DNA of 64,000 nt. Source: a virus. Under the pieces are notes generated by a model. That model saw only the letters and a program-made list of their open reading frames with translations. It was not told where the DNA came from and did no database searches. The DNA lies in IMG/VR virus record IMGVR_UViG_3300009594_000003, positions 21,652 through 85,651 of that record; one strand, written 5' to 3'. Positions 1-64,000 of the stretch are shown here, one piece after another. Each line of letters opens with the position of its first letter. Position 1 is the stretch's first letter. The position numbers and the translations under genes were made by a program.

Positions 1-132
1 TGTCGGGAAAAAGGTTGTTTAACAAATTACCAATTACAATTGCAGAGGGATCACCGCCAAGGGATTCGGCGGGATCATTGTTTGCCGTACCCCCAGAGTA
101 AACGAAAACTATGTCATTCGCACCTATAGCCA

Positions 133-432
133 TTATTTCCCTCGTTTCAAAATGTACCGGACATTTCTAGGTGTGTAGCCCGTCATCTGTGCTATAGTAG
201 AGACGTTAAAAAATGGATTTTCCGCCAGAGCTAAGACATTGTGGTGGTTTGTCACCTGCCGGTTCGGTCTTCCGTGTTTGTGCAGGATTCGATAGACTTC
301 CGCAACGGATTTCCCTGTCTTTAGTGCGATGTCTCGCACCTTCATCCCTGGGTCGCCAAAATACATGTTGGCAACCTCGAACTCCGAATATTGCTTTAGT
401 TCTGTCAAGAAGTCCTTAAAAGAGAAGTCCAT
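133..432 (-). CDS. small protein with two HTH-like motifs
   Basis: VRDIALKTGKSVAEVYRIL and VSTIAQMTGYTPRNVRYIL; N-terminal FSFKDFLTE leader. Confidence 0.65.
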   Translation of the reverse strand: MDFSFKDFLTELKQYSEFEVANMYFGDPGMKVRDIALKTGKSVAEVYRILHKHGRPNRQVTNHHNVLALAENPFFNVSTIAQMTGYTPRNVRYILKRGK

Positions 433-467
433 ACCCTATTTAGATAGACGGAACGTAATTCCTGTTA

Positions 468-496
468 TTGACGCTTTGTTCCATAGCAGGTAGAAT
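468..496 (+). promoter_or_regulatory. sigma70-like promoter
   Basis: TTGACG-N17-TAGAAT followed by GAGGAGG RBS before 525. Confidence 0.6.
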
Positions 497-524
497 CTAG
501 CTGGTTCAGAGGAGGAATTTCTAT

Positions 525-1475
525 ATGGCGGTCTTCAGCTTCGGGAGCGATCCCGAATTCATGCTTTGGAAAAATGGCATTTTCTACAGTGCCATTAACA
601 TCGTGCCGGGCAGCAAAAAGGCCTGTTACGTTATAGACGGCTGCAACTTTTACTACGACAATGTGTTGGCAGAATGCACGATTCAGCCAGCGAAAACCAA
701 AAAAGAAACAGTCAAGAATATCCGCAAGTCTCTCACGTTGTACGCCAACTTGGTCAGGCCCTATTACCTCGTTCCCAGGGCTTCACACCGCTACGATTGG
801 AACCAGTTGAAGAGCAAAGAAGCACTAGAAGCCGGGTGCGATCCAGAATGGTGTGCCTATAGTCTGGAAGTAAAAAAGCCTGACAAGGTGTTTTTCCGCA
901 AGAACAACCTGCGGAGTGGCGGCGGACATATTCACCTTGGCTCAAAGACAATTATCAAAAAGCAGCGTGGGCTGATCTTCACCACTAGGATGCTCGATCT
1001 CTTCCTGGGCATTCCTAGCATCCTCCTAGACCACGATACCTCCTCACCAGAGCGTCGGAAACTCTACGGCCTTGCCGGTAGATTCCGCAAGCCAGACTAC
1101 GGTGTAGAGTATCGATCTATCGGTAACTTCTGGCTCGCTAGCCCAAAGTTGGTTGAGTTGGTCTATGACATCTGCGATTTCACCCTGGGGTTCATAGACG
1201 CCGACAAGCATCTAGAATTCTGGACTATTGACGAAGAGCGTCTGGCTTCAGATGACGCTTGGAATGATGAGAGCTTCAACCCGGCAGACTGCCACAAATG
1301 CCACGGTTATGATGTGGCAGCGTTGAGAGACGCCATCGATAATTCCAATAAAGCCAAAGCCAGGAAATTCATGGACTTCCTGAAACAACAGATGCCTTCC
1401 AAGCTCTATGAAGACATTTGCAGCCTTGCAGATCATCCTGATTTCGAGATGTACAAAGAATGGAGACTCAAATGA
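525..1475 (+). CDS. phage phiEco32-type COOH-NH2 ligase (type 2)
   Basis: GSDPEF, DNVLAE, GCDPE, RSGGGHIHLG, RRKLYGLAG, YGVEYRS motifs. Confidence 0.85.
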   Translation: MAVFSFGSDPEFMLWKNGIFYSAINIVPGSKKACYVIDGCNFYYDNVLAECTIQPAKTKKETVKNIRKSLTLYANLVRPYYLVPRASHRYDWNQLKSKEALEAGCDPEWCAYSLEVKKPDKVFFRKNNLRSGGGHIHLGSKTIIKKQRGLIFTTRMLDLFLGIPSILLDHDTSSPERRKLYGLAGRFRKPDYGVEYRSIGNFWLASPKLVELVYDICDFTLGFIDADKHLEFWTIDEERLASDDAWNDESFNPADCHKCHGYDVAALRDAIDNSNKAKARKFMDFLKQQMPSKLYEDICSLADHPDFEMYKEWRLK

Positions 1476-2104
1476 TTGAAATCTACCCGACCCTCATCAA
1501 TCCCACTCTCGCCAAGAAATGTATCATCTTCATGGCTGGCCGAGGCGGTACGACAAGAGGGCGGCATTTTGAACTCTACAAAGAGCAGCTAGAGAAAATG
1601 AAGGCGGAGAATGTGTTACTTGTCGGGGCTGCTGCGATCAAGGAATACTACCAACAGCCCAGGGGTCCACACGACCAAGCTGAAGCTATTCGTGGTCAAG
1701 GCAAAGCAGTAGGCCAGATTATGAATCTGGTTCTATCTATGGAACATGATTACGAAGTGAAAAGAGAGAACATCTGGTTGGCTGGCTTTTCAGCCGGGGC
1801 TGTAATGGCTGTGATGACGGCGGTTCAGGCGACAAAACACTTTGGCGGCGTCATCGCACACAACGGTGCCATACTAGAACCGAACAACATTCCCGAAGCC
1901 AATGGCATGAAGACACCGTTTGCATTGTTCCACACAAAGGACGACAGTGTATTCAAGTGGGACGAACGATATCTGCCAATGAAGAAGGCACTAATCGACA
2001 AGAAGTACAATGTGACTTGTTTCGAGACTAAAGAAGGCGGGCACACTATTTCCCAAGAACAAATAGAACAAGCTTGTTCGTTTATCTCCCGGCTACACGC
2101 ATAA
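1472..2104 (+). CDS. alpha/beta hydrolase (carboxylesterase/phospholipase-like)
   Basis: GFSAG nucleophile elbow, HTKDD, GGH. Confidence 0.8.
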   Translation: MIEIYPTLINPTLAKKCIIFMAGRGGTTRGRHFELYKEQLEKMKAENVLLVGAAAIKEYYQQPRGPHDQAEAIRGQGKAVGQIMNLVLSMEHDYEVKRENIWLAGFSAGAVMAVMTAVQATKHFGGVIAHNGAILEPNNIPEANGMKTPFALFHTKDDSVFKWDERYLPMKKALIDKKYNVTCFETKEGGHTISQEQIEQACSFISRLHA

Positions 2105-2957
2105 CAGTCATTCTGCCTGGAGGAACTTGAGCCTTCAATCCAGTCAAAGCTACTTCTTCGGGCGTAATAGGCTGGAGATGTACCTTCAACCCGGTTTGCT
2201 GCTTAGAAAGTTCCAAAGCAAGAACCGGGAATTCCTTTTTGAACTCCTCCCAATCGAAACCTGGGGCTAGTTTCAATTCCTTGCCAAGAAGTACAAAGTA
2301 TTTGTTGAGAGGCGAATCTGCGGCTAGTCTGCCAACATAGGCGTGATCGAAGTCGCTAAGAATGATCATCTTTTGGGGAGGGTAATCACCGTAGACGTAG
2401 TAGCAACTAGTTTGAGCCACTACTTCGGTGAACATGGCCTGGGCTGCCAAACATTTTCCAGCCTTAACCTGATCTGGGTTACAAAGGGTCTTCAAATGCC
2501 GGTTGTAGGCCCCATACTCGCCTCTGGCAGAGAAGGGGTGCTGTCCGGCGTAGTGTGAAATGATGTCATGAACGCCTCTGCCACGAACATTGGTCTCGTT
2601 ATCCCAAGCTGGATGATCCCTCTTATTTGAATCGGCGTCAGGGCCGGGTTTCTCGGCGTAGACATTTACCACTGGTTTTTTAATTCCGGCTGCTTTTTGG
2701 GTGTTGATGGCCTGAGTCATCTGCCTCATGCTCTTGTAAGGATCATCCATCGTCGGATTCATGACCCACCTACTCTTCAAAAAGTTATATTGCCTGCCGA
2801 TCTTCCTTTGCAGGTCTTCGTAAGCGGCCCTGGCCCCAGGCTCTTCTGAAGAGGCGATCATGTAAGATGCAGCCACAAGCCGCTGGAAAATGGAGCCTTT
2901 GTAGCTTCCCTTTAGAGCGAGTGCTTCTTGAAGTGATAACCAATTGACGAAATCCAT
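2082..2957 (-). CDS. phage protein with RGVHDxxxH...FSARGE motif
   Basis: 291-aa ORF; motif resembles a domain seen in large phage/polyvalent proteins (from memory). Confidence 0.55.
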   Translation of the reverse strand: MDFVNWLSLQEALALKGSYKGSIFQRLVAASYMIASSEEPGARAAYEDLQRKIGRQYNFLKSRWVMNPTMDDPYKSMRQMTQAINTQKAAGIKKPVVNVYAEKPGPDADSNKRDHPAWDNETNVRGRGVHDIISHYAGQHPFSARGEYGAYNRHLKTLCNPDQVKAGKCLAAQAMFTEVVAQTSCYYVYGDYPPQKMIILSDFDHAYVGRLAADSPLNKYFVLLGKELKLAPGFDWEEFKKEFPVLALELSKQQTGLKVHLQPITPEEVALTGLKAQVPPGRMTVMRVAGR

Positions 2958-2960
2958 GTC

Positions 2961-3767
2961 TTATCTACTATGTCTGCGAAGTTTTCTGCATTCCTCCTTC
3001 ATCCACTCCTTGAACTCCGATGAACGGCACTCGTTGCACGTCCATTTCATGCCAATGTAGCGAAAAATGTCCAACTCAAGATACAAACGCTTCTTGTGAA
3101 TGAAACATATTTCGCCACACTGCCCGCACCATAACTTTTTACGCCCCGGCTTGGCATCCTCGTTAAAGCGATAATGTTTGGCAAGATAGGCTTCAACGGG
3201 GTCCACAGATGAACGGTGGTTCACCGAGAACTTCGGTACAACGGCTTCCCGTTTGGCTTTCTTTCGCTTTTTGGGGAGGTTGTCGTAGTAATCACGAAGA
3301 GGCCCTGGCATAGCAGGCACAGGAAACTTGGTGCCACGCAACCACTGATATGTTGCTCCTGTTTCGCAAACAAAGCTGGGAGGGACTACGGATTGGTGCC
3401 CATTGCCACGAAATTCTATGTTTTGATAGACAATTCTGGTTAGATCGGGGTCTGGAGAAAGAAAAAGATGGTGCTGGGACTTGGAACTACGCCACGTAGG
3501 ATGTGGGTAATCTCCGATGAGCTTCTGTAGCGTGGCATTTGCTTCCTCGTCGTCGCCCTCAACATCTACGACATCTCCCAGCAAAATGCCTATATTGGCA
3601 CCGGGATAGACGTAGAAACCCTCTCTACATCGCTCGACGGACCAGTCCTTATTCCAGCCCATACCAATCGGTCTTTTTGACGAGCGGTGTAATGGAATAG
3701 GCTTGAGTCCCTGACCAATGTATGCTTCGACAAAATCAGCAATGAAAGCTTCCTTTGGCATAATCAA
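2961..3767 (-). CDS. Prim-Pol (bifunctional primase/polymerase N-terminal) domain plus C-terminal Zn ribbon
   Basis: PIPL...KRP, NIGI, VDVE, H, IEFRG..SVVPPS, YQW; CxxC pairs. Confidence 0.8.
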   Translation of the reverse strand: MIMPKEAFIADFVEAYIGQGLKPIPLHRSSKRPIGMGWNKDWSVERCREGFYVYPGANIGILLGDVVDVEGDDEEANATLQKLIGDYPHPTWRSSKSQHHLFLSPDPDLTRIVYQNIEFRGNGHQSVVPPSFVCETGATYQWLRGTKFPVPAMPGPLRDYYDNLPKKRKKAKREAVVPKFSVNHRSSVDPVEAYLAKHYRFNEDAKPGRKKLWCGQCGEICFIHKKRLYLELDIFRYIGMKWTCNECRSSEFKEWMKEECRKLRRHSR

Positions 3768-3794
3768 AGTATTATACCAGACTGTCGAAAACCA

Positions 3795-3935
3795 TCAAGC
3801 CTTGTATTTCACGGCCTCGATTATCTGCGATCTAGTCAGCGTCTCTACCTTGATACTGTGTTTGTGTGCCCAATCAGCAATTTTGGCGTATATAGCTAAC
3901 CGATCCCTTCTCAGCCAATAGTTGGTAAGTGCCAT
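3795..3935 (-). CDS. 46-aa hypothetical protein (MALTNYWLRRD...)
   Basis: manually translated; GGGGAG RBS. Confidence 0.5.
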   Translation of the reverse strand: MALTNYWLRRDRLAIYAKIADWAHKHSIKVETLTRSQIIEAVKYKA

Positions 3936-4061
3936 TGATCTCCCCGTTCTTATTAACGGTGGAGTTAGATATACCAGATTCTATAGATAACGCAATAGCT
4001 ACTCTAGACATTTTTGCCAAAATAGAATAAATTGTACCACGACCTAGAAAGGGAAACCTAC

Positions 4062-4982
4062 ATGAAAGTTTTCGTTACTGGCGGGACCGGCTTCATCGGC
4101 TCAAATCTAGTCAAAGAACTAGTAAAGAGAGGGCATAGAGTAGTGGCGACTGGTTGCAAAACCGAGGTCAAATTACATGGCGACGTGCAATTTCTCGGTC
4201 TGCATTTAATGGGCATCAACTGGCACGCCCTGGACGGTATAGATGCCGTGGTGCATCTTGCGGCCAATAACGACACGATGGACCGGGATAGGCAAGAGAT
4301 GTTCTTGGCTAATGTAGACTCTTCGGTAAAGTTGATGTATGAGGCAGGGTGCCGTGGTGCTAAGAGCTTTGTATACGCCTCTAGTTGTGCCGTGTACGGT
4401 TCCGCTCCTGCTCCTTATGTCGAAGATGAAACAGTTCCAGTTCCACTCAATGTATATGGTGAATCCAAGCTATACATAGAAAAGGAAGCCGAGGTCTATT
4501 GGAACAGGGTGGGCACAACTTCGCTTCAAAAGATGCCGATGATTGGGCTGAGATTCTCGAACGTGTACGGCCCAGGAGAGGATCACAAGGGAAAACGAGC
4601 CAGCATGGTGCATCAGATCATACAGAAAATGCTACGAGGGCAGTCGCCACGGCTATTCGAGTTCGGCGAACAACAAAGGGATTGGGTCTATGTAGACGAC
4701 GTGGTGCAGGCAATTGTACTCGCATTAGAGTACACAGGTCCACACGTAGTTCTCAATTGCGGCAGCGGTAAAGCTGAGTCTTTCAACAAAATCGTACAGA
4801 TAGCCAACAAGCTAATTCGTACAAACAACGGGCTAATTCCGCTCGACATCCTGTATGTGGCTAACCCTAGCCCAGAGACCTACCAGGATTTTACTCTCTG
4901 CGATATGAGCAAAGCCGAAAGAGTGCTTGGTCACAAACCTAAATACGACCTGGAGGCGGGCATAGCCGCCCTCTTGAAATAA
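4062..4982 (+). CDS. NAD-dependent nucleotide-sugar epimerase, HldD/RfaD-like
   Basis: TGGTGFIG, YASSCAVYG, YGESK, NVYGPGEDHKG..ASMV, RDWVYVDD. Confidence 0.85.
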   Translation: MKVFVTGGTGFIGSNLVKELVKRGHRVVATGCKTEVKLHGDVQFLGLHLMGINWHALDGIDAVVHLAANNDTMDRDRQEMFLANVDSSVKLMYEAGCRGAKSFVYASSCAVYGSAPAPYVEDETVPVPLNVYGESKLYIEKEAEVYWNRVGTTSLQKMPMIGLRFSNVYGPGEDHKGKRASMVHQIIQKMLRGQSPRLFEFGEQQRDWVYVDDVVQAIVLALEYTGPHVVLNCGSGKAESFNKIVQIANKLIRTNNGLIPLDILYVANPSPETYQDFTLCDMSKAERVLGHKPKYDLEAGIAALLK

Positions 4983-4983
4983 A

Positions 4984-5019
4984 AAAATCAATGGGCCGGA
5001 AAACCGGCCCATTGATTTT
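4984..5019. terminator. bidirectional intrinsic terminator
   Basis: AAAATCAATGGGCCGG-AAAA-CCGGCCCATTGATTTT between convergent genes. Confidence 0.85.
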
Positions 5020-5037
5020 GGAGGTTATTGGAGTTAC

Positions 5038-5829
5038 TTATAGCTGACCGATTCTGGTTGCAGGCGAAAATCCAGGTTCTCCTGGTTTTGGCTGAGTCTC
5101 GCCTTGCGGCACTTGAGCCAAAGCTAAAGCGTTAGGGTCTATCTCTGGAAAAAGTGCATCCTCTCGCACGCTGATGCCATCCCAATTCTTCTGATTTGGG
5201 TCTGGACCAATCATGCCCATGACGGAGTTCCACCAATCGGTTTCCTCCTTCGTCATTTGCTTCTTGGCACCCTTCTTCATTGTCTTGCAGGAACATTTGG
5301 ACATCATCTTGTTGCAGCCCTTACACTTGCCGTCGTCCTTCTTCATGCCCTTCTTCATTATCTCACCCTTGGCAAACGGCGGCTTCTTACCCTTGCCCTT
5401 CTTCGGCGGTGGAGGCATATCCATGTCTTCTTCGTCACCCATGCCTTCTTCGTCACTCATGCCTTCTTCGTCGCCCAGGTCTAGTTCCTCATCGCCCAGG
5501 CCCTCTTCGTCGCCTAGTTCTTCGTCGCCCAGACCTTCCTCATCATCCAAACTGACTTTTTCCTCGTCGTCCAGGCCCTCTTCATCACCTAGTTCAAGGT
5601 CGGCATCGTCTAGCTTTGGATCAAGTTCTTCTTCGTCTTCAGGAACATCCTTGCCGAACATCTTTTTCTTCATCTTCTTGGCTTCTAATAGCTTCCACTT
5701 TGCAAGCCAATCAGAAGCTCCAGTTGACCCGACAATACCGCCAACAGTAGCGGGCCGAGCAACACCTAGAGTGAACGATGTTCCGGTTACGGACTCGTTT
5801 AAGTCTCTCCATTCCTTAAATGTCAGCAT
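5038..5829 (-). CDS. acidic low-complexity protein, probable virion internal protein
   Basis: (L/M)GDEE repeats; MLTFKEWRDLNES leader. Confidence 0.7.
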   Translation of the reverse strand: MLTFKEWRDLNESVTGTSFTLGVARPATVGGIVGSTGASDWLAKWKLLEAKKMKKKMFGKDVPEDEEELDPKLDDADLELGDEEGLDDEEKVSLDDEEGLGDEELGDEEGLGDEELDLGDEEGMSDEEGMGDEEDMDMPPPPKKGKGKKPPFAKGEIMKKGMKKDDGKCKGCNKMMSKCSCKTMKKGAKKQMTKEETDWWNSVMGMIGPDPNQKNWDGISVREDALFPEIDPNALALAQVPQGETQPKPGEPGFSPATRIGQL

Positions 5830-5944
5830 GTGTTGTCTCCAAAAATCTTGTATCTAATACCAATTGCTGGTAAACTATATATGTAGGAGTGCCCGAATTC
5901 AACCAGGCACCGTCCATTTCTTATTATCTTATCTAGGAGGCAAT

Positions 5945-6238
5945 ATGAAGAAATTCATAGCTACAATCGGTCTGTTGGCCTTGGGACTTTTTGCATTTGG
6001 ATCAACGGCTCAAGCACAGCAAAGGCACAATCACCCAAACAACAACCATCACTACAACCAGTACAACAACCACAACAACTGTAACCCGTACCCGTATCCG
6101 CACCATCATCACTATCCAAGGCCGTACCCATATCCTTATCCATACGTGAACCCCTACTACCCGTATTACCCGTACCCGTATTACCCGTACCCGTATTATC
6201 CACACAGCTACTTCCAGTTTCAGCTTAGGATTCGTTAA
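5945..6238 (+). CDS. secreted His/Pro/Tyr-rich protein
   Basis: GGAGG RBS, signal peptide ending AQA, YPYPY repeats. Confidence 0.7.
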   Translation: MKKFIATIGLLALGLFAFGSTAQAQQRHNHPNNNHHYNQYNNHNNCNPYPYPHHHHYPRPYPYPYPYVNPYYPYYPYPYYPYPYYPHSYFQFQLRIR

Positions 6239-7092
6239 TGAAAAATCACCTACTCAGGGCGGCAGTCATCATCGTTGGCCTAGTTCTAGGTTGGAACGGG
6301 TTTAAGTGGTGGTACAGTCGCCAGTTTGCATTGGAGTACATCCAAGAAGACTTCCTACAAAACAGGAAGAATGAGATGACTCCTATAATTCCGCAGCAAC
6401 AAACCGAAGAAATGAAAATAATCGAGGCGATAAACACTAGAAACGCCTCGATCAATTCGGTAAGCTGTAATGTGGATATCCGGGCTACCCACCAATTCAC
6501 GGTGAAGCTCACCGCAGTCATTCGCCATGAAAAGAAGCTCCGGTTCCGAATGCAGACAAATTCAGTTCTAGGTAGGGAATCAGACATCGGTTCTAACGAT
6601 ACGCACTTCTGGTTCTGGTCTAAAAGGATGGACCCGCCCTACCTGTTTTTTGGGCGGCACGAGAACCTGATGAAGAGCAGATTGCGGACACCCTTTAACC
6701 CTGAGTGGCTTGTAGAACTGTTGGGCGTTGGGGATATAAACTACCAGAATGCTTTCGTCGTAAGAAACGGCAAGCTCGTAGCCATCCTGCAACCGAAAAC
6801 AAGTACGAACGGTGAACAAATCACCAAAGTCACATTGATCGATCCAGAGAGAATGGTGGTGGTGGGCCACTATCTCTATGATTCGGCGGATAAACTGATC
6901 GCCAGTGCTGAGGTAGAAAGTTTGTTGACTACCAACACCGGCCATATCGTTCCACGCAAGTTGAAAATGATCTGGCACGAAGAAGGTGTATTAGTAGAAT
7001 GGACTCTGCGGGACATCAGAATCAACGCCCCACAGAGTCCATCTAGCTGGCAAATGCCAGACGTAAGACAAAAAATGGAGTTAGGCAACTAA
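6238..7092 (+). CDS. membrane-anchored hypothetical protein, possibly LolA-like fold
   Basis: N-terminal TM; DIGSNDTHFWFW motif. Confidence 0.6.
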   Translation: MKNHLLRAAVIIVGLVLGWNGFKWWYSRQFALEYIQEDFLQNRKNEMTPIIPQQQTEEMKIIEAINTRNASINSVSCNVDIRATHQFTVKLTAVIRHEKKLRFRMQTNSVLGRESDIGSNDTHFWFWSKRMDPPYLFFGRHENLMKSRLRTPFNPEWLVELLGVGDINYQNAFVVRNGKLVAILQPKTSTNGEQITKVTLIDPERMVVVGHYLYDSADKLIASAEVESLLTTNTGHIVPRKLKMIWHEEGVLVEWTLRDIRINAPQSPSSWQMPDVRQKMELGN

Positions 7093-7094
7093 CA

Positions 7095-7325
7095 TTACTT
7101 GCCGAACTTCTTGAGAATAGTTTCTCTCCTCTTCTTTTCAATGGCTAGCCGTTCCTTGTTCATGCCAGCGGGACTTTTTTGTTGTTGCACTGCCAAAGCC
7201 CTCAACTCGGTTGGAGACTTTGCGGCAGCCAAACCCCCCTGGATCGATCTTTGAGCAGGCGTGACCACCGGCCTTGCTCCCGCCACGTTTCTGATTGGCC
7301 TTCCACCACCGCAGCCACATCCCAT
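7095..7325 (-). CDS. small basic protein (MGCGCGGG...)
   Basis: GGAGG RBS before ATG at 7325. Confidence 0.6.
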   Translation of the reverse strand: MGCGCGGGRPIRNVAGARPVVTPAQRSIQGGLAAAKSPTELRALAVQQQKSPAGMNKERLAIEKKRRETILKKFGK

Positions 7326-7505
7326 AGTGTACCTCCAACTAAGCAAATATCTTTCTTCTGGGCTTCTGAACCTTGTCCACGGCTTCCTTTTTCTGTGTAG
7401 AGACAATGTTCGCACTCTTGTGACCGCACCCGCAGCCATTCTGTCTCGGTTGAACTTGTCGTCGCTGTGCTGGGTTCATGCTGTATATATCCTAGTAAGA
7501 AAACA

Positions 7506-7537
7506 ATAAGGCTGGCAGTTGAACTGCCAGCCTTATT
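7506..7537. terminator. intrinsic terminator hairpin
   Basis: AATAAGGCTGGCAG-TTGAA-CTGCCAGCCTTATT. Confidence 0.75.
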
Positions 7538-7558
7538 CGGAATCACCCAAGATGGACG

Positions 7559-7672
7559 TTAGCTTCTCTTGCTAGAGTTGCTCTTCTTGGCCTTCTTGCC
7601 CTTCGTTTCCTTCTTGATGGTCTTCTTTGCCTTCTTCGGAGTCTCCTTAGAGGCGGTAGTCTTCTTACTCAT
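7559..7672 (-). CDS. 37-aa Lys-rich peptide
   Basis: MSKKTTASKETPKKAKKTIKKETKGKKAKKSNSSKRS; AAAGGAG RBS. Confidence 0.6.
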   Translation of the reverse strand: MSKKTTASKETPKKAKKTIKKETKGKKAKKSNSSKRS

Positions 7673-7714
7673 TACGATTATCTCCTTTGTTGAGGTAAGT
7701 GAACTAGTAGAGAA

Positions 7715-8398
7715 TCATTGTATCAAAAAATCACAGCACGAGAAAACTTTTGTATCCTCCATGTCAAAATTCTTATCGTGTTGTAGATTACCGACACATC
7801 CTCCTAACGTCGGTATCAACAACCTCTTGCCAGGAGGGCGGTATCTCTTGGTGTAGAACTTGATTATAGCCTCCTCGTATTTTTTGTAGAGCTTGTGCAT
7901 ACGCACCCCTGGAATGTGTTTTGAGAGATTGAAGCAAGCAAGGATGTTTGAGACGGTCTTGAGGGCGTAATGTATCTTGACCTTCTTCCGGCCACGACCA
8001 ACCTTGTTGAAGTCGATGAACCAAGTCAATGAATCTGGATCGTAACTGAAAACGGGATTGAGGAGGCCGACCTTCTCATGTGCGTCTATGTAGTCCTCGA
8101 TCTCCGAGAGGAACATAGACCTGCGGTGTCCAAGGTAGAAGACGTTGTAGAAGTAACCAGGGATGGTGCGGAAAGTCAGGGCCAAGATATTCTTGTTGAC
8201 CTTGGTGTTGAAGTTGTGACGCAAGCAAAAGGGGCAGAAGAACTCGCTACCGGAGAGTTTTTCGCAGATGCCCCTGATTTCCGGGTAGAGACCTACGGTT
8301 TTTTCGCAAAAGCTGCATGTGAAATGTATCTTCTCAGATAATTCGTTCTTAACTGCCTTCTTTGGCAACAGTCGCACATTTTTGACGCTTACGCTCAT
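7715..8398 (-). CDS. hypothetical protein with N-terminal Zn finger
   Basis: CSFC...CPFC. Confidence 0.65.
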   Translation of the reverse strand: MSVSVKNVRLLPKKAVKNELSEKIHFTCSFCEKTVGLYPEIRGICEKLSGSEFFCPFCLRHNFNTKVNKNILALTFRTIPGYFYNVFYLGHRRSMFLSEIEDYIDAHEKVGLLNPVFSYDPDSLTWFIDFNKVGRGRKKVKIHYALKTVSNILACFNLSKHIPGVRMHKLYKKYEEAIIKFYTKRYRPPGKRLLIPTLGGCVGNLQHDKNFDMEDTKVFSCCDFLIQ

Positions 8399-8512
8399 CT
8401 ATCCTACACCCAAGGGCCTAGATTCAGGAATGCTATCAGAACTTCCGAAAAAAATCAATTTTCGCCCTATATACCAAAGGAATTCCAACTCGAAATAAGC
8501 GAGGTATACCTT

Positions 8513-8734
8513 ATGAAGACATTCATGCAATGGGCTGAGACAAACAAGCACGACCTGAGTTTTCTAGTTACAGATGCCCCAGAGGGCAAGGATACTGTGG
8601 ACGAGAAGACCAAGCGTGCCGGTATCAGCGATAACTATCCTGATGCCTACGTGAAGAAGCAATATCCTCACAAGTATTTCAACCCGATTTCCGCCACGGC
8701 TGACAGCCAGCTAGGTGGGAAGATTGGCAGCTAA
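8513..8734 (+). CDS. small hypothetical protein (MKTFMQWAE leader)
   Basis: GAGG RBS; followed by terminator. Confidence 0.65.
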   Translation: MKTFMQWAETNKHDLSFLVTDAPEGKDTVDEKTKRAGISDNYPDAYVKKQYPHKYFNPISATADSQLGGKIGS

Positions 8735-8735
8735 A

Positions 8736-8765
8736 CAAAAAGCCCGGCGTAAGCCGGGCTTTTTG
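8736..8765. terminator. bidirectional terminator
   Basis: AAAAAGCCCGGC-GTAA-GCCGGGCTTTTT. Confidence 0.85.
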
Positions 8766-8766
8766 T

Positions 8767-9402
8767 TTATAGATTGTGATTCCAAGCTCGCTCGTCCTCA
8801 GAATAAAGTTCATTCTGTTCTCTCAGACTCAGCACGTAGTCCAATGCACGCTCTACATCCATAGAGTCATGGATGTAGTTTTCCATGTTCCTAAGCCGTT
8901 CGTACTTAGCATATCGGTTCGGCGGATTCTTAGCCGTAGATAGGTCTACAAAATCGACCTTGGAAGGTACTGCCTTGGAACTGGACTTGCCGGATTTATT
9001 TGCAGTGGGTGCCGACTTGCTGCCGCAATTGCTAGCACCACCTGGGCCGCAGCAAGACCCACTAGTGGAAGGATTCAACACCTTCTGGATTCGTTTCTCG
9101 TGATCTTTCTGAACGACTGTCTTATCGTCATCGTCATCTGGCACATCTAGTCGCTCCCAATAACCCCACTGATCTTCATTCTGCGGGTTCTGAACGACCA
9201 TGCCCGACTTGTAATACTTTTGGATGATCTGTTCGACACGTTCTTTGGTCAGGTTGGCTTCTTTTGATATAGCAGACGTACTTCGCCACTTGTACTTCGG
9301 ATGACGTGCTAGTGCTATAAAGAAACGCTGTTCCTCATCACCTTCTTTGGTGCCTTGAGGATATACCTGCGTCCACTTCTTCAACTTCTTTTTATTCGCC
9401 AT
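8767..9402 (-). CDS. hypothetical protein, possible winged-HTH N-terminus
   Basis: WRSTSAISKEANLTKERVEQII; GGAG RBS. Confidence 0.6.
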   Translation of the reverse strand: MANKKKLKKWTQVYPQGTKEGDEEQRFFIALARHPKYKWRSTSAISKEANLTKERVEQIIQKYYKSGMVVQNPQNEDQWGYWERLDVPDDDDDKTVVQKDHEKRIQKVLNPSTSGSCCGPGGASNCGSKSAPTANKSGKSSSKAVPSKVDFVDLSTAKNPPNRYAKYERLRNMENYIHDSMDVERALDYVLSLREQNELYSEDERAWNHNL

Positions 9403-9497
9403 AGTATTTTTCTCCAAACTACTATAGATAGAGTGTAGCTAATTAGATCGGCTGGCACAATATCTAAGTAACAGCCGAAGAAAAAAGAAAGGTCAGT

Positions 9498-9977
9498 ATG
9501 GGCAAAATCAACCGTCTCAGTAAGAGAGTAACCAAGTACGAAGCTCTCGCACAACAGCGTGAGCGACTGGAGTATAAGACGAAAGGCGAAGGACTCTATC
9601 TATATAGAAACAAGTCCAAGGATGCAACATTAGAGTTGCCAAAGCCAACCACATCAGGCCAACGTGTCGTTCAACCGCTGGGAGAGTGGCAAGGCGACAA
9701 CTACTACATGCAGTTGGTGAGGACCAATCTAGCAACTCTCGTCCGTGAAATTATATCTCCAACAGAGGAAAAAGCCATGAACGAAAAGAAACTCATTCTA
9801 GATCAACCCGACCGTGTGACCGTCAAAGGCACTGTCGAGCAGGTTTTGGTCGAGCCAAACGACGCAGAAGCAACCCCGCCGACGTCAACCAGAAGGACCA
9901 AGAGAGAGCATTCCAAGAAGAAAGAAACGCTCTTGAACGAGGCCCCGGTAGATGGGGTTGAGATCGTTTTGAGCTAA
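9498..9977 (+). CDS. hypothetical protein
   Basis: 159-aa ORF with AAAGG RBS and downstream hairpin. Confidence 0.65.
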   Translation: MGKINRLSKRVTKYEALAQQRERLEYKTKGEGLYLYRNKSKDATLELPKPTTSGQRVVQPLGEWQGDNYYMQLVRTNLATLVREIISPTEEKAMNEKKLILDQPDRVTVKGTVEQVLVEPNDAEATPPTSTRRTKREHSKKKETLLNEAPVDGVEIVLS

Positions 9978-10000
9978 CCCGAAAAAGACAATTTTATTCT

Positions 10001-10032
10001 AGAGCCGTCGTGCTTCCGCACGACGGCTCTTT
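10001..10032 (+). terminator. intrinsic terminator
   Basis: AGAGCCGTCGTGC-TTCC-GCACGACGGCTCT-TT. Confidence 0.75.
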
Positions 10033-10068
10033 CTACATCAGGCTTCTAGATTCCCCGAATTAGGCCAC

Positions 10069-10096
10069 TTGACATCGGCTTCCCGGTGACTATAAT
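10069..10096 (+). promoter_or_regulatory. consensus sigma70-type early promoter
   Basis: TTGACA-N16-TATAAT. Confidence 0.75.
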
Positions 10097-10142
10097 GCTC
10101 GTAGCGGTTTGTGGCAACAGTGTTCTCTGAGGAGACCAAGAA

Positions 10143-11381
10143 ATGGCGAACAGCATTCGTAGGCAAGTGATGCTGAAGCGAAAGTGCAGTCAGAAGACCA
10201 ACGACAAGACCACGAAGAAACAGGTTGAGTACATCGCCAAGCGTTCCACCACCGGCTCTCGTGGCAAAGGCTGGGAGTACAAGGTCAAGAAAGCCGCTGC
10301 CCCAGTGAAGGTCGGCGAGTCGTGGATTTTCACGTATCGCATCGAGTACCAGAAGTCGGGCGGGCGAGGCGAGGCGTGGAAGGGTCAGTGGGCCGAAATC
10401 CTGAAGTACGTCATCGAGGTCGGCAACGGCACCAAGTACGGCAAATTTCCGTGGCGGGTCACGCACCCCGATGAGAAGGAGATCAAGGCAATTCTGGCCG
10501 AGGAAGGCTACCTGGAGGAGTTGGATCATGTCTTCATGCCGGACAACGAGCGTCCGACCGTGCATGACGACAAGTTACTGCCGATGGACGAGGACCACCA
10601 GAAGAAGTACGCCGACATCAGCTTCGACCGCAAGGACCACTTCACGCACATCTACGACCGTGATGCTCAGATCGAGCGGGTCATCTCGGCGATCAAGGCG
10701 GCTCAGGCTTCCTTGATGGAGAACCGCTTCCACTGCGTTCTCTACGGTCCTCCTGGCTGCGGAAAAACCGAAATTCTGCTCGCCGTCTGTACGATGCTCG
10801 GTCGTGAGGGCGAAGCCTACATCAAGCTAGATGCGACTAGCACCACCAAGGCCGGTATCGAGTCGCATCTACTCGACCCCAACACACTCATTCCTCCGGT
10901 TATCATGATCGAGGAAATCGAGAAGACGAACGAGATGGACCTGCGGTGGATGCTGGGCGTTCTAGACAAGCGTGGTGAGATTCGCAAGCTGAACTACCGC
11001 ATCAACGCACGCCGCAACGTGCCGATGCTTTGCCTCGCCACGGTGAACAACATGGAGTTATTCAAGAACGTGCTGGCAGGTGCCCTTGCCAGCCGGTTCC
11101 CAAATAAGCTATACTGTCCTCGCCCTGGTCGGGAGATCATGAAGCGTATCCTCGAACGTGAGGTTGCCAAGTCCAAGGGCAAGACTGAGTGGATCGAACC
11201 CGCTCTCCAGTTTGCCGTGGACGACCTGGGTATCAACGACCCACGAGAGGTCACGCCAATCTGTCTCTGCGGTGGAGACGATCTCCTGAAGAAGACGTAC
11301 CAGCGGTGGTACATTCACACGATGGAGCCGGGCGACCAGGAGAAGGCCAAGGAAAAGGCTCCGCACTGGTTCAAGGACTAG
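10143..11381 (+). CDS. AAA+ ATPase
   Basis: Walker A GPPGCGKT, Walker B IMIEEIEK, sensor ATVN, ALASRF arginine finger. Confidence 0.85.
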   Translation: MANSIRRQVMLKRKCSQKTNDKTTKKQVEYIAKRSTTGSRGKGWEYKVKKAAAPVKVGESWIFTYRIEYQKSGGRGEAWKGQWAEILKYVIEVGNGTKYGKFPWRVTHPDEKEIKAILAEEGYLEELDHVFMPDNERPTVHDDKLLPMDEDHQKKYADISFDRKDHFTHIYDRDAQIERVISAIKAAQASLMENRFHCVLYGPPGCGKTEILLAVCTMLGREGEAYIKLDATSTTKAGIESHLLDPNTLIPPVIMIEEIEKTNEMDLRWMLGVLDKRGEIRKLNYRINARRNVPMLCLATVNNMELFKNVLAGALASRFPNKLYCPRPGREIMKRILEREVAKSKGKTEWIEPALQFAVDDLGINDPREVTPICLCGGDDLLKKTYQRWYIHTMEPGDQEKAKEKAPHWFKD

Positions 11382-11411
11382 CGATCTAGCTGGTCCTAGA
11401 AAGGACTAGCA

Positions 11412-11834
11412 ATGTTCGCACTACTCAAAAATGGGCGTCTTGTGAACCTCACGGCTTGCAGCACAGAGGTCACGAACGCCCTGGCCGATGGAACGGCTGA
11501 CACAGTGAAGAAGGTCGAAACGCTTGACGAAGTGGCGGTACTGGTGAACAACCGGTGCAGCCACTTCGCCGTTGACCAAGACACGTCGGAAGACGCAGAC
11601 GGCGTTCTCTCCGCTCTCGGACAATTCTTCGACAACATGCGAACCTCCATCGAGGATGGAGCCTCAAGTCTATATGAACAGGCCCGGTCTCTGTCCGGCA
11701 AGGACATCCTTACCAGGGCCGAGGCTGCATTCAAACAAGCGAGGGACGCAGGTGCCCAGAAGCTCGATGAGCTTCGGAAAGTCGTACACAAGGCCACCGA
11801 AAAAGTCGTACACAAGGCCACCGAAAAGAAGTAA
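11412..11834 (+). CDS. hypothetical protein
   Basis: AAGGA RBS; C-terminal 8-aa duplication. Confidence 0.65.
   Translation: MFALLKNGRLVNLTACSTEVTNALADGTADTVKKVETLDEVAVLVNNRCSHFAVDQDTSEDADGVLSALGQFFDNMRTSIEDGASSLYEQARSLSGKDILTRAEAAFKQARDAGAQKLDELRKVVHKATEKVVHKATEKK
11778..11825 (+). repeat. perfect 24-bp tandem duplication
   Basis: AAAGTCGTACACAAGGCCACCGAA x2. Confidence 0.9.
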
Positions 11835-11849
11835 CGGGACAGTTGAAAG

Positions 11850-12097
11850 AAAATCGAAGACGCATGGAGCCAGTTCCAGAACCAAAACGGCAGATGTGCT
11901 ATTAGTGGGGTCGAAATCAAGTTGGTCAGAAACTATAGCACTGCTCCTAGAAGGAAGCACCAAACAGCATCACTAGACAGGATTGACAGCACTAAAGGCT
12001 ATGTCAAAGAAATGTGGCCTGGGTGCATAAAGCGGTACAACAAATAAAGTGGAACTTCACGCTCTCAGAACTCGTAGACTGGTGTGGTTTGATTTAG
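11850..12097 (+). pseudogene. HNH homing endonuclease remnant
   Basis: QNGRCAISG...TASLDRIDSTKGYVK, frameshift, NVAWVHK...ELVDWC; paralogous to the HNH at 63341. Confidence 0.75.
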
Positions 12098-12107
12098 AGA
12101 CATCAAA

Positions 12108-13481
12108 ATGAGTAAGCTGGTTGTAGAAGTGTGTCGTGTTGAAAAGATCGAAGATCACCCAAACGCCAATCGTATGAAGTTGGCGACAATCAAGGGTTGG
12201 AAGACCTGTGTACGGCATGACCCAGAAACAGGCTGGACGCAATTCAAACCGGGTGATTTCTGTGTGTATTTTCCGCCCGACGCCATTCTGCCGCCTGCAC
12301 TCGCCAACGACAGACTTGGGATCATGAAGTATCTCAAGGAACTGCCGAAAAACGAGCTAGGTGAACGCACGCCTGGAGGCAGAGTTGCAGCCACGAACTT
12401 GCGGGGATACCCCAGCTACGGTGTCATCATGAAGATTGATCCCAAGTGGGGCGATGACCCGAACTGGCCGGTCGGCACCGATCTAGCTGAACACTTCGGT
12501 GTCACCAAGTACGAACCGCCGTTGGACTGCACCGATGGAGACGCTGAAAAGCAATGCCCTCGCTTCTACGATTACACTTCCATCGAACACTACGGCAACT
12601 TCCCCGCTGCGTTCGATGCCGGTGAAGAAATTATTCTGACCGAAAAGGTCCACGGCAAGAACTGCCGAATGGGTCTGTGTCTGGACACAGATGAGAACTG
12701 CGTTCCGGGCTGGGTCTACATGTGTGGGTCGCACGACGTTCGCCGAAAGGAATGGTCTCCACAGAACCGCCGCTTCCAGGCTGCGGAGTTGATGGAGAGC
12801 ATGATCGTCAGCGAAAAGGCACCGCCACTCGGCACCATCTTCCTATACAACGGAAGCTGGTGGAAAGTAGAAGAATGCTACGAGCGTCCCGTCAAGTCGA
12901 TTCTGCTCGACGCCGAGGGCAAGCGGTACTTTGGGCCTGAAGAGATTCGGGCATACATCAAGACCGCTCGCTGCACGCAGGAAGGTGAGACGATCCTGCG
13001 GAAATCTGAATTCTGGGAGTTTCTAAACGACGGCGTAAAGGGCCTGCTGGAGTACATGCGGGACGAATATCCCTGGGATGGGAACAAGTTCAGCATCATC
13101 CTCTACGGCGAACTATACGGCAGTGGCGTTCAGGATATGACCTACGGTATGAGGACCAAGGGTTTCAGGGCCTTCGACCTTGCCTTGAACAACCTCTATC
13201 TGGATTTCGCCGTCAAGGTAGACCTGTTCAAGCGGTTCGGCATCGAGATGGTGCCGATTCTGTACCAAGGACCGTTTTCCCAGGAAGTGGTCGAAAAGCA
13301 CACCAGCGGCCCGACTACCCTCTGTGAACCATCAGCGATCAAGAGTGGTTTCAAGGGGCGGGAAGGCGTGGTGATCTTGCCGACCAAGGAACGGCTCAGT
13401 CCTGTGATCGGAAAACGCTGCTGCCTGAAATCAGTGTCTACCGATTACCTCGCCCGGTCTGGCGGTACTGATTTCCACTAG
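12108..13481 (+). CDS. ATP-dependent RNA ligase (DRB0094-like)
   Basis: IEDHPNAN N-terminal domain, motif I TEKVHG, YGELYG, FRAFD, REGVV, LKSVS..YL. Confidence 0.85.
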   Translation: MSKLVVEVCRVEKIEDHPNANRMKLATIKGWKTCVRHDPETGWTQFKPGDFCVYFPPDAILPPALANDRLGIMKYLKELPKNELGERTPGGRVAATNLRGYPSYGVIMKIDPKWGDDPNWPVGTDLAEHFGVTKYEPPLDCTDGDAEKQCPRFYDYTSIEHYGNFPAAFDAGEEIILTEKVHGKNCRMGLCLDTDENCVPGWVYMCGSHDVRRKEWSPQNRRFQAAELMESMIVSEKAPPLGTIFLYNGSWWKVEECYERPVKSILLDAEGKRYFGPEEIRAYIKTARCTQEGETILRKSEFWEFLNDGVKGLLEYMRDEYPWDGNKFSIILYGELYGSGVQDMTYGMRTKGFRAFDLALNNLYLDFAVKVDLFKRFGIEMVPILYQGPFSQEVVEKHTSGPTTLCEPSAIKSGFKGREGVVILPTKERLSPVIGKRCCLKSVSTDYLARSGGTDFH

Positions 13482-13497
13482 GATTTTCCCTGGTTTC

Positions 13498-13528
13498 GAG
13501 CGGGCCTGCCTCACGGCAGGCCCGCTCT
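13498..13528 (+). terminator. hairpin/terminator
   Basis: GAGCGGGCCTGCC-TCAC-GGCAGGCCCGCTC. Confidence 0.65.
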
Positions 13529-13547
13529 CTTGACACCTGAATTCAGG

Positions 13548-14210
13548 ATGTCTAGAATTGCGACGGAGGTTGGGCGAGGCGTTTATGCCGGGTCTTTCGA
13601 CCCTCCGACTCTGGGACACATATACGTCATCGACCAGACCGCACGGCTCTTTGACGAGTTGATCGTTGCCGTTGGCGACAACCCTGAAAAAAAGTTTTCT
13701 GAACGCAGCAGGATAGATATGCTGAAAGAGAGCATCCTGCTTTTGCAGCAACGTCTTCAAGGCGACCATCCCATCGAGAACATCCGAGTCGATCATTTCC
13801 GTAATCGGTTTCTCATTGACTACGCCAAAGAACAAAACGCAAAGTATATCATTCGAGGAATCCGCAACTCCCAGGATTTCGAGTTTGAGAAAGCAATGCG
13901 GTATCTCAATGCCGACCTCACGCCAGGGATAACAACCCTGTTCATTGTCCCTCCACGAGAGTTGGCTGAAATCAGTTCCAGTGTTGTGAAGGGGGTGTGT
14001 GGACCGGAGGGCTGGCAGCGTGTTGTCCAGTCTATGGTCCCACCCCCGGTCTGCTCAGCAAGTGCACCGTCAAAGACGTGGATGAGGAAGGCTAGCTCAC
14101 TTGTGAGCCGAAGCCCGATAACGAAGTTCTCGCCGTTCAGATCGGCGAGGACCACGCCGGGCCGGACGGTTTCACCCTCATCGGTCAGTGGGGTGATGAA
14201 CGAATCGTAG
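13548..14210 (+). CDS. coaD: pantetheine-phosphate adenylyltransferase, probably damaged at both ends
   Basis: YAGSFDPPTLGH, IIRGIR..DFEFE, ISSSVVK; homology appears to end at VPPPV (~14050). Confidence 0.8.
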   Translation: MSRIATEVGRGVYAGSFDPPTLGHIYVIDQTARLFDELIVAVGDNPEKKFSERSRIDMLKESILLLQQRLQGDHPIENIRVDHFRNRFLIDYAKEQNAKYIIRGIRNSQDFEFEKAMRYLNADLTPGITTLFIVPPRELAEISSSVVKGVCGPEGWQRVVQSMVPPPVCSASAPSKTWMRKASSLVSRSPITKFSPFRSARTTPGRTVSPSSVSGVMNES

Positions 14211-14296
14211 ATGGAAAGCAGTGCTTCCTGCAATACGGTATTGCGGGGACTACGTACTGCAAAGCGTTACTAACCCCAACGACCGATGGATCGTGA
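14051..14296 (+). pseudogene. 3' remnant of an unknown gene fused to coaD
   Basis: alternative frame LLSKCTVKDVDEEG*LTCEPKPDNEVLAVQIG...TTDGS* reads as protein with one TAG at 14093. Confidence 0.4.
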
Positions 14297-14381
14297 AGCG
14301 TGGCCTCTACTTCTCCGACTATCTTCTTGGCAGAAACACTCAGAAAATCTGCTGCCTAGAAATACAACCTCCGCTACTCTA

Positions 14382-14416
14382 ATAAATGACGGCGTGGTTT
14401 CCACGCCGTCATTTAT
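14382..14416. terminator. hairpin
   Basis: ATAAATGACGGCGTGG-TTT-CCACGCCGTCATTTAT. Confidence 0.65.
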
Positions 14417-14431
14417 GTTTTTGGAGGTTGA

Positions 14432-15169
14432 ATGAAAGGTATTATTCTTGCAGGAGGTCTCGGCACACGCCTGCACCCTTTGACAAGGGTTACGAACAAG
14501 TGTTTGTTGCCGATCTACAACAAGCCCATGATATACTACCCGATTCAGAATCTAATCGATTCGGGTATCAACGACATTCTGCTCGTGTGTGGCGGTAATG
14601 CTGCCGGTGAATTCCTGAGAATCCTTGGGAATGGCGAAGAATTCGGCATCAAGCATCTACACTACACATATCAGAAGGAAGCGAGCGGCATTGCCCACGC
14701 TCTGGGATTGGCGAGAGAATTCTGTAACGGTCAGCCAATGACCGTAATGCTAGCAGACAACATTCTAGAGAACCCCGTTCGGGAACAAGTGCAGGAATTT
14801 TCGGCCAACCCTGTCGGAGCGAAAATCTTCCTCACCAAAGTTGCAAACCCATCTGCCTACGGCGTAGTTGAAGCTGATACCGAGGGGAATATCCTCAGTA
14901 TAGAAGAAAAACCGAAGTATCCAAAGTCGGACGAGATTGCAATTGGACTCTACATGTACGATAATACCGTCTGGGAGTTCATTGACCAGCTAAAGCCATC
15001 TGCTCGTGGCGAGCTAGAGATCACCGACTTGAACAACCACTTCCTCCGAAATGGCAGACTCAAGGCACATCGAATCAACGGATGGTGGGCTGATTGCGGA
15101 GAGAACTTCGACATGTATTTAGACGCTTCTAACAAAGCGAGGGAATTATGGCATAAGAAGCGACGGTAA
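14432..15169 (+). CDS. glucose-1-phosphate thymidylyltransferase-like (RmlA/SpsI family)
   Basis: GIILAGGLGTRLHPLT, KPMIYYP, EEKP, SARGELEITD. Confidence 0.9.
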   Translation: MKGIILAGGLGTRLHPLTRVTNKCLLPIYNKPMIYYPIQNLIDSGINDILLVCGGNAAGEFLRILGNGEEFGIKHLHYTYQKEASGIAHALGLAREFCNGQPMTVMLADNILENPVREQVQEFSANPVGAKIFLTKVANPSAYGVVEADTEGNILSIEEKPKYPKSDEIAIGLYMYDNTVWEFIDQLKPSARGELEITDLNNHFLRNGRLKAHRINGWWADCGENFDMYLDASNKARELWHKKRR

Positions 15170-15257
15170 AACCCAAAAAGGACTGGTAGGATTTAATGTT
15201 TCTAGGCATAATAGGCGTGCAAGTAGTTGTACTAGCCTATTTGCTATGGGTGTGATA

Positions 15258-15364
15258 TGTTGAAATCCGAAGCCTTGCAGATGTTGAATGAAAAAGTGTG
15301 TTCTTGTACGAAGTGCAATGAGCTAGCTCGTACAAGAACAAACCGTTTTTAGGGAAGGCAACCC
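15258..15364 (+). pseudogene. family-4 uracil-DNA glycosylase, 5' half
   Basis: LNEKVCSCTKCNELARTRT, frameshift, TVFREGNP. Confidence 0.7.
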
Positions 15365-16729
15365 TCGCTTCTCTAATTAACCGTCCTTCTTGGACGGTTT
15401 CTTCTTTTCTGGCTATACAACTCCCGCATTAGGCACTTCAAGCCATACCTCTCCCTCTCCGCACATCTTTTTCTCGGTCAAATAATGTAAGCAGTGTCGT
15501 TTACTAGAAGAAGGAAAACCGGAGAATATGACAACATGCGTTAAAATAATCAGGAAATCCAATGTTTCCGACCCGCTAGAACTGGTTAATCAAAACATGG
15601 TGATAGAAGATGGGTTGGAACATGGTAGGAGAAATAACCTTGAACGGCGTGCCTCGCTGGGATATGCTCGATGAGGCAAATAACCTGATTTCCAAATTAA
15701 AAACTACCAAGCCAAAATATGTTATTTACCGTGACCATGATAGAATAGGCTTCAAGAATCCCGCCGAAATCGGTTTCTTCATTACCTCCCTGAAACAACT
15801 GGATATGAAGATTATCACCGCCAACGACGAGCAGGTGGTCGATATGACCAACCTCGCTTCGACCATGCGGACGGTGCAAAACCAGTTAGCTTCATCAGCC
15901 GAGATTGAGAAGAAGGGATATAGGACACAAATTGCTCGCCGGAAGACTATCGAGAAGAAGTCTAGTCCTGGCAAGATGTGTGTCTATGACTATGACTGGA
16001 TAGTATATAACCGTGAAGGCACTTTCAAATATAAGGTCATCTACGAAGGTTACAAAAAATGCGAAGGACGGCACTGGACTGACCCACCGAAGAATACCAG
16101 AAGTCATGCCAATGCGGTGGAAAGAATATCCAGACGGCAAACGAGAAGCATATCACGACCAGTGGGTTCAAAATAGTCACAACTGGATATTGCTCACGTC
16201 CGTTCCCATGATGGAAAAGGGCGACCGGAAGACTGAGATTGTTAATGTTGAGCGTGCCAAAGTTGTGAAAGATATATTTGACTTGGCTGACACTCCTAGT
16301 TACAAAACTCCTCACGAAATTGCCTGCATCTTCAACAATAAGGGCATCAAGAGCATGAGTAGGAAGTGGGATGCCAAGACAATAAAGTGCATCTTGTCAA
16401 ACCCCATATACAAAGGGTATCCAGTCGATAATCAAACTTCAAAAGCAAAGACCGCTCGGTTGAATACTAATATAGTTACCGTGCCACCGACCAAGGAAGA
16501 ACGAGCAGCAATACGCATTGTAGATATTGCACAATGGGACCGAGTGAATAAATATCTGCGAGATAATCAGACAGGATATAAACATTTTCGCCGTGCTAAT
16601 CTCGGTGACTTTTGGGCAAAGTGCTTTTTGTTCTGCGGTAACTGCCAAGATATTTTTTACGTCGCCAATAGCACTAAATGGAAACCTTCCAAGAACTATC
16701 GCTGCGAGAAGTGTGGTGCCATAAAATCC
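15365..16729 (+). mobile_element. recombinase-only integrative element inserted in UDG
   Basis: bounded by CC dinucleotides; removing it restores [16 protein letters not shown] in frame. Confidence 0.7.
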
Positions 16730-16738
16730 CAATGCTAA
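15528..16738 (+). pseudogene. large serine recombinase, frameshifted twice
   Basis: IIRKS catalytic motif, DHDRIG, WDAKTIKCILSNPIYKG recombinase domain, LFCGNC...YRC Zn ribbon across three segments. Confidence 0.75.
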
Positions 16739-16835
16739 CGTCCTTTTTCTAGGTGAGGCTCCCGGTCAAAATGAAGACGGAACCGGAAGGCCCTTCGTCG
16801 GTAGGGCAGGTAGTTACTAGACGACATCATTTAAT
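16730..16835 (+). pseudogene. family-4 UDG, continuation (truncated)
   Basis: [27 protein letters not shown], frameshift, LLDDII. Confidence 0.8.
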
Positions 16836-16859
16836 CATCTGCTGGGGCGACCGAATCGA

Positions 16860-17600
16860 GGATGTAACCATACGCTGAAAACTCGTAGTGGATTGACCCG
16901 TACTGGCCTTGTGGCAAGGCTCTTATCAAGTCGGAGAATTATGTCCTCGTTCCTGATTACTTTTCTCCCGATGTTCGCTGACCCATTACAATCAGCATTG
17001 ATTACACGACCGTCACTGGAACGATAACGCCCACGACCCATGCGAGTACCAAAAAAACTCATGCTTCACACCAGCAACGTACTCTGGGAGCGGATTACGG
17101 TCAAAGAAACTGGCTTTGCTGGTGTAGAACTCCTCCGTGAAAATAACCTCAAGTTGCACGATAAACTTGGAAACATGGTGGAAGTAGTTTTCCAGTCGGA
17201 AGTACCATTTCTTACTTTCACGCTTGGTCTTGTGCCTGTTGAAATGCTTGTTGATGCTCTTGCAAATGCGACCGTATGGGAGAAGTCTGATCGGAAGTTA
17301 TCATAGCAAGGTTATTCAACCCAATGTCAATACAGTTGTTCGGGACAGCTTGTTCGTATTGTACGTCCACGATGAAGCCAAATCGCTTGGGTGTAATGAC
17401 CACTTATTTGTAGGCTCTGGTACTTTGGATACTGAAGCAGTCGTTGGTCGGCGTTATGGTGTTCGGTTTTTGCTTAACCTTGTTCTGTCCTCCTTTGATG
17501 GTTTCATTATAGAAGATGACCTGAGCCAGTTTGTCCTTGTAGTAGGGTGGCATGGGCATCTTGACGAACTTACTCTTGTCCTTTGACCACTTAAAGAAAG
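16860..17600 (-). mobile_element. tnpB: degraded IS200/IS605-family TnpB
   Basis: fragments IDIGLNNLA (RuvC-I) and INADCNGSANIGRK (RuvC-III) in broken frames. Confidence 0.75.
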
Positions 17601-17613
17601 TGGCAGAGCGAGC

Positions 17614-17641
17614 TTTACAACAGGTCGAGCGTGACTACAAT
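17614..17641 (+). promoter_or_regulatory. early-type promoter of the NAD cluster
   Basis: TTTACA-N16-TACAAT; AGGAG RBS downstream. Confidence 0.65.
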
Positions 17642-17685
17642 ACGGGTGTGGTCAGGACAACTCAACAAATAGGAGAGAATGAACC

Positions 17686-18561
17686 ATGCGAAAGGTCCAT
17701 CTGGTCATCATCGACCCGCAGAATAGTTTTTGCAAAGTCGTTCCCCAAACCGACCAGCAGAAACTCCACGACGGCGAACTGTGCGTCACCGGGGCCTGGG
17801 AGGATATGGAACGGGTCGGCGACATGATCCGACGCCTGGGCAAGAAGCTGACGCAGATTCACATCACCCTCGATTCCCACCACCAGTGGCACATCGCTCA
17901 CCCCTGCTGGTTCAAAGACAGCAAGGGTCAGCCTCCGGCCCCCTTCACCACCATGCGAGTAGAAAACGGGGTGATCATCGGTGCCCAATTCGATGCCAAG
18001 GGCGGTCTCCATGACGTGGGCGAGTATACGCCGACTCTCTTCGGCGAAACCTACAAGTGGACCTACAAGTATCTCACCGAACTGGCTTTGGGCGGTCGCT
18101 ACCCGCACGTCATCTGGCCGTATCACTGTTTAATCGGCACGCCCGGTCACAACATCGTCGCCCCGCTGGAAGACGCCATCCTCGAATGGGAGCGTGTCGC
18201 TCGGCAGACCTGCGACAAGATCACCAAGGGGTCATGTCGTTTCGTGGAACACTTCTCGGCAGTTCGTGCCGAAGTAACCTACGACCAAGACCCCAACACC
18301 CAACTCAACACCGACTTCGTACAAATGCTCGGCCACGAGGCCGACGAGGTTCTGATCTCCGGTGAGGCCCTATCTCACTGTGTCGCCAACACTTTCCGAG
18401 ACGTTGCCAACGAACTCGGCGACGACTTCGTGAAGAAGTGTGTGCTGCTCGAAGACGCCTCCAGCAACGTCGGCAACTTCGAGAGCTACGGCAAGAAATT
18501 CGTCACCGAGATGAAGGCTCGTGGAATGCGAGTCTCTACCACCAAGAAATACCTCAAGTAA
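17686..18561 (+). CDS. pncA: nicotinamidase (isochorismatase-family cysteine hydrolase)
   Basis: IIDPQNSF, DSH..H, WPYHC, KG, GEALSHCV; next to pncB. Confidence 0.75.
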   Translation: MRKVHLVIIDPQNSFCKVVPQTDQQKLHDGELCVTGAWEDMERVGDMIRRLGKKLTQIHITLDSHHQWHIAHPCWFKDSKGQPPAPFTTMRVENGVIIGAQFDAKGGLHDVGEYTPTLFGETYKWTYKYLTELALGGRYPHVIWPYHCLIGTPGHNIVAPLEDAILEWERVARQTCDKITKGSCRFVEHFSAVRAEVTYDQDPNTQLNTDFVQMLGHEADEVLISGEALSHCVANTFRDVANELGDDFVKKCVLLEDASSNVGNFESYGKKFVTEMKARGMRVSTTKKYLK

Positions 18562-18615
18562 CCGGACTGACTATTCGCCCCATAGTCTTTCCCATATACC
18601 AGAAAGGAACTAGTC

Positions 18616-19347
18616 ATGTCTGATGAACAGGCCCTTGAACAGCACAAGATCGGGCACTTCGGTTTCAGTGCCGTCCACATTGGCAATCTCGGTGCGGCGG
18701 AATACACGCTCGTCACCATCGTCTGCGATCGCAGCGGCAGTACCAACGGCTTCCAAGCCGATATGGAAGCTGCTCTGAAGGAAGTCATCAAGGCGTGTCA
18801 GTTCTCGCCACGAGCCAACAACCTTCTGATCCGTGTCCTAACGTTCGAGGACTCGCACAGCGAATTCCACGGCTTCAAGCTGCTGGAGCAGATCAACCTC
18901 GATGACTACAACGGGGCATTGGCACCGGACGGCTACACCGCCTGTTACGACGCCATGCTCGACGGCATCGAGGCAACCGACAACTTCGGCCAGCAGTTGG
19001 ATGCCCAGGATTTCAACGTCAACGCTATCCTGTTCTTCATTACAGATGGCGATGACAACCGTTCCACGAACGGTACGACACAAATCAAGCAGGCACTCAG
19101 TAAGGCGGTGAAATCCGAGGCCCTGGAGAGCATCGTCACCATCCTGATCGGCGTGAACGTCATCGATCCGCACTTCAAGGAGCGGCTGGAGCAGGCTCAC
19201 CAGCAGTGTGGTTTCACACAATTTATCGCTTTGGGCGATGCGAACAAGAAGACACTGGCAAAACTCGCTCAGTTCGTCAGCCAGTCGATCTCCTCGCAGT
19301 CTCAGGCGTTGGGAACAGGCGGTCCTTCCAAGAGCATCAACTTCTGA
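18616..19347 (+). CDS. vWA-domain protein (TerY-like)
   Basis: MIDAS DRSGS, TACYDA, FITDGDD. Confidence 0.8.
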   Translation: MSDEQALEQHKIGHFGFSAVHIGNLGAAEYTLVTIVCDRSGSTNGFQADMEAALKEVIKACQFSPRANNLLIRVLTFEDSHSEFHGFKLLEQINLDDYNGALAPDGYTACYDAMLDGIEATDNFGQQLDAQDFNVNAILFFITDGDDNRSTNGTTQIKQALSKAVKSEALESIVTILIGVNVIDPHFKERLEQAHQQCGFTQFIALGDANKKTLAKLAQFVSQSISSQSQALGTGGPSKSINF

Positions 19348-19390
19348 ACTCTGTCCGTTTCGGAGTTGATTCTGACCACGCTGTTCGGAG

Positions 19391-19429
19391 CAAGACGCCC
19401 GGCCCGACATGTCGGGCCGGGCGTTCTTG
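19391..19429 (+). terminator. hairpin/terminator
   Basis: ACGCCCGGCCCGAC-AT-GTCGGGCCGGGCGT-TCTT. Confidence 0.65.
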
Positions 19430-19431
19430 TA

Positions 19432-19459
19432 TTTACAGGCCAAAAACCAACACTACAAT
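19432..19459 (+). promoter_or_regulatory. early-type promoter for pncB onward
   Basis: TTTACA-N16-TACAAT. Confidence 0.65.
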
Positions 19460-19480
19460 GGTCGTGAAAGAAGGACCGCA

Positions 19481-20665
19481 ATGCTCAAATCGATTCTAGA
19501 TACCGACCTGTATAAGCTGACGATGCAGCAGGCGGTATTGGAAAAATATCCTGATGCCCACGCCGTCTATACTTTCACGAACCGAAGGAAGTCCGACAAG
19601 TTCCCTGATAAGTTCGAGGACTACTTGGTTTCCGGCCTCATGGCCTTAACTAAGGTGGCGTTGTCGCCCGGTGAGGCAACATGGCTCGCCACGGCTTGCC
19701 CCTGGCTCAAGTCCTCCTACATCGAGTACCTCCGCAACTACCGTTTCAACTCTTCGGAACTGTTTTTGAAAGTCAGGAATGACGATCTCACTATCACCAT
19801 CAACGGACCTTGGCACCGAACTATTCTGTGGGAAGTGCCGATGATGGCGATCATCAGTGAACTCTATTTTCAGCATGTAGTCACGGATTGGACGCACGAA
19901 GGGCAAGAAGAGAAGATCGCAAAGAAGGGTGAACTTTTTAAGGCAGAGCAGATACGTTGGTCGGACTTCGGTACTCGTCGCCGTCGCTCCTACAAATCAC
20001 AAGATCGTGTCGTCAACATCTTCAAAGGCAACCCATTCTTCAGCGGCACAAGCAACGTCCATCTAGCCCACAAGTACACTGTCCGGCCAATCGGAACTAT
20101 GGCCCACGAATGGATTATGGGCCACGCCGCTCTCTGCGGTCTGCGGTACGCCAACCGCTACGCCCTGCGTGCGTGGAACGATGTGTATCACGGCAACCTG
20201 GGGATTGCTCTTACCGACACCTACGGCACACCAGCTTTCTACAAGGACTTCGATGGCGTGTTAGCTCGTCTTTATGACGGCGTTCGGCATGACAGCGGTA
20301 GTCCCTTCGAGTTTGCCGATGCTGCGGTCGCTCATTACAAATCACTCAACATCAACCCAGCCCACAAGACCATCGTGTTCAGTGATAGTCTGGACCCTCC
20401 ATTGGCAGTTCAGCTTGCTCAGCGGTGCCGTCAACTAGGAATCAACGCTGTTTTTGGTATTGGCACGAACCTCACGAATGATTATGATAGTGGCAAGCCG
20501 CTGAATATAGTCATCAAACTGCGTTCACTGAACGGTGTCGAGGTCGTTAAACTGAGTGACGATCTCAACAAGGCGACCGGCGATAATGACGCCGTGCGTG
20601 TCGCCAAGTGGACGTTCTGCAATACACCGCTCGATAAGCCAGGAGTTCAGAGCTACAAGAGGTAA
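19481..20665 (+). CDS. pncB: nicotinate phosphoribosyltransferase
   Basis: DTDLYKLTMQQAV, DFGTRRR, GTMAHE, RHDSG, GIGTNLTND, KLSD. Confidence 0.93.
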   Translation: MLKSILDTDLYKLTMQQAVLEKYPDAHAVYTFTNRRKSDKFPDKFEDYLVSGLMALTKVALSPGEATWLATACPWLKSSYIEYLRNYRFNSSELFLKVRNDDLTITINGPWHRTILWEVPMMAIISELYFQHVVTDWTHEGQEEKIAKKGELFKAEQIRWSDFGTRRRRSYKSQDRVVNIFKGNPFFSGTSNVHLAHKYTVRPIGTMAHEWIMGHAALCGLRYANRYALRAWNDVYHGNLGIALTDTYGTPAFYKDFDGVLARLYDGVRHDSGSPFEFADAAVAHYKSLNINPAHKTIVFSDSLDPPLAVQLAQRCRQLGINAVFGIGTNLTNDYDSGKPLNIVIKLRSLNGVEVVKLSDDLNKATGDNDAVRVAKWTFCNTPLDKPGVQSYKR

Positions 20666-20670
20666 CTGAT

Positions 20671-22680
20671 ATGAACGACTTTGGCCTCGCACGCATCACC
20701 GTTGTCAGCCCGGAAGTCAAGGTTGGCAACCCAACATTCAATGCTTTCCAGGTTGCCGATGCGGTCAAGAAAAACCCTGGATCGCAAATTTATCTTTTCC
20801 CTGAGTTGGGGATTACCGGCTATACATGTGCCGATCTCTTCAACTCGGCTACACTTCTCGAACGGACTGTGGATAGTCTAGTCTGGCTCAGCGAGCAGAC
20901 GTATATGAATGACGCCTTCGTTGTGGTCGGTTTACCTGTCAAAGCAGACGGCAGCCTCTACAACTGTGCCGCCGTTATTCACGCCGGGAAAATCCAGGGT
21001 CTCATCCCCAAGCAACATCTCCCGACGTACAAAGAATTCTATGAACGTCGTTGGTTTGCCCCAGCTACCGGCATGGAATCCAGGGCCATCAAGTTCGGGA
21101 ATCTCTACATTCCTTTTGGTATCGATCTACTTTTCGAGGATGAAAACCACCCCAACATCCTCATTGGAATCGAGATTTGCGAGGATGTGTGGACTGTCAT
21201 CCCGCCCAGCAGCTATCAAGCCTTAGCCGGGGCAACGATCCTCCTCAACCTCTCTGCCAGCAATGAAACAGTCGGCAAGGCCTCATATCGCCGTGATCTG
21301 GTTCTTAACCAATCTGGCCGCTGCATCGCTGCATATGCTTATGCCAGTTCTGGCTGGACAGAATCTACCACCGATCTAGTTTTTGGTGGTCACTGCATGA
21401 TTGCCGAGAACGGTTTGATGCTTACGGAAACCCCCAAGTTTGAGCGGTCGGCAATGATTACTGCGGATGTTGATGTCGAAAAGCTGGTGCTGGAACGTGA
21501 ACGCACTTCGAGCTTTGCTGACAACAAACGTCGGCAGGCTGTTCCGTTCCGCATCTTCCGAATAGCTCTGGAACAGCGGGGCGACGATAGGCTTATGCGG
21601 AGCGTGAATCCTCACCCCTTCGTTCCGCATAACACCAAAGAACTAGACGAACGCTGCAAGGAGATTTTTGGCATCCAGACTCGTGGCCTTGCAAAGCGAA
21701 TCGAAACAGCCAATGTCAACCGCATGGTAATTGGTGTCTCCGGTGGTTTAGACTCTACGCTCGCTCTCTTGGTTGCAGCCAAAGCGTGTGATCTAGTTGG
21801 CAAGCCGCACAGTACCATCCTGGGGATTACCATGCCGGGTTTCGGCACAACAAGCCGGACCAAGAACAACGCCATCAAGTTGATGGAAGCATTGGGCGTC
21901 GAGCAGAAAACCATCGACATTCGCCCGGCTACCCTTCATGCCCTGTGTGATATACAACACAGGCCATTCGGGATTAAACTTGAAGCTCACTACCCGTATC
22001 CAGGCAGTGCGGTTGAAGCGTTGCAGGCACAACTTGCCAACCTGCCACACGACAATCGCCACGATCTGGTGTTCGAGAACGTCCAGGCTAGACTCAGGAC
22101 GTTCCTGTTGATGTCGCATGGTTTCGTCGTCGGCACAGGCGATCTATCGGAGCTTGCCCTGGGCTGGTGTACGTACAACGGCGATCACATGTCGATGTAC
22201 AATCCCAACTGTAGCATCCCAAAAACACTGGTGAAGTTCCTTGTGGAATATGTTGCAGAAAACGAAGTGAGAAACTTTGTTAACAGCGACAACACTCTGG
22301 TGGACATCTGCAAGACAACAATTTCTCCCGAACTGTTGCCAGCGGGTGCGGATGGCAACATTCTACAGTCCACCGAGGATGTTGTCGGCCCCTACGAACT
22401 GATTGACTTCTTCATGTTCTGTATGATCCGGTGCGGATACGGGCCGAAGAAGACTTTGTACCTCGCCGAACACGCTGAGTTCAATACAAAGTACACACGA
22501 GACCAACTGAAAAATTGGTTGAAGGCTTTCTATTTCCGGTTCTTCTCCTCGCAATTCAAGCGGTCTTGTGTGCCTGACGGCCCGAAGGTCGGGTCGGTTT
22601 CTCTGTCGCCGAGAGGCGACTGGCGTATGCCCAGCGATGCTGATGTATCAATTTGGGTCAGCGAGGTTGACGAAGCATGA
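20671..22680 (+). CDS. nadE: glutamine-dependent NAD+ synthetase
   Basis: nitrilase domain FPEL/K/EICED plus GVSGGLDST, ENVQAR, GTGDLSE, FKRSCVPDGPKVG. Confidence 0.95.
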   Translation: MNDFGLARITVVSPEVKVGNPTFNAFQVADAVKKNPGSQIYLFPELGITGYTCADLFNSATLLERTVDSLVWLSEQTYMNDAFVVVGLPVKADGSLYNCAAVIHAGKIQGLIPKQHLPTYKEFYERRWFAPATGMESRAIKFGNLYIPFGIDLLFEDENHPNILIGIEICEDVWTVIPPSSYQALAGATILLNLSASNETVGKASYRRDLVLNQSGRCIAAYAYASSGWTESTTDLVFGGHCMIAENGLMLTETPKFERSAMITADVDVEKLVLERERTSSFADNKRRQAVPFRIFRIALEQRGDDRLMRSVNPHPFVPHNTKELDERCKEIFGIQTRGLAKRIETANVNRMVIGVSGGLDSTLALLVAAKACDLVGKPHSTILGITMPGFGTTSRTKNNAIKLMEALGVEQKTIDIRPATLHALCDIQHRPFGIKLEAHYPYPGSAVEALQAQLANLPHDNRHDLVFENVQARLRTFLLMSHGFVVGTGDLSELALGWCTYNGDHMSMYNPNCSIPKTLVKFLVEYVAENEVRNFVNSDNTLVDICKTTISPELLPAGADGNILQSTEDVVGPYELIDFFMFCMIRCGYGPKKTLYLAEHAEFNTKYTRDQLKNWLKAFYFRFFSSQFKRSCVPDGPKVGSVSLSPRGDWRMPSDADVSIWVSEVDEA

Positions 22681-23528
22681 ACACCGACTCATTCTATGCC
22701 AAAGGTTCTACCCACCGTGAGAACCAGGACTACGCCACTCACGGCGAGAGAGAGGGGCAACCATTCGCTATCATTTCAGATGGATGTTCGTCTGCTCCAC
22801 GCACTGATTTCGGGGCACGGATTCTGGTGCAAGCCGCCGTGCAATATCTCGGCGTGGCTGGATACAATGATGATTCATTTAGCCATAGTACGATCAATAC
22901 GGCCCGTATTTGGTCACATGCCCTGGGCCTGCCTGATGATTGCCTCTGTGCTACGCTGCTCATGGCTATAGTTGCAAACGTAGATGTAGGAATGCCGCAC
23001 GTTGACCAGCATATGTACAAGGTCTTCATCAGTGGCGATGGCTTTGTGGTTGCTCGGCACAAGGACCGCATGGAAATCCACGAATATAAATTTGCTCGTG
23101 GTGCCCCATGCTACCTTCGCTACAGCCTGGACCCCAAGATGTCCAAGGACTATTGGGCAAAGTTCGGCGATGAGGTCACACATCGCATCTACATGATCGA
23201 CAACAACGGAAAATCCGACTACCAAAAGGAGACGAAGAAATATCCTGCCGCTCCGTTCTTCTTTAAGTTGGAGTTTCCCGTCTCCGACTACCTTTGGGTC
23301 GCAGTGGTCAGCGACGGCGGCGACTCTTTCTTGGAAACGGTGGACCACGGCACCGGCCTAGAACCAACCGATGTTCCGGCCAGTACCGTACTATTTGAGC
23401 TATTCAACTTCAAGAATTATCAAGGCGAGTTCGTCCAGCAACGGTGCAGTAAGGCTTTCAAGGAGTTCGGCAAGAAACGCTGGCAGAACGCCGACGACAT
23501 TGCTGTTGGGGTGATTGCGAGGGACTGA
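22677..23528 (+). CDS. PP2C-like protein phosphatase
   Basis: H..NQD, ISDGCSS, VSDG, DDIAV. Confidence 0.85.
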   Translation: MNTDSFYAKGSTHRENQDYATHGEREGQPFAIISDGCSSAPRTDFGARILVQAAVQYLGVAGYNDDSFSHSTINTARIWSHALGLPDDCLCATLLMAIVANVDVGMPHVDQHMYKVFISGDGFVVARHKDRMEIHEYKFARGAPCYLRYSLDPKMSKDYWAKFGDEVTHRIYMIDNNGKSDYQKETKKYPAAPFFFKLEFPVSDYLWVAVVSDGGDSFLETVDHGTGLEPTDVPASTVLFELFNFKNYQGEFVQQRCSKAFKEFGKKRWQNADDIAVGVIARD

Positions 23529-23529
23529 T

Positions 23530-24147
23530 ATAAGAATCGGACTTCTAGGCGAGGCCTTTGACCCAATTACCTGTGCCCACATGGACATGGCTAGAGTTGG
23601 ACTAGAAGTGTTCGATGAAGTCTAGCTCATGCCATGTAATACACATCCTTGGGACAAAGAAATGGCCCACGGCTCAGACCGTCTTCATATGATTGAGTTG
23701 GCGACTCAACACACCCCCAAAATAAAACCGTGCCCCTACGAACTAGAAATGGCACCAAGTTCGTACACCTACGATGTGGTGTGGAGCATGAGACATAAGG
23801 TGCGGTTCATGCCGATTGAATTCAGCATCATCGTTGGCATGGACAATGCCAACAAAATCAAGGAGTGGCATCGCTGGCAAGAACTGATCGAAATGATCCC
23901 TTTCCTTGTAGTAAAGAGAAGGGGCATCGAACAACAAACTGATTAGTTCCTGAAAGCTCCTCATATGTTCAAGGACATCGGGACGGTGACGGGCACACTG
24001 CAAACCAACTGCCTAGCCGTACCAATTAGTTCAACACTGGTACGGCGAACCATCAGAGAGGGCGGCGATGCCCGCCCATTTCTGCACTTGGACGTGTGGA
24101 ACTACATCGACAAGAAGGGACTCTACAAGAAAGGTCCAGATGAATAA
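23530..24147 (+). pseudogene. nadD: nicotinate-nucleotide adenylyltransferase, disrupted
   Basis: IRIGLLGEAFDPITCAH...FDEV*LMP...IVGMDN...W..WQEL...TD*FLK...ISSTLVR...VWNYIDKKGLY; ATA start; TAG at 23623 and 23944. Confidence 0.85.
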
Positions 24148-24958
24148 ATGTTGCGTCTACATGGTGAATCAACATCCGCTGTACATGAACATGGCTTGTA
24201 ACAGCATAGCCATGTTAAGGAAACATTCGGCCATTCCAGTTCGTGTACTGCTGATTACCGATTTCGCACGCACCACCTTCTCTAATACACGGAACTACCC
24301 CGGCTTGGAACTTGATGTGTCCGATGATGCTGTGAAACGGATGTCGGACAGGTTGGTTGTTAAGTGCGAGGAAATGGGAGCGGAAGTAAAGGTACTGAGT
24401 CCACACGCCGCCGAAACAGACTACATTCATTGCAACCAATCCTACATGGCTACGGAATGCCCAGAGGAACTGGTCATGAAAATGGATGCCGACACCTTCC
24501 TCTTCGGCGACATCGAGCCTGTTTTCAACGCATACGATGGATACGATGTAGTCGCCCTGGAAGCGGACTGGTTCAAGAAAGAAAAAGAATGGAAGCCTGA
24601 ATGGTTCGGGAATCAGACGCCACTCTCTACAGCGGTGATTCTGTTCCGAAACGAAACGGCCAAACGCTGGGGAGAATTCTTGCCAGGGATGTGTCGGGCG
24701 TATGCCGAGGGCGACTCTGACGCCGCTATCTGGGCACGAAACAGAAAAATCTTGTATTTGCGGGACGAACTTTCCTTAACACCATTCGTCATCTGCAATA
24801 CACTGAAATGGAGGCTGTTCAGGGAAGAACACTGTTGCCAGATCAGTGCCCCGGAGTTTTGGAAAAACATCATTGCACACGCCTTCGGCTACAATTGGCT
24901 GAAGGCTTATCAGATGCTCACAGGGAGCAAAGACTTGCCGTTGAGGGCCGCTCAATGA
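24140..24958 (+). CDS. putative GT-A fold glycosyltransferase
   Basis: MDADT DxD motif, RDE, late His. Confidence 0.55.
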   Translation: MNKCCVYMVNQHPLYMNMACNSIAMLRKHSAIPVRVLLITDFARTTFSNTRNYPGLELDVSDDAVKRMSDRLVVKCEEMGAEVKVLSPHAAETDYIHCNQSYMATECPEELVMKMDADTFLFGDIEPVFNAYDGYDVVALEADWFKKEKEWKPEWFGNQTPLSTAVILFRNETAKRWGEFLPGMCRAYAEGDSDAAIWARNRKILYLRDELSLTPFVICNTLKWRLFREEHCCQISAPEFWKNIIAHAFGYNWLKAYQMLTGSKDLPLRAAQ

Positions 24959-26694
24959 AGCTCTACTTGAAGGGAAGTGGCACCGAAATCAACCTGGATC
25001 AGCGGGACTTCATTGCCAAAGGCGGCGAGGGCAGCATCTTCGGCAAGGGGGCGATTGCCTACAAAGTCTATGACGACCCGCACAAGATGATCCCCGTTGC
25101 CAAGATCGGCGAACTAGCCGTCCTCGATCATCCGAACATCATCAAGCCAGACGTTGTGTTGCTAGACGGCAAGAACAAGCCCATCGGCTACACAATGCGA
25201 TTGCTGAACAACACTCACGTCCTCGTCTCTTTGTTTACCAAAGCCTTCCGCTTGCGTAATGGTATTGACGACGCCATGATGCTCCATCTGGTCAGGGAAC
25301 TTCAAAAACTCGTGGCGTTCGTTCACAGCAAACGTATCCTCATCGTTGACCTGAACGAGATGAACTTCCTCACGGATGCCGGGTTCAAGGACATCTACGG
25401 CATAGATGTCAATTCATACCAAACGCCCGGCTTTCCAGCGACAGCAATTATGGATACGATTCGTGACCGCCACATGACGGGCCACAATTTCAACCAGAAC
25501 ACCGACTGGTTTAGCTGGGCCGTTGTTGCCTTTCAAATGCTGATTGGCATTCATCCGTATAAGGGATCGCATCCCGACTTTGAGACGATGCCCAAGGACG
25601 AGCGACTGAATGCTCGTATGACTAGAAACGTCTCGGTCTTTCACAAGAATGCTACATGGCCCAAGGTGTGTCAGCCATTCGATGTCATCCCGCCAACGCT
25701 CAAGGGCTGGTTCGTTGACGTGTTTGAGCGTGGACATCGTGGCAACCCGCCTCCCAATTACGCCGCCGTGGTTGTGGCGGTCGCTACTGCGATTCAAGAT
25801 ATTGTCGGCACCGACCTGTTCGACATTCAGGAACTACAAACCTTCGCCGAGGAAATCGTGCGGGTATGCTCTACGGCCAACACCACGGTAGTTTTCACCA
25901 AAGATAATTTAGTCATTGGCAAGAAGCTCTACCCGCTGCCGTCGCCAACGTGCAAGATCGCTTTTGCCCCGAAGACCGAGAACCCCATCGCCTTCTGGAT
26001 TGACAACGGCCTCAAGGCGTTAGATGTAGTTTCCAACAAGCCGTTGTCCGTCCCAGCAACCGGCACCGCCCTCCTAGAATGCGACGGTCGTGTGTATGTC
26101 CAGAATGGGACATACCTCATGGAGTTTATGATCGGCGAGTTCCCGACCGGCGTGAAGATTCTGCCAAAACAGGTCGGCAAAGTTATGGATGTGCTGGGTG
26201 CCACGCAAATCTACGACGGCGTGATCTTGCAAAACGTCCTGGGAACTTTCTACGCCACGATCTTCCCGGTGAGCGGCCAGAGCCATCAGGTCAAGCTCAC
26301 CGAGTTGTCCAAGTACCAGATCATCGACGTCAAGTACGAGAATGGTGTCCTGGTGGTAGTTGGCACAAAGCTAGTCTCGAAGCGGTCAATGGCAACCAAG
26401 AGCAAGTACGACCGTTTCGTGTTCCGCATGTCGCCGGACTACAAGAATTACGACTTCTGGACCGCCGAGGACGTAACCTATACCGGAATCAACTTCACCG
26501 TCGCCGATCACGGCGTAGCGGTACTGATGAACGAGGAGGAAAAACTGGAAGCCTTCTCGGAGACGAAAGGATCATCGACTACGCCCAAGAGATTCGATGA
26601 TGATGCCCTTGACACCGACATGAAGTTGTGTCACCGTGGCAGCAAGATTCTGTTCGCCAAGGGGAAGAAACTGTATTCCATTTCCATGAAGTAG
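24955..26694 (+). CDS. Ser/Thr protein kinase (TerY-P type) with C-terminal beta-rich domain
   Basis: KGGEG, AYKVY, IVDLNEMN, IDVNSYQ, TDWFS, GIHPYKG. Confidence 0.85.
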   Translation: MKLYLKGSGTEINLDQRDFIAKGGEGSIFGKGAIAYKVYDDPHKMIPVAKIGELAVLDHPNIIKPDVVLLDGKNKPIGYTMRLLNNTHVLVSLFTKAFRLRNGIDDAMMLHLVRELQKLVAFVHSKRILIVDLNEMNFLTDAGFKDIYGIDVNSYQTPGFPATAIMDTIRDRHMTGHNFNQNTDWFSWAVVAFQMLIGIHPYKGSHPDFETMPKDERLNARMTRNVSVFHKNATWPKVCQPFDVIPPTLKGWFVDVFERGHRGNPPPNYAAVVVAVATAIQDIVGTDLFDIQELQTFAEEIVRVCSTANTTVVFTKDNLVIGKKLYPLPSPTCKIAFAPKTENPIAFWIDNGLKALDVVSNKPLSVPATGTALLECDGRVYVQNGTYLMEFMIGEFPTGVKILPKQVGKVMDVLGATQIYDGVILQNVLGTFYATIFPVSGQSHQVKLTELSKYQIIDVKYENGVLVVVGTKLVSKRSMATKSKYDRFVFRMSPDYKNYDFWTAEDVTYTGINFTVADHGVAVLMNEEEKLEAFSETKGSSTTPKRFDDDALDTDMKLCHRGSKILFAKGKKLYSISMK

Positions 26695-26703
26695 GAGACT
26701 CAC

Positions 26704-27190
26704 ATGCACCCATCAGAGTACATCGAATTTCTCAAAACCGGCAATGGTGCCAAGGTTGACGGTCTGTGTGGCCGGATTATCCGGGGCAAGACGCCGTAGT
26801 GCTTCTCTCGCCTCTCCGATGATCCGAACCGCAAGGTAGTCATGCTCACCGATGCGGAGGACTTGCAATCGTTGCTGGGAAAGAATAGCTATCAGATGCT
26901 CATTACCATCGGTCATCATCCCGACCACATCAACCAGTGTCTCAGCGAAGGCAAGAGCTACAAGATCGTGGTGTTCCCGGCCAGCAGTGCCCTCGAAGGC
27001 ACTTGGGATAGTCGTGAAGCTCGGCTCCCAGGTTTACCCCGACGTGGCCCCAGAATTCGGACGGCTCCCATTCTCGGTCATCGAACAACTGGCCGGTTAT
27101 CACTTCAAGGATGTCGATGATCCGACACATCCGAAGTTCATGTCGCACGAGCGGTTCCAAGCCCTGATCGTTCAGCCTTCACACCCCTAA
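26704..27190 (+). pseudogene. hypothetical gene with nonsense codon and frameshift
   Basis: AGGAG RBS; MHPSEYIEFL...GKTP*CFSRLSDDP..., frame change near 27005. Confidence 0.55.
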
Positions 27191-27215
27191 CGCCCCGGCC
27201 AAGGGCCGGGGCGTT
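27189..27215 (+). terminator. terminator closing the NAD/kinase cluster
   Basis: AACGCCCCGGCC-AAG-GGCCGGGGCGTT. Confidence 0.7.
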
Positions 27216-27259
27216 TCCGTTTACATAAGCTGTTTCTGTACTAGAATGATAAATAGAGC

Positions 27260-27946
27260 ATGATCGATTTCGGCTTCAAGGAGTACCTTCAACTACAAGA
27301 GATGGCGGCGAGAAAAAGCCTCGCTAGAAGTCTTGAGAAGTGGATGGACAACATCGACAAGCCGGTTGCTGTTTTAACTGCGTTCCGAAGCGAACATGAC
27401 CTGGAAACGAATCGAAAGAGAAACGAGGAACTGGTCAAGGACTTGACGGCTGCCGGTTTGAGCCATTACCCTGTAACAGGACAAGGCCAGGAGATCAAGC
27501 GATGGGCATTCCTTTTCCGAGTAATCGAACCAACGAAAGAAGAGTCCTTTGTGGTCCAGCCACGAGGCGAAATGAGCGATACGGTATTCGTTAGCACTAT
27601 CCAGGGGTTGATGAACACCTACAACCAGGATTTCGTGGCAATGAAATTACCAAGCAGTCCTGATGCTTTTCTACTTGGGAGAAATGGGAATAGAGAACCA
27701 TTGGGTCGAAGTGCCCATCCAAGAAGAGAAGAAAACCCGTTTTACTCAGAATTGCTCAAAGGAGTAAGAACGCCGCCCGAACAAATGAGCGGATGGGAAA
27801 GAACGGGAGAAAGAAGTCTGGTACGTCGATTCATCAACTGGCTGAGGGGCAGGTCTCATATGAACCACCCAGTCCCAGCCGATGAAAGAGGCGGCAGAAG
27901 ATTCGTAGTGGGCGATGCACCCAAACACCCACAGGGAAATGCGTAA
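27260..27946 (+). CDS. phage hypothetical protein (LTAFR...N..RN..L...EESF)
   Basis: FGFKEYLQLQE leader; TAAATA 4 nt upstream. Confidence 0.7.
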   Translation: MIDFGFKEYLQLQEMAARKSLARSLEKWMDNIDKPVAVLTAFRSEHDLETNRKRNEELVKDLTAAGLSHYPVTGQGQEIKRWAFLFRVIEPTKEESFVVQPRGEMSDTVFVSTIQGLMNTYNQDFVAMKLPSSPDAFLLGRNGNREPLGRSAHPRREENPFYSELLKGVRTPPEQMSGWERTGERSLVRRFINWLRGRSHMNHPVPADERGGRRFVVGDAPKHPQGNA

Positions 27947-28176
27947 TGTTGAACCTCCTGAAGATGCCCTACCTTTGGTTGTTGGAAGTCCGCCTCATGC
28001 ACTACGTAGGTCGCTGGAATCATTATCGCAATCGAGTCCTTGACGAACAAGCTGCGTCGGTGAATAACAAGATCAAGATCGCCAAAAAGGTTCTCAATGG
28101 TCCTCCGCTGGAATTGAGCCGACGCCACTACGAATACGCCCGCTTAAAAAACCGTGGCGAGGAACCAAAGCCATGA
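27946..28176 (+). CDS. hypothetical protein
   Basis: overlapping stop/start coupling on both sides. Confidence 0.55.
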   Translation: MLNLLKMPYLWLLEVRLMHYVGRWNHYRNRVLDEQAASVNNKIKIAKKVLNGPPLELSRRHYEYARLKNRGEEPKP

Positions 28177-28514
28177 ACTGGAGCGAAGTTCTAGAACTGG
28201 AACCGAAGCTCGCCGAGGTCGAAAAGTGGGCCAGAACCATTGACGATCCAGCCGATGAGTTCTTCGAGAAACACTATCTCGAACTCAAGCGGCGTCTTAA
28301 TCCCATCGTCGGGTGGAACCGAGAAATCCCAGATTTTGAACGAGTACCATATGCCAAGAACCCGGCCAACCTGGGAGAGATGCACCAGCACGACATCGAC
28401 ACCGGAAACACTCACAGAAAGCGTGTCTTCTTGCGAGTGCCCATTCACCTGCGGGTATTGTACACATCCGAAGCATGGGATGCAGCACTGCAACATCTAC
28501 TAGAGATTATATGA
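28173..28514 (+). CDS. hypothetical protein
   Basis: ATGA coupling. Confidence 0.6.
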   Translation: MNWSEVLELEPKLAEVEKWARTIDDPADEFFEKHYLELKRRLNPIVGWNREIPDFERVPYAKNPANLGEMHQHDIDTGNTHRKRVFLRVPIHLRVLYTSEAWDAALQHLLEII

Positions 28515-28866
28515 CAAGCTTCGCACTGTCAACCGTGGCGGTGCCATTCTGTTCAAACCCGATCATAGCTCAGAAGGCCAGCAAGGTTGTCTATGAGGGC
28601 GATTGGGTCACGACCAATCGCAAACTCGACGGCACGATGAAGTGCGAGGTCTCGGACTTGGGAAACGGAAACTGGAAGGGCAAATTCTGGGGCGAGTGGC
28701 AGAGAGTTAAGTTCTCCTACGACGTGAAGTAGTCTGGCCCGCCCGATAAGCTGAAGGGTACGGCTAGGTGCCGACTATGAGTGGACCGGCTCGATCACTG
28801 ACAAGCGGTTCAAGGGCAAATTCGGAGGCACTCGCTACAAGGGCTACTTTGATTTGAAGCGATAGG
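28511..28866 (+). pseudogene. disrupted secreted beta-rich protein
   Basis: WVTTNRKLDGTMKC...FSYDVK*SGPPDKLKGTA, frameshift, ADYEWTG...YKGYFDLKR. Confidence 0.55.
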
Positions 28867-28880
28867 TACTCTGTTAGGGT

Positions 28881-29552
28881 ATGAAAGTTCTCACCAAAGA
28901 CCCTGGCAGATTCCTTGTTGTTGACGAAATTCTAGACAAGGAAACCTTCGAGATGTTCTGGAAGTGGTACGAGCAACAAGACTTCTCTTGCCCCCATATG
29001 GGCGGCTGGCAGAAAGTCTGGCGGCTCGCTGATGGCACACCTTACGGTAGCCATCCATACTACCACACCAAAGCCCCCTTCAACAACCCGCTGGATGCCG
29101 TCTACAAAAGCATCCTGTTTCTCGCCAAGGAGAACCCGGATGTCTGCGGAGTAGAAGGGACGGACTGGATCGAGATCATAGTCCGTCCCTACATCTATAC
29201 TGCTGGGTGCCGCCTCTCTTGGCACAACGACCCCGGCTATTCCGCCGCCTGCATCTTCTATCCGCACAAGCTCTGGCACGCTCATTGGGGCGGGGAACTA
29301 TTCATTGCCCTCACTCCCCCATCGATTACTCAAGGACAGGTCAAAAGTGATATAAACGAGATCACCAGGGAATGGTACTCCGACTTTCTCAACCTCTACG
29401 GAATTGGGACTTACGTTGCCCCGGTCCCGAACCGGGCAGTTTTCACCAAAGGCGACGTATGGCACGCCATCAACCGTGTGGATCAAACGGCTGGAGATAA
29501 CATTCGCTGTTCGGTTGTGGCGTTTTTTACAAAGAAGGAAGGTAACAAATGA
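28881..29552 (+). CDS. 2OG-Fe(II) oxygenase
   Basis: WHND, WGGEL, NRAV, WHAI, RCS. Confidence 0.85.
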   Translation: MKVLTKDPGRFLVVDEILDKETFEMFWKWYEQQDFSCPHMGGWQKVWRLADGTPYGSHPYYHTKAPFNNPLDAVYKSILFLAKENPDVCGVEGTDWIEIIVRPYIYTAGCRLSWHNDPGYSAACIFYPHKLWHAHWGGELFIALTPPSITQGQVKSDINEITREWYSDFLNLYGIGTYVAPVPNRAVFTKGDVWHAINRVDQTAGDNIRCSVVAFFTKKEGNK

Positions 29553-29779
29553 ATGCAGAACTAGAAGCCCTAGCGAGCAGATTGGTAGAACTGTACGACG
29601 AGGGGTTATAACCCATTACGAGATATTTGCACGAGCGAGAGAGAAAGGTTGCTGGACCTACCTGCCGGACGCCCACAAAAGTGAATTTGACAGGTGGGAC
29701 AGGTCGGCAGCCATCCGATGTAGGTTCTCTATCGAGTACGGCAGGCAAATCAAGTGCCTTGCATCGTCGCAGAGATAGA

Positions 29780-30307
29780 TCATTTCTTCTTCGGGCCTCT
29801 CTTGAGTGGGACTGGTTTCATCTTCTCAACGTGTCGGTCCTTGGTGTGTTTCACTTGATGCATCATGTTACGAAGGTCTGCCACGATGTCTCCAGCGTTG
29901 TCGCCGGTCTTGTGGTTGGCCTGGATGCTGACCGTCTTGCGATCTTTGTTGTAGAATCCCTTCGACATAACGAACGATCCATGATCATGATTCGGATTAT
30001 AGCTTACTATACCGACCCATTCGCCGTCATCCCAATTTCTGGTAGAAACAAGAATTCGGATTGGTTTGTCATCGAACACCTGTTTGATATGGTAGCCATC
30101 TTGCTTTAAGGCAGCACTGACATAACCAAGGCAGATTTTGGCAAACGCTTCTTTGACTTCATCGATTTTGCTACGGAAGTTTACCTCGACACTATATCTG
30201 GTGGTCGTTACTGCCTCGTTCAGAGATGCAATATCTCCCAGCCACTCGTTTAGAGAGGTAGATTCCTTGATCGTTCTCTTCGCAAAATAGTCTATAAATG
30301 AAATCAT
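29780..30307 (-). CDS. hypothetical protein
   Basis: 175-aa ORF downstream of the neck gene; ISFIDYF..IKE leader. Confidence 0.65.
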   Translation of the reverse strand: MISFIDYFAKRTIKESTSLNEWLGDIASLNEAVTTTRYSVEVNFRSKIDEVKEAFAKICLGYVSAALKQDGYHIKQVFDDKPIRILVSTRNWDDGEWVGIVSYNPNHDHGSFVMSKGFYNKDRKTVSIQANHKTGDNAGDIVADLRNMMHQVKHTKDRHVEKMKPVPLKRGPKKK

Positions 30308-30308
30308 C

Positions 30309-31193
30309 TTAATCCATAGTTATTGGTAGTATATCGCCGAACTTATAAATCAAGTCCTCGAACCACTTCTGCCTGTCCTCTCTCGCCTCTTGGATCAACT
30401 GATCCCCGTCTAGCTGCACCCCGCCGTTTGGACCGGGCGGATTCTTGATTCTGCCTCTAATCCTTCCAAGTATCTCCTTAGCATAGGTCAAAGCTCCCTC
30501 GTTCATGGCCTGAGTAACCTCTGCCCAATCTTTGCATTTCTGTAGGTAGTGTACGATGACCTTCTGGGCTTTAGATGGCACAGGATAAAGTTTGATGTGC
30601 TTTAGACCACCAACCCACTCCCAACCGCCCAAGTTGGACGATATTCTAGAGAACATCTGCTCATACTGTTTGTATAGTACCCACTCGCCCATCCTTCCCC
30701 AAATCGGCTGTACCGGGTCTATCAGGCCCCCTTGAATCGAAGCGTAACTACCGCCTGGATAGAAATACTCGATAGGAATAGCTCCGTCTAAATCTGAAGC
30801 CTGGAAAGCAAAGTTGCCAGTTTCCTTGTAGTAGACGTTCCTAATCAACCCCACGTCTGGCGGCATTTCATAGATGCTTTTCCCCGGAGTGGTAATGAAC
30901 GTGTAGTAGGAATAGTATTCTTTCCCGGCGTAGTCTTCAAACACACGCAGAACTTCGTCTATGCAAAAGTCGAGGTTCTGTTCATCTAGTTCTAGTTTTA
31001 GGGTGGGGGCACCCAGCATATGAAGAATGTATTCTCTGATTTCCTGACGTACTTTTTCACGATTAGGGCGTGGGCCAACACCCTTGTATCTGGTGTTGCC
31101 ACTAGGAGAACAGGACGAAGCACAGGCACCAGAGGCCATTGCCTGAGCGGAAGGACGACCAATGACCAAAGTATTGTTGCCGCAATTACTCAT
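30309..31193 (-). CDS. neck protein (T4 gp13-like)
   Basis: EYILHMLGAP..KLELDEQN, AKEILGRIRG...PGPNGGVQLDGDQL. Confidence 0.8.
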   Translation of the reverse strand: MSNCGNNTLVIGRPSAQAMASGACASSCSPSGNTRYKGVGPRPNREKVRQEIREYILHMLGAPTLKLELDEQNLDFCIDEVLRVFEDYAGKEYYSYYTFITTPGKSIYEMPPDVGLIRNVYYKETGNFAFQASDLDGAIPIEYFYPGGSYASIQGGLIDPVQPIWGRMGEWVLYKQYEQMFSRISSNLGGWEWVGGLKHIKLYPVPSKAQKVIVHYLQKCKDWAEVTQAMNEGALTYAKEILGRIRGRIKNPPGPNGGVQLDGDQLIQEAREDRQKWFEDLIYKFGDILPITMD

Positions 31194-31209
31194 AGTGAAA
31201 TATATAGAA

Positions 31210-31725
31210 TCAAGACTTGTGATATTCGCCAAGCCTCGGAACGATATACCTGTTTGCTATGTCAAGCCATTGCGATTCGGTAAAAAAGTTACTCTTGAGG
31301 TTGTTACACCTGTGACATGCTAAGCAAATGTTGTCCATAGTATAACCACTGGCGTTATCTTTCCGGTCCACTGTCATTAGTGATTTTTTACGCTTCGTCG
31401 CTTTTAGAATCGCCTCAGATACACCACAGTAATAACAGACCTTGCTCTGCCCGTTGTACCAACTAGCAAACTCGTCTCTAGACATGTCTACCAACAAACC
31501 ACGCTGTTTTGCAGTCGTTTTAATAGACGAGTACCTAAGTTTCCCTTGATCGTATGCTTCTCGGTGTTGCTTATACCTCATCTTACGCCATCTGTCACGG
31601 TTTTTATTCAAGCATTTGTTGCATAGAACAGTTGACCGTGGGCTAATGGAATTTGGGCACTGCTTGCAAAGTCCTGCCAATCTTCTCTTCTTGGTTCTTT
31701 CTATTTGGCGTTCTTTATTTGCCAT
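31210..31725 (-). CDS. HNH endonuclease
   Basis: CYYCG...VDRKDNASGY..DNICLACHRCNNLKS. Confidence 0.8.
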   Translation of the reverse strand: MANKERQIERTKKRRLAGLCKQCPNSISPRSTVLCNKCLNKNRDRWRKMRYKQHREAYDQGKLRYSSIKTTAKQRGLLVDMSRDEFASWYNGQSKVCYYCGVSEAILKATKRKKSLMTVDRKDNASGYTMDNICLACHRCNNLKSNFFTESQWLDIANRYIVPRLGEYHKS

Positions 31726-31810
31726 GATAGCCTCCTATATATTGGTAGAATACAACTATGTTATCATAGTTAAAAACTGAAAACACTATGGTAATTTTTG
31801 GAAGTGAGAT

Positions 31811-34801
31811 ATGGGCCTAACTAGATTTCTTGAATTTGCTGAAAACCAGGAGAGAAACCAGTCGCAGGGAGTTGTTGCGTTCGGAGCCTACTGGCCTGGA
31901 ATCGAGAACGTTGGCTTGTTTCCACAGACGTTCACCGAGGCTGATAAAGTAGATGTTGTTACCACATCGAAGACACCGATCATGTTTGATATCGATGATG
32001 TCGAGTGGTTGTCGCAATTCCCTCCACAGTTCGCCACAGCAGCACTAGCAATGCGATACGGCTCGCTACTCGTATGGGCTGTAGAAAAAATGAAGAAAGG
32101 GGAACCGATCCCAGATCGTGCCCCCATTACATTCATTGACAGGAACACCAGTATAGAATTCAGCAAGAGTCTGGATGGGGAAGAGGACATCCCCCTTGGC
32201 ATGGACAAACTAATCAAGAGATTGACCAAATCAAGAGACCTTGAGGCATTCCACAGGATGAAGCCCGGCGAGCGTGACAAATACAAAGGCGGCACGCTCG
32301 GATATAACCTAGAGAACATCTTCACAAACCCGCAAACGGGAGAGAAGTTCGCCGACGCATATATCGCCATGACCCAGCTAACCGCACGACAGGTTATGGA
32401 GGCATGGAGACACGGTATGACTGCCGGGTTTTTGAAGAAGGGCGATCCTTTCTCTATGCACGCCCAATTCCAACAAGTGGGCTTTGGCGGTGGGGCACCA
32501 AAGGAAGAGCGAGCGGTCCTGCTAGATTGGGATGGTACACTGAGACAGCAATCTCCAGCGGGTTTGTGGCTACCAGTTAGAACCGGCGAGTTCCTTAGCG
32601 ATAAGATCAAGTCTCCGATCACCGACCGTGGCGAGGTTCTTTATCGCTTCGAGCGAGATGGCACCCCACAGGAAGTTAGAGCTTTCGTACCGGCTTGGCA
32701 ACCAGGACGCTTGGTAGACTTGGCCTCTGTTCACCAATACAACAACCTGATTGATGAAGTAAACAGGCTGATGCAGTTACATGGCGATCCCAACCATAAG
32801 TCCATCAGGGCGGTTGTGAACGATGCTCGTTCGGTTATTCAAGGAAGCCGAACCTATGACGAGTTCGATTACAACGTCCACCGTTTCAACAAGGAAACGG
32901 ATGAAAAAGGACACAGGCTCTATCCTCGTCTTTACACACACAATACGGCTGGCATAGGCATAGTTCAGCCACACGCCAATCAGCCAGAGACGATCCAGGG
33001 CACCAAAAAAGATGCAGACACAATCAGGAGCTTCTTCCATATCCACCAGGGTAGTTCCGCACAACCACTGACTATGGACCCAAGTGGCTCCTTGGCCCCA
33101 GCTAGTGCAGTTGGAAGTGGCATCAAAGACTTCATCTATGATCTACTAAAAAAGTACAACGACCCAGAGGGGGCTACTACGCTTAACTCAATGTACGATG
33201 ACATCTTCCAGGTAGCCTCTAGTTACCTAGAACGGTTGGCTGGAGAGCCTCTATGGGCCGACGCTGCCCGAATTCTGCGTGACAAAGAGGCTGACCCCGA
33301 TGACAAGGAGAGAATCTACAAGAAGACGGCCAAGGATATTCGCAGAACCATAAAGCACTGGACTAGTGCCCTATGGCAATTGGATTGGGGCCAAGGCACT
33401 CGCCGACAAAGACAAGCACGAGCAAAGAAAACCGCAAATGCTGTGGCAAGGCAAACACTTGAACTGCGAGACGAGATAGCTCAGGGCGGCAAGAGTCATG
33501 GCTTGTCCGATGAGGATTTGGCTAGACTGCGAAGCGGACGGCTCCCTGGAGAACGTAATACCGAGGTAAGGCCAGAGTCTCCTCGCATCGGAAAAGGCAA
33601 TTTGCCTGCAAGTATGTCGGAGATTGGAATCGGCCATCACATCGCAACTATCAGAAGGCGTGCCGCAGATATTGCCGCTAGATCGGCTGCATTACAACAA
33701 GAGAGACAGTCTGGAATGGGTAAGATAGACCTGAAAACCATGATGGACTCTCTAGCAAAAGATGCTCAGAACAGAAACTCTATTTTCAACCAACTAGTGC
33801 AAGCATACATCTTCACACAGATTCAAAGTAGTAATCTAGATTTTGACATGCGTGCTGCCTACGATTGGGCGGATATAGAGATGGATAAGATTCTCAAAGG
33901 TAGCGGCATCAAGGTAGAAAAGGGTATTGACCAACTAATAGCAGCAGACGATAAGGAACTCGATGCCGAAATGTCGGCTCTCAAGCAAGAGATTATCAAG
34001 TTGGTAGATGAAGTCAAGGATATGGTGGGCGATGAAACTATGTCTCCTGCTGTACGTGAATTCTTCAAACAGTACCCGATCTCCGAACTTATCGAAAACC
34101 CGGAAATGATAAAGAGGGCATACGAGGAACTAAACGAACTTGAAAGAGGCGAAGTGCTTGATGACGACGACTTCGGCCTAATCAAAGATTTCCTAGCGGA
34201 CGCCAAAAAGCACGCAGATGCCCTCAAGGGTAAGGATACCATGTCTATTGCTGACAAAGCTAGACACGCCAAACATCTCGGCGACGAAGGCAAGTCGGCA
34301 ACATCGGAACTAGAAGATTTTCAGGTTAAACTACAAAGTACAGAGTACCTAGAAGCTATAGCCAAGTCTCAGGAGAAATACAAAAGACTGAAGAAAATAG
34401 CATTAGCTCATCCAGAACTGCCTCTGCTAATGACGGCGATTCACAAAATAGAGGAGATGATGCAGGGCAAGGGTCAGACTGTGCCTACGGTACAGCCAAA
34501 GCTGGTGAGTCAACCTGCACCGTCTACGGCTTCTACAGAGAAGATCGATCCTGATTACTTCCTCGCTGATCTGCAAAGAATAGGAGCAATTGCCAGGAAC
34601 GAACAGTTCTTAGACAAAATCAGGAGACTAGCAATAACTTACCCAGAAGAACCTAGATGGCAACAGATCATCGATCAGGCCGAGCAGATGAAGAAAGGCA
34701 CCACGCCTATATCTCAACAGAAACCGGTTCGTCCGAGGATCGCAAAAAAGAAACCGGCTGAAAAGCCAGGAGGAAACCTATCACAAGGAACGCTATTCTA
34801 A
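31811..34801 (+). CDS. large hypothetical protein (996 aa), probable virion/ejected protein
   Basis: long ORF, helical C-terminal half, RFLEFAE leader. Confidence 0.7.
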   Translation: MGLTRFLEFAENQERNQSQGVVAFGAYWPGIENVGLFPQTFTEADKVDVVTTSKTPIMFDIDDVEWLSQFPPQFATAALAMRYGSLLVWAVEKMKKGEPIPDRAPITFIDRNTSIEFSKSLDGEEDIPLGMDKLIKRLTKSRDLEAFHRMKPGERDKYKGGTLGYNLENIFTNPQTGEKFADAYIAMTQLTARQVMEAWRHGMTAGFLKKGDPFSMHAQFQQVGFGGGAPKEERAVLLDWDGTLRQQSPAGLWLPVRTGEFLSDKIKSPITDRGEVLYRFERDGTPQEVRAFVPAWQPGRLVDLASVHQYNNLIDEVNRLMQLHGDPNHKSIRAVVNDARSVIQGSRTYDEFDYNVHRFNKETDEKGHRLYPRLYTHNTAGIGIVQPHANQPETIQGTKKDADTIRSFFHIHQGSSAQPLTMDPSGSLAPASAVGSGIKDFIYDLLKKYNDPEGATTLNSMYDDIFQVASSYLERLAGEPLWADAARILRDKEADPDDKERIYKKTAKDIRRTIKHWTSALWQLDWGQGTRRQRQARAKKTANAVARQTLELRDEIAQGGKSHGLSDEDLARLRSGRLPGERNTEVRPESPRIGKGNLPASMSEIGIGHHIATIRRRAADIAARSAALQQERQSGMGKIDLKTMMDSLAKDAQNRNSIFNQLVQAYIFTQIQSSNLDFDMRAAYDWADIEMDKILKGSGIKVEKGIDQLIAADDKELDAEMSALKQEIIKLVDEVKDMVGDETMSPAVREFFKQYPISELIENPEMIKRAYEELNELERGEVLDDDDFGLIKDFLADAKKHADALKGKDTMSIADKARHAKHLGDEGKSATSELEDFQVKLQSTEYLEAIAKSQEKYKRLKKIALAHPELPLLMTAIHKIEEMMQGKGQTVPTVQPKLVSQPAPSTASTEKIDPDYFLADLQRIGAIARNEQFLDKIRRLAITYPEEPRWQQIIDQAEQMKKGTTPISQQKPVRPRIAKKKPAEKPGGNLSQGTLF

Positions 34802-34963
34802 ACTTCAAAGACTGGCTGTTAAAACGTGAAATGGTTGGAACCGATACCATCTATGATCCCAAGGTAAAGCCCAGAACCTTCAACTGGTGGGGTGCGGTCG
34901 GCAATACTGGTATTTCTATAGAGGGCGACCCTATCAAATCCAAGAAATCAAGGAAAAAGAAGA

Positions 34964-35302
34964 ATGGCTAATATAGTAGACTTCTTCAACGCCCTGTCTA
35001 ATCCCTATAAACTAGCTCTGAAAAAGAATGTGTACGAGATCATCAAAGATCGGTATGATAAGGATATAGATGAGGTTATAGATAGAATCACTTTCACCAT
35101 CAGTACAGAGGCGGATTACAAGAAACTAGGTAAGCTAATAGCCGCCATCTTTGAGAGTGGTTATTTTAGGTCTCTAGATCAGTACCAAGAACAGCTTAGA
35201 AAACTAGGCGTCAACATCACGGTCCAACCAGAACCACAAACGCAAGAACACAAATCCATATTTCCTAATCAGAAAAATCAGGCGTGTAGTCAGAAGGAAT
35301 AG
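34964..35302 (+). CDS. hypothetical protein
   Basis: 112-aa ORF. Confidence 0.6.
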   Translation: MANIVDFFNALSNPYKLALKKNVYEIIKDRYDKDIDEVIDRITFTISTEADYKKLGKLIAAIFESGYFRSLDQYQEQLRKLGVNITVQPEPQTQEHKSIFPNQKNQACSQKE

Positions 35303-35891
35303 TTTTGTAGAGTACGCCGTTCGCTTTGGGCTGACTATCTACAACTTTCCACCACCTGAATTCATTGTATTTCTTGCCAGTTCTATATCTGGCTGGGTAT
35401 ACCACAGAATCCTTTGGAATCTGAAGATTGGTCCAAAACGTCATGGCTATGTCGATATTATCGACTATGATCCCTTCAAATGTGAATTTCTTGCCACGTT
35501 CAACTCTCTTGTACTTGTCGCCGTACAGGTCATCTTTCGTCTCACGCAAGACAACCGGCTGACAGTGGAAAATCACGATGTTTTGGGTATTAACCCTGTA
35601 CTTTGGTTTCGGTTCTTCTGCCACAACAGGATTCGCCAATTCCGCCTCGACAGGAGCGGGTTCCTGTTGAATAATCACCGGTTCCTCTTTTGGCTTGATG
35701 ACCATCGGTTTTATCTTGATGGGCGTTTTGATAGGCACAACTGCCTCTTCTGGCTGAGTAGATTGTTCTACCCGCCAACGGCAATTGTGTAGAACCAGCT
35801 TGTCTTCAGGCCCCCAAACTACCTGATCTATGGTAAGTTTGTTCGGTCCTTTCAAGCGATAAGGTGTCCCGTCTTTATTGGTTATAGGCAT
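35265..35891 (-). CDS. hypothetical protein
   Basis: N-terminus NKDGTPY shared with the 41015 protein; TAGATA upstream. Confidence 0.65.
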   Translation of the reverse strand: MPITNKDGTPYRLKGPNKLTIDQVVWGPEDKLVLHNCRWRVEQSTQPEEAVVPIKTPIKIKPMVIKPKEEPVIIQQEPAPVEAELANPVVAEEPKPKYRVNTQNIVIFHCQPVVLRETKDDLYGDKYKRVERGKKFTFEGIIVDNIDIAMTFWTNLQIPKDSVVYPARYRTGKKYNEFRWWKVVDSQPKANGVLYKTIPSDYTPDFSD

Positions 35892-35964
35892 ACCACTATC
35901 TACGCTTTACACAAGGTAAATGATTTCGTACAATGCCTGAGCTTTTACTTTGGAAGAAGTAAGC

Positions 35965-37241
35965 ACGAAACGTATTTTTGCGATATTGCTGGCTGTTGGG
36001 ATGGTAGCCTTTGCTGCCCACGGCCAAACCATCGATACACAATTCAAAGGCAGCGGAAGCTCGAAACCATCAGGTTCGAGTTCCTCGAAGCCATCTGGAA
36101 GTAGCTCAAAGCCCTCTACTAGAAGCAGTAGCTCGAAGCCTTCTACCGGCAGCAGCAGTTCCAAGTCCTCTACTGGAAGCAGTAGTTCAAAGCCCTCTAC
36201 TGGAAACAGTAGCTCGAAGCCTTCTACCGGCAGCAGTTCCAAGTCCTCTACCGGAAGTAACTCGAAGTCATCTACGCCTCCGGGTGGCAGTAGCTCGAAG
36301 CCATCTACTCCTCCAGGTAGTAGCAGTTCTAAGCCGTCTGTAACCCCGCCAAGCGGCAGTAGCACCAAACCTGGAAGTTCATCGCCTTCGGTGAAACCGG
36401 GCACCATGCCTCCGAGCAGCCCGTCTGTAAGGCCGGATGGCAAGACGCCGAGTGGCACGGTAAAGAAGGACGATACCAAGCCAGGGGCTTCCGTTCGTCC
36501 CAACACTGACGATGCGATTCCAACAGGCCCTTCGGGTAAGCCGGTAAATCCGAAGAGCGTCGGAGGCAAAACCTACGACGACGCTGCGGCTGCCGCCGCT
36601 GCAAGAGCCAAGTCAAAAGAGAATTTCCAGAAAGCCCAAACTGCGAAGGCTGAATACACCGACCCGAAAGGCAAGGTCGTAAAGATCGACAGTGCTGCCC
36701 CCAAACTGCAACTGTACGAAATAAACTTGATGCCGACAGCTATCGAACCAGATCAACTCGTGTCGAGCATCACTACCATCATCACTACGGCCCCCGATAC
36801 AGCTACTACTGTAGTCAACCCTACGTGTACATCGGCGGCGGCTACTTTCCCCTGTTCTGGTACGTCATGCTGGACTAGTCGCTCAAACGTCGAGCGGCGT
36901 GGTTCTACCACAATCAACATGTCATGGATCAGGCCCTATACCAAAAGTCTCTTGCCGAAAACACAACCCTGCGTCTTGAAATCGAGAAAATGAAAGCTCG
37001 CAATGTGGCAGTCAACGCTGCTTACATCGATCCTGAGTTTGCAGAAAATCCCAATTTGATGTACACTCAGGAACACATCGACGTCGTGTATAACCCGGTT
37101 CACGACGATGACCCCGTTGTCCACGTCGTTTACCACGGAGACGGTAGCGGTGGATGGATCGTGCTGTGGGTGCTACTCGGCATCCTGGTAGTCGTACTCA
37201 TCGTCTGCCTCATCTTCATCAAGAACTGGAAGGAGTACCAA
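35965..37241 (+). pseudogene. Ser-rich exported membrane protein, disrupted
   Basis: signal peptide behind ACG (lost ATG), SSSSKPSTG repeats, frameshift ~36700, TAG at 36876, C-terminal TM. Confidence 0.65.
36050..36370 (+). repeat. degenerate tandem repeats encoding GSSSSKPST
   Basis: repeated 24-27 bp units such as GGCAGCAGCAGTTCCAAGTCCTCTACT. Confidence 0.8.
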
Positions 37242-37892
37242 ATGCCGACTCTATGGGAAATGCTGACCAAAAAGAAAGAGAAGGCCATCTCACAAGATGA
37301 GGTCTTCTACAATCCGCTTAAATTGCGGATCGGCAATCACATCAAGGTCAACAACCTCGATCTGGGCAAGCTGTCCTTCAGTTTGACCAACATGAGGGTG
37401 GTCGAGCGAAACATCGACGGCCAGAGTTTCCGCTTCGCCGACTACGATCTGACTGCCCGACCGCTCGATGGTGAACCGGTACACCAACGTATCCGGGTGA
37501 CGCCTCATGACGACAGAACCTTCGGTGTATTGCTGCTCAAGCACTTCACCGGTTTTGGGTACGATGAAGGCTACCATAAGGGCCTCGCCTTTGAGAATAA
37601 CAAGGGTGAAGCTTACGAGCCGGAATGGGATGGCCGGTATTGGCGTGTCAACGACGTACAAACCGAGTGGAACGCCAAGACCGACACACTCACCGACGCC
37701 AACAGCGACGGTTTCATTTCCAAGAGCGAAGTCAAGCACGGCAAGCTCACGTATTGGGACTTCTGGCGTGAGACCAACATCGAAGGTCTCAAGGTGCTGG
37801 AGTTCTACATCGTGGAAATGAACGGCGAAGACGGCTGGTTCGATATCTGGGTGGGCCAGGAGATCGATCCAAACCGTGTCGAGGTCATCTAG
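37242..37892 (+). CDS. hypothetical protein
   Basis: internal AGGAG + ATG (MPTLWEML) within ORF 36924..37892. Confidence 0.6.
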   Translation: MPTLWEMLTKKKEKAISQDEVFYNPLKLRIGNHIKVNNLDLGKLSFSLTNMRVVERNIDGQSFRFADYDLTARPLDGEPVHQRIRVTPHDDRTFGVLLLKHFTGFGYDEGYHKGLAFENNKGEAYEPEWDGRYWRVNDVQTEWNAKTDTLTDANSDGFISKSEVKHGKLTYWDFWRETNIEGLKVLEFYIVEMNGEDGWFDIWVGQEIDPNRVEVI

Positions 37893-38107
37893 CAGCCCAA
37901 GGACGATATATTATGATACCCAAAATGAACACGCAGACCCGAAAAGTGGTACGAGTTACGACCGAGGAGTTTGAGTTGGACGACGGGCAGATATTCCCGC
38001 ATGTCGTTGAACTTGCCCCCCGACGAAGTTCCCACTATGGAGGAGTTTCAGGCTACCTACGACCACTGGAGGACCGTGATTGCGAATGAATTGAAAGAAT
38101 AGACAAA

Positions 38108-39200
38108 ATGAACAAACTGGTGAACATCAGCCAGGCAGCCGAGATGCTTGGCGTCTCCACCAAAATACTATGCCTATGGGATGGTGAAGGTAAGGTAGAG
38201 GCAGTTAGAACGGCAGACTTCGGGGTATACGAGCAGTCACGGTGTTACAATAGAATGAATGGACAGTGGGCAGAGTAAGACCTACGAGCAAGAGTTAGTT
38301 AATGACATGATTTCGCCTATGTCGTCCTTCTCCAGCAAGATTTACGGCAAGCATTCAGCCGAGAACCGCAAATGCCGTAAATTGGAAAAGTTAGCAGCGT
38401 TGAGACAGTTGCCGATGGGGGCGGCTGTGCCTGTAGATGTGGAAGAAATACATGAACCAACCGGCATACTGGAAACTGGACAGCAAGATCAAGGCGAGGC
38501 AGAAGAATGTGGCAACGTACCAGAAATTAACCAGGCGGAACTCATTACCTACTGACCGTGGCTACTGAACACTCTGCAACTACCAACCGCCCTACGAAAG
38601 CGGCACGAAGATTGTGCAACTTGAAGAACTTGGGCACTGGTTGGTGCTATGTATGCTCACCCTGACAAGTTCACTCATATTCCAATCGTGGATGAGTGGG
38701 TAGTGATTGCCGAAGAACTTGCTGCTAAGAGCGGTGGCGTTCTCCCTTACGCTCGCTGGTTGCAGGCAGAGAATGGATGAGGTTGCTAAAGAAGTAATAC
38801 AGCAACCAGATGTGAAAATGGTCGTAATGGAAGACTTGAAAAAGTTAAACCACAAGATCAAATTCAGACGCCGCCTGAGTAAAAATATGCGGCAGTCGCT
38901 CGGTACATGGGCGTATCGTTACTGGCTGAACCGGATACAAATGGCAACTGAGGATAACCGTGTTAGTCTTCGTCATGTTCCACCGGCATATACCAGTCAG
39001 CGATGCAGTGCATGTGGTCATATTGAGCGGAGAAACCGAAATGGTGAGAAGTTCTTGTGCAGGAAGTGTGCTACGCCTGCAATGCAGATGTGAATGCTGC
39101 CAAGAACATTGAGTTCCGGTGTACCAGCCGACCTTACGGTGCGGCTTCCAAACCGAGAAACAGGGATTTTTGTCTAAGGTAAGATTTTCCAAGTTTTGAA
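38108..39200 (+). mobile_element. degraded IS607-family element (tnpA + tnpB remnants)
   Basis: MerR-like ISQAAEMLGVS..L..WD.EGK, ELVNDM..MSSFSSKIYG; VVMEDL, PAYTSQRCSACG, NADVNAAKNI. Confidence 0.8.
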
Positions 39201-39225
39201 GAACGATTGCGACGGTGTGACTAGA

Positions 39226-39264
39226 AAACAAAAAGGCCCGGCTTTCGCCGGGCCTTTTTGTTTT
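39226..39264. terminator. bidirectional terminator
   Basis: AAAACAAAAAGGCCCGGC-TTTC-GCCGGGCCTTTTTGTTTT. Confidence 0.9.
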
Positions 39265-39663
39265 CTAGTCTAGCGTAATCTTTGGCGTTATCTCAATCGT
39301 TCCGCCGCCAACCGGCAGCACGAATGGACCGCCTGCAAACTTCTCTGCCCATAGCAAACTTCCTGCTGGGCCGGTTATGTAGTAACCATAACACGTCACA
39401 GGATCAAGCATATTGAATTGCTGGGCTGCGTATTGTGCGGTCGTCACATTTGACACGGTAGAAACGGTCCAGCTAGCACCCGTCAGGGTCAGCGGAGAAT
39501 AACCAGAGATACCAGAAACTTCGGTGAAACTGCTGGAAATCGAGTTATCCGTTGGATCGTGGTTGTTCGTGTAAAGGTGAATGACCAAGTTGGCTGGAGC
39601 CATCTTGTTGACGATCATCTCCAACATTTTCGCTTCGCCGACATCAGGTGCAACTAGTGCCAT
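39265..39663 (-). CDS. putative virion structural protein
   Basis: LHLYTN, FTEV, YGYY, LLWAEKF pattern typical of beta-rich phage proteins. Confidence 0.6.
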   Translation of the reverse strand: MALVAPDVGEAKMLEMIVNKMAPANLVIHLYTNNHDPTDNSISSSFTEVSGISGYSPLTLTGASWTVSTVSNVTTAQYAAQQFNMLDPVTCYGYYITGPAGSLLWAEKFAGGPFVLPVGGGTIEITPKITLD

Positions 39664-39712
39664 TTTCCCTCCGTTTGTGTCCTAGATAATAGTGAATGAA
39701 GCTTAACTATAA

Positions 39713-40123
39713 ATGCCGCTGAGAGAAAAATACCGTGGGAAAAAATACATTGACATGAAACCATCTAGAGAAGAGTTGGAAAAGTACCAAAATAATCTGG
39801 CTGGAGGAGCCGGGGCGTTTGGGGTCAGTGAGCGGACCATCAGAAGATGGTTAGACGCCGAGGGTCTTTATCGACCTACGGAAGGGTATGGTCCTAACAA
39901 GCTGACTGAAAAACAGGTAGAAGAGATTAGACGCCTACATATACAGAAAAAGTACACGCAAGCTCAGCTAGGCAAGAGATTCGGCGTTACCCAAGCAACG
40001 ATAGGCAGAATACTTAATAACATCTATCACAAGAAAACCGACCTGAAACTTGGCGGGGCTGCCATCGTCAGTTTCCATGAAAAGTTTCCACCCACCGAAC
40101 TGTGCCACTCTCAGACCGCATGA
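39713..40123 (+). CDS. HTH DNA-binding protein
   Basis: FGVSERTIRRW; YTQAQLGKRFGVTQATIGRI. Confidence 0.7.
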   Translation: MPLREKYRGKKYIDMKPSREELEKYQNNLAGGAGAFGVSERTIRRWLDAEGLYRPTEGYGPNKLTEKQVEEIRRLHIQKKYTQAQLGKRFGVTQATIGRILNNIYHKKTDLKLGGAAIVSFHEKFPPTELCHSQTA

Positions 40124-40994
40124 AGACGCTGTGCGTCACCGGCCCAACGCTGGTGTAGCGAACTCCCTTCAACATACTACCATCGGTGATCCCTGTGGCT
40201 GCAAAAACACATTCGCCTTTGACTAATCCGTTGGTGTCATAAACCGGACCTTCTGGTTTCCAGGCATCGTCTTGCAAAGCTACTTGGGCCTGGAACTCAC
40301 CACCGAGGCACTTGATAGCCGCTGCCGCCAAGACTGCTTCGGGTGCTCCGCCGATGCCAAAATATATATCAACTCCACTATTGGGCAAACAAGTAGCAAT
40401 AGCTCCAGATACGTCACAGTCCTGAATCAGTTTGATGCGGACACCTAGCTGTCTCAGTTCCTTGATGAATTGCTCGTGACGTGGCCTATTCAAAACACAC
40501 ACCATCAGATCAACCAGCTTTTTATTGGCTGCTGTGGCTACGTGTTGCACAATGTCTAGTAGTGCCCACCAGAGTTTCACATCAGTCTTGAGGTTGGTTT
40601 TTATCTTCTTTCCGAAAGCCAGCTTCTTCATGTAGAAATGCGGTGTAGTAAACATGGCGTCTACAGGAGCCATCGCCAGGGTAGCAATGGCCTCTGGACC
40701 AGAAGTAACTGTGGGCGTGGTGCCCTCGATGGGATCAACGGCAATCTCATAATCAGCGGACATCCAAGATTGCTCTGTGCCCAACCGCTCTCCCTGGAAC
40801 AACCCATAGCTTTTATCCTTCTCCCCTTCACCGATGCGAATGATACCACTGAACTTTATCAAGTTCAGTCGGTTCCTCATTGCATCCGTTGCCGCTTTAT
40901 CTGCAAGTTCCTTGTTGCCGCTGCCGACCCAATGTGAAGCTGCTATAGCAGCCGCTTCGGTCACTCTAACTAGATCAAGGCTGATATTCTTCAT
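40068..40994 (-). CDS. glpX: class II fructose-1,6-bisphosphatase
   Basis: RVTEAAAIAA, IGEGEKD, AVDPIEGT, RPRH, GIGGAPE, AATGITDG. Confidence 0.9.
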   Translation of the reverse strand: MKNISLDLVRVTEAAAIAASHWVGSGNKELADKAATDAMRNRLNLIKFSGIIRIGEGEKDKSYGLFQGERLGTEQSWMSADYEIAVDPIEGTTPTVTSGPEAIATLAMAPVDAMFTTPHFYMKKLAFGKKIKTNLKTDVKLWWALLDIVQHVATAANKKLVDLMVCVLNRPRHEQFIKELRQLGVRIKLIQDCDVSGAIATCLPNSGVDIYFGIGGAPEAVLAAAAIKCLGGEFQAQVALQDDAWKPEGPVYDTNGLVKGECVFAATGITDGSMLKGVRYTSVGPVTHSVFMRSESGTVRWVETFHGN

Positions 40995-41014
40995 TGTTCT
41001 CTTCTATATAAAGC

Positions 41015-41560
41015 ATGGGACTACTGAACGAGGATGGCACCCCGTACAAGGCCATAGGAAGCATCCAGCAATTCAACCCGGAAAACAAACAACACTGCTT
41101 GTTTAGTTTTTGGGACGAAGAGGCTATTCGTCAAGGAGGCTCTCCAATATATTACTACGAAGTCTTCATCCAAATCAACAACACTTTCGATCCGATTTAT
41201 AGAGAGGACCGTGGCAAGTTGTGGTCTAACTTCCCAGTGGAACTATGGGCTATGTACGAACCTATTCCTTCTCAGAACTACCAAAATGCTTATGGCATAG
41301 ACTCCCCAGACGATATCATTTTCGAGATGAACTATGATGCCGTCATCAGAGATTTGGGGCATCTGCCGAAACCTGGGTCTAGAATCTTCACTCCCCACCT
41401 GCGGGAGAATTGGGAAGTAATATCTAATAAGACTGGAGAGTTTAAGACATGGGGCATCATCAGAATACAAACGCTTTGTAGGAGATGGCAAGAAACTGTT
41501 ACCACTGGTGAGGGTAAGGTATCTCAAGCCCAACCAGATTTCAAGATAGATGCAGTATGA
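41015..41560 (+). CDS. neck/head-completion protein (T4 gp14-like)
   Basis: EEAIRQGG, DPIYRED, YGID, PKPGSRI; position upstream of gp15-like gene and sheath. Confidence 0.6.
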   Translation: MGLLNEDGTPYKAIGSIQQFNPENKQHCLFSFWDEEAIRQGGSPIYYYEVFIQINNTFDPIYREDRGKLWSNFPVELWAMYEPIPSQNYQNAYGIDSPDDIIFEMNYDAVIRDLGHLPKPGSRIFTPHLRENWEVISNKTGEFKTWGIIRIQTLCRRWQETVTTGEGKVSQAQPDFKIDAV

Positions 41561-41568
41561 GGTAGACC

Positions 41569-42132
41569 ATGACACTAGAACAAGTACAGAAATTGAAGGC
41601 AGAGCTTCTTAGCAGGCTCATCAACGCAGAAGAGCAACTAGAGGCCAAGGTCTCAGAACTTACCATCCATGAGGGCAAGAAGAAAGAGAAATCCAAGGAA
41701 TGGAAGTTCGGTAAGGGGATCAAAGGCACGGTGCGTGCTGCTATAACCAAACACTCCGATAAGTTCGACAAGGACTGCAAAGACCCGGATCGTTTATGCC
41801 CATACGCCGTCTTCGCCGCCAAGAAGAAAAAGGGAATGACAGCCAAATACAAAGACCAACCAAGTACACTAAAAGGCAAACCAAAGAAAAGGAAACGATT
41901 CCAAAACGAATGCTTCATGACTTTCGAGGAATGGTTGCCTCTACGTGAAGACTGTGGCAAACCACACCCGATCACAAAGATGCAGAAGATAGATCATGAA
42001 GAAAAAAAAAGGTCGCCGAAGGTAAGAGACCTCAGAGACGACCTGAGTAGTGACTACAAAGGACACATCAAGCACAACGGAACCGTGGAGCCATTCAAGG
42101 TTTTCGATAAACGAACTCTACGAAGAAGTTAG
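41569..42132 (+). CDS. basic hypothetical protein
   Basis: GAGG RBS; internal MTFEEWL..RE motif. Confidence 0.6.
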   Translation: MTLEQVQKLKAELLSRLINAEEQLEAKVSELTIHEGKKKEKSKEWKFGKGIKGTVRAAITKHSDKFDKDCKDPDRLCPYAVFAAKKKKGMTAKYKDQPSTLKGKPKKRKRFQNECFMTFEEWLPLREDCGKPHPITKMQKIDHEEKKRSPKVRDLRDDLSSDYKGHIKHNGTVEPFKVFDKRTLRRS

Positions 42133-43103
42133 GCTTGTGTATCTTCTTGAAGAACCACAGAGGGATTTTCGGTTTTCGCAGGGGCGTTCTGATGTCCAGT
42201 ATCTTCACCCTCAATGGCATCTGGGTCTGAGTTTTGAAAATGCGGTAGGTCTTCACGTCTCACCTTGAAATAAGCTGGCTTGATCCTCTTCATTGTCTTT
42301 GGGCGGTCGGAGCGACTACCCTTGTTGCACTCATTGAATAGATTTCTTATGCCTTCCTTGCCAGCTTTAGAATAAGCGGTAGACATTTGACGATAAACGT
42401 CAGTAAACAGTCGGCCCTTGTAGTCTTTCCAAGAATGGCTGGCAATCTTGCCGCCAAAACTAGATATTGCGGACGTGCAGCTTTCTCGCATCATCGCCTC
42501 TTCTATACTCATCTCCTTGATGTCGTAAGCTGGCTTCTTCGGCATCAACAAAATCTGACCGTATGGCTCGCCGTATCGGAAGATGTGAGTTTGTCCAAGT
42601 AGCGGCGACTTGAAAACAATGAAGAATATCTTCGGCCAAAACCTCTGAATGTGTCCAGGCACAGGAATCGGAACTGTGCCTGTAGTGTCGGTATAAAACC
42701 TTGGGTGAGGCTCTATACGAACAGCATACCCTTCAGGCGGCAACAGATCAAGCGATGAAGTGAAGCCATAATGACCCGGAGCAAAAGTTTGAAAAGGTGG
42801 ACCCTCCCTGGTCCAATCTGGTTCATTCTTGAAGTCGCCCTCGAAGATGACGGCTTCCCCGTCTTTGTCTTCAACCGATGTCACTTTTATTTCTGTCTGG
42901 AAGGGGTAGATGAGTTCTAGTCCGTAGGTTGAACCATCAACAAAAGGCTGACAATGCCACGGTTGCGGGCGGGCACCATCACCATGTTCGTGATTCTCCC
43001 CTGCCCAACCAGGAATCTCTAGTTTGATTGGTCGAGGCGGCAGGCCGCAAAACCAAGTTCTGAACTTCAATTCTAGCACTGACATCGAACTGCTCCAATT
43101 CAA
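42129..43103 (-). CDS. hypothetical protein, possible dUTPase-like beta-clip fold
   Basis: 324-aa ORF; PEGYAVRIEPHPR, GEPYGQI. Confidence 0.55.
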   Translation of the reverse strand: MNWSSSMSVLELKFRTWFCGLPPRPIKLEIPGWAGENHEHGDGARPQPWHCQPFVDGSTYGLELIYPFQTEIKVTSVEDKDGEAVIFEGDFKNEPDWTREGPPFQTFAPGHYGFTSSLDLLPPEGYAVRIEPHPRFYTDTTGTVPIPVPGHIQRFWPKIFFIVFKSPLLGQTHIFRYGEPYGQILLMPKKPAYDIKEMSIEEAMMRESCTSAISSFGGKIASHSWKDYKGRLFTDVYRQMSTAYSKAGKEGIRNLFNECNKGSRSDRPKTMKRIKPAYFKVRREDLPHFQNSDPDAIEGEDTGHQNAPAKTENPSVVLQEDTQA

Positions 43104-43155
43104 TGTTAATAAACGTAACTACTCTATCATAGAAAGGCCCTCTTAGGAAAGTGTA

Positions 43156-44169
43156 ATGGCTGAAAAGATTGTTAATCCGGGTATTCATCCTGACCAGTCG
43201 CTAGTGGCGTGCAATGATATTAGTCCATTGCAAGAGCCACTCGACATTGACAAGCCCGAATCATATTGCCCTGACGATCCAACCGCCGATCCTTCTCAGA
43301 AGCATGTATCACCACCTGCCGAAAGTTGGCTAGAGGATGTCAGCAACAAGAAAACCGGCCTGGGTCAACACGCACAGTGCGACCCAATGCAGACGGGTCA
43401 AATTCTAAACGACCTTCAGCAACCAAACAGAAACACTATCTATAGATACTCGAAAGCCCTCCGTGGGTGTGACGAGGCCATACTTGATTTGTTTCGTGAC
43501 CTAGTTGTGATCGATGAAGATGGCAAGGCACATCCGGTTCCCATTGTCTGGGCAACGCAGGAGAGGGCTGTGGCTCACATCCTTCAAGACAATGTTCGGA
43601 AGGATAACAGTGGGGTCGTAGACAGAATCAGACTGCCCATCTTGGCATGTCATAACTCCTCGATCACCTTCGCTCAGGACAGATACATCTACCACAAAGC
43701 CCTGGATTACATGAGAAGGTACAGAGACGATCTGAAACCGGGCTTTACTATTAAGGAAAATACACACGACCGAGACACAGTTTTTGGTGTCGCCAGAGGC
43801 ATTCCAATCGATGTTGGCTACCAGATTTTTGCCTGGACGTTCTACTTGGAGGACATGAACCAGATATTGGAACAAATGCTTCTGAAATTTAGCCCTATTG
43901 CATATATACGAGTACGGGGGGTCGCTTGGGAAACTATTGTCAAGCTAGACTCGATAGCTAATAATCTCAATGTGGAACCGGGAGATCAAGACGTAAGAGT
44001 TATCAAATTCGAGTTTAATTTGACGGCACAGACATATATACCTCAACCAATAGTTCGCAAGAAGACTGTGCTGAAAATGAATGTAGACATTCACAACAGC
44101 GTAAAACCCAACGAGGTAACAGAGACGCTTGCGAGACTAGAAGAGGCAATCGAGGAACTGAAAGAATGA
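43156..44169 (+). CDS. tail terminator/sheath stabilizer (T4 gp15-like)
   Basis: VPIVWATQE, RLPI, PIDVGYQ, DMNQILEQ. Confidence 0.75.
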   Translation: MAEKIVNPGIHPDQSLVACNDISPLQEPLDIDKPESYCPDDPTADPSQKHVSPPAESWLEDVSNKKTGLGQHAQCDPMQTGQILNDLQQPNRNTIYRYSKALRGCDEAILDLFRDLVVIDEDGKAHPVPIVWATQERAVAHILQDNVRKDNSGVVDRIRLPILACHNSSITFAQDRYIYHKALDYMRRYRDDLKPGFTIKENTHDRDTVFGVARGIPIDVGYQIFAWTFYLEDMNQILEQMLLKFSPIAYIRVRGVAWETIVKLDSIANNLNVEPGDQDVRVIKFEFNLTAQTYIPQPIVRKKTVLKMNVDIHNSVKPNEVTETLARLEEAIEELKE

Positions 44170-44369
44170 TCGAGATCACAAACAAGAAGAGGCATCCGGT
44201 GCAGTTGGTTGTTAGATCGAGGAAAGCCCCTCGTGCCTTTACGACCAAGAATGTCCCTGGTGTGGGTGCCGGTAAAAACGTCATCCGACTAGAAGACGAG
44301 TTGCATACAGAATATATAGACCGGCTCCAGAAGATGGGTCTAATTTCAGTACGGCATATACAAAATTAA
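44166..44369 (+). CDS. small hypothetical protein
   Basis: ATGA-coupled between gp15-like gene and sheath. Confidence 0.6.
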   Translation: MIEITNKKRHPVQLVVRSRKAPRAFTTKNVPGVGAGKNVIRLEDELHTEYIDRLQKMGLISVRHIQN

Positions 44370-44396
44370 GTGAACTGAAAAATGGAGAAATAAGCT

Positions 44397-46754
44397 ATGG
44401 CGATTATACAGGGATTTCCGCCTTCTAACACGATCAGTCCTAGCGTGAGAATCACGGAGAAAGACCTTAGCTTCGTTCCGCCAGAACCTAGCTTCCACCG
44501 TGCGGCTATCGTAGGCTTTGCGTCCAAGGGACCGATCAACGTGCCTACCGTTATTAGGACGACCAGACAGCTACACACGGTATTTGGTTATCCGCATCCT
44601 GACGTGGGTGATCCGTACCTAATCTACGCAGGTGAGATTTATCTGCTAGTGTCCAACGAACTATATGTTCTGCGTGTTGGCGATGAAGACGAAGTAAGCG
44701 ACGAGCGTGCCGCAACCGCCGAGGTTGCCGTGCCGTCTGCTGGTGGTCAGATCATTATTCAGGGTAGTGCCACTCAAGGTGCTGGTTTCGTATTTCCTAC
44801 AGACCAGTTCTTCAGATGGAGACTAAACGGTGTACTTGCCTCCAAGACTCTCTTGGTAGACTCTGGCACTTACACCGCACTACAGTTGGTTGAGAATTTG
44901 AATGACCAACTAGCTCCTGGCATCGACGGTATCGAGTTCTTCGTATCCGGTACTGGTGCTGCCAGCAAGGTCGGCGTCAGAACCACTTTCGCCTTCGGCC
45001 CAACCGCCGAGCTAGAGTTGGTATCCATCATCGACGCCCTCTATGGACCAACCAGTGTTATCGGCATGGGTCTAGGTATGACCAAAGCTGTAAGCACTGG
45101 CACCGAGAACTGCTATCCAGATAACGGTTCGGGCTGCACCCCAGACACTTGGGACTTCACCGGCCTAACCTCACTAACTCTGAAGATAGTGGTTGACGGA
45201 ACCGACAACGTATTGATTGACAACGTGGTACAAACGGTTGATCTAACCTCTTTAGTTGGTAACGTTCGTAACTCCAACGACATTGTGACTGCTTTGAACG
45301 ACGCCGTAACTGCTGGCGATGTTCCTGGTGGTTGGACCGCTACCGAAGTTGCGAACGCCGTTCGCATCAGCACCAACCATTCTGGTCGTGACGCCCGCTT
45401 ACTAGTCAAGACCGGCACCAACGGTGCTACGATCCTTGGCTTCGACGGCACAACTGCAACTGGTGCATCTCTAGTGAGAACCACTGGTGCGGTTGACATC
45501 GATCAGGCTGCACGAGTCAACGGTGCCGCTAACTCGACCGGCGAAGTTACCTTCACCATCAAGGCCGACAGCCCTGGTATCGAAGGCAACCAGACCGACA
45601 TAACAATTGTCAATGACGTAAGAGAAAACGTATTCACCGTTGAAGTCTTGAACAACAACGTACAGGTAGAGGTCTGGGGTAACTTGACCAAGGACCAGAC
45701 CAATAGGTTCTATGTAGAAACCTTCCTGTCTCTAGTATCCGACTTCGTGCGTTGCACAGACGTTACAACCAACCCAGCACCGCCAGCCGATGGCACGTAT
45801 GCCCTAGCAGGTGGTAGCGACGGTATTCCTGCCGACCCAGACAAGCAGGACGAGCTAATCATCGGAAGCGACATCGCCTTCACCGGTATGTACGCCTTCT
45901 CCGAGCCTGAGCAGATTGACATCGATCTAATCGCTGTCCCAGGTCACTCGTCTACTTCGATTGTGGTCGAGCTACTTAGACTATGCCAGCACTTCAGACA
46001 GGACGCTATGGCGATCATCGACGCACCGTTCGGCCTGACCGTGAAAGAGATTGTCCACTGGCAGAACGGCTCGCACCCATTGAACACCACTAGATTCGAC
46101 TCCGATTTCGGTGCCCTCTACTGGCCGTGGTGCAAGTACCGTGACAATCACAACAGAGTCGATGTCTGGATTCCACCATCGGGTCCAGTCATGGCGGTAT
46201 ACGCAAGAAGCGATAGCTTCGCTGCACCGTGGTTCGCACCAGCCGGTGTCAACCGTGGTCTAGTTCCAGCCATCAGTGACGTATTTACTCGTCCAACTCT
46301 CGCCGAGAGAGACCTGATGTATGGCAACAGAAACGCAGTGAACCCAATCGTACAGTTCGCAGACTTCGAGGGCTTCGTGGTCTGGGGTCAAAAGACTCTA
46401 CAAAGAAGACCAACAGCACTGGATAGAGTGAACGTCAGAAGATTGATGTTCGTCATCGAGAAGAGAATCAGAACCGCTTCTAGACAGCTATTGTTCGATC
46501 CACACGACGAGCAGTTCCGTCAGAAGTTCATCTCCATCGCTGACACGATCTTGAGAGAGATTTCCGTAGGTCGTGGTATCAACGCCTACATCATCCAGGC
46601 TGACGAGGAACTCAATACGCCGGATGTCATCGATAGGAACGAGTTCCGTGCAAGAATCGGTATCCAGCCGATTAGAGCGGTCGAGTTCATCTTCGTTGAG
46701 TTTAGCATCCACCGCACAGGTAGCTTCACTCAGACTACTGAGGCGGGAACGTAA
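44397..46754 (+). CDS. contractile tail sheath protein
   Basis: SPSVRITEKD, KGPINVP, WFAPAG.NRG, WGQKTL, DRVNVRRL. Confidence 0.95.
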   Translation: MAIIQGFPPSNTISPSVRITEKDLSFVPPEPSFHRAAIVGFASKGPINVPTVIRTTRQLHTVFGYPHPDVGDPYLIYAGEIYLLVSNELYVLRVGDEDEVSDERAATAEVAVPSAGGQIIIQGSATQGAGFVFPTDQFFRWRLNGVLASKTLLVDSGTYTALQLVENLNDQLAPGIDGIEFFVSGTGAASKVGVRTTFAFGPTAELELVSIIDALYGPTSVIGMGLGMTKAVSTGTENCYPDNGSGCTPDTWDFTGLTSLTLKIVVDGTDNVLIDNVVQTVDLTSLVGNVRNSNDIVTALNDAVTAGDVPGGWTATEVANAVRISTNHSGRDARLLVKTGTNGATILGFDGTTATGASLVRTTGAVDIDQAARVNGAANSTGEVTFTIKADSPGIEGNQTDITIVNDVRENVFTVEVLNNNVQVEVWGNLTKDQTNRFYVETFLSLVSDFVRCTDVTTNPAPPADGTYALAGGSDGIPADPDKQDELIIGSDIAFTGMYAFSEPEQIDIDLIAVPGHSSTSIVVELLRLCQHFRQDAMAIIDAPFGLTVKEIVHWQNGSHPLNTTRFDSDFGALYWPWCKYRDNHNRVDVWIPPSGPVMAVYARSDSFAAPWFAPAGVNRGLVPAISDVFTRPTLAERDLMYGNRNAVNPIVQFADFEGFVVWGQKTLQRRPTALDRVNVRRLMFVIEKRIRTASRQLLFDPHDEQFRQKFISIADTILREISVGRGINAYIIQADEELNTPDVIDRNEFRARIGIQPIRAVEFIFVEFSIHRTGSFTQTTEAGT

Positions 46755-46766
46755 AGTAACTTAGTT

Positions 46767-46793
46767 CATCCCGCCCCGCAAGGGGCGGGATGA
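46767..46793 (+). terminator. hairpin after sheath
   Basis: CATCCCGCCCC-GCAA-GGGGCGGGATG. Confidence 0.65.
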
Positions 46794-46835
46794 CCATAAA
46801 CATCCGAATCTGATCTGAACAAATAGGAGAATAAT

Positions 46836-47393
46836 ATGGCTGATATGGGACTAGGAAGACTTGGCGATCAAAGGCTAGTCTTCAAGCGAAAGTTCAGATG
46901 GACGTTTGAAGTCCAGAAGGTCTGCGGTGGGCGAACCATTCCGAAGTTCTTCGTCAAGTTGGCTTCCCGTCCGAATCTGACTATCGAGGAAACAGAAATC
47001 AACTTCCTACATGCCAAAACCTGGATTCCGGGTAAGGCATCCTGGGAAACTATCACAGTCACGTACTATGACATTTCTACCACCGACCTTGGCCCACTAT
47101 GGGACTGGTTGGCTACCGTCTATGACTTCACTGACCCACAGGGCTTGAAAATGGGTTCCAACCGTGAATCCTATGCTGCCCAGGGCATCCTGTTGATGTA
47201 CGACGGTTGCGGTAAAGAAATGGAACAGTGGACTCTCAACGATATGTGGCCGCAGGCCGCTAACTTCGGCGAGCTTGATTATTCTAGCTCTGAAGAGGCA
47301 ACCATCGAACTTACGTTGAGATATTCTCAAGTCAAGTACGAACCAAAGAACGGCTGCTCGCCAGCACCGAATCCTTGCTGCAAGGGCTGCTAG
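46836..47393 (+). CDS. tail tube protein (gp19-like) 1
   Basis: KRKFRW, PGKASWETITVT, WP..NFGELDY, LTLRY. Confidence 0.85.
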   Translation: MADMGLGRLGDQRLVFKRKFRWTFEVQKVCGGRTIPKFFVKLASRPNLTIEETEINFLHAKTWIPGKASWETITVTYYDISTTDLGPLWDWLATVYDFTDPQGLKMGSNRESYAAQGILLMYDGCGKEMEQWTLNDMWPQAANFGELDYSSSEEATIELTLRYSQVKYEPKNGCSPAPNPCCKGC

Positions 47394-47415
47394 TCGCAAT
47401 AAGGCTATCCTATCG

Positions 47416-47444
47416 AACCCAGGCCGACTAATCGGCCTGGGTTT
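47416..47444 (+). terminator. hairpin
   Basis: AACCCAGGCCGA-CTAA-TCGGCCTGGGTT. Confidence 0.65.
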
Positions 47445-47471
47445 GATAAGGCTTTCAAGCAAGGAGATACT

Positions 47472-48095
47472 ATGCCTATCAATATGGGTATTGGACGTTT
47501 GGGGTTCAATAACCTGATCTTCAAGCGTAAATTCCGATGGACATTTGAGCTATACGACATCTGCGGAGGTAGAAGAATTCCTCCTCACTATGTCAAACTA
47601 GCTGCTCGTCCAAACCTGACCATTGAAGAAACTGAAATCAACTATCTTCACGCTAAAACATGGCTTCCGGGGAAGGCGTCCTGGGAGACTATGACTGTTA
47701 CCTACTACGACATTGCTACCATAGATGTGAAGCCGCTATACGATTGGTTGGCGAGCGTCTATGAATTCACGAACCCCGTTACTCTAAGAATGGGGTCCAC
47801 TCGTAGAGATTATGCCGCTAAGTCGCTTCTCTTCCTTTACGACGGATGCGGACAAGAATTGGAGCGGTGGAGAATGTCTGATGTGTGGCCTCAAGCCATC
47901 AATTTCGGAGAGCTAGATTATTCTTCGTCCGAAGAAGCTACTATAGAACTGACTCTGCGGTATTCTGAAGTGGAATATACTCCTCTCTGTCCACAGTTCG
48001 CTATCCAGCCTTGTTGTTCACCGTGCAATCAGTCATCTTCTGGGGCTACTGGTGGAAAGCTTCCGAACACTGGTAGTAACGTAGGATTGCCGTAA
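47472..48095 (+). CDS. tail tube protein 2
   Basis: close paralog of tube 1. Confidence 0.85.
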   Translation: MPINMGIGRLGFNNLIFKRKFRWTFELYDICGGRRIPPHYVKLAARPNLTIEETEINYLHAKTWLPGKASWETMTVTYYDIATIDVKPLYDWLASVYEFTNPVTLRMGSTRRDYAAKSLLFLYDGCGQELERWRMSDVWPQAINFGELDYSSSEEATIELTLRYSEVEYTPLCPQFAIQPCCSPCNQSSSGATGGKLPNTGSNVGLP

Positions 48096-48097
48096 CG

Positions 48098-48123
48098 AAA
48101 AGAGGGCCTTACGGCCCTCTTTT
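48098..48123 (+). terminator. terminator
   Basis: AAAAGAGGGCC-TTAC-GGCCCTCTTTT. Confidence 0.75.
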
Positions 48124-48146
48124 TATTTCAACTTGAGGATCATCCT

Positions 48147-48659
48147 ATGGCAAGAAACATGGGTCTTGATTTTGGTCTAGAAGGCCAGCAGACCTGTATC
48201 AAGAGAAGATTCCGTTGGCTGTTCAAGATACCAGATGTATCCGCCAGCGGCACGAATTCTCTTCCTCCAGACAAAGGTGCGAGGCCCTCAATGAGCTACA
48301 AAGAGCTTCAGGTCGAGCATCTAAATGAGACCATCTTCTACCCTGGCAAGCCAGATTGGAAGCCGGTCAACCTTGTGCTGTTTGATCTGAAGAAGAACCA
48401 ACACCCTGTCTTCAAGTGGCTCAAAGAAGTATACAACCCATGCGACGGCAAATACAAGCCGTCAGGTACTCCACAATTCAAAAAGACAGCCACCCTTGAA
48501 CTCTATGACGGCTGCGGCAACCTTCTCGAAGAATGGAGATTCGAGAACGTATGGCCTCAGAACGTAGAGTTCGGAGAACTGGACATGGGCAATGCAGAGT
48601 ATGTGACTTGTGACATCACATTGCGATACGACAGAGCTTTCCTCTCGGACGCCTGTTAG
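48147..48659 (+). CDS. tail tube protein 3
   Basis: YPGKPDW, LYDGCG, WPQNVEFGELD, ITLRYD. Confidence 0.85.
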   Translation: MARNMGLDFGLEGQQTCIKRRFRWLFKIPDVSASGTNSLPPDKGARPSMSYKELQVEHLNETIFYPGKPDWKPVNLVLFDLKKNQHPVFKWLKEVYNPCDGKYKPSGTPQFKKTATLELYDGCGNLLEEWRFENVWPQNVEFGELDMGNAEYVTCDITLRYDRAFLSDAC

Positions 48660-48898
48660 TCTTCCAGGTCAAAATCATTCTTGACCAGTTCTTTGGCCTC
48701 TCGTAGAATTGCTTCCAAATGACTAGTCTTCCAATCTAATACACGGCAGGCCCCACTTTTGTTGAGTCTGCCTTTTTTCGTATAGACTTTTGACTCGTTG
48801 CCCAAGAAGGCTTCTACTAGCTCGCCAAACCCATTATCAATTAGCTTTTGGATAATCTCCTGTTGCTCTATTACGTCTGTAAAATTCCTCTTAGCCAT
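48656..48898 (-). CDS. hypothetical protein
   Basis: 80-aa ORF downstream of the sigma gene. Confidence 0.6.
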   Translation of the reverse strand: MAKRNFTDVIEQQEIIQKLIDNGFGELVEAFLGNESKVYTKKGRLNKSGACRVLDWKTSHLEAILREAKELVKNDFDLED

Positions 48899-48910
48899 GA
48901 CAAACCCTTC

Positions 48911-49462
48911 CTATAGCATTTCTCTCTTCTGCAACTCACTGCCGTAGATCGGCGTCTCCTTGCCGTTTTTTATCATGGTTCTTTCAGTTTGTCTTTGTAG
49001 ATGGACTTGATATTTGCGTTTGAGTTCGTTATAGTTTCTGGATGTACGATACATCTGACGGAAGTGGTTTAGTATGCAGGTTGTCATGTAGTTGAAGGCT
49101 TTACCCTTCTTTGGATCGAATCGGTCAATCTTTTCAAAGCATATCATTACGCCCTCTTGAATCTGATCGTCGGAATCGATCAGTCCAAATTTAGCGTATC
49201 GGACAATGTTCTCAGACAGCGTGTAGAAAGCCAAGGCCAACTCACGCTGGGCTTCTGTGAACTCTTTGGCTACATTATCACATTTGTTGCTATGTAGTTC
49301 AAGTAGATTCAGGTCTTCCTCTGTAGCCCGTTGACCTTTTCTGAAGATCGTGTCCTCTAAATCCTCCAAGATCATCTGACATCTACACTTCATTCGGTTA
49401 GCCCGCTGGAAGCGGTCGATGATCTTCTCGAAAACCCTGTTGTTGAGATACTCTGTAGACAT
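48911..49462 (-). CDS. late-transcription sigma factor (T4 gp55-like)
   Basis: YLNN, DDQIQEG..CFEKIDRFDPKKGKAFNYMTT. Confidence 0.75.
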   Translation of the reverse strand: MSTEYLNNRVFEKIIDRFQRANRMKCRCQMILEDLEDTIFRKGQRATEEDLNLLELHSNKCDNVAKEFTEAQRELALAFYTLSENIVRYAKFGLIDSDDQIQEGVMICFEKIDRFDPKKGKAFNYMTTCILNHFRQMYRTSRNYNELKRKYQVHLQRQTERTMIKNGKETPIYGSELQKREML

Positions 49463-49575
49463 GAACGCCCCTTGCAAAAGAAGTAGGTGTATATCTGCTC
49501 GATGCGTTCAATTCTTTCCTTCATTCCCTAAGTTTTCGCAGGGTACTATCTAGTGACTGGACACTAAATTATTAC

Positions 49576-49761
49576 ATGCTCAAAGCCTTAGATGCGATTG
49601 CAGAGATATTAGAGAACCCCGACATCAAAAAAGGCTACCGGAGCCTGAAGAAATACTACGAGGAGACCGGTATGACCTACGAGGCCGAGAGCATCGCTAA
49701 GTTAATAGAAACTAAGTTCAAACATGAATCTCACGGCCAACATCCTGGTAAAGAACAATGA
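49576..49761 (+). CDS. hypothetical protein
   Basis: 61-aa ORF. Confidence 0.5.
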   Translation: MLKALDAIAEILENPDIKKGYRSLKKYYEETGMTYEAESIAKLIETKFKHESHGQHPGKEQ

Positions 49762-50668
49762 GCATACTATAAACGACACTTTGACCTCTCTAGGTTCACT
49801 GAATGCACGAATAATAGTAGGCGATATGGGTAGCTCTGATGGCACTATAGATATCTGTAAGCGGCATGGAGCCAAGATCATGCATATCAACCCCACCTAT
49901 GACTACTCCACCGCCAAGAACCAGTTATTAGAGACCAGCAGCGAGCTAGTTTTCTCTATAAACCCTTGGGAGGTACTGGTTTTAGGTCACGACGAACTAA
50001 TAAACGCTGAGGCCCCATACCACGTTTCAATAGCCCAGAATGACCTTATTACGAAGGAACTCCGGGTTTGGCCCAAGAAGACCGGCCTCCGTTTTCAGAA
50101 CCCGGTGTTCGAGACCGTCATCTGCAACGACGCCCCTGCAATCCCGGTCCTGATCTATTCTAAAGACAAACCTGAAGACCCACGAACCGGCGAATTGATT
50201 CAGAACTGGTTAAACACAGCACCGGCTCTTTCCTCGCCCTACTACTATCAAGCCTGCCACTTTTTAATCCAACGGAAGTATGAGGATTTCGTCAGAGTAG
50301 CCGATCACTTCCTGTTCCTGAGCGAAAAAGACATGCCTGTAACAATGACCAGATACTACTACGGTCAGGTCCAGCTATACCTCAAAAGGAACTACGACAT
50401 AGCCACTAAACAGGCCATGTTGTGCATCGCACACAGACCCTTGATGGCCGAATTCTGGTGCCTCTTGGCAGACGTATGTTACTTTCTGAAAAAGTACACG
50501 AGAGCCAAGTCACTCTATCAAAACGCCATGCTTCTAGGTGAACGCAGATTAGATTCAGACTTGTGGCCGATGCAGGTATCAAAGTACAAAGAATACCCAG
50601 AAAAAATGATAAGCAACTGTACCCAAATTCTAACCAATACCAGATTATACACTGCCAAGAACATATAA
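49724..50668 (+). CDS. GT2-like glycosyltransferase with TPR-like C-terminus
   Basis: ILVKNNE, DMGSSDGT, helical repeats. Confidence 0.7.
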   Translation: MNLTANILVKNNEHTINDTLTSLGSLNARIIVGDMGSSDGTIDICKRHGAKIMHINPTYDYSTAKNQLLETSSELVFSINPWEVLVLGHDELINAEAPYHVSIAQNDLITKELRVWPKKTGLRFQNPVFETVICNDAPAIPVLIYSKDKPEDPRTGELIQNWLNTAPALSSPYYYQACHFLIQRKYEDFVRVADHFLFLSEKDMPVTMTRYYYGQVQLYLKRNYDIATKQAMLCIAHRPLMAEFWCLLADVCYFLKKYTRAKSLYQNAMLLGERRLDSDLWPMQVSKYKEYPEKMISNCTQILTNTRLYTAKNI

Positions 50669-50671
50669 GAT

Positions 50672-52108
50672 ATGAAAGAAAAGGTTATTCTACCGTTGAT
50701 TGCGTTCGTCGGCGTATTCTCACTGCTATACGTCGCTGGGCCGGCCAACAAAACTATCCAACAACCGCCAGTACATCAACAACCGTTTTGGCCGATTCAA
50801 CCACCAGGACCGATAGACCCTCTACCTTTGACCCGACCGCAGACACCACAAATCTCGGTCAAAATTCCGCCCTACCTCGCCTACCTAAAGGTCGTAGATC
50901 AGATAAAGAAGTGGAATCAGGAGGCACCTGATCTGACTGAAGTAGGCACCTATGGTAAAAGCACCAGAGGGACAGACCTCTATTACATCAGGGTGACGAA
51001 CAAGCTCAACACACAGCCTAAACCCAAAGTGTTGATTCATGCCTGTATTCACGGCAATGAACCACTGTCTACATCAGTTATGATGGGCTACATAGGGACA
51101 ATCTTAGAGGAATATGGCAAAGATCAGGCCGTTACTGAGTTACTAGACACTCGTGACATCTACTTCGTGCCGATCATATCACCCGACAGCCACCCGAACA
51201 GCAGGCATGTGGATGGCGTGGACCCCAACAGGAACTATCCAACTGAAGCCGATCCCAGCAGGAAATCGGTTGCTCCAGTACAAGCAATCCGTGAGTTCTT
51301 CCTAAAGCATCAATTTAAGGCCGTAATATCAGCACACACCTGGGGTAGAGTCTTCCTCATCCCTTACGGCGACAGGGACGCCAAATGTCCAGATTGGGAC
51401 GCCTACCAGAAGATCGTCGGCGAGATGGGCAAGATGTGTAACTACAGGATGATTCGGGCCTTCGATATGTACAAAGCAAACGGAGGGTTGAACAATCCGC
51501 CGATCAGGGTCGCTGGTGAGGAGCCGCCGTACCCCTGCTGCTACAACATGCCAATCTTTGGAAGTGAAGTGGATTGGTACTATAAAAACGGTGCATTCTC
51601 CAGTAGCCAAAATGGGGAAATTCATCAAGGTGCTTTTAGCATAGTCATGGAGATGGGTACGCACCAACGTATTCCTTCCATGCAGGACATAAAGACGGAG
51701 TTTGATATGACGTTCCGTGCCGTCCTCCACTTCATCAAAGAAGCTCCCCTCGTGGAGATATGGTGGAAGAACGGCCAGCCAGTAAACCGAGACGGCACAC
51801 CAAAGAAAATCGCTTTGAGAACTGCGGCCACAGACTATGATACTATATGCAACGGAAATCATACGAACGAGTACATGATGACGGACATGGCATCATCCGT
51901 CTCGGCAATATATCCCTCAACGACGAGAGCGTATTACCAGAAGTGGCTACTGGAGTTCTCGATAGTGATGGAGATGGGTACTCACCAGCGAATACTATCT
52001 GATGCGGATACCAAAGCTGAATTCGACAAAACTTACCGAGCTATATTGTTGTTTATTCAAGAAGGAGCGATTGCCCGCAAAAGTTATCTTGACATTCTGC
52101 TGCGATAG
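50672..52108 (+). CDS. secreted M14 zinc carboxypeptidase
   Basis: signal/TM; IHGNE, VDPNRN, SAHT, MEMG. Confidence 0.85.
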   Translation: MKEKVILPLIAFVGVFSLLYVAGPANKTIQQPPVHQQPFWPIQPPGPIDPLPLTRPQTPQISVKIPPYLAYLKVVDQIKKWNQEAPDLTEVGTYGKSTRGTDLYYIRVTNKLNTQPKPKVLIHACIHGNEPLSTSVMMGYIGTILEEYGKDQAVTELLDTRDIYFVPIISPDSHPNSRHVDGVDPNRNYPTEADPSRKSVAPVQAIREFFLKHQFKAVISAHTWGRVFLIPYGDRDAKCPDWDAYQKIVGEMGKMCNYRMIRAFDMYKANGGLNNPPIRVAGEEPPYPCCYNMPIFGSEVDWYYKNGAFSSSQNGEIHQGAFSIVMEMGTHQRIPSMQDIKTEFDMTFRAVLHFIKEAPLVEIWWKNGQPVNRDGTPKKIALRTAATDYDTICNGNHTNEYMMTDMASSVSAIYPSTTRAYYQKWLLEFSIVMEMGTHQRILSDADTKAEFDKTYRAILLFIQEGAIARKSYLDILLR

Positions 52109-52529
52109 ATTCGGCCCTCGCCTTGGCCTTCAATGCTATGCGTTTGAGTTCCTTAGCCGTTTGTTCTTCGACTTTTTTCTGTAAATCCTTGCGTTCTGTG
52201 ATGTCGGTCAAGGAGCCTATAATCACCTGATCGCCGTTTGAAGCGGTAGCACTTAGCCATTTTGTTGTGCCATCTGGTCTAGTAATCATGACCTGAAAAT
52301 CACTCACCTTACCAGTAGCGTGCAACTCCTCAATGAGTCTGGCTCGTAAAGCGGGATCATAAAGCGAAGTAGACTTGACCTTGCCTACAACGTCTTCGGG
52401 ACTATCATAGCCCAGGAGCTTTGCCCCGTATGGATTGATGTAGATAAATGTACCATCACTTTGCAGGGTTTTATACAGAGCAACCGGTGCTTCGTCGCAG
52501 AATCGTTTGTAGTCCACTAGATTTTCCAC
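52053..52529 (-). CDS. stand-alone PAS-domain protein
   Basis: DGTFIYINP..AKLLGYDSPEDVVG...RPDGTTKW...DITERK. Confidence 0.8.
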   Translation of the reverse strand: MENLVDYKRFCDEAPVALYKTLQSDGTFIYINPYGAKLLGYDSPEDVVGKVKSTSLYDPALRARLIEELHATGKVSDFQVMITRPDGTTKWLSATASNGDQVIIGSLTDITERKDLQKKVEEQTAKELKRIALKAKARAESIAAECQDNFCGQSLLLE

Positions 52530-52549
52530 AATATATTTACCATCCTGGG

Positions 52550-53077
52550 TTAGTAAATTATATCCAATTCGTTCACGATCACAGTGACTTCTTCACCATA
52601 TCTGGCAACTGCTATTTGTTTTCGGCCCGGTGCCAATCTCTTTAGTTTGACTTCCAGTTCGTTCACCGTGCAGTTAATGACCGTCCAGTAGTTATTCATC
52701 TCGCCCACCAATTCATTGATGACCACGGTGATTTGATCCTGCCAACGGGTTGCTGCGATTTGTTTACGGCCCTTGTCAAACCTGTGTAGCTTGATATCGA
52801 GTTCGTCTATGTGGCAATTGATGACATACCACCGATTCTCGGCGAGCTTCTTGACCTCTTCAGTTTCATCGGTGATATCTTTATCTGGGAAGTAGTCATG
52901 CAATTGCCTTCTCGCATCACGCAAGAGGCGGCGATAGAACTTCACATTACAGACGCAGCCAGGATTGTCTATAAACTTAGCTACGTCGTCCTTGAAATCA
53001 ATTGGCAGCGAGTCACGGAACCTAGCGTCTCTTAGGGCGGTTTTTACGTCCAGTAGAGACACCAACTTTCTTTTCAT
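52550..53077 (-). CDS. hypothetical protein with internal ~47-aa duplication
   Basis: W.VINC..ELxxKL....GRKQIA..R....TV.xNEL twice. Confidence 0.7.
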   Translation of the reverse strand: MKRKLVSLLDVKTALRDARFRDSLPIDFKDDVAKFIDNPGCVCNVKFYRRLLRDARRQLHDYFPDKDITDETEEVKKLAENRWYVINCHIDELDIKLHRFDKGRKQIAATRWQDQITVVINELVGEMNNYWTVINCTVNELEVKLKRLAPGRKQIAVARYGEEVTVIVNELDIIY

Positions 53078-53408
53078 TCCTCTCCCTTTCCTCCCTCTCG
53101 AACTCCTCTCGCAACTTGCGTTCCCTCTCTTCTCTCTCCAACTGAATCCTCTGTTGCTCTATTGCGTCCTGCGGGCTTGGTGCCTTTTTAGCACTCACCA
53201 GCCTGCCGCACTTGGGACAACGGAACTTCTTGGTTTGGTCCATGAACTTGGATTCAGCTAGCTTCTTCGTCTCAGGGTCGATGTGAGATATTTTGGTCTG
53301 TATTTTTGATCTTAGGTAAACATAGAGGCCATCTACGTCGGCGGCATTATCTGTCACCAATGTCCAATTACATATCTCGCAGTGTAGTTTATAGAAGTTA
53401 CTCATCAC
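53022..53408 (-). CDS. Zn-ribbon protein
   Basis: CEIC...CPKCG. Confidence 0.6.
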   Translation of the reverse strand: MMSNFYKLHCEICNWTLVTDNAADVDGLYVYLRSKIQTKISHIDPETKKLAESKFMDQTKKFRCPKCGRLVSAKKAPSPQDAIEQQRIQLEREERERKLREEFEREERERNEKKVGVSTGRKNRPKRR

Positions 53409-53727
53409 TTGCCTTTTCTGTAGGTTCGCCCACGCTGACCAATGCGTTGGCCTCCAAGTATGTAAGGTAGTTGGCCCCTAGAGTAGCCAGGAAGCTACCT
53501 GCACATCCAGCAGCAAAGATAACAAAGGGATTCCAACTCAACACGGTCAACCCCAGGAAGGCCCCGCACCAGAAACCGCAACATTGGTAACAGCCCACCA
53601 ACTTGCCCAGCCACGGTATACACCCTTGTAAGTAGGTGCGTACAGGCTCGAAAAGCGTGCTGTCCACAATGATATGTGTCATCCCTATAACGGCAAAACA
53701 GAAAAGCAGCAGCAATGTAATGTCCAT
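53398..53727 (-). CDS. membrane protein, DUF1360-like
   Basis: DSTLFEPVR...LVGCYQCCGFW; TM segments. Confidence 0.6.
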   Translation of the reverse strand: MDITLLLLFCFAVIGMTHIIVDSTLFEPVRTYLQGCIPWLGKLVGCYQCCGFWCGAFLGLTVLSWNPFVIFAAGCAGSFLATLGANYLTYLEANALVSVGEPTEKASDE

Positions 53728-53744
53728 TACGCAACTCCTTTTTC

Positions 53745-54175
53745 ATTGAGCAATCTAGCTTTTTGGTAGTATGATTCTCTTAGCTCTAAGTCGGCTAGGG
53801 ACAAGCCTAATCGACCGGGCCATTTGCACTTACCTGTGTAATCCAATACTAGTTTGGCCTGTTGTTTTTACAGATCAGGCAGGGGATGATTTCTGATAGA
53901 AGGGCCTCAACTTGTTTGGCCTGTAGAGTCCATCTCCAAGCTGGCTTGTGCTTCTTACCTTTCTGGAAACACACCGAACCAAGACCGGTCATTGATAGAA
54001 GTGCCTCGACAAGAGGCTTGTGTGTGTGTGTGTGTGTTAACCACCACTACCACTGTTGTGTAGTAATATCCGCACCTCCAACTCTTGGCCTTCCTCTTCA
54101 AAACGCTGACGTAACCTTCGCCATCTATTACCCCCGGCTATGTACGTCGCCTGCTCTTTAGTAATTTTCTCCAAA
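53745..54175 (-). pseudogene. LAGLIDADG homing endonuclease remnant
   Basis: YIAGVIDGEG, KPAWRW, IIPCLICK/KQQAKL; frameshifted at (CA)9 and an A-run. Confidence 0.75.
54019..54036 (+). repeat. (TG)9 microsatellite
   Basis: direct reading. Confidence 0.9.
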
Positions 54176-54178
54176 AAA

Positions 54179-54547
54179 TTACCTCCACCACACTATATAG
54201 ATTCGTTCCCTATCCCTGTCTAAGCTGAAGTTAGGAAACCGCTCATCCCCATCATTTAGGTTTTCCTCAGCAAAATCTAGCGAGAATACTTGATTACTAA
54301 CGATGTTGTAGTTCATCCGATCTACGGTAACTTCATCACCAAAAAAACTAGCCAGGATTTTTTCGTGACTGCTTTCTACACTATTCAGAAAATCCAGTAC
54401 CGAACGACGACCCATGTTCTTCAAGGAAGGGAGCATTTGCGATAGCTTCCACTGGTCGAACATCGGACGGAACTCAGGTAGGAGTTTTCTTACCTCCTTG
54501 TTTCGGAATACGAGTTCCTCTACGTTGTCCAGATTTAACACAAGCAT
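54179..54547 (-). CDS. hypothetical protein
   Basis: 122-aa ORF. Confidence 0.6.
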   Translation of the reverse strand: MLVLNLDNVEELVFRNKEVRKLLPEFRPMFDQWKLSQMLPSLKNMGRRSVLDFLNSVESSHEKILASFFGDEVTVDRMNYNIVSNQVFSLDFAEENLNDGDERFPNFSLDRDRERIYIVWWR

Positions 54548-54598
54548 ACTATGTTAGATTAGTCTGATCTAACGAAATTCAAGAAAGAGGAGAATAAT

Positions 54599-55735
54599 AT
54601 GGCCGATGAGAAAACATTTCGTCCACAACGAAAGAGCATAGCACCTTCAGAGGTATCCAATGAAGGGCAAGAGGCATTGCAGGCCGCACAAAACATTCGT
54701 GAAGCCGCCGCTACCGAGGTAGGCGAAGCAGTAGATCACCCAGGCGGTGGATTCCAAATCCAGGGCAATATGCCTCCAGAGTTCCAGGCTGCTCTAGCCA
54801 AGAACAGAAACCCCCAGGCTCAGAATGCCGACTTCGGCACAACCCAGAAGGAATCCAAAATGTCTCCCACCAGGAGACCAACTCCTGTAGCACCACCAAA
54901 CACCACCATGCGTGTAACTGGTAGTGCTAGATTAGAAGAGTTGATTAACAACGCCAAGCAACATCACGTAACCTGGGAAGAACTCAAACTCCCGTCTAAG
55001 GGCGTGTTCTATAACGGCGATGACGGGCCTACTGACGGCATTATCCACGTTAGACCGATGACTGGAGAAGAAGAACAGATTTTGGCTACCCCCAGATTCG
55101 TGAAGAAGGGGCAGGCTGTGAACATGATCTTCAACCGTTGTATCAAGGAAGGGTTTGATTCATCCAACTTCTTGACGGCTGACAGAACCTACCTTCTCAT
55201 TTTCCTCCGTGGTATTTCGTATAGCCCGGATTACGATGTCGAGGTCAAGTGTCCGTTCACCGACAAACAGTTCACCACGACGATCAACCTAGCTACGTTG
55301 TTCCTCGAACAGTGTCCTTTGAACTTCGGCCCACAAAGCCTGCAAGGAACACTGCCGACCACCGGCTACAACTTCACCTACAGACTGCCGACTGGTGCTG
55401 ACGAGCAGAGGATTCAGGAGTACCGAGATCACAAGGCGAAGTTCGATGTCGGCAACAATTCCGACGACACCCTGATCTACAGGACCGCCTTGCTATTGAA
55501 CGACATCGAAGGTCTGACGGACAAGAGTGAAATACAAGAACTCTTGCGTCACCTACCTATCGGCGACGTAGCTCACTTGAGGAACTGTGTCAACGAGCCT
55601 CCGTTCGGTGTGGATACCAAGGTGAGTATCATCAGTCCGTTCAACATGGAAGAGTTCGAGCTAGAATTACCGCTCGAAGCAAATTTTTTCTTCCCAAGGG
55701 CAAGGAAGACGACCCAGAATACGACCCAAGCATAG
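54599..55735 (+). CDS. baseplate hub assembly protein/tail chaperone (T4 gp26-like)
   Basis: LPSKG.FY, RPMTGEEEQIL, DRTYLLIFLR.ISY, CP, C-terminal NFF. Confidence 0.75.
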   Translation: MADEKTFRPQRKSIAPSEVSNEGQEALQAAQNIREAAATEVGEAVDHPGGGFQIQGNMPPEFQAALAKNRNPQAQNADFGTTQKESKMSPTRRPTPVAPPNTTMRVTGSARLEELINNAKQHHVTWEELKLPSKGVFYNGDDGPTDGIIHVRPMTGEEEQILATPRFVKKGQAVNMIFNRCIKEGFDSSNFLTADRTYLLIFLRGISYSPDYDVEVKCPFTDKQFTTTINLATLFLEQCPLNFGPQSLQGTLPTTGYNFTYRLPTGADEQRIQEYRDHKAKFDVGNNSDDTLIYRTALLLNDIEGLTDKSEIQELLRHLPIGDVAHLRNCVNEPPFGVDTKVSIISPFNMEEFELELPLEANFFFPRARKTTQNTTQA

Positions 55736-55752
55736 AGCTTTGGCAGTCATTG

Positions 55753-55923
55753 ATGGAGGAGATATTCTTCTTCCAGTATCATCTACACCTGAGCAGAGAC
55801 GACTGCATGGTGATGCCGATCAACGAACGCAAGTGGATGATCGAGCGTTTCATCAAGCAGAAGCAGCGTGAAAACGAGGCTATGGAAGCTGCTCGCAGAA
55901 AGGCTAAGTCGAAGGCAAGATAA
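55753..55923 (+). CDS. gp51-like small protein in the -1 frame of the gp26-like gene
   Basis: EEIFFFQYHLH.S...MPINERKWMIER. Confidence 0.65.
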   Translation: MEEIFFFQYHLHLSRDDCMVMPINERKWMIERFIKQKQRENEAMEAARRKAKSKAR

Positions 55924-55926
55924 GAC

Positions 55927-56661
55927 ATGGCAACCAAAGAGAGAAACCAAAATGCAGTTGCAGGAGACACGCTCACACTGAGACAGTTCTTCTACAACTC
56001 CAATAACTTCGCCGATGTGATCAAAGTCGAGAAAGTAGAAATCTACTTCTTCGACAAAGAAGAAATCACTGAGGAGAACCCAAAGGGACTTCGTTTGGTA
56101 GAGACTATCGATGGTTCTCTTGTAACTCATGATGAAACTGGCAAGTACAGTGCGGTTCTAACGCTGGACGGCAGGTACGGCATAGGCAAGTATACAGACG
56201 TATGGACGGTGAACGTCGAAGCAACTCACCCGAAGATCACCATCAACGCCGGTTTCAATGTCTACTCCAACCTGTGGTATTCATCTCCTTCGCCCATAGT
56301 ATATGACTTTAACTTCCGGTTCCGACCAAACAAACTCAAGATAGGTTCCAAGCGTCACCTAATCATTGAAGTAGAACCCAACGTACCGACTGGCTCCAAT
56401 CTGGCGAAGTATTATGAAAATCTCGCCATAGCATCTCCCTTGAGAATTTCAATAGAACAGGCGTGTGGACCCTGTTTGCCAGAGGAGCAAGATTTAAGAC
56501 TTATAGTTGACAGAGAATCTGTGGACTATAGAGATAAGGGCCGAGGGTTCTACTTCTTTGATACTTCGGAGCTAGACTGCGGAATCTATAATGTCTGGTT
56601 TGAAATGGAGTTCGGCGGAAATACATACATTTCCGACAAGCAGCAGTTGCAGATTTACTAG
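55927..56661 (+). CDS. putative virion protein (beta-rich)
   Basis: 244-aa ORF in the tail module. Confidence 0.6.
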   Translation: MATKERNQNAVAGDTLTLRQFFYNSNNFADVIKVEKVEIYFFDKEEITEENPKGLRLVETIDGSLVTHDETGKYSAVLTLDGRYGIGKYTDVWTVNVEATHPKITINAGFNVYSNLWYSSPSPIVYDFNFRFRPNKLKIGSKRHLIIEVEPNVPTGSNLAKYYENLAIASPLRISIEQACGPCLPEEQDLRLIVDRESVDYRDKGRGFYFFDTSELDCGIYNVWFEMEFGGNTYISDKQQLQIY

Positions 56662-56694
56662 TAACGTGCCACGATGACAGAGGAGGTTAGACCA

Positions 56695-57447
56695 ATGAGA
56701 AATTCCTGGCTAGGCGACTACTATTTCAACATCCTGCAAAGCCCAGAGGCTTTCAGAGCGGCACTCGATCAATACATAGAATGCCCAGATGAAACTGCAA
56801 TAGCCAAATTGGAAGGTGTGTTGCGATGTCTATTAGGCATCGTCCTAGAAAACCATAAGCCGCCGATTGAAATATGTTCTGGAGGGTGCAACGAATGCAT
56901 TGTCGATTGCCTCAATCGAGCTAGAAAATGTGATTGCTCACCGGCAAAGTATTTCACCGTAGTAATGCTGAGGCATCTACGTCAATACGTCCAGCCAACC
57001 GCCGCCCCGTCTGATAAGGATTTCAATTGGTTCGCTACGATCAACGACGGTCGTATTTGCTTCTCCATTCCTGTCCACCCATATAACTTACCTGAAAAAC
57101 TAGCTTCCCAAAGCGATGTCGAACTACTGATTATCAACGATGGCTCCCCCTTCTTCACGCCCTTCTCCCGCTGGCTATCAAGCTCCTACAAATACCCACA
57201 ACTAGCAGACATCACAATCACTTGTTACGACAAAGAAGGTAAAATCCGGAAGTCTGTCTTGCTACAAGACGCCAAGCACACCAAAGTTTCTATGCTAGAC
57301 CCAGAATACTTCTCTTCATCAACACTTGGAATGGAAATCATGTTCAACTACAGAAAGGCATTATATGACGATGAAAAATTACTGGCTAGACATGGACAAA
57401 GCCGAAAAAAGACGCAAGCTCAAATGGCAACAAGAGAGGGAGCATAG
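56695..57447 (+). CDS. hypothetical protein with tube-like C-terminal domain
   Basis: GAGGAGG RBS; DITITCYD..G...LDPEY.SS...IMFNY. Confidence 0.5.
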   Translation: MRNSWLGDYYFNILQSPEAFRAALDQYIECPDETAIAKLEGVLRCLLGIVLENHKPPIEICSGGCNECIVDCLNRARKCDCSPAKYFTVVMLRHLRQYVQPTAAPSDKDFNWFATINDGRICFSIPVHPYNLPEKLASQSDVELLIINDGSPFFTPFSRWLSSSYKYPQLADITITCYDKEGKIRKSVLLQDAKHTKVSMLDPEYFSSSTLGMEIMFNYRKALYDDEKLLARHGQSRKKTQAQMATREGA

Positions 57448-57991
57448 AGACGCCGAACAAATAAAAAAGGCCAACCTCAAAGAAGTCCATATAGAGCCGC
57501 CGAAAAAAGGAGAGAACACAGTAAAGACAAATCTGAATGAAGAGAAACGCATCTCAATAGGGATGCAGGATCACCCAGGATTCAAAGCCAACTATGTCTG
57601 GCCCCGCTCGTTCCGGTTCTTGCTGACTCCGAAATCCCGTCCTGAACTCCAATACTTCTTCAGGAATGTAGAAATCAACTACGCCTGGAAGTCTCTAGAA
57701 CTACAAATCTACGATACCACTGACGGCACCGCCCACGATTGGGTTCAGTACCTACTCGAAGAAAATGCCAAGAAACACGAGGAACTGAAATTGATCATTG
57801 TAAATAGTCTGGGAACGCCGTTGTACCGTTACAGATTCTCCGGTCTCCAGGTTGTGGCCCACGACCTGAAATTCGATTACGAATCGAGCGACGTGGCTAC
57901 ACACACCATTTTACTTGAGTTCAAGAACATGCGGAGATCAACGGTCGTGCATCCAAAGAAAGCCAGTGATCTAGATTTTCTGATCCACTAG
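57371..57991 (+). CDS. divergent tail-tube-fold protein
   Basis: FRFLL, W, G.PLYRYRF, FDYESSD..T..LEF. Confidence 0.55.
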   Translation: MKNYWLDMDKAEKRRKLKWQQEREHRDAEQIKKANLKEVHIEPPKKGENTVKTNLNEEKRISIGMQDHPGFKANYVWPRSFRFLLTPKSRPELQYFFRNVEINYAWKSLELQIYDTTDGTAHDWVQYLLEENAKKHEELKLIIVNSLGTPLYRYRFSGLQVVAHDLKFDYESSDVATHTILLEFKNMRRSTVVHPKKASDLDFLIH

Positions 57992-58029
57992 AAGGTACAG
58001 ATCGACAAAGAAGTGGCAAAACAACGTGA

Positions 58030-58235
58030 GTGAACTACCCCGACCCTAAAGGGTCGGGGCTTCTCGCTTCATCCCTGTCGCTCCTTTAGTTCCGAAGAAC
58101 TAAAGCGACGTGGTTTTACAGGTCTGCAATAACGCTCGCAATAGGTGATACCATCCTTGGTCCTGTCCTATGAGCGGTTTCATCCCCTACCCTAAAGGGC
58201 TACAATGTAGGGGCTTTCACTGCCGAAGAACGATA
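58030..58235. mobile_element. non-autonomous IS200/IS605-derived element (ends only)
   Basis: GTGAACTACCCCGACCCTAAAGGGTCGGGGCTT and TTCATCCCCTACCCTAAAGGG...GTAGGGGCTTT hairpins. Confidence 0.65.
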
Positions 58236-58367
58236 AAAAAGAAGACCCCGGCAGAGCAACAAAGGATGCTGGGGTCTCTTGCTACTTGTTTCCCGTCCGT
58301 GGCAAGTGCATTCCTTATCTATCTATAGACGGCAAATTTATTTCCGGTTTCGATTTTTTCCAAACAC

Positions 58368-58395
58368 TTTACACACAGTCCTTTTGCACTACAAT
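58368..58395 (+). promoter_or_regulatory. early-type promoter
   Basis: TTTACA-N16-TACAAT. Confidence 0.6.
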
Positions 58396-58433
58396 GGAGG
58401 CGTGTCCTGTAACCCCGATGTCGAAGGCCAGAA

Positions 58434-58745
58434 ATGGAAGCCACTCACACCTACAAAGAGCGACCGTGCTTCATCAAAGAGTCAAAGAACGAACTCAAGA
58501 CCATCCGGCCAGGAGAAACGTACTGGAAGCCCATCTACATTATCCGCTACACCGATAACCTCGAACCCAAGGAGGAGAAGGTGTCGAAGAAGCACTTCGA
58601 CAATGAAGTCTTCACGAAGAGCGTCGAGATGAACAAGTCGCAGGCGTTACTCAACCGTCTACGCCGGGCTGGTCGAAAAAGAATGCGTCGTGCTTCTTCA
58701 GAAGAACCTCCAAAGGAAGAACCACCCACTCCCGATACCGCATGA
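58434..58745 (+). CDS. hypothetical protein
   Basis: downstream of promoter; overlaps convergent gene. Confidence 0.45.
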   Translation: MEATHTYKERPCFIKESKNELKTIRPGETYWKPIYIIRYTDNLEPKEEKVSKKHFDNEVFTKSVEMNKSQALLNRLRRAGRKRMRRASSEEPPKEEPPTPDTA

Positions 58746-59244
58746 AATACGGGTAGTCAGCCTCCGTAACTGCCAACGGCAAATCCTCGCCTTTGATAAT
58801 CGCTAGATGAGACTTACGGTCCTTCTTCCAGACCACCATTGGCTTACGAGACGACCTCTCGGCGTCATCACTCACTTGTTTCAAGAAGCTGTTTATGGTG
58901 GTGTCGCCATCCTCAAAGGCACCACACAAATCCACGTCATTATAGCCGCCCTTTGACTCTATCACGAACTTGAAGCTCGTGGGACAAGTCAAATCGCCAG
59001 TGAAAGTATCCTTGGCGTGTTTAGGCAGGTGTACGCCCTGGCCCCAGCGGTTGCCGGAACCTACAGAGCGTGAGAACAGGCCCCACTCAGGGTGCTTGGC
59101 TAACAGATCGGCGAAACGACTATTCAACAACTTGACCAGCCCAAGCTCAGTACGGTTGCCTTTCTTCTTGGACTTCAGCTTCTTCTTTCGCTTGTCTCGT
59201 TTCTCGAAATCTTCTACTATATCATCTACTTCAAAGTCTTCCAT
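58651..59244 (-). CDS. Holliday-junction-resolvase-like PD-(D/E)XK nuclease
   Basis: SKKKGNRTE, RS.GSG, GDL, IESK. Confidence 0.75.
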   Translation of the reverse strand: MEDFEVDDIVEDFEKRDKRKKKLKSKKKGNRTELGLVKLLNSRFADLLAKHPEWGLFSRSVGSGNRWGQGVHLPKHAKDTFTGDLTCPTSFKFVIESKGGYNDVDLCGAFEDGDTTINSFLKQVSDDAERSSRKPMVVWKKDRKSHLAIIKGEDLPLAVTEADYPYFMRYREWVVLPLEVLLKKHDAFFFDQPGVDG

Positions 59245-60431
59245 TATCTGCCTTCGAGGATGCTAAATGTGCCCATTAGATCACTCTTTGTTTGCTCCAA
59301 AGAGCAAACTAGTTCTTCAAAATCCTTTCCAGACATCGAGCCTTCTCGAACCTGATTCGATACCACTATGTCAAGATTCGACAACAACTGACGCATGTTC
59401 TGCATCAACATCTCGAAGTTCTCCTGGCAGGCTGCTATCGTGTTCTCTTCTTCGTAATTCACTTCCTGGCTGGGCCGAGTAGCTCTTAAGTGATCTAGCT
59501 CATCCTTGTCATTCAGCGAGGTAATAACCTCAATTGTTTTCCGTCGTTCTTTGACCTCGTTGCGGTCGTCTTCTGAATGTTCCCAGGTTACGCTTGAATC
59601 GCTAGTTTCGATCTCGAACTTCTGCACGTTCTCATCGATGACGATGGGAAACTTGGGAGATATATCCATCATCCATATCTCATTCTCTGGAAGTTCGATG
59701 AGCTTGATCTTCTGGTTGAATATGTTGCGAATGTTGAGCTTGTAAACAGAACGATACCATATGTCGGGGGTCGAAACAAAGAATATCTGCCCCAACTCCT
59801 GCCTCATGTCGGCAAACCACAAGGGGCGATGAGCGTTGCGGAAGAACCAAATTCGCCGATGCCCGGCATCTAGTATCTCGCCGATAGCCACAGCCATCGA
59901 CCCGTCGATGTAAGACCACACATCTTTCAGTCCAAACAACCTGGAAGCTATTGCCCGATCAACACCGGGAAACGTGGCCTCTACCTCTTCCTTTATATGA
60001 TCCTCGCCAGCCTCAAATATCCTTAGAATGACCTCCGAATCGCACTCCGAAGTCACCTGGAACTTCTTGGTTAGACACTCATACTGGCCCTGTGGGACTT
60101 TGCCATTGTGAACCATGCCCACACGGTAGTCGGTAGATGTAAATGGATGATTGTTTTTGTTGATCTGCGGCGGTCCTTGTGAAGCTCCCCTGGCGTGTGT
60201 AAGCAATATGTTAGGCTTGAACTCCTTGAGCTTACGCCACTCTTGCGAATGCACCATCTGCGAGGAGCGAATCGGTTGCTTCTGATAGATCACCCGTTGG
60301 TCTTCACCGCTACCCCAGAAACCGGCAGCATCACGGCCCCTAGACTCTAGCTCCTCGAAGACCTTAGACATGATCTTGTAAGAAGTGTCAGGGTTTGTAC
60401 TTGTGCCTATGTAGCCAGCGATTCCACACAT
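59244..60431 (-). CDS. class II glutamine amidotransferase
   Basis: MCGIAG, RGRDAAG, HAR, NNHPF, HNG, CDSE. Confidence 0.9.
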   Translation of the reverse strand: MCGIAGYIGTSTNPDTSYKIMSKVFEELESRGRDAAGFWGSGEDQRVIYQKQPIRSSQMVHSQEWRKLKEFKPNILLTHARGASQGPPQINKNNHPFTSTDYRVGMVHNGKVPQGQYECLTKKFQVTSECDSEVILRIFEAGEDHIKEEVEATFPGVDRAIASRLFGLKDVWSYIDGSMAVAIGEILDAGHRRIWFFRNAHRPLWFADMRQELGQIFFVSTPDIWYRSVYKLNIRNIFNQKIKLIELPENEIWMMDISPKFPIVIDENVQKFEIETSDSSVTWEHSEDDRNEVKERRKTIEVITSLNDKDELDHLRATRPSQEVNYEEENTIAACQENFEMLMQNMRQLLSNLDIVVSNQVREGSMSGKDFEELVCSLEQTKSDLMGTFSILEGR

Positions 60432-60522
60432 GTTGTCCTCTTGTTACTATTATAGTGTATTCTAGCAGATTTGGATTGATCGAGCAACCTGTGTATTTAT
60501 GGCGTTTTTACTAGATACTTCC

Positions 60523-61065
60523 ATGATAAGACTAGATTTCGAGGAATACCTGTTCACCGAGAACAGAAACTACCTGGGCGAGAAGGTGGGAGACATCTTG
60601 ACATCCCTACAAGACCTTTCCCAGAACGGAAAGGCAATGGGTCAACGGCAAATGATGCGTCGTATGGAGGGAACTAGCGATCAGATTCGTAAGATTCTCC
60701 ACTCACGATGGCAGAAATCAAACGAGAAGTACCTACCTGTGCTTCAGAAAGTCGGGACTGCCCTGATGAATGTAGTTGACGGCGAAAGCCAATTCGAGCC
60801 GCTAGATGTGGTAAACGGGTCCATCTCGGAGCTAGAAGGCTTGCTTGGTAGAATGAAAGTACCAGTCAATACCCTTGCATCCGCCGAGCCGACGCCAGAA
60901 GAACCGCCAACCACCGCACCGCCAGAAGGCCAGCAAGATCAGGCCCAACAACCACAGCCCAATCCAAACACACAGCAACAACCACCGGCCCCCGATCCAA
61001 ATACTGCACCGCCAAACCCGAATGCGGCACCAGGACAACCGCCGTCCCAACCAGCACCAGCATAA
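60523..61065 (+). CDS. hypothetical protein with Pro/Gln-rich tail
   Basis: LDFEEYLFTE leader; TAGATA upstream. Confidence 0.65.
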   Translation: MIRLDFEEYLFTENRNYLGEKVGDILTSLQDLSQNGKAMGQRQMMRRMEGTSDQIRKILHSRWQKSNEKYLPVLQKVGTALMNVVDGESQFEPLDVVNGSISELEGLLGRMKVPVNTLASAEPTPEEPPTTAPPEGQQDQAQQPQPNPNTQQQPPAPDPNTAPPNPNAAPGQPPSQPAPA

Positions 61066-61069
61066 ACAA

Positions 61070-61095
61070 GACGGCCCGCCTTCGGCGGGCCGTCT
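61070..61095. terminator. hairpin between convergent genes
   Basis: GACGGCCCGCC-TTCG-GCGGGCCGTC. Confidence 0.7.
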
Positions 61096-61671
61096 ATGCA
61101 ACCTTGTATAGATACTCTCGTATGCCTGCCTCGCAGGGCTTGATCGAATACAAGTCCATCGCCGCATAGAGGACGTGCTTTCTCTTCCTGCCGAATGCCT
61201 CAACAACGGCCTCCATCGTGACGCAATCAGCGGGGAGACTGAACATGATGCTCTGTAGACGGGCTATCCAGCGGTCCCTGCGTGCGAGGTAGTCCCTGGT
61301 AGCATCGCACTTGATGTTGTGTGCGACCATCTCTTTTGCTACACGTCGCCGATGGAACCAAACACGCTTATCGATCTCACGCTGTTGCTCCTTCGTGAGA
61401 GTGGCGTTGTTGTCGGCGTCGGGCTTCTTTGGTGCCGGTTCCCGCAACCGGTGCTTGATTGGCTCATCGATTTCGCTCTCGTAGCCAAACCGCCCGATTG
61501 TGTACGTGCCTTGACTGGCTACATAAGCTTTGGCTTGTGCAAAGCTGATCTGGCCGAACACCACCTTGAACGTGCCAATCGCTGGCCTATACAACAAGCT
61601 GCCAGGTAGACATCACCCTTCGTACCGATCCACCTGCATTGCTGCTCGATCTTCTCTATAATAACGCTCAT
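61094..61671 (-). pseudogene. hypothetical gene, probably frameshifted near 61600
   Basis: AGGAGGAG RBS + ATG at 61671 is out of frame with the main ORF 61094..61597. Confidence 0.45.
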
Positions 61672-61726
61672 GTTCCTCTCCTCCTTGAGAAGAAACCCAG
61701 ATATCACTTTGAGCATTGTAACATTT

Positions 61727-63340
61727 TCAACAACTCTGGCAATTCTTTTTGGCAGCAGCAATTAGACCCTTGAAAAGAGGCGACGGCTGCAAGAGACGAC
61801 TGCGAAATTCAGGATGTGACTGTGTACCAATGAAGTAAGGGTGGGCATCCTGCCCCATCTCCATGATCTCAATCAACCCCGTCTGCGGATTGACACCTGT
61901 AGTTTTGAACCCTTTGGCTTCCAGCGTCTCCTGATATTCAGGATTTACCTCGTAGCGGTGACGATGCCGCTCCCTAGCCATCTTGCCTTCATATAGCTCA
62001 TGAGCCTGAGACCCCTTTGACAACTCGCAATCATAGCCACCAAGCCGCATGGTCCCACAGAGCTTGACTAGGTTCTCCTGACCTTCAATGTGATGCACGA
62101 CCGGATGCTTCGTGGTCTTATTGAATTCCGTACTGTTGGCGTCTTCTAGATTACAGACGTTGCGGGCGTACTCGATCACGGCACACTGGAGGCCCAAGCA
62201 GATTCCTAAAAACGGAATCTTGTTTTCTCGAACGTACTTGATTGCCCTGATCTTGCCCTCGATCCCACGAGAATCGAAACCGCCAGGAATGATGACGCCA
62301 TGCAGCCCCTCGAAAAACTTGGCGAGATGCTTGGAGGTTTCTACCTCTTGAGCCTTGACCCAGCGTATCTCGACCTTCACGCCATTGGCAATACCTGCAT
62401 GGTAGAGGGCTTCTTTCAGAGAGATATAGGCTTCGTCGCAGTTGTCGTACTTGCCGAAGATACCGATGTTGACCAGCAGCATTTCGCCGCTCATGTACGC
62501 CTCGACTAGCTCACGGTACTTCTTGATGCGGCAGCCGGTCCTCTTCAGCCTGAGTTTATCGGAAATGATGTCATCGACCTGTCGGTTGTAGAACTCAATC
62601 GGTACTTGGTAAACTGATTTCACGTCGGGGGCGTCGAAAACGAGCGAGCGAGGGACATAGGTGAGATCAGATACCTTCTGTAAAATTTTCTCTGGAACTT
62701 CCCGCTCGACACGGCAGAAGAGTAGATCGGGCACGACGCCGTAGGATTGTAGATCGATGACACTGCGTTGGAGGGGCTTGGTCTTCCATTCCTTGATGGT
62801 AGGCACCCAGAGGATCGGGGCGACCATGACTATCATGCAGTCGGCACCGTGCTTCACCTTGAACTGCGTCACGGCTTTGTAAAAAGCAGAACTTTCAATA
62901 TCGCCGACCGTGCCACCTATCTCGGCAATGACGACATCGGCCTTCTTCCCCAGATGTTCTAGACGCTCGATGATCTTGTTTGTAACGTGAGGGATGACCT
63001 GGATGGTCTGGCCTAGGTACTTGCCTTTCTCCTGCTCCTCATTGATTTCCTTGTTGATGATGCCTTGGGTTACGATATTATCCTTGCTTACTTGAATGTC
63101 GGCAATGCGTTCATAATGACCTAGATCGAGGTCACATTCAGTCCCGTCGTCGCAAAGGAAACATTCGCCGTGCTGAGAGGGAGCTAGAATTCCGGCGTTG
63201 ATGTTGAGATAGGGATCGAGCTTAATGATCTCGACGTTGAATCCACGAAGCCTGAGCAGAAGACCTATCGAGGCGGCAGTAACGCCTTTACCTGTTCCAG
63301 AAATGACGCCGCCCGCCACGATTATGTACTTGCTTGACAT
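61727..63340 (-). CDS. pyrG: CTP synthase
   Basis: GGVISGTGKG, KLDPYLN, DLDLGHYER, KTKP.Q, GICLG, RHRHRYE, HPEF. Confidence 0.97.
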   Translation of the reverse strand: MSSKYIIVAGGVISGTGKGVTAASIGLLLRLRGFNVEIIKLDPYLNINAGILAPSQHGECFLCDDGTECDLDLGHYERIADIQVSKDNIVTQGIINKEINEEQEKGKYLGQTIQVIPHVTNKIIERLEHLGKKADVVIAEIGGTVGDIESSAFYKAVTQFKVKHGADCMIVMVAPILWVPTIKEWKTKPLQRSVIDLQSYGVVPDLLFCRVEREVPEKILQKVSDLTYVPRSLVFDAPDVKSVYQVPIEFYNRQVDDIISDKLRLKRTGCRIKKYRELVEAYMSGEMLLVNIGIFGKYDNCDEAYISLKEALYHAGIANGVKVEIRWVKAQEVETSKHLAKFFEGLHGVIIPGGFDSRGIEGKIRAIKYVRENKIPFLGICLGLQCAVIEYARNVCNLEDANSTEFNKTTKHPVVHHIEGQENLVKLCGTMRLGGYDCELSKGSQAHELYEGKMARERHRHRYEVNPEYQETLEAKGFKTTGVNPQTGLIEIMEMGQDAHPYFIGTQSHPEFRSRLLQPSPLFKGLIAAAKKNCQSC

Positions 63341-63907
63341 TTAGCCCCCTTGATGATTAGCAACCTTATGACACCATTCTATGAAAGTAGCCTGGGCTAA
63401 GGATTGCTTCATCAGGTTCAGGTCTTTATGAATCCACTGCACATTCGATAACACATATCCCTCCGTGCTGTCAATGCGATCCAAAGAGGCTGTTGGGTTT
63501 GCCCGCTCAAATGACAAATCTATTCCAGACAAGGCACACTTTCGTCCTTGCTTCAGGAATAGATTCCAAGCCTGCTTGATTGTCAAAGAGAAAGCTATGT
63601 TTTTTCTTCTGGCATATCCCTGCGTTCCGGCTTTTGCCTTGGCCTGGATATCAGCCCATCTTTCGCCACTAATCTCGCCATATCCGGTCCATTTAGGGTT
63701 CTTAGAGCCGATTCTTTTTCTCAGGCAACCACATGATCGGCATCGACCCTCTGAGACACTAGAGCCTAATACTTCCACCTGTCTGCCGCATTTGCATTTA
63801 GCTAGGTAGAATCAACGCATTTTCCCAGAAACAGAACGAGAGCCAGTGTACCTGAGTATCTTTAACTTGTCAAAGATTTTACCAGATAAGTCATTAGCTT
63901 TCGGCAT
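63341..63907 (-). pseudogene. HNH endonuclease with in-frame TGA
   Basis: MPKANDLSGK...GKMR*FYLAKCKCG...SLDRIDSTEGY..NVQW.HK..N.MK. Confidence 0.7.
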
Positions 63908-64000
63908 GTCTACACCACTGATAGACAGCCATTTTGCAAAGCATCCGAAATGGAGCGGAGTACCTCGTTGGCATCATATTCGTTGTCTCGGCACACATCC

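Follow-up and report, generated by a model that had tools for sequence, protein, structure and literature searches.

The stretch of DNA analysed here (the window, 64,000 nucleotides of an 85.6-kb record from a very large uncultured phage) contains a gene for a family-4 uracil-DNA glycosylase (UDG). An insert of 1365 bp interrupts this gene precisely at the Gly-Asn-Pro codons and has a low GC content (0.439 versus 0.529 and 0.535 in the flanks). The left junction reads ggcaacCCtcgc, with a CC at 15363-64, and the right junction aaaatCCcaatgct, with a CC at 16728-29; the spacing of the two sites is 1365 bp. Inside the insert lies the pseudogene of a large serine recombinase (LSR), and a TnpB-like remnant follows the second UDG fragment. 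The features are given below in window coordinates; L001, L003 and L007 are loci with relatives of the insert.

15257..15361, + strand: displaced original UDG 5' fragment (N' fragment, C-x-C-x2-C ... TVFREGN), frame broken near 15331-15345
15360..15361, + strand: left copy of the proposed crossover dinucleotide AA (Asn codon), invariant and at the centre of the attP dyad
15362..15387, + strand: P' arm (recombinase half-site), conserved in the window, L001, L003 and L007
15379..15409, + strand: terminator-like hairpin and T-run, overlapping the outer P' arm, conserved in L001 and L007
15480..15527, + strand: remains of the recombinase upstream region, with ~45 nt missing after 15488
15528..16724, + strand: LSR pseudogene, residues 1-408 of ~690 (blastn, tblastn, Pfam)
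16725..16726, + strand: right copy of the AA core, joining recombinase codon 408 straight to the UDG body
16727..16831, + strand: UDG body fragment (B' arm onward) with a frameshift, LLDDII and a stop, ~120 remaining UDG codons absent
16838..17650, - strand: decayed TnpB-like (IS200/IS605 OrfB-like) remnant in three frames, outside the att-bounded insert

An uninterrupted UDG ortholog of a related 533-kb phage (L009) provides an example of the empty site. With this protein as tblastn query, residues 15-45 matched 15248-15340, residues 42-54 matched 15327-15365 in a different frame, and residues 53-81 matched 16725-16811, beyond the insert. The two UDG pieces adjoin without a gap, their overlap consisting of the two residues N-P. 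The Pfam UDG profile (PF03167) matches 16728-16817 (E 1.7e-7, profile positions 6-33 of 141), and under this match lies the motif block of family-4 UDG, GEAPG..ED..G.PF.G.AG. The 5' fragment contains the N-terminal Cys segment of the Fe-S site, C-x-C-x2-C, which aligns with the L009 UDG; the fragment can also be aligned to its intact counterparts (N') in L001, L003 and L007. An earlier note on this DNA had proposed the junctions and the split of a family-4 UDG, and both proved accurate in coordinates and sequence, with the L009 pieces abutting. It was also right that excision restores the UDG frame, as the flanks read in frame when joined at either CC or AA, and that frameshifts have broken both the UDG and the recombinase in the window.

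The lesions of the window UDG comprise two frameshifts and the insert. The ORF at 15257-15352 in the 5' fragment closes with TAG, and the P' arm provides the stop codon of the truncated fragment (..RFSN*). Beyond GRAG the frame shifts, LLDDII and a stop follow, and the gene goes no further. Across the 85.6-kb record, a complete UDG domain in one frame is absent, with only profile positions 5-47 represented and a stop inside them, and neither tblastn nor PF03167 found a counterpart of L009 UDG residues ~89-208.

The region next to the truncated UDG, 16838-17650, has no significant match to a Pfam, PHROG or NCBIfam family, PF01385 and PF07282 included; the NCBIfam search gave a Cas12b RuvC segment at E 0.015. 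A 76-aa piece of the remnant matched 21 phage records in tblastn, the best 10 of the 21 at E 3e-7 to 1e-6, and eight of these 10 listed records are annotated as transposase. In one matched record, Pfam OrfB_IS605 lies in an overlapping upstream CDS, and the CDS under the match is without a Pfam hit. The remnant also contains GIDLG-like and NAD..AA.NI-like motifs, which we take to be TnpB motifs. A second piece found no match by tblastn, and a tblastx comparison of the remnant with the window and with the record's two other loci that contain a TnpB domain gave none either. A TnpB-like remnant adjoins the truncated UDG, and the name TnpB is weakly supported. The remnant is a separate event from the LSR insert, being on the opposite strand and outside the att bounds. 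We also observed that 16889-16975 recurs in other contigs of the groundwater metagenome run X1, the one run in which this DNA was found and possibly its source.

The recombinase sequence is spread over three frames (15528 onward, 15610-16176 and 16013-16738), the last of which ends in ...CGAIKSQC and crosses the right junction. The corresponding tblastn pieces cover residues 1-27, 14-200 and 204-409, and a search of the window's own record gives the same three. Frame is lost through deletions of 14 nt after ~15606 and 11 nt after ~16110. At the nucleotide level, blastn of the window against L001 gave 1204/1511 identities, the homology stopping at 16726. The Pfam Recombinase profile (PF07508) matches 16013-16735 at E 6.2e-12, above the curated cut-off. 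The catalytic codons are kept (..IIRKSNVS.., ORF 15528), with the frame lost after codon 27, as are all four zinc-ribbon Cys (CFLFCGNC ... CEKC), where the Pfam Zn_ribbon_recom match is marginal (E 0.27). After the fourth Cys the recombinase is cut off. Its homology ends at residue 408-410, where the long helices of the structural model (409-577) start, and residues 411-690 have no match anywhere in the 85.6-kb record. The coiled-coil part, which is missing from the window copy, is present in L001, L003, L005 and P0001-P0005. The ORF does run across the right junction, as the earlier note had stated, but this is truncation rather than design, with homology ceasing after residue 408 of 690. Upstream of the gene, the gap of ~45 nt coincides with the stretch that holds a TATAAT-type box in L001, L003 and L007 (alignment columns 322-366; the blastn gaps agree). 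Between this region and the left junction, a terminator scan found an 8-pair stem at 15379-15399, followed by TCTTCTTTTC.

Two relatives, L001 (LR756511) and L003 (an IMG/VR contig), are the only elements visible end to end. They measure 4371 and 4255 bp from core to core, compared with 1365 bp in the window. In each, an LSR of 684-690 aa is accompanied by a D12 methylase and its partner gene, an ORF of 80 aa and a replacement for the UDG 5' end; recombinase residues 409-690, all of the cargo and the replacement 5' end are missing from the window copy. In L001 the D12 methylase (E 6e-63) is accompanied by a MutH/Sau3AI-like protein (Pfam 4.5e-9; NCBIfam restrict_Sau3AI 2.9e-13), and in L003 the methylase (3e-21) is next to a 221-aa protein unrelated to the L001 partner. 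The element ends are conserved at ~76% nucleotide identity while the cargo differs. The insert may be called recombinase-only in that it now holds an LSR pseudogene alone, but this is probably not its natural state. By position alone, the conserved 80-aa ORF may be a candidate directionality factor; a search with it gave no match besides itself.

With the element integrated, L001 has an intact UDG ORF of 216 aa. In L003 the replacement UDG N part is in frame, but the UDG itself is frameshifted, so that the intact rebuilt ORF is found only in L001. L001 and L003 share 79% identity in the UDG N part and only 43-60% in the body, indicating that the element takes its replacement 5' end along. The insertion point is identical in all four loci with a visible left junction (the window, L001, L003 and L007), and all four share the same order: a UDG 5' fragment ending in G-N-P/A, a conserved arm, a hairpin terminator and the recombinase. 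In three of the four, the frame of the displaced 5' fragment is still open. L005 has a different layout, in which the UDG body is divergent from the recombinase and both the P' arm and the replacement 5' end are absent.

The recombinase measures 684-703 aa in all five database clusters and in L003, and 682-800 aa in all 11 aligned family members, whose invariant residues extend through the C-terminal part (e.g. columns H416, W422, G472 and Y549, in first-sequence numbering). A profile search with the close alignment retrieved L003 alone from viral contigs and three loci from metagenomes, one of them being the L003 sequence. The wider alignment yielded one known locus and seven distant, unrelated-looking LSR loci (26-30% identity across the recombinase domain). 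Genome contigs searched with P0006 alone gave no match, nor did viral contigs searched with a 24-nt hairpin/arm pattern.

Several lines of evidence place the protein among serine recombinases. Residues R9 and S11 are invariant in two alignments, one with 11 members, and nearly invariant in an alignment of 76 sequences, where the consensus around them is Y-x-R-V-S; C378, C381, C401 and C404 are also nearly invariant in the latter. The Pfam Recombinase profile matches the L003 protein at E 1.9e-10, above the curated cut-off, and Pfam Resolvase matches the relatives at E 0.0018, below the cut-off. A search of PDB chains with the family profile gave none at E <= 0.01. An AF2 model of the L003 protein based on the 76-sequence alignment has a pLDDT of 90.3; it replaced an unusable model built from six sequences (pLDDT 42.4). 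Foldseek aligned the model with full-length serine integrases over 650-730 alignment columns (E 1.5e-17 to 2.2e-13), which backs the zinc-ribbon fold, and also matched the catalytic domains of TP901-1 integrase (3bvp, TMt 0.73), Sin and gamma-delta resolvase.

By itself, the window copy does not reveal the crossover dinucleotide, for which comparison with the relatives is needed. AA is the only dinucleotide invariant across all nine junction or empty-site sequences. The rebuilt attP is pseudo-palindromic about this AA, with 16/24 matches in L001 and 15/24 in L003, other registers reaching at most 12; among 10,000 shuffles, none attained the L001 score and eight the L003 score. Furthermore, the reverse complement of the window P' arm matches the P arms of L001 and L003. 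The symmetry of attB is weak (8-9/24), and the joined ends of the window (8/24) form no attP. For A118, the LSR attP is described as a pair of pseudo-palindromic half-sites, each ~25 bp long, on either side of a 2-bp core (PMC3783163), and the present att sites fit this pattern. Judging from these sequence comparisons, crossover probably takes place at the AA of the Asn codon and not at CC, the core that had been proposed earlier. In L007 this position is occupied by GC. The dyad axis of attP falls 3 nt further upstream, on AA, and moving the axis to CC (+3) lowers the score to 2-3/24.

We also considered the right joint of the window as a secondary att site and rejected this idea, as the sequence on its left side agrees with the P arm at 5/27 positions (by eye) and the dyad scores 8/24. 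Unless it was made by the recombinase, the deletion would have stopped precisely on the core by chance; to the left of the joint, nothing resembles a P arm.

In a comparison of the window with the L003 phage, the recombinase is the best-conserved protein, at 79-82% identity versus 31-70% in 16 other frame pairs (stop-to-stop frames, some overlapping on two strands). In L009, the UDG lies downstream of an ortholog (70% identity) of the window nucleotidyltransferase, with one 161-aa ORF between them. Judged by this flanking gene, L009 is the closest phage (70%) and is without the element, whereas the distant L003 phage (41%) has it. Among 71 nucleotidyltransferase loci, the fetched flanks contained a UDG (L001 protein as query) in one, L009, and the recombinase in none. 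Low GC content, the conservation of the recombinase and the empty L009 site together indicate that the insert is foreign. The earlier note had suggested looking for the empty site and the circle junction; contigs of run X1 contained neither, a weak negative since contigs drop rare forms, and they contained no joints or variants at the locus.

Taken together, we consider 15362-16724 to be the decayed stump of an integrative island of ~4.3 kb moved by an LSR, with a probability of roughly 0.8. The attB of such an island would be the most conserved motif of the huge-phage family-4 UDG, the G-N-P codons before GEAPG, and the intact island would cross over at the AA of the Asn codon. In the intact form (L001 and L003), the order is, on the left, the displaced UDG 5' fragment, AA, the P' arm with the terminator hairpin, a promoter and an LSR of ~690 aa, and on the right, a D12 adenine methylase with a variable partner, the 80-aa ORF, the replacement UDG 5' end, AA and the UDG body. 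The last ~12 codons of the replacement 5' end constitute the P arm. Since the replacement 5' end is in frame, the phage would keep a readable UDG while the island is integrated. The ancestor of the window presumably carried the full island, and a deletion would then have taken all sequence from LSR codon 409 up to the AA on the right. It may have started where the recombinase had broken the DNA, or crossed over, at attR. Two small frameshifting deletions and one in the promoter region would have finished the recombinase, the displaced 5' fragment and the UDG body would each have gained frameshifts, and the UDG 3' part was lost beside the separate TnpB-like insertion. The remnant is unlikely to be functional or mobile now.

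The earlier note had instead seen in the insert a naturally minimal, recombinase-only element with a CC core and a protein of ~410 aa, possibly once an excisable on/off switch of the UDG. The absence of any other gene from the insert would agree with this, as would the restoration of the UDG frame by excision at CC or AA and the fact that, once the ends are joined, the ORF stops a few codons on, directly before the terminator hairpin. The note had itself held that a minimal element would be refuted if homologous recombinases always sat in larger elements, and both relatives with two visible ends (2/2) are larger and carry methylase cargo, which speaks against this reading. Moreover, all 11 aligned relatives are full-sized with invariant residues across the C-terminal part, and DNA homology to L001 breaks off at 16726, inside what is a continuous ORF in the relatives. 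The part lost is the coiled-coil region (model helices 409-577), which serine integrases use for attP-attB synapsis (PMC3783163). The joined window ends have no dyad symmetry, and L007 has GC where CC would be needed. A switch likewise finds no support in L001 and L003, whose elements bring their own UDG 5' end: with the elements integrated, the 216-aa ORF of L001 reads through and the N part of L003 is in frame. We regard the minimal element as very improbable. A split-integrase design, with the 3' part of the recombinase at the other end of the element and rejoined on excision, would likewise account for an ORF running into the right junction. However, the left end offers only a 26-nt arm, the hairpin and the upstream region, the 282 missing codons are absent at all four left junctions as well as from the rest of the 85.6-kb record, and the whole gene is contiguous inside the integrated L001 and L003 elements, which leaves this design a negligible chance.

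A domesticated recombinase, inherited vertically beside the UDG in an old fixed arrangement that is decaying in the window, would explain why site and left-junction anatomy are the same in four loci, why the family is so small, with 5 clusters at >=72% identity and 16 representatives at E <= 1e-30 out of 1.84 billion, and why contigs of run X1 hold no excision product. Against it stand the empty site in L009 and the occupied one in the more distant L003 phage, a GC content 9 points under that of the flanks and a recombinase more conserved than all 16 other shared frame pairs. In addition, L001 and L003 differ in cargo between ends of ~76% nucleotide identity, and the open displaced 5' fragments in three of four loci are expected for recent separate insertions. 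We therefore find a fixed arrangement unlikely. As to an assembly chimera or sequencing error behind the split and the frameshifts, the source is a metagenome and a repeat at 16946-16975 interrupts the Logan graph. Yet a 36,295-bp Logan contig of run X1 (depth ~380) is identical over 14400-16973, which, although it may share the same reads, argues that the frameshifts are not an artefact of a single assembler. The lesions are deletions of 11, 14 and ~45 nt relative to three relatives and not homopolymer slips, and the same junction anatomy occurs in the unrelated assemblies L001, L003 and L007. Such an error is thus exceedingly improbable. The decayed-island reading is the one that we retain: the window element is a decayed member of an undescribed family of phage-targeting LSR islands.

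Integrative islands are well known in bacterial chromosomes. To our knowledge, site-specific islands inside huge phage genomes of the virulent type have hardly been described, and the titles and abstract openings covered by our literature search describe no serine-recombinase element in a phage UDG gene. Tentatively, and at slightly less than even odds, we suggest that the LSR islands are active parasites or partners of huge phages, specialised in moving from one phage genome to another, for which the best-conserved UDG motif would be a universal landing pad comparable to the tRNA genes used by bacterial islands. They would swap restriction-modification cargo and mend the landing site through translation of their attP arm as an additional loop of the glycosylase, and the right boundary in the window would be the scar of a recombinase-made break by which two-thirds of the island was lost. 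If the family is mobile, huge phages would have a mobilome of their own, with a preferred landing site and exchangeable restriction-modification cargo, that leaves the host gene unharmed. The recombinase is far from all characterised integrases, and the proposed att pair and AA core offer the information for an orthogonal-integrase test. For annotation, the UDG, recombinase and TnpB-like genes of the window should each be treated as a pseudogene, and the insert as a remnant instead of a minimal element.

The closest known counterparts by domain order are the phage-type large serine integrases (Listeria A118/LI integrase, phiC31 and Bxb1; PDB 4kis, 9rah, 9iu2 and 9y66). They have in common with the present family a resolvase-type catalytic domain (R-x-S), a recombinase domain and a four-Cys zinc ribbon with a long coiled-coil insert. 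In contrast, the present family is very remote in sequence and resides in a huge phage, whereas the host replicon of these integrases is a bacterial chromosome. Its element is an island of 4.3 kb and no prophage, and the coiled-coil part is missing from the window copy. The neighboring serine recombinase and TnpB-like genes of the window resemble IS607-family elements, but we rejected this assignment. The recombinase is an LSR of ~690 aa of the large integrase type, not a small TnpA with a MerR HTH, and the TnpB-like remnant is convergent to it, beyond the UDG fragment. Because this remnant is on the other strand, outside the insert and absent from L001, L003 and L005, the adjacency reflects two events.

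In Bacillus, LSR elements interrupt genes: skin, with SpoIVCA, lies in sigK, and SPbeta, with SprA, in spsM. Elements of this type inactivate the gene until programmed excision. The window element is like them in that a protein-coding gene is interrupted by an element with a serine recombinase, the precise excision of which would restore the frame, but its intact relatives have a replacement 5' end that leaves the gene readable when they are integrated, and the host is a phage. SCC cassettes, with their Ccr serine recombinases, sit at the rlmH/orfX 3' end; other integrative elements, such as tRNA-gene islands and the lambdoid phages found in icd, bring along a duplicate of the end of their target gene. 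The present islands are likewise small, driven by a recombinase and equipped with exchangeable cargo, and they keep a conserved housekeeping gene readable. Unlike in SCC-type and target-end islands, the rebuilt part here is the 5' end, including the promoter-proximal codons, and the target is a phage gene. A further difference from SCC-type islands is that translation runs through the recombinase half-site, adding a loop of ~12 residues (NINYEEDCQLGK-type) that separates the Cys motif from G-N-P.

Between 14800 and 17600, the sequence and the ORF list agree base for base with the earlier description of a family-4 uracil-DNA glycosylase (UDG) gene split by a 1365-bp insert. Apart from the recombinase gene, two features mark the region:

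15257-15352, short ORF with a family-4 UDG-like start (C-x-C-x2-C), from the ORF list
16838-17650, minus strand, decayed TnpB-like remnant in three frames, from reading of the frames

After the short ORF, the sequence continues in a different frame as ..TVFREGNP, and UDG sequence picks up again 1365 bp downstream (Pfam UDG profile positions 6–33, E = 1.7e-7). The window is bases 21652–85651 of an 85,651-bp IMG/VR virus record with a completeness rating of 17%, which therefore covers only part of a very large phage genome. Among 71 viral loci encoding relatives of the neighboring nucleotidyltransferase, a UDG is present in only one, L009, a 533-kb contig whose nucleotidyltransferase is 70% identical to that of the window. 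Here the UDG is uninterrupted and lies downstream of the nucleotidyltransferase, with one 161-aa ORF in between. That ORF (L009 6614–7099) is Cys-rich, with a CPC...CHC pattern that we take to be reminiscent of ferredoxin-thioredoxin reductase, and it is absent from the window. In tblastn, residues 15–45 and 42–54 of the L009 UDG map to the left piece in two frames and residues 53–81 to the right piece. The left piece therefore contains a frameshift, and the pieces abut with a two-residue overlap (N-P), making the split exact. Beyond GRAG, LLDDII alone follows, in a shifted frame, and the final ~120 UDG codons were found nowhere in the 85.6-kb record. A 36,295-bp Logan contig at a depth of about 380 is identical over 14400–16973, with 0 variants and 0 joints; it comes from the one run containing this DNA (X1), possibly the source sample and so not fully independent. 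The frameshifts in the window are no artefact of a single assembler. A nucleotidyltransferase-like ORF at 13530–14210 (GSFDPPTLGH motif), whose Ser/Pro-rich C-terminal tail is apparently out of frame, is possibly another frameshifted gene.

The recombinase gene between the UDG pieces occupies three frames (15528.., 15610–16176 and 16013–16738; Pfam Recombinase E = 6.2e-12), the last of which ends ..CGAIKSQC and, as previously noted, crosses the right junction. The sole real blastn match among phage records is LR756511.1 (locus L001), a 595-kb uncultured phage, with 79.7% identity over 15291–16726. In L001 the recombinase reading frame is uninterrupted over 698 codons; counted from the conserved MTTCVK start, the protein has 684 aa. 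Relative to this gene, the window copy has 14-nt and 11-nt deletions, each frameshifting, and lacks ~45 nt of the upstream region, where a TATAAT box is found in L001, in the IMG/VR contig L003 and in L007. Homology to L001 ends abruptly at 16726, past recombinase residue 408. Close relatives form only five clusters in a large protein database, all of 682–703 aa, and when 1.84 billion representatives were searched exhaustively with a profile, 16 proteins passed E <= 1e-30 and 154 passed E <= 1e-3. The eleven family members that were aligned span 682–800 aa, and invariant positions occur all along their C-terminal third. Taken together, the lengths of relatives, the C-terminal conservation and the abrupt end of homology indicate that the window gene is truncated rather than naturally short.

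The protein itself is a large serine recombinase. Pfam Resolvase matches weakly (E = 0.0018, under its cut-off), and a sequence search of PDB, family profile included, found no chain. In an alignment of 76 sequences with remote relatives, R9 and S11 fall under the consensus Y-x-R-V-S, and all four zinc-ribbon Cys residues are nearly invariant. With AlphaFold2, an input of 6 sequences gave no usable model (pLDDT 42), and one of 76 sequences gave a model with pLDDT 90.3 and pTM 0.73. With the latter, Foldseek retrieved full-length serine integrases at E = 1.5e-17 to 2.2e-13 over 650–730 alignment columns, including phiC31, Bxb1 and a 2026 integrase–attL complex, as well as the LI integrase–DNA complex 4kis. 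In the model, a zinc-ribbon strand terminates at residue 408 and long helices occupy 409–577, which places the cut in the window copy exactly ahead of the coiled-coil part.

Both ends of the intact element are visible in L001 and in L003, a 135-kb contig to which L004 and L006 are identical; in L007 the left end alone is visible. In these loci and the window, the element is preceded by a displaced UDG 5' fragment ending in G-N-P (G-N-A in L007), followed by a conserved 26-nt arm whose stop codon ends the fragment (x-F-S-N-stop), a hairpin resembling a terminator (scanned in the window), the upstream region and the recombinase. Cargo lies 3' of the recombinase:

L001 6376-8040, D12-class adenine methylase (E = 6e-63) and second gene
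L003 11540-13175, D12-class adenine methylase (E = 3e-21) and second gene

The second gene of L001 is MutH/Sau3AI-like (Pfam 4.5e-9; NCBIfam restrict_Sau3AI 2.9e-13), and that of L003 encodes an unrelated 221-aa protein matching no family. The two cargoes look like distinct type II restriction-modification cassettes in one slot. Next come a conserved 80-aa ORF (86% identity of L001 to L003) and a UDG gene that brings an N-terminus of its own. Relative to the L009 UDG and the displaced fragments, this N-terminus has ~12 additional residues (NINYEEDCQLGK-type), located after the Cys motif and before G-N-P. Between L001 and L003, the N part shows 79% identity, a recombinase-like level, and the UDG body 60%, then 43%. 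DNA similarity spans the recombinase and the segment of ORF plus UDG start; the cargo is not similar. We therefore assign the replacement 5' end to the element and the UDG body to the phage. In L003 the rebuilt UDG (13408–14020) lies in two overlapping frames, 13408–13713 and 13619–14020, a pattern that indicates a frameshift near codon 90; an intact rebuilt gene is thus seen in L001 only. Core to core, the elements measure 4371 bp (L001) and 4255 bp (L003), so that the earlier idea of a minimal, recombinase-only element does not survive comparison with these two larger, cargo-bearing relatives.

One locus, L005, does not fit this element model. On this 3.4-kb contig, the recombinase is 73% identical, and the UDG body (1–620) lies upstream of and divergent from it, ~130 bp from the recombinase upstream region. 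The UDG body starts with P-arm-encoded DNDCQLKKFGNP; neither the P' hairpin arm nor a replacement UDG N-terminus was found on the contig. The interior appears to be flipped with respect to the arms, although the contig is short.

To rebuild attP, we used as P the arm that precedes the downstream G-N-P and as P' the arm that follows the displaced fragment. The resulting site is a pseudo-palindrome centered on AA of the Asn codon, matching at 16/24 positions in L001 and 15/24 in L003. Other registers give <= 12, and only 0 (L001) and 8 (L003) of 10,000 shuffled arms reached the observed score. The symmetry of attB is weak (8–9/24). As described for A118 (PMC3783163), its attP has two similar 25-bp half-sites with a central dinucleotide, the same pattern as here, and pairing of attP with attB requires the coiled-coil motif. 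The earlier note had placed the core at CC. The UDG frame would be restored by a crossover at either dinucleotide. The CC-centered register scores 2–3, and CC is not conserved, since L007 has AACGC there; AA alone occupies the equivalent place in 9/9 junction or empty-site sequences. The crossover is thus most likely AA, at window 15360–61 and 16725–26.

Several sequence features are evidence for a foreign, moving element. GC content is 0.439 in the insert versus 0.529 and 0.535 in the flanks. The window and the L003 phage share a recombinase at 79% identity, against 31–70% for 16 further stop-to-stop frame pairs, of which some overlap on opposite strands; with the 9.5 kb of L001, the window has the recombinase alone in common (82%). 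The element is absent from L009, the closest phage by flanking gene, and present in the far more distant L003 phage (flanking gene 41%). The displaced UDG 5' fragments are open frames in three of the four loci.

The simplest path to the window state would start from a full island that lost the stretch starting at recombinase codon 409 and reaching the right-hand core. This deletion stops precisely at the core, which a random end point would do in well under 1% of cases. Two events could account for it: a double-strand break made by the recombinase at attR, whose repair cost sequence on one side, or crossing over with a secondary site. Both partners of the joint carry AA, which would be all that such a site had in common with the core, and the left partner bears no likeness to an att arm; the break at attR is tentatively favored. 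Subsequent lesions would have put the remainder out of action, and what the window contains is a dead remnant. The observations of the earlier note stand, and its interpretation does so only in part.

The TnpB-like remnant lies beyond the bounds of the insert and on the opposite strand, and represents a separate event, to which the 3' part of UDG was probably lost. No profile library tried gave a significant match supporting the TnpB assignment. A 76-aa piece matches 21 phage records; among the ten listed (E = 3e-7 to 1e-6), eight are annotated as transposase. In one of these records, OrfB_IS605 is assigned to an overlapping upstream CDS, and Pfam finds nothing in the CDS on which the match falls. 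For a second piece no match was found. An 85-bp 3'-end stretch (16889–16975) recurs with 4–5 differences in two other X1 Logan contigs at a like depth of ~380, marking a repeated element, and the de Bruijn graph of X1 breaks at 16946–16975; further copies therefore lie in the phage genome outside the 85.6-kb record. The TnpB zinc-ribbon family PF07282 occurs at window 38929–39110 (G000 60580–60761, +; E = 1.1e-10) and at G000 1291–1491 (-; E = 3.5e-26); neither place has tblastx similarity to the remnant.

Judged by its sequence, the element is mechanistically an ordinary serine-integrase island. Titles and abstract openings in the literature revealed no comparable element. Skin and SPbeta sit inside a gene, SCC cassettes use a conserved gene as landing site for exchangeable cargo, and elements targeting tRNA genes or icd rebuild their target. 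The UDG island resembles the first in its location within a gene, the second in combining a conserved landing gene with swappable cargo, and the third in target rebuilding. It differs from all of them in residing in huge phages, in targeting UDG, in restoring the 5' end and in having an att arm that is translated.

Follow-up and report, generated by a model that had tools for sequence, protein, structure and literature searches.

The window is a 64,000-nucleotide stretch (bases 21652-85651) of an 85,651-bp IMG/VR virus record with a CheckV completeness of 17%. The source is a huge uncultured groundwater phage whose genome spans at least 463 kb, 85 kb of it readable, and the window contains T4-like tail sheath, tube and baseplate genes. 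The genes originally predicted for the locus (PncA-like, vWA, PncB, glutamine-dependent NadE, PP2C, NadD, GT-like, kinase and a small pseudogene) all lie on the plus strand between 17614 and 27215 (Table 1). The tight packing described from pncB onward is borne out by a 5-nt gap followed by overlaps of 4, 14, 8 and 4 nt. A decayed integrase island is located 1 kb upstream of the cluster.

Table 1. Features of the NAD cluster (window coordinates).
Feature	Position	Strand	Basis or detail
Promoter-like P1	17614..17641	+	Motif TTTACA-N16-TACAAT; upstream of PncA-like gene
PncA-like, long-form nicotinamidase, 291 aa	17686..18561	+	Profile, residues, fold; extra beta subdomain at ~residues 66-136
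vWA protein, 243 aa	18616..19347	+	Weak vWA-TerF-like (E 0.0016) and VWA_2 matches; MIDAS intact
Terminator-like GC hairpin, then T-rich stretch	19394..19425	+	14 pairs (11 GC), -36.3 kcal/mol, z -6.2
Promoter-like P2	19432..19459	+	Motif TTTACA-N16-TACAAT; for unit 2
PncB, nicotinate phosphoribosyltransferase	19481..20665 (ORF opens 19409)	+	NCBIfam, Pfam
Gln-dependent NAD+ synthetase NadE, 669 aa	20671..22680	+	NF002730, 839 bits (cut-off 473)
PP2C-type Ser/Thr phosphatase, 283 aa	22677..23528	+	PF13672, 36.7 bits (cut-off 24)
nadD pseudogene	23515..24147	+	One frame, TTG start; in-frame TAGs 23623-23625 and 23944-23946
GT-like gene, 272 aa	24140..24958	+	ESM-Atlas feature match to GT8-like clusters (0.97), a lead only
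YegI-like Ser/Thr kinase	24955..26694	+	Kinase domain residues 1-270; C-terminal beta-propeller 289-579
Small pseudogene	26704..27190	+	In-frame TAG 26797-26799; frame change near 27000
Closing GC hairpin, end of unit 2	27190..27214	+	-25.9 kcal/mol, z -4.0
Promoter-like P3	27220..27247	+	Motif; directly after closing hairpin

The motif TTTACA-N16-TA(C/G)AAT occurs at four sites in the window (17614, 19432, 27220 and 58368) against 0 expected from 100 shuffles, which agrees with the two promoters proposed within the cluster (P1 and P2). The proposed closing terminator corresponds to the final GC hairpin, at which a terminator scan made no call. The hairpin between vWA and pncB was overlooked in the original prediction and is stronger than the closing one. 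Its position divides the cluster into two putative transcription units defined by motif and hairpins, the first containing the PncA-like and vWA genes and the second pncB-nadE-PP2C-nadD-GT-kinase.

Salvage enzymes and the nadD pseudogene

The PncA-like protein scores 26.3 bits against the Pfam Isochorismatase model, just below the cut-off of 27, and 18.7 against the NCBIfam nicotinamidase equivalog, far below the cut-off of 174. Nicotinamidases are the best PDB matches of its profile (2h0r, E 6e-14), and a Foldseek search with its AF2 model (pLDDT 95.9) returned nicotinamidases for all of the top ten PDB matches (E 8e-14 to 3e-9). The nicotinamidase catalytic triad (D10, K181, C232) and the metal ligands (D63, H65, H147) are invariant across 42 sequences. 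The extra subdomain of ~70 residues could alter the substrate. PncB scores 452 bits against NF003704 (cut-off 379) and 423 bits against TIGR01514, and carries the Pfam NAPRTase and NAPRTase_N domains. Its true start is probably the ATG at 19481 because homologues align from residue 25 onward only. NadE has a CN_hydrolase and an NAD_synthase domain. Both PncB and NadE are full-length, stop-free and above their equivalog or subfamily cut-offs.

The nadD fragments match NCBIfam NadD models, and the gene is broken as originally described. Its two in-frame TAGs fall at conserved Trp positions, the first aligning with Trp in 4/4 relatives and the second in 3/4. A frameshift is ruled out as the cause of the loss by the single frame. 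A second assembly, from what is probably the source run and not independent of it, matches the window exactly over 22600-25100 at a word depth of 379, with zero variants. The search for relatives with an intact nadD found an intact ORF in all four that were aligned (L003, L005, L006 and L009). Because the phage nadD has two nonsense codons, NaMN adenylylation would be left to host NadD; the proposed need for the host enzyme thus stands, with PncA-like, PncB and NadE intact.

Pfam and PDB searches with the GT-like protein gave zero matches, as did tblastn against 127 viral and 42 genome loci, and the gene is specific to the window phage and outside the conserved cluster. Intact homologues of the small pseudogene are 165-168 aa long.

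A conserved PncA-like, vWA, PP2C and kinase core

The three remaining proteins form a vWA/PP2C/kinase triad with conserved residues. Across 45 vWA sequences, D38, S42, T108 and D144 never vary, S40 is kept in at least 90%, and a Ser/Gln-rich C-terminal tail (FVSxSISSQSQALGTGGPS) is conserved. PP2C residues D18, D35, G36, D121, D213, D273 and D274 are invariant (n = 37). The kinase aligns with E. coli YegI at an hhalign probability of 97.9%, retains K37 in at least 90% of sequences and has invariant D132, N137 and D151. Foldseek matched its AF2 model (pLDDT 89.8) to the LRRK2 kinase-WD40 structure (E 4e-10) and to WD40 propellers. Clustering of the kinase family at 90% identity yields at least 719 clusters, found on contigs as long as 652 kb.

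The original prediction treated vWA, PP2C and kinase as mere neighbors of the salvage genes, a view that the viral loci overturn. Within 10 kb of 47 viral kinase genes, tblastn detected PP2C in 47/47, vWA in 44/47 and PncA-like in 43/47, compared with pncB in 14/47, nadD in 11/47 and nadE in 9/47. PncA-like, vWA, PP2C and kinase make up the conserved core, and pncB, nadE and nadD vary between loci. Among 42 genome loci, many of them on short contigs, the kinase was found in 42, PP2C in 35, vWA in 30 and PncA-like in 28. Contigs from distant huge phages (L006/L088, L086/087 and L129) repeat the gene order, which excludes a one-off arrangement; in L129 the vWA match is partial and a PncA-like match was not found.

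The same core is present in bacterial chromosomes. In one bacterial order, the kinase occurs in 21/71 genomes and the long PncA-like protein in 48/71, including all 21 with the kinase. Six of ten kinase loci in this order read pncA-vWA-PP2C-kinase-pncB. Each of the five chromosome-level genomes has a single PncB, adjoining the kinase in four, and a single PncA-like match. The triad was not found in any of eight kinase-less loci (L191-L198), where pncB adjoins pncA in seven and lies ~2.2 kb away in L193.

Triad-linked phage PncBs group in a single 25-row clade, which has starred support and lies apart from a gut-phage pncB(-nadD) clade. At L082 and L083, the nearest relatives of the window locus (71-72% identity in the kinase, 79-81% in PncA), all three of pncB, nadE and nadD are missing, so the extended route would be dispensable in this lineage, and the pncB/nadE/nadD add-on appears to be eroding in it. 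In the kinase tree, the group formed by the window and L082/L083 is nested in clades that mostly have pncB, nadE and nadD in the same order. Parsimony suggests a recent loss in the L082/L083 group, in a tree whose root is not known.

Relation to known NAD+ and signaling systems

The deamidating phage route was originally put forward as new, a claim that is superseded by the in silico description of jumbo phages with complete Preiss-Handler pathways (PMC11662467, Microbiome 2024). The available text reports a pncB-nadD-nadE cluster in Kuafu_71 and mentions phage pncA, and supplementary Fig. S7 shows Zhurong_5 with pncA, pncB and then a garbled label for nadE and nadD or nadM. Like the window phage, these are large phages with clustered pncB, nadD and nadE (plus pncA) whose function is inferred from annotation. 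The window cluster differs in its dead nadD and in being built on a cassette shared with bacteria. The available text does not mention vWA, PP2C or kinase in the published clusters, and the word kinase occurs 0 times in one supplement.

The asserted distinctness from NARP1 and NARP2 is upheld and extends to NARP3, since, as far as the available texts describe them, none of the three runs the deamidated route. NARP1 consists of Adps and Namat and NARP2 of Nampt and Nmnat (bioRxiv 10.1101/2024.02.11.579819), and NARP3 of PnuC and NadR (PMC13464706). A term search of the available preprint text for PncA, PncB, NadE, nicotinic acid and Preiss returned nothing. Like the window cluster, NARP1-3 are phage genes that rebuild NAD+ from breakdown or salvage products. 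They are two-gene, amidated or ADPR-based pathways proven experimentally against defenses, whereas the window cluster, known from its genes, would encode a four-step deamidated route via nicotinate together with a signaling triad. NARP component families were not seen in the 85-kb contig.

The order vWA, PP2C, kinase is shared with E. coli YegL-PphC/YegK-YegI and with TerY-P, and the PP2C of yegL-pphC-yegI dephosphorylates the kinase (10.1101/303594). Further features common to these systems and the window are a YegI-like kinase domain, conserved acidic residues in PP2C and a conserved MIDAS site in vWA. Similarity of the window vWA to YegL is weak (probability 28%), as is its likeness to TerF. 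The window kinase ends in a beta-propeller, where the described triads have a zinc ribbon or OB fold (PMC11090510), and embedding in a pncA-pncB operon is undescribed for YegLKI or TerY-P in the available texts. The plain bacterial operons at L191-L198 have the same long-form nicotinamidase with pncB directly next in the operon, but they lack the triad. The window also differs from these operons in having phage promoters in place of a repressor. A Nudix/NrtR-like gene was found neither among 12 cassette-flanking ORFs (window and five loci) nor in the 85 kb. Literature searches did not find a paper on a vWA/PP2C/kinase switch within an NAD salvage cassette.

Proposed role of the cluster

With the genes identified and their catalytic residues, conservation and operon layout observed, the favored and reasonably probable reading is that the cluster is a phage copy of a bacterial Preiss-Handler operon that keeps or restores the NAD+ pool, with the triad probably gating salvage. 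The ancestral frame would be pncA ... pncB with the triad inserted between, and glutamine-dependent NadE and NadD would be additions by the phage lineage. PncA-like is predicted to deamidate nicotinamide to nicotinate and PncB to convert nicotinate to NaMN; host NadD would adenylylate NaMN, and NadE would amidate NaAD to NAD+. The benefit to the phage in infection may be general supply or an anti-NADase effect. The triad would most likely control the nicotinamidase step or salvage flux by reversible Ser/Thr phosphorylation, with two candidate substrates, the kinase itself and the Ser-rich tail that is conserved in vWA. The one line of evidence linking triad and salvage is their co-location inside the operon.

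A dedicated counter-defense role, in which the cluster would be a fourth, deamidating pathway selected to rebuild NAD+ after Thoeris, DSR, SIR2-HerA or TIR effectors have cleaved it, is possible though on the unlikely side. Nicotinamide, the substrate of the first enzyme, is the product of those NADase effectors, NARP1-3 prove that phages rebuild NAD+ against such defenses, and the cassette is widespread among huge phages. The next gene downstream, under its own promoter, is SAM-lyase-like (PF23780, 31.3 bits, cut-off 28), a family known for anti-restriction. Against this role, the same operon is the sole pncA/pncB of bacterial chromosomes and looks like housekeeping salvage, and the four steps require ATP, PRPP and glutamine with one step dead in the window. 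Metabolic enzymes that use NAD(P) are encoded on the same contig (an IMPDH-like protein, glutamate dehydrogenase and an epimerase), and general supply would explain the cluster equally well. A published test was not found in the literature searched.

It is unlikely that the Preiss-Handler add-on is an unused remnant being lost and that only the core matters. The two nonsense codons in nadD, the nonsense codon and frame change in the adjacent small gene, the integrase island and the add-on-free loci L082/L083 are all consistent with decay. PncB and NadE, however, are far above their family cut-offs, and pncB-nadE lies directly 3' of a motif promoter. NadD is essential in bacteria, and its loss from the phage need not break the route because nearly every host supplies this step.

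Quite improbable is a TerY-P-like defense, superinfection-exclusion or host-takeover switch, with the nicotinamidase as sensor or effector and NAD+ synthesis incidental. Triads of the TerY-P type are found alongside restriction systems, and modules resembling them work as stand-alone anti-phage systems (PMC11090510); the window kinase is YegI-like and its patchy presence in the bacterial order is accessory-like. The triad nevertheless sits inside a salvage operon, has the atypical C-terminal propeller, and has syntenic rather than island-like flanks across related chromosomes (L177, L178 and L185). PADLOC matches are marginal for PP2C (PDC-M21C, E 3e-5) and kinase (PD-T4-6, E 6e-4), with zero for vWA.

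Read-through of nadD by a suppressor tRNA or recoding is very improbable: both stops are TAG at Trp positions, huge phages often carry many tRNAs and most of this genome lies beyond the readable 85 kb, but those 85 kb yielded no tRNA genes, TAG terminates 6/27 confident genes, one of them the kinase gene, which ends where its homologues do, the third in-frame TAG (small pseudogene) aligns with Q, D or S rather than W, and ordinary nonsense mutation explains the pattern since a single transition turns TGG into TAG.

The favored reading of a gated salvage operon therefore adds to a Preiss-Handler route already known in phages a built-in vWA/PP2C/kinase signaling cassette that is apparently unreported.

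Source phage and layout of the cluster region

The source of the window is a piece of a huge myovirus. The 85,651-bp IMG/VR virus record, whose bases 21652–85651 make up the window, has a CheckV completeness of 17%, and this assignment is made because the contig encodes T4-like tail sheath, tube, baseplate and sheath-stabilizer genes and because the window's own kinase protein is also carried on a 463,644-bp contig on record. The sole public run found with the stretch is labeled as a groundwater metagenome, and GenBank phages gave no megablast match to positions 17000–28000.

The genes named in the original prediction are all present on the plus strand and are listed in the table. The tight packing described from pncB onward consists of gaps of 5 nt or overlaps of 4–14 nt. 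The GT-like gene has no match in Pfam or the PDB. A TTTACA-N16-TA(C/G)AAT motif occurs at four sites in the window (17614, 19432, 27220, and 58368) compared to zero in 100 shuffles, and three of these four copies bound the cluster region. Hairpins are located just 5′ of a motif copy at 19394–19425 (−36.3 kcal/mol) and 27190–27214 (−25.9 kcal/mol). The two promoter-like sites (17614 and 19432) and the closing hairpin (27190–27214) were anticipated, and an internal terminator-like hairpin that the earlier account lacked divides the region. The motifs and hairpins therefore delineate two units, one containing the PncA-like and vWA genes and the other running from pncB through the pseudogene. The fourth motif copy (TTTACA-N16-TACAAT, 58368–58395) is distant from the cluster and is either upstream of or inside the ORF at 58279–58629.

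Genes of the cluster region (window numbering).
Feature	Position	Strand	Remarks
PncA-like	17686–18561	+	
vWA	18616–19347	+	
PncB	ORF 19409–20665; start probably ATG 19481	+	homologues align only from residue 25
Gln-dependent NadE	20671–22680	+	NF002730, 839 bits vs cut-off 473
PP2C	22677–23528	+	PF13672 above cut-off
nadD (two in-frame TAG)	23515–24147	+	
GT-like gene	24140–24958	+	
Kinase	24955–26694	+	
Small pseudogene	26704–27190	+	in-frame TAG

The contig carries further genes. A SAM-lyase-like gene (27220–27946; PF23780, 31.3 versus 28) with its own promoter-motif copy is directly 3′ of the cluster and is a possible anti-restriction gene. A serine-recombinase gene at 15610–16738 is spread over two frames; one encodes a resolvase-like amino terminus, the other the Recombinase domain (PF07508). 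The sole match of a 128-residue ORF (38707–39090) is the Cas12f1-like/TnpB TNB domain (PF07282, E = 2e-9), and this ORF is probably a TnpB fragment. Metabolic genes include those for a GlpX-type fructose-1,6-bisphosphatase (40068–40991), an M14 carboxypeptidase (50672–52105), a class-II glutamine amidotransferase-like protein (59244–60428), and a CTP synthase (61727–63337), and three consecutive gp19-like tail-tube paralogues are found at 46836–48656. Record bases 1–20000, left of the window, encode an IMPDH/GMP-reductase-like protein, glutamate dehydrogenase, a class-III aminotransferase, and a SpoU methylase, along with a LAGLIDADG endonuclease, a Dam-like methylase, a subtilase, and a trypsin-like protease. 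Several of these enzymes use NAD(P).

Preiss-Handler enzymes and the decay of nadD

PncB (NF003704, 452 bits versus a cut-off of 379) and NadE are both intact, and their predicted identities are unambiguous by profile score. The PncA-like protein misses the curated cut-offs (Pfam PF00857, 26.3 versus 27; NCBIfam NF008623, 18.7 versus 174); its placement with the nicotinamidases comes from other evidence. The Asp-Lys-Cys triad (D10, K181, and C232) and the Asp/His/His metal ligands (D63, H65, and H147) are invariant in 42 sequences. A profile built from five phage homologues matched nicotinamidases first in the PDB, led by yeast Pnc1 (E = 6e-14) and followed by the Mycobacterium tuberculosis, Pyrococcus, and Acinetobacter enzymes. 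The AlphaFold model (pLDDT 95.9) returned only nicotinamidases in the Foldseek top ten, with target TM-scores mostly of 0.77–0.82. An inserted β subdomain at approximately residues 66–136 sets the protein apart from solved nicotinamidases. These properties are consistent with a divergent long-form nicotinamidase.

The deamidated route was correctly called as predicted chemistry, and the cluster would encode the conversion of nicotinamide to NAD+. The phage's own NadD is dead, and, as the original prediction held, this activity would be borrowed from the host.

The nadD gene was expected to be broken and is interrupted by in-frame TAG codons at 23623–25 and 23944–46. The ORF is a single frame, which eliminates a frameshift. 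Trp is the aligned residue at the first TAG in all four intact phage NadDs and at the second in three of the four; thus, each stop is one G-to-A transition from TGG. Recoding of TAG was rejected, because 6 of 27 confident genes end in TAG, the kinase among them with an end that matches those of its homologues, and because the small pseudogene has the third in-frame TAG opposite Q, D, or S in its alignment. Neither the window nor the 85-kb contig yielded a tRNA, suppressor or other. The Logan assembly of the probable source run, whose contigs are not independent, is identical over 22600–25100 with a word depth of 379, ruling out a slip of one assembler working from the same probable run. The genuine TAG stops, the lack of a tRNA in 85 kb, and the identical Logan assembly lead to the conclusion, on sequence grounds, that nadD is a pseudogene.

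The 85 kb showed no second gene for a NaMN/NMN adenylyltransferase. A CTP_transf_like protein (13530–14207) was rejected as a substitute because it is CoaD-like (TIGR01510, 144 versus 103) and its PDB matches are all phosphopantetheine adenylyltransferases (PPAT). The segment at 12108–15166 encodes, in a row, a TIGR02306-like RNA ligase, a CoaD-like PPAT, and an RmlA-like sugar nucleotidyltransferase. CoaD is unusual in a phage.

A nicotinamidase-kinase cassette in phages and bacteria

An IMG/VR scan with PncB identified 154 relatives, of which 80 were kept, and more of the cluster is common to just a few of these 80 loci. A large gut-phage clade has pncB alone of the cluster, and a NadD-like gene is beside pncB in 38 of the 80 loci. 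Clustering at 90% identity gives at least 719 clusters for the kinase family, all of approximately 560–580 residues and on contigs of up to 652 kb. A kinase scan yielded 47 viral loci that were searched within 10 kb by tblastn with the window proteins (E ≤ 1e-4). PP2C was detected in 47, vWA in 44, PncA-like in 43, pncB in 14, nadD in 11, and nadE in 9 of these loci, counts in which some nadE matches are weak and five locus pairs have identical kinases. This makes the conserved unit a four-gene set that runs PncA-like, vWA, PP2C, kinase.

The pncB, nadD, and nadE genes are add-ons at differing places around this cassette. They lie between vWA and PP2C in the window and four other loci (L086–088 and L090), between PP2C and the kinase in L102 and L107, upstream of pncA in L110 and L118, and downstream of the kinase in L114, L116, and L128. 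The co-occurrence with nadD that the original prediction proposed to look for recurs in phages, and the four aligned NadDs are intact copies. Counts within 10 kb are lower bounds for co-occurrence at the genome level, and one 548-kb contig (L013 and L095) has pncB approximately 30 kb away from the cassette. The gap between vWA and PP2C has different cargo in other phages, an anonymous 188-residue ORF in L082 (8563–9129) and a 250-residue ORF in L005 (11191–11943), and may be an insertion hot spot.

The nearest relatives of the window are L082 and L083, whose kinases are 71–72% and PncA-like proteins 79–81% identical to those of the window. Nucleotide identity to the window is 67–70% over pncA-vWA and over the kinase, and both loci are without pncB, nadE, nadD, and the GT-like gene. 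In an unrooted kinase tree of 78 rows (12 of 90 sequences shorter than 500 residues were omitted), these two loci group with the window (100) within a six-row clade (96) that includes L084, L090, and L129. The adjacent five-row clade has the add-ons ordered as in the window in four of its five rows. Parsimony on this unrooted tree would make the seven-gene order the older state, with L082 and L083 having lost the add-on that is now eroding in the window's phage. The dead nadD and the absence of pncB, nadE, and nadD from the sister phages mark the dispensable parts. The presence of pncB requires at least 10 changes on the kinase tree, and the triad-linked PncBs form one 25-row clade (100) in the PncB tree that is separate from the gut-phage clade.

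The kinase also identified 42 loci in a scan of species-representative genomes. These are mostly contigs of metagenome-assembled genomes labeled largely as Pyrinomonadaceae/Blastocatellia, Armatimonadota, and Capsulimonadaceae, and the four genes are ordered as in the phages. One of the contigs, the 546-kb L129, is judged to be a mis-binned huge phage because its tail sheath is 61–67% identical to that of the window. An HTH protein and a PD-(D/E)XK endonuclease occupy the place of the PncA-like gene in L129 (411–2898) and the vWA match is partial, so an inserted element may have broken up this cassette. A prophage origin for the chromosomal copies was rejected based on the lack of a tail-sheath relative in the chromosome-level records G001 and G003; the distant one in G002 is approximately 3 Mb away.

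The taxonomic order of G001 was used to compare genomes with and without the kinase. The kinase is found in 21 of 71 genomes, all of which are among the 48 of 71 that have the long PncA-like protein. The arrangement pncA-vWA-PP2C-kinase-pncB is present at 6 of 10 kinase loci. The five chromosome-level genomes each have a single PncB, which adjoins the kinase in four, and a single PncA-like match. In the eight kinase-less loci, pncB adjoins pncA in seven and is approximately 2.2 kb away in L193, and the triad of vWA, PP2C, and kinase was not found at any of the eight. Thus, the triad is an insertion inside a salvage operon, and this insertion between pncA and pncB is the strongest evidence that the triad works with the salvage enzymes. 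The bacterial salvage-operon copies also indicate that phages share this cassette with cells or captured it from them as a module. No NrtR/Nudix repressor was found among 12 flanking ORFs from six sources (the window and five loci) or in the 85 kb. In the Armatimonadota contig L166 (992–1966 and 9686–11437), a PRPP-synthetase-like gene borders the cassette and an NH3-type NAD synthase follows it, a further connection to NAD and PRPP. The vicinity also encodes a Fic protein and a C5 methylase.

Key residues of the triad proteins are conserved. The vWA MIDAS residues D38, S42, T108, and D144 are invariant and S40 is present in at least 90% of 45 sequences, which also share a Ser/Gln-rich carboxy-terminal tail. 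The acidic residues of PP2C are invariant in 37 sequences. Among the catalytic residues of the kinase, D132, N137, and D151 are invariant and K37 is present in at least 90% of 53 sequences. The kinase model (pLDDT 89.8) consists of a kinase domain followed by a carboxy-terminal β-propeller of 290 residues, and its best full-length fold matches are the kinase-WD40 halves of LRRK2. The kinase domain aligns with Escherichia coli YegI (hhalign probability 97.9%, E = 6e-13).

E. coli yegL-pphC-yegI encodes a vWA, a PP2C, and a kinase, and PphC is described as dephosphorylating YegI (10.1101/303594). The phage triad has the same gene order, and PP2C is directly 5′ of the YegI-like Ser/Thr kinase in most loci, the single-operon pairing that typifies YegLKI and TerY-P. 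TerY-P triads are described as combining a TerY-like vWA and a PP2C with a kinase that bears a zinc ribbon or, in a defense variant, an OB fold (PMC11090510), whereas the phage kinase has a β-propeller at its carboxy terminus instead. The phage vWA resembles YegL weakly (28% hhalign probability) and scores 19.1 bits against vWA-TerF-like, for which the cut-off is 29.4. By analogy, the phage triad would work like YegLKI/TerY-P, yet it is not filed as a member because of the propeller, the weak likeness to YegL, and PADLOC matches that are marginal at best.

Relationship to known phage NAD+ routes

Depleting NAD+ is one of the major ways in which bacteria resist phages, and the deamidated Preiss-Handler pathway is the main nicotinamide salvage route in most bacteria. 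Three phage NAD+ reconstitution routes are proven, and as the original prediction held for NARP1 and NARP2, the available text describes these routes, NARP3 included, without deamidated steps (bioRxiv 10.1101/2024.02.11.579819; PMC13464706). Pfam scans of the 85-kb contig ORFs, from a genome of at least 463 kb, detected none of the component families of NARP1 (Adps+Namat), NARP2 (Nampt+Nmnat), or NARP3 (PnuC+NadR-like).

The claim that a phage Preiss-Handler route is new finds no support, as jumbo phages with such pathways are already in print (PMC11662467). That paper counts, from annotation, 174 jumbo phages whose salvage or Preiss-Handler pathways are complete, describes a pncB-nadD-nadE cluster in Kuafu_71, and mentions phage pncA. 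The text of its Fig. S7 includes one phage map with pncA, pncB, and then a garbled label that reads as nadE/nadD or nadM. In the accessible portions of two comparative surveys, one on jumbo phages and one on viral NAD systems, the amidated route is the only one described. The cultured jumbo phages with a PncB annotation in GenBank include Atu_ph07 and Phosso, and the kinase is in four uncultured records only. The gene downstream of PncB in Atu_ph07 was rejected as nadD because its product is not NadD-like.

The literature search found no paper combining a nicotinamidase/isochorismatase with vWA and PP2C and no published counter-defense experiment for a deamidated phage route, and 'NARP4' matched one unrelated paper only. 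The novel element relative to published work is a nicotinamidase joined to a kinase/phosphatase/vWA cassette, along with the evidence for add-on genes that come and go around it. A more ambitious reading, which we consider rather unlikely, has the triad acting as a phospho-switch: it would sense the breakdown of NAD+ and gate the long nicotinamidase. In huge phages, the cassette with PncB, NadE, and a NadD from phage or host would then constitute a regulated, deamidated fourth NAD+ reconstitution route against NADase-based immunity, and YegLKI/TerY-P-type triads would gain a first physiological role.

Huge phages carry the deamidated route on a conserved cassette that ties a nicotinamidase to the vWA-PP2C-kinase triad, and in some bacteria the sole pncA-pncB operon is interrupted by an equivalent arrangement. 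If the triad controls salvage, NAD+ recycling would be under a post-translational control that was not found described in the literature search, and YegL-PphC-YegI-like triads would gain a function.
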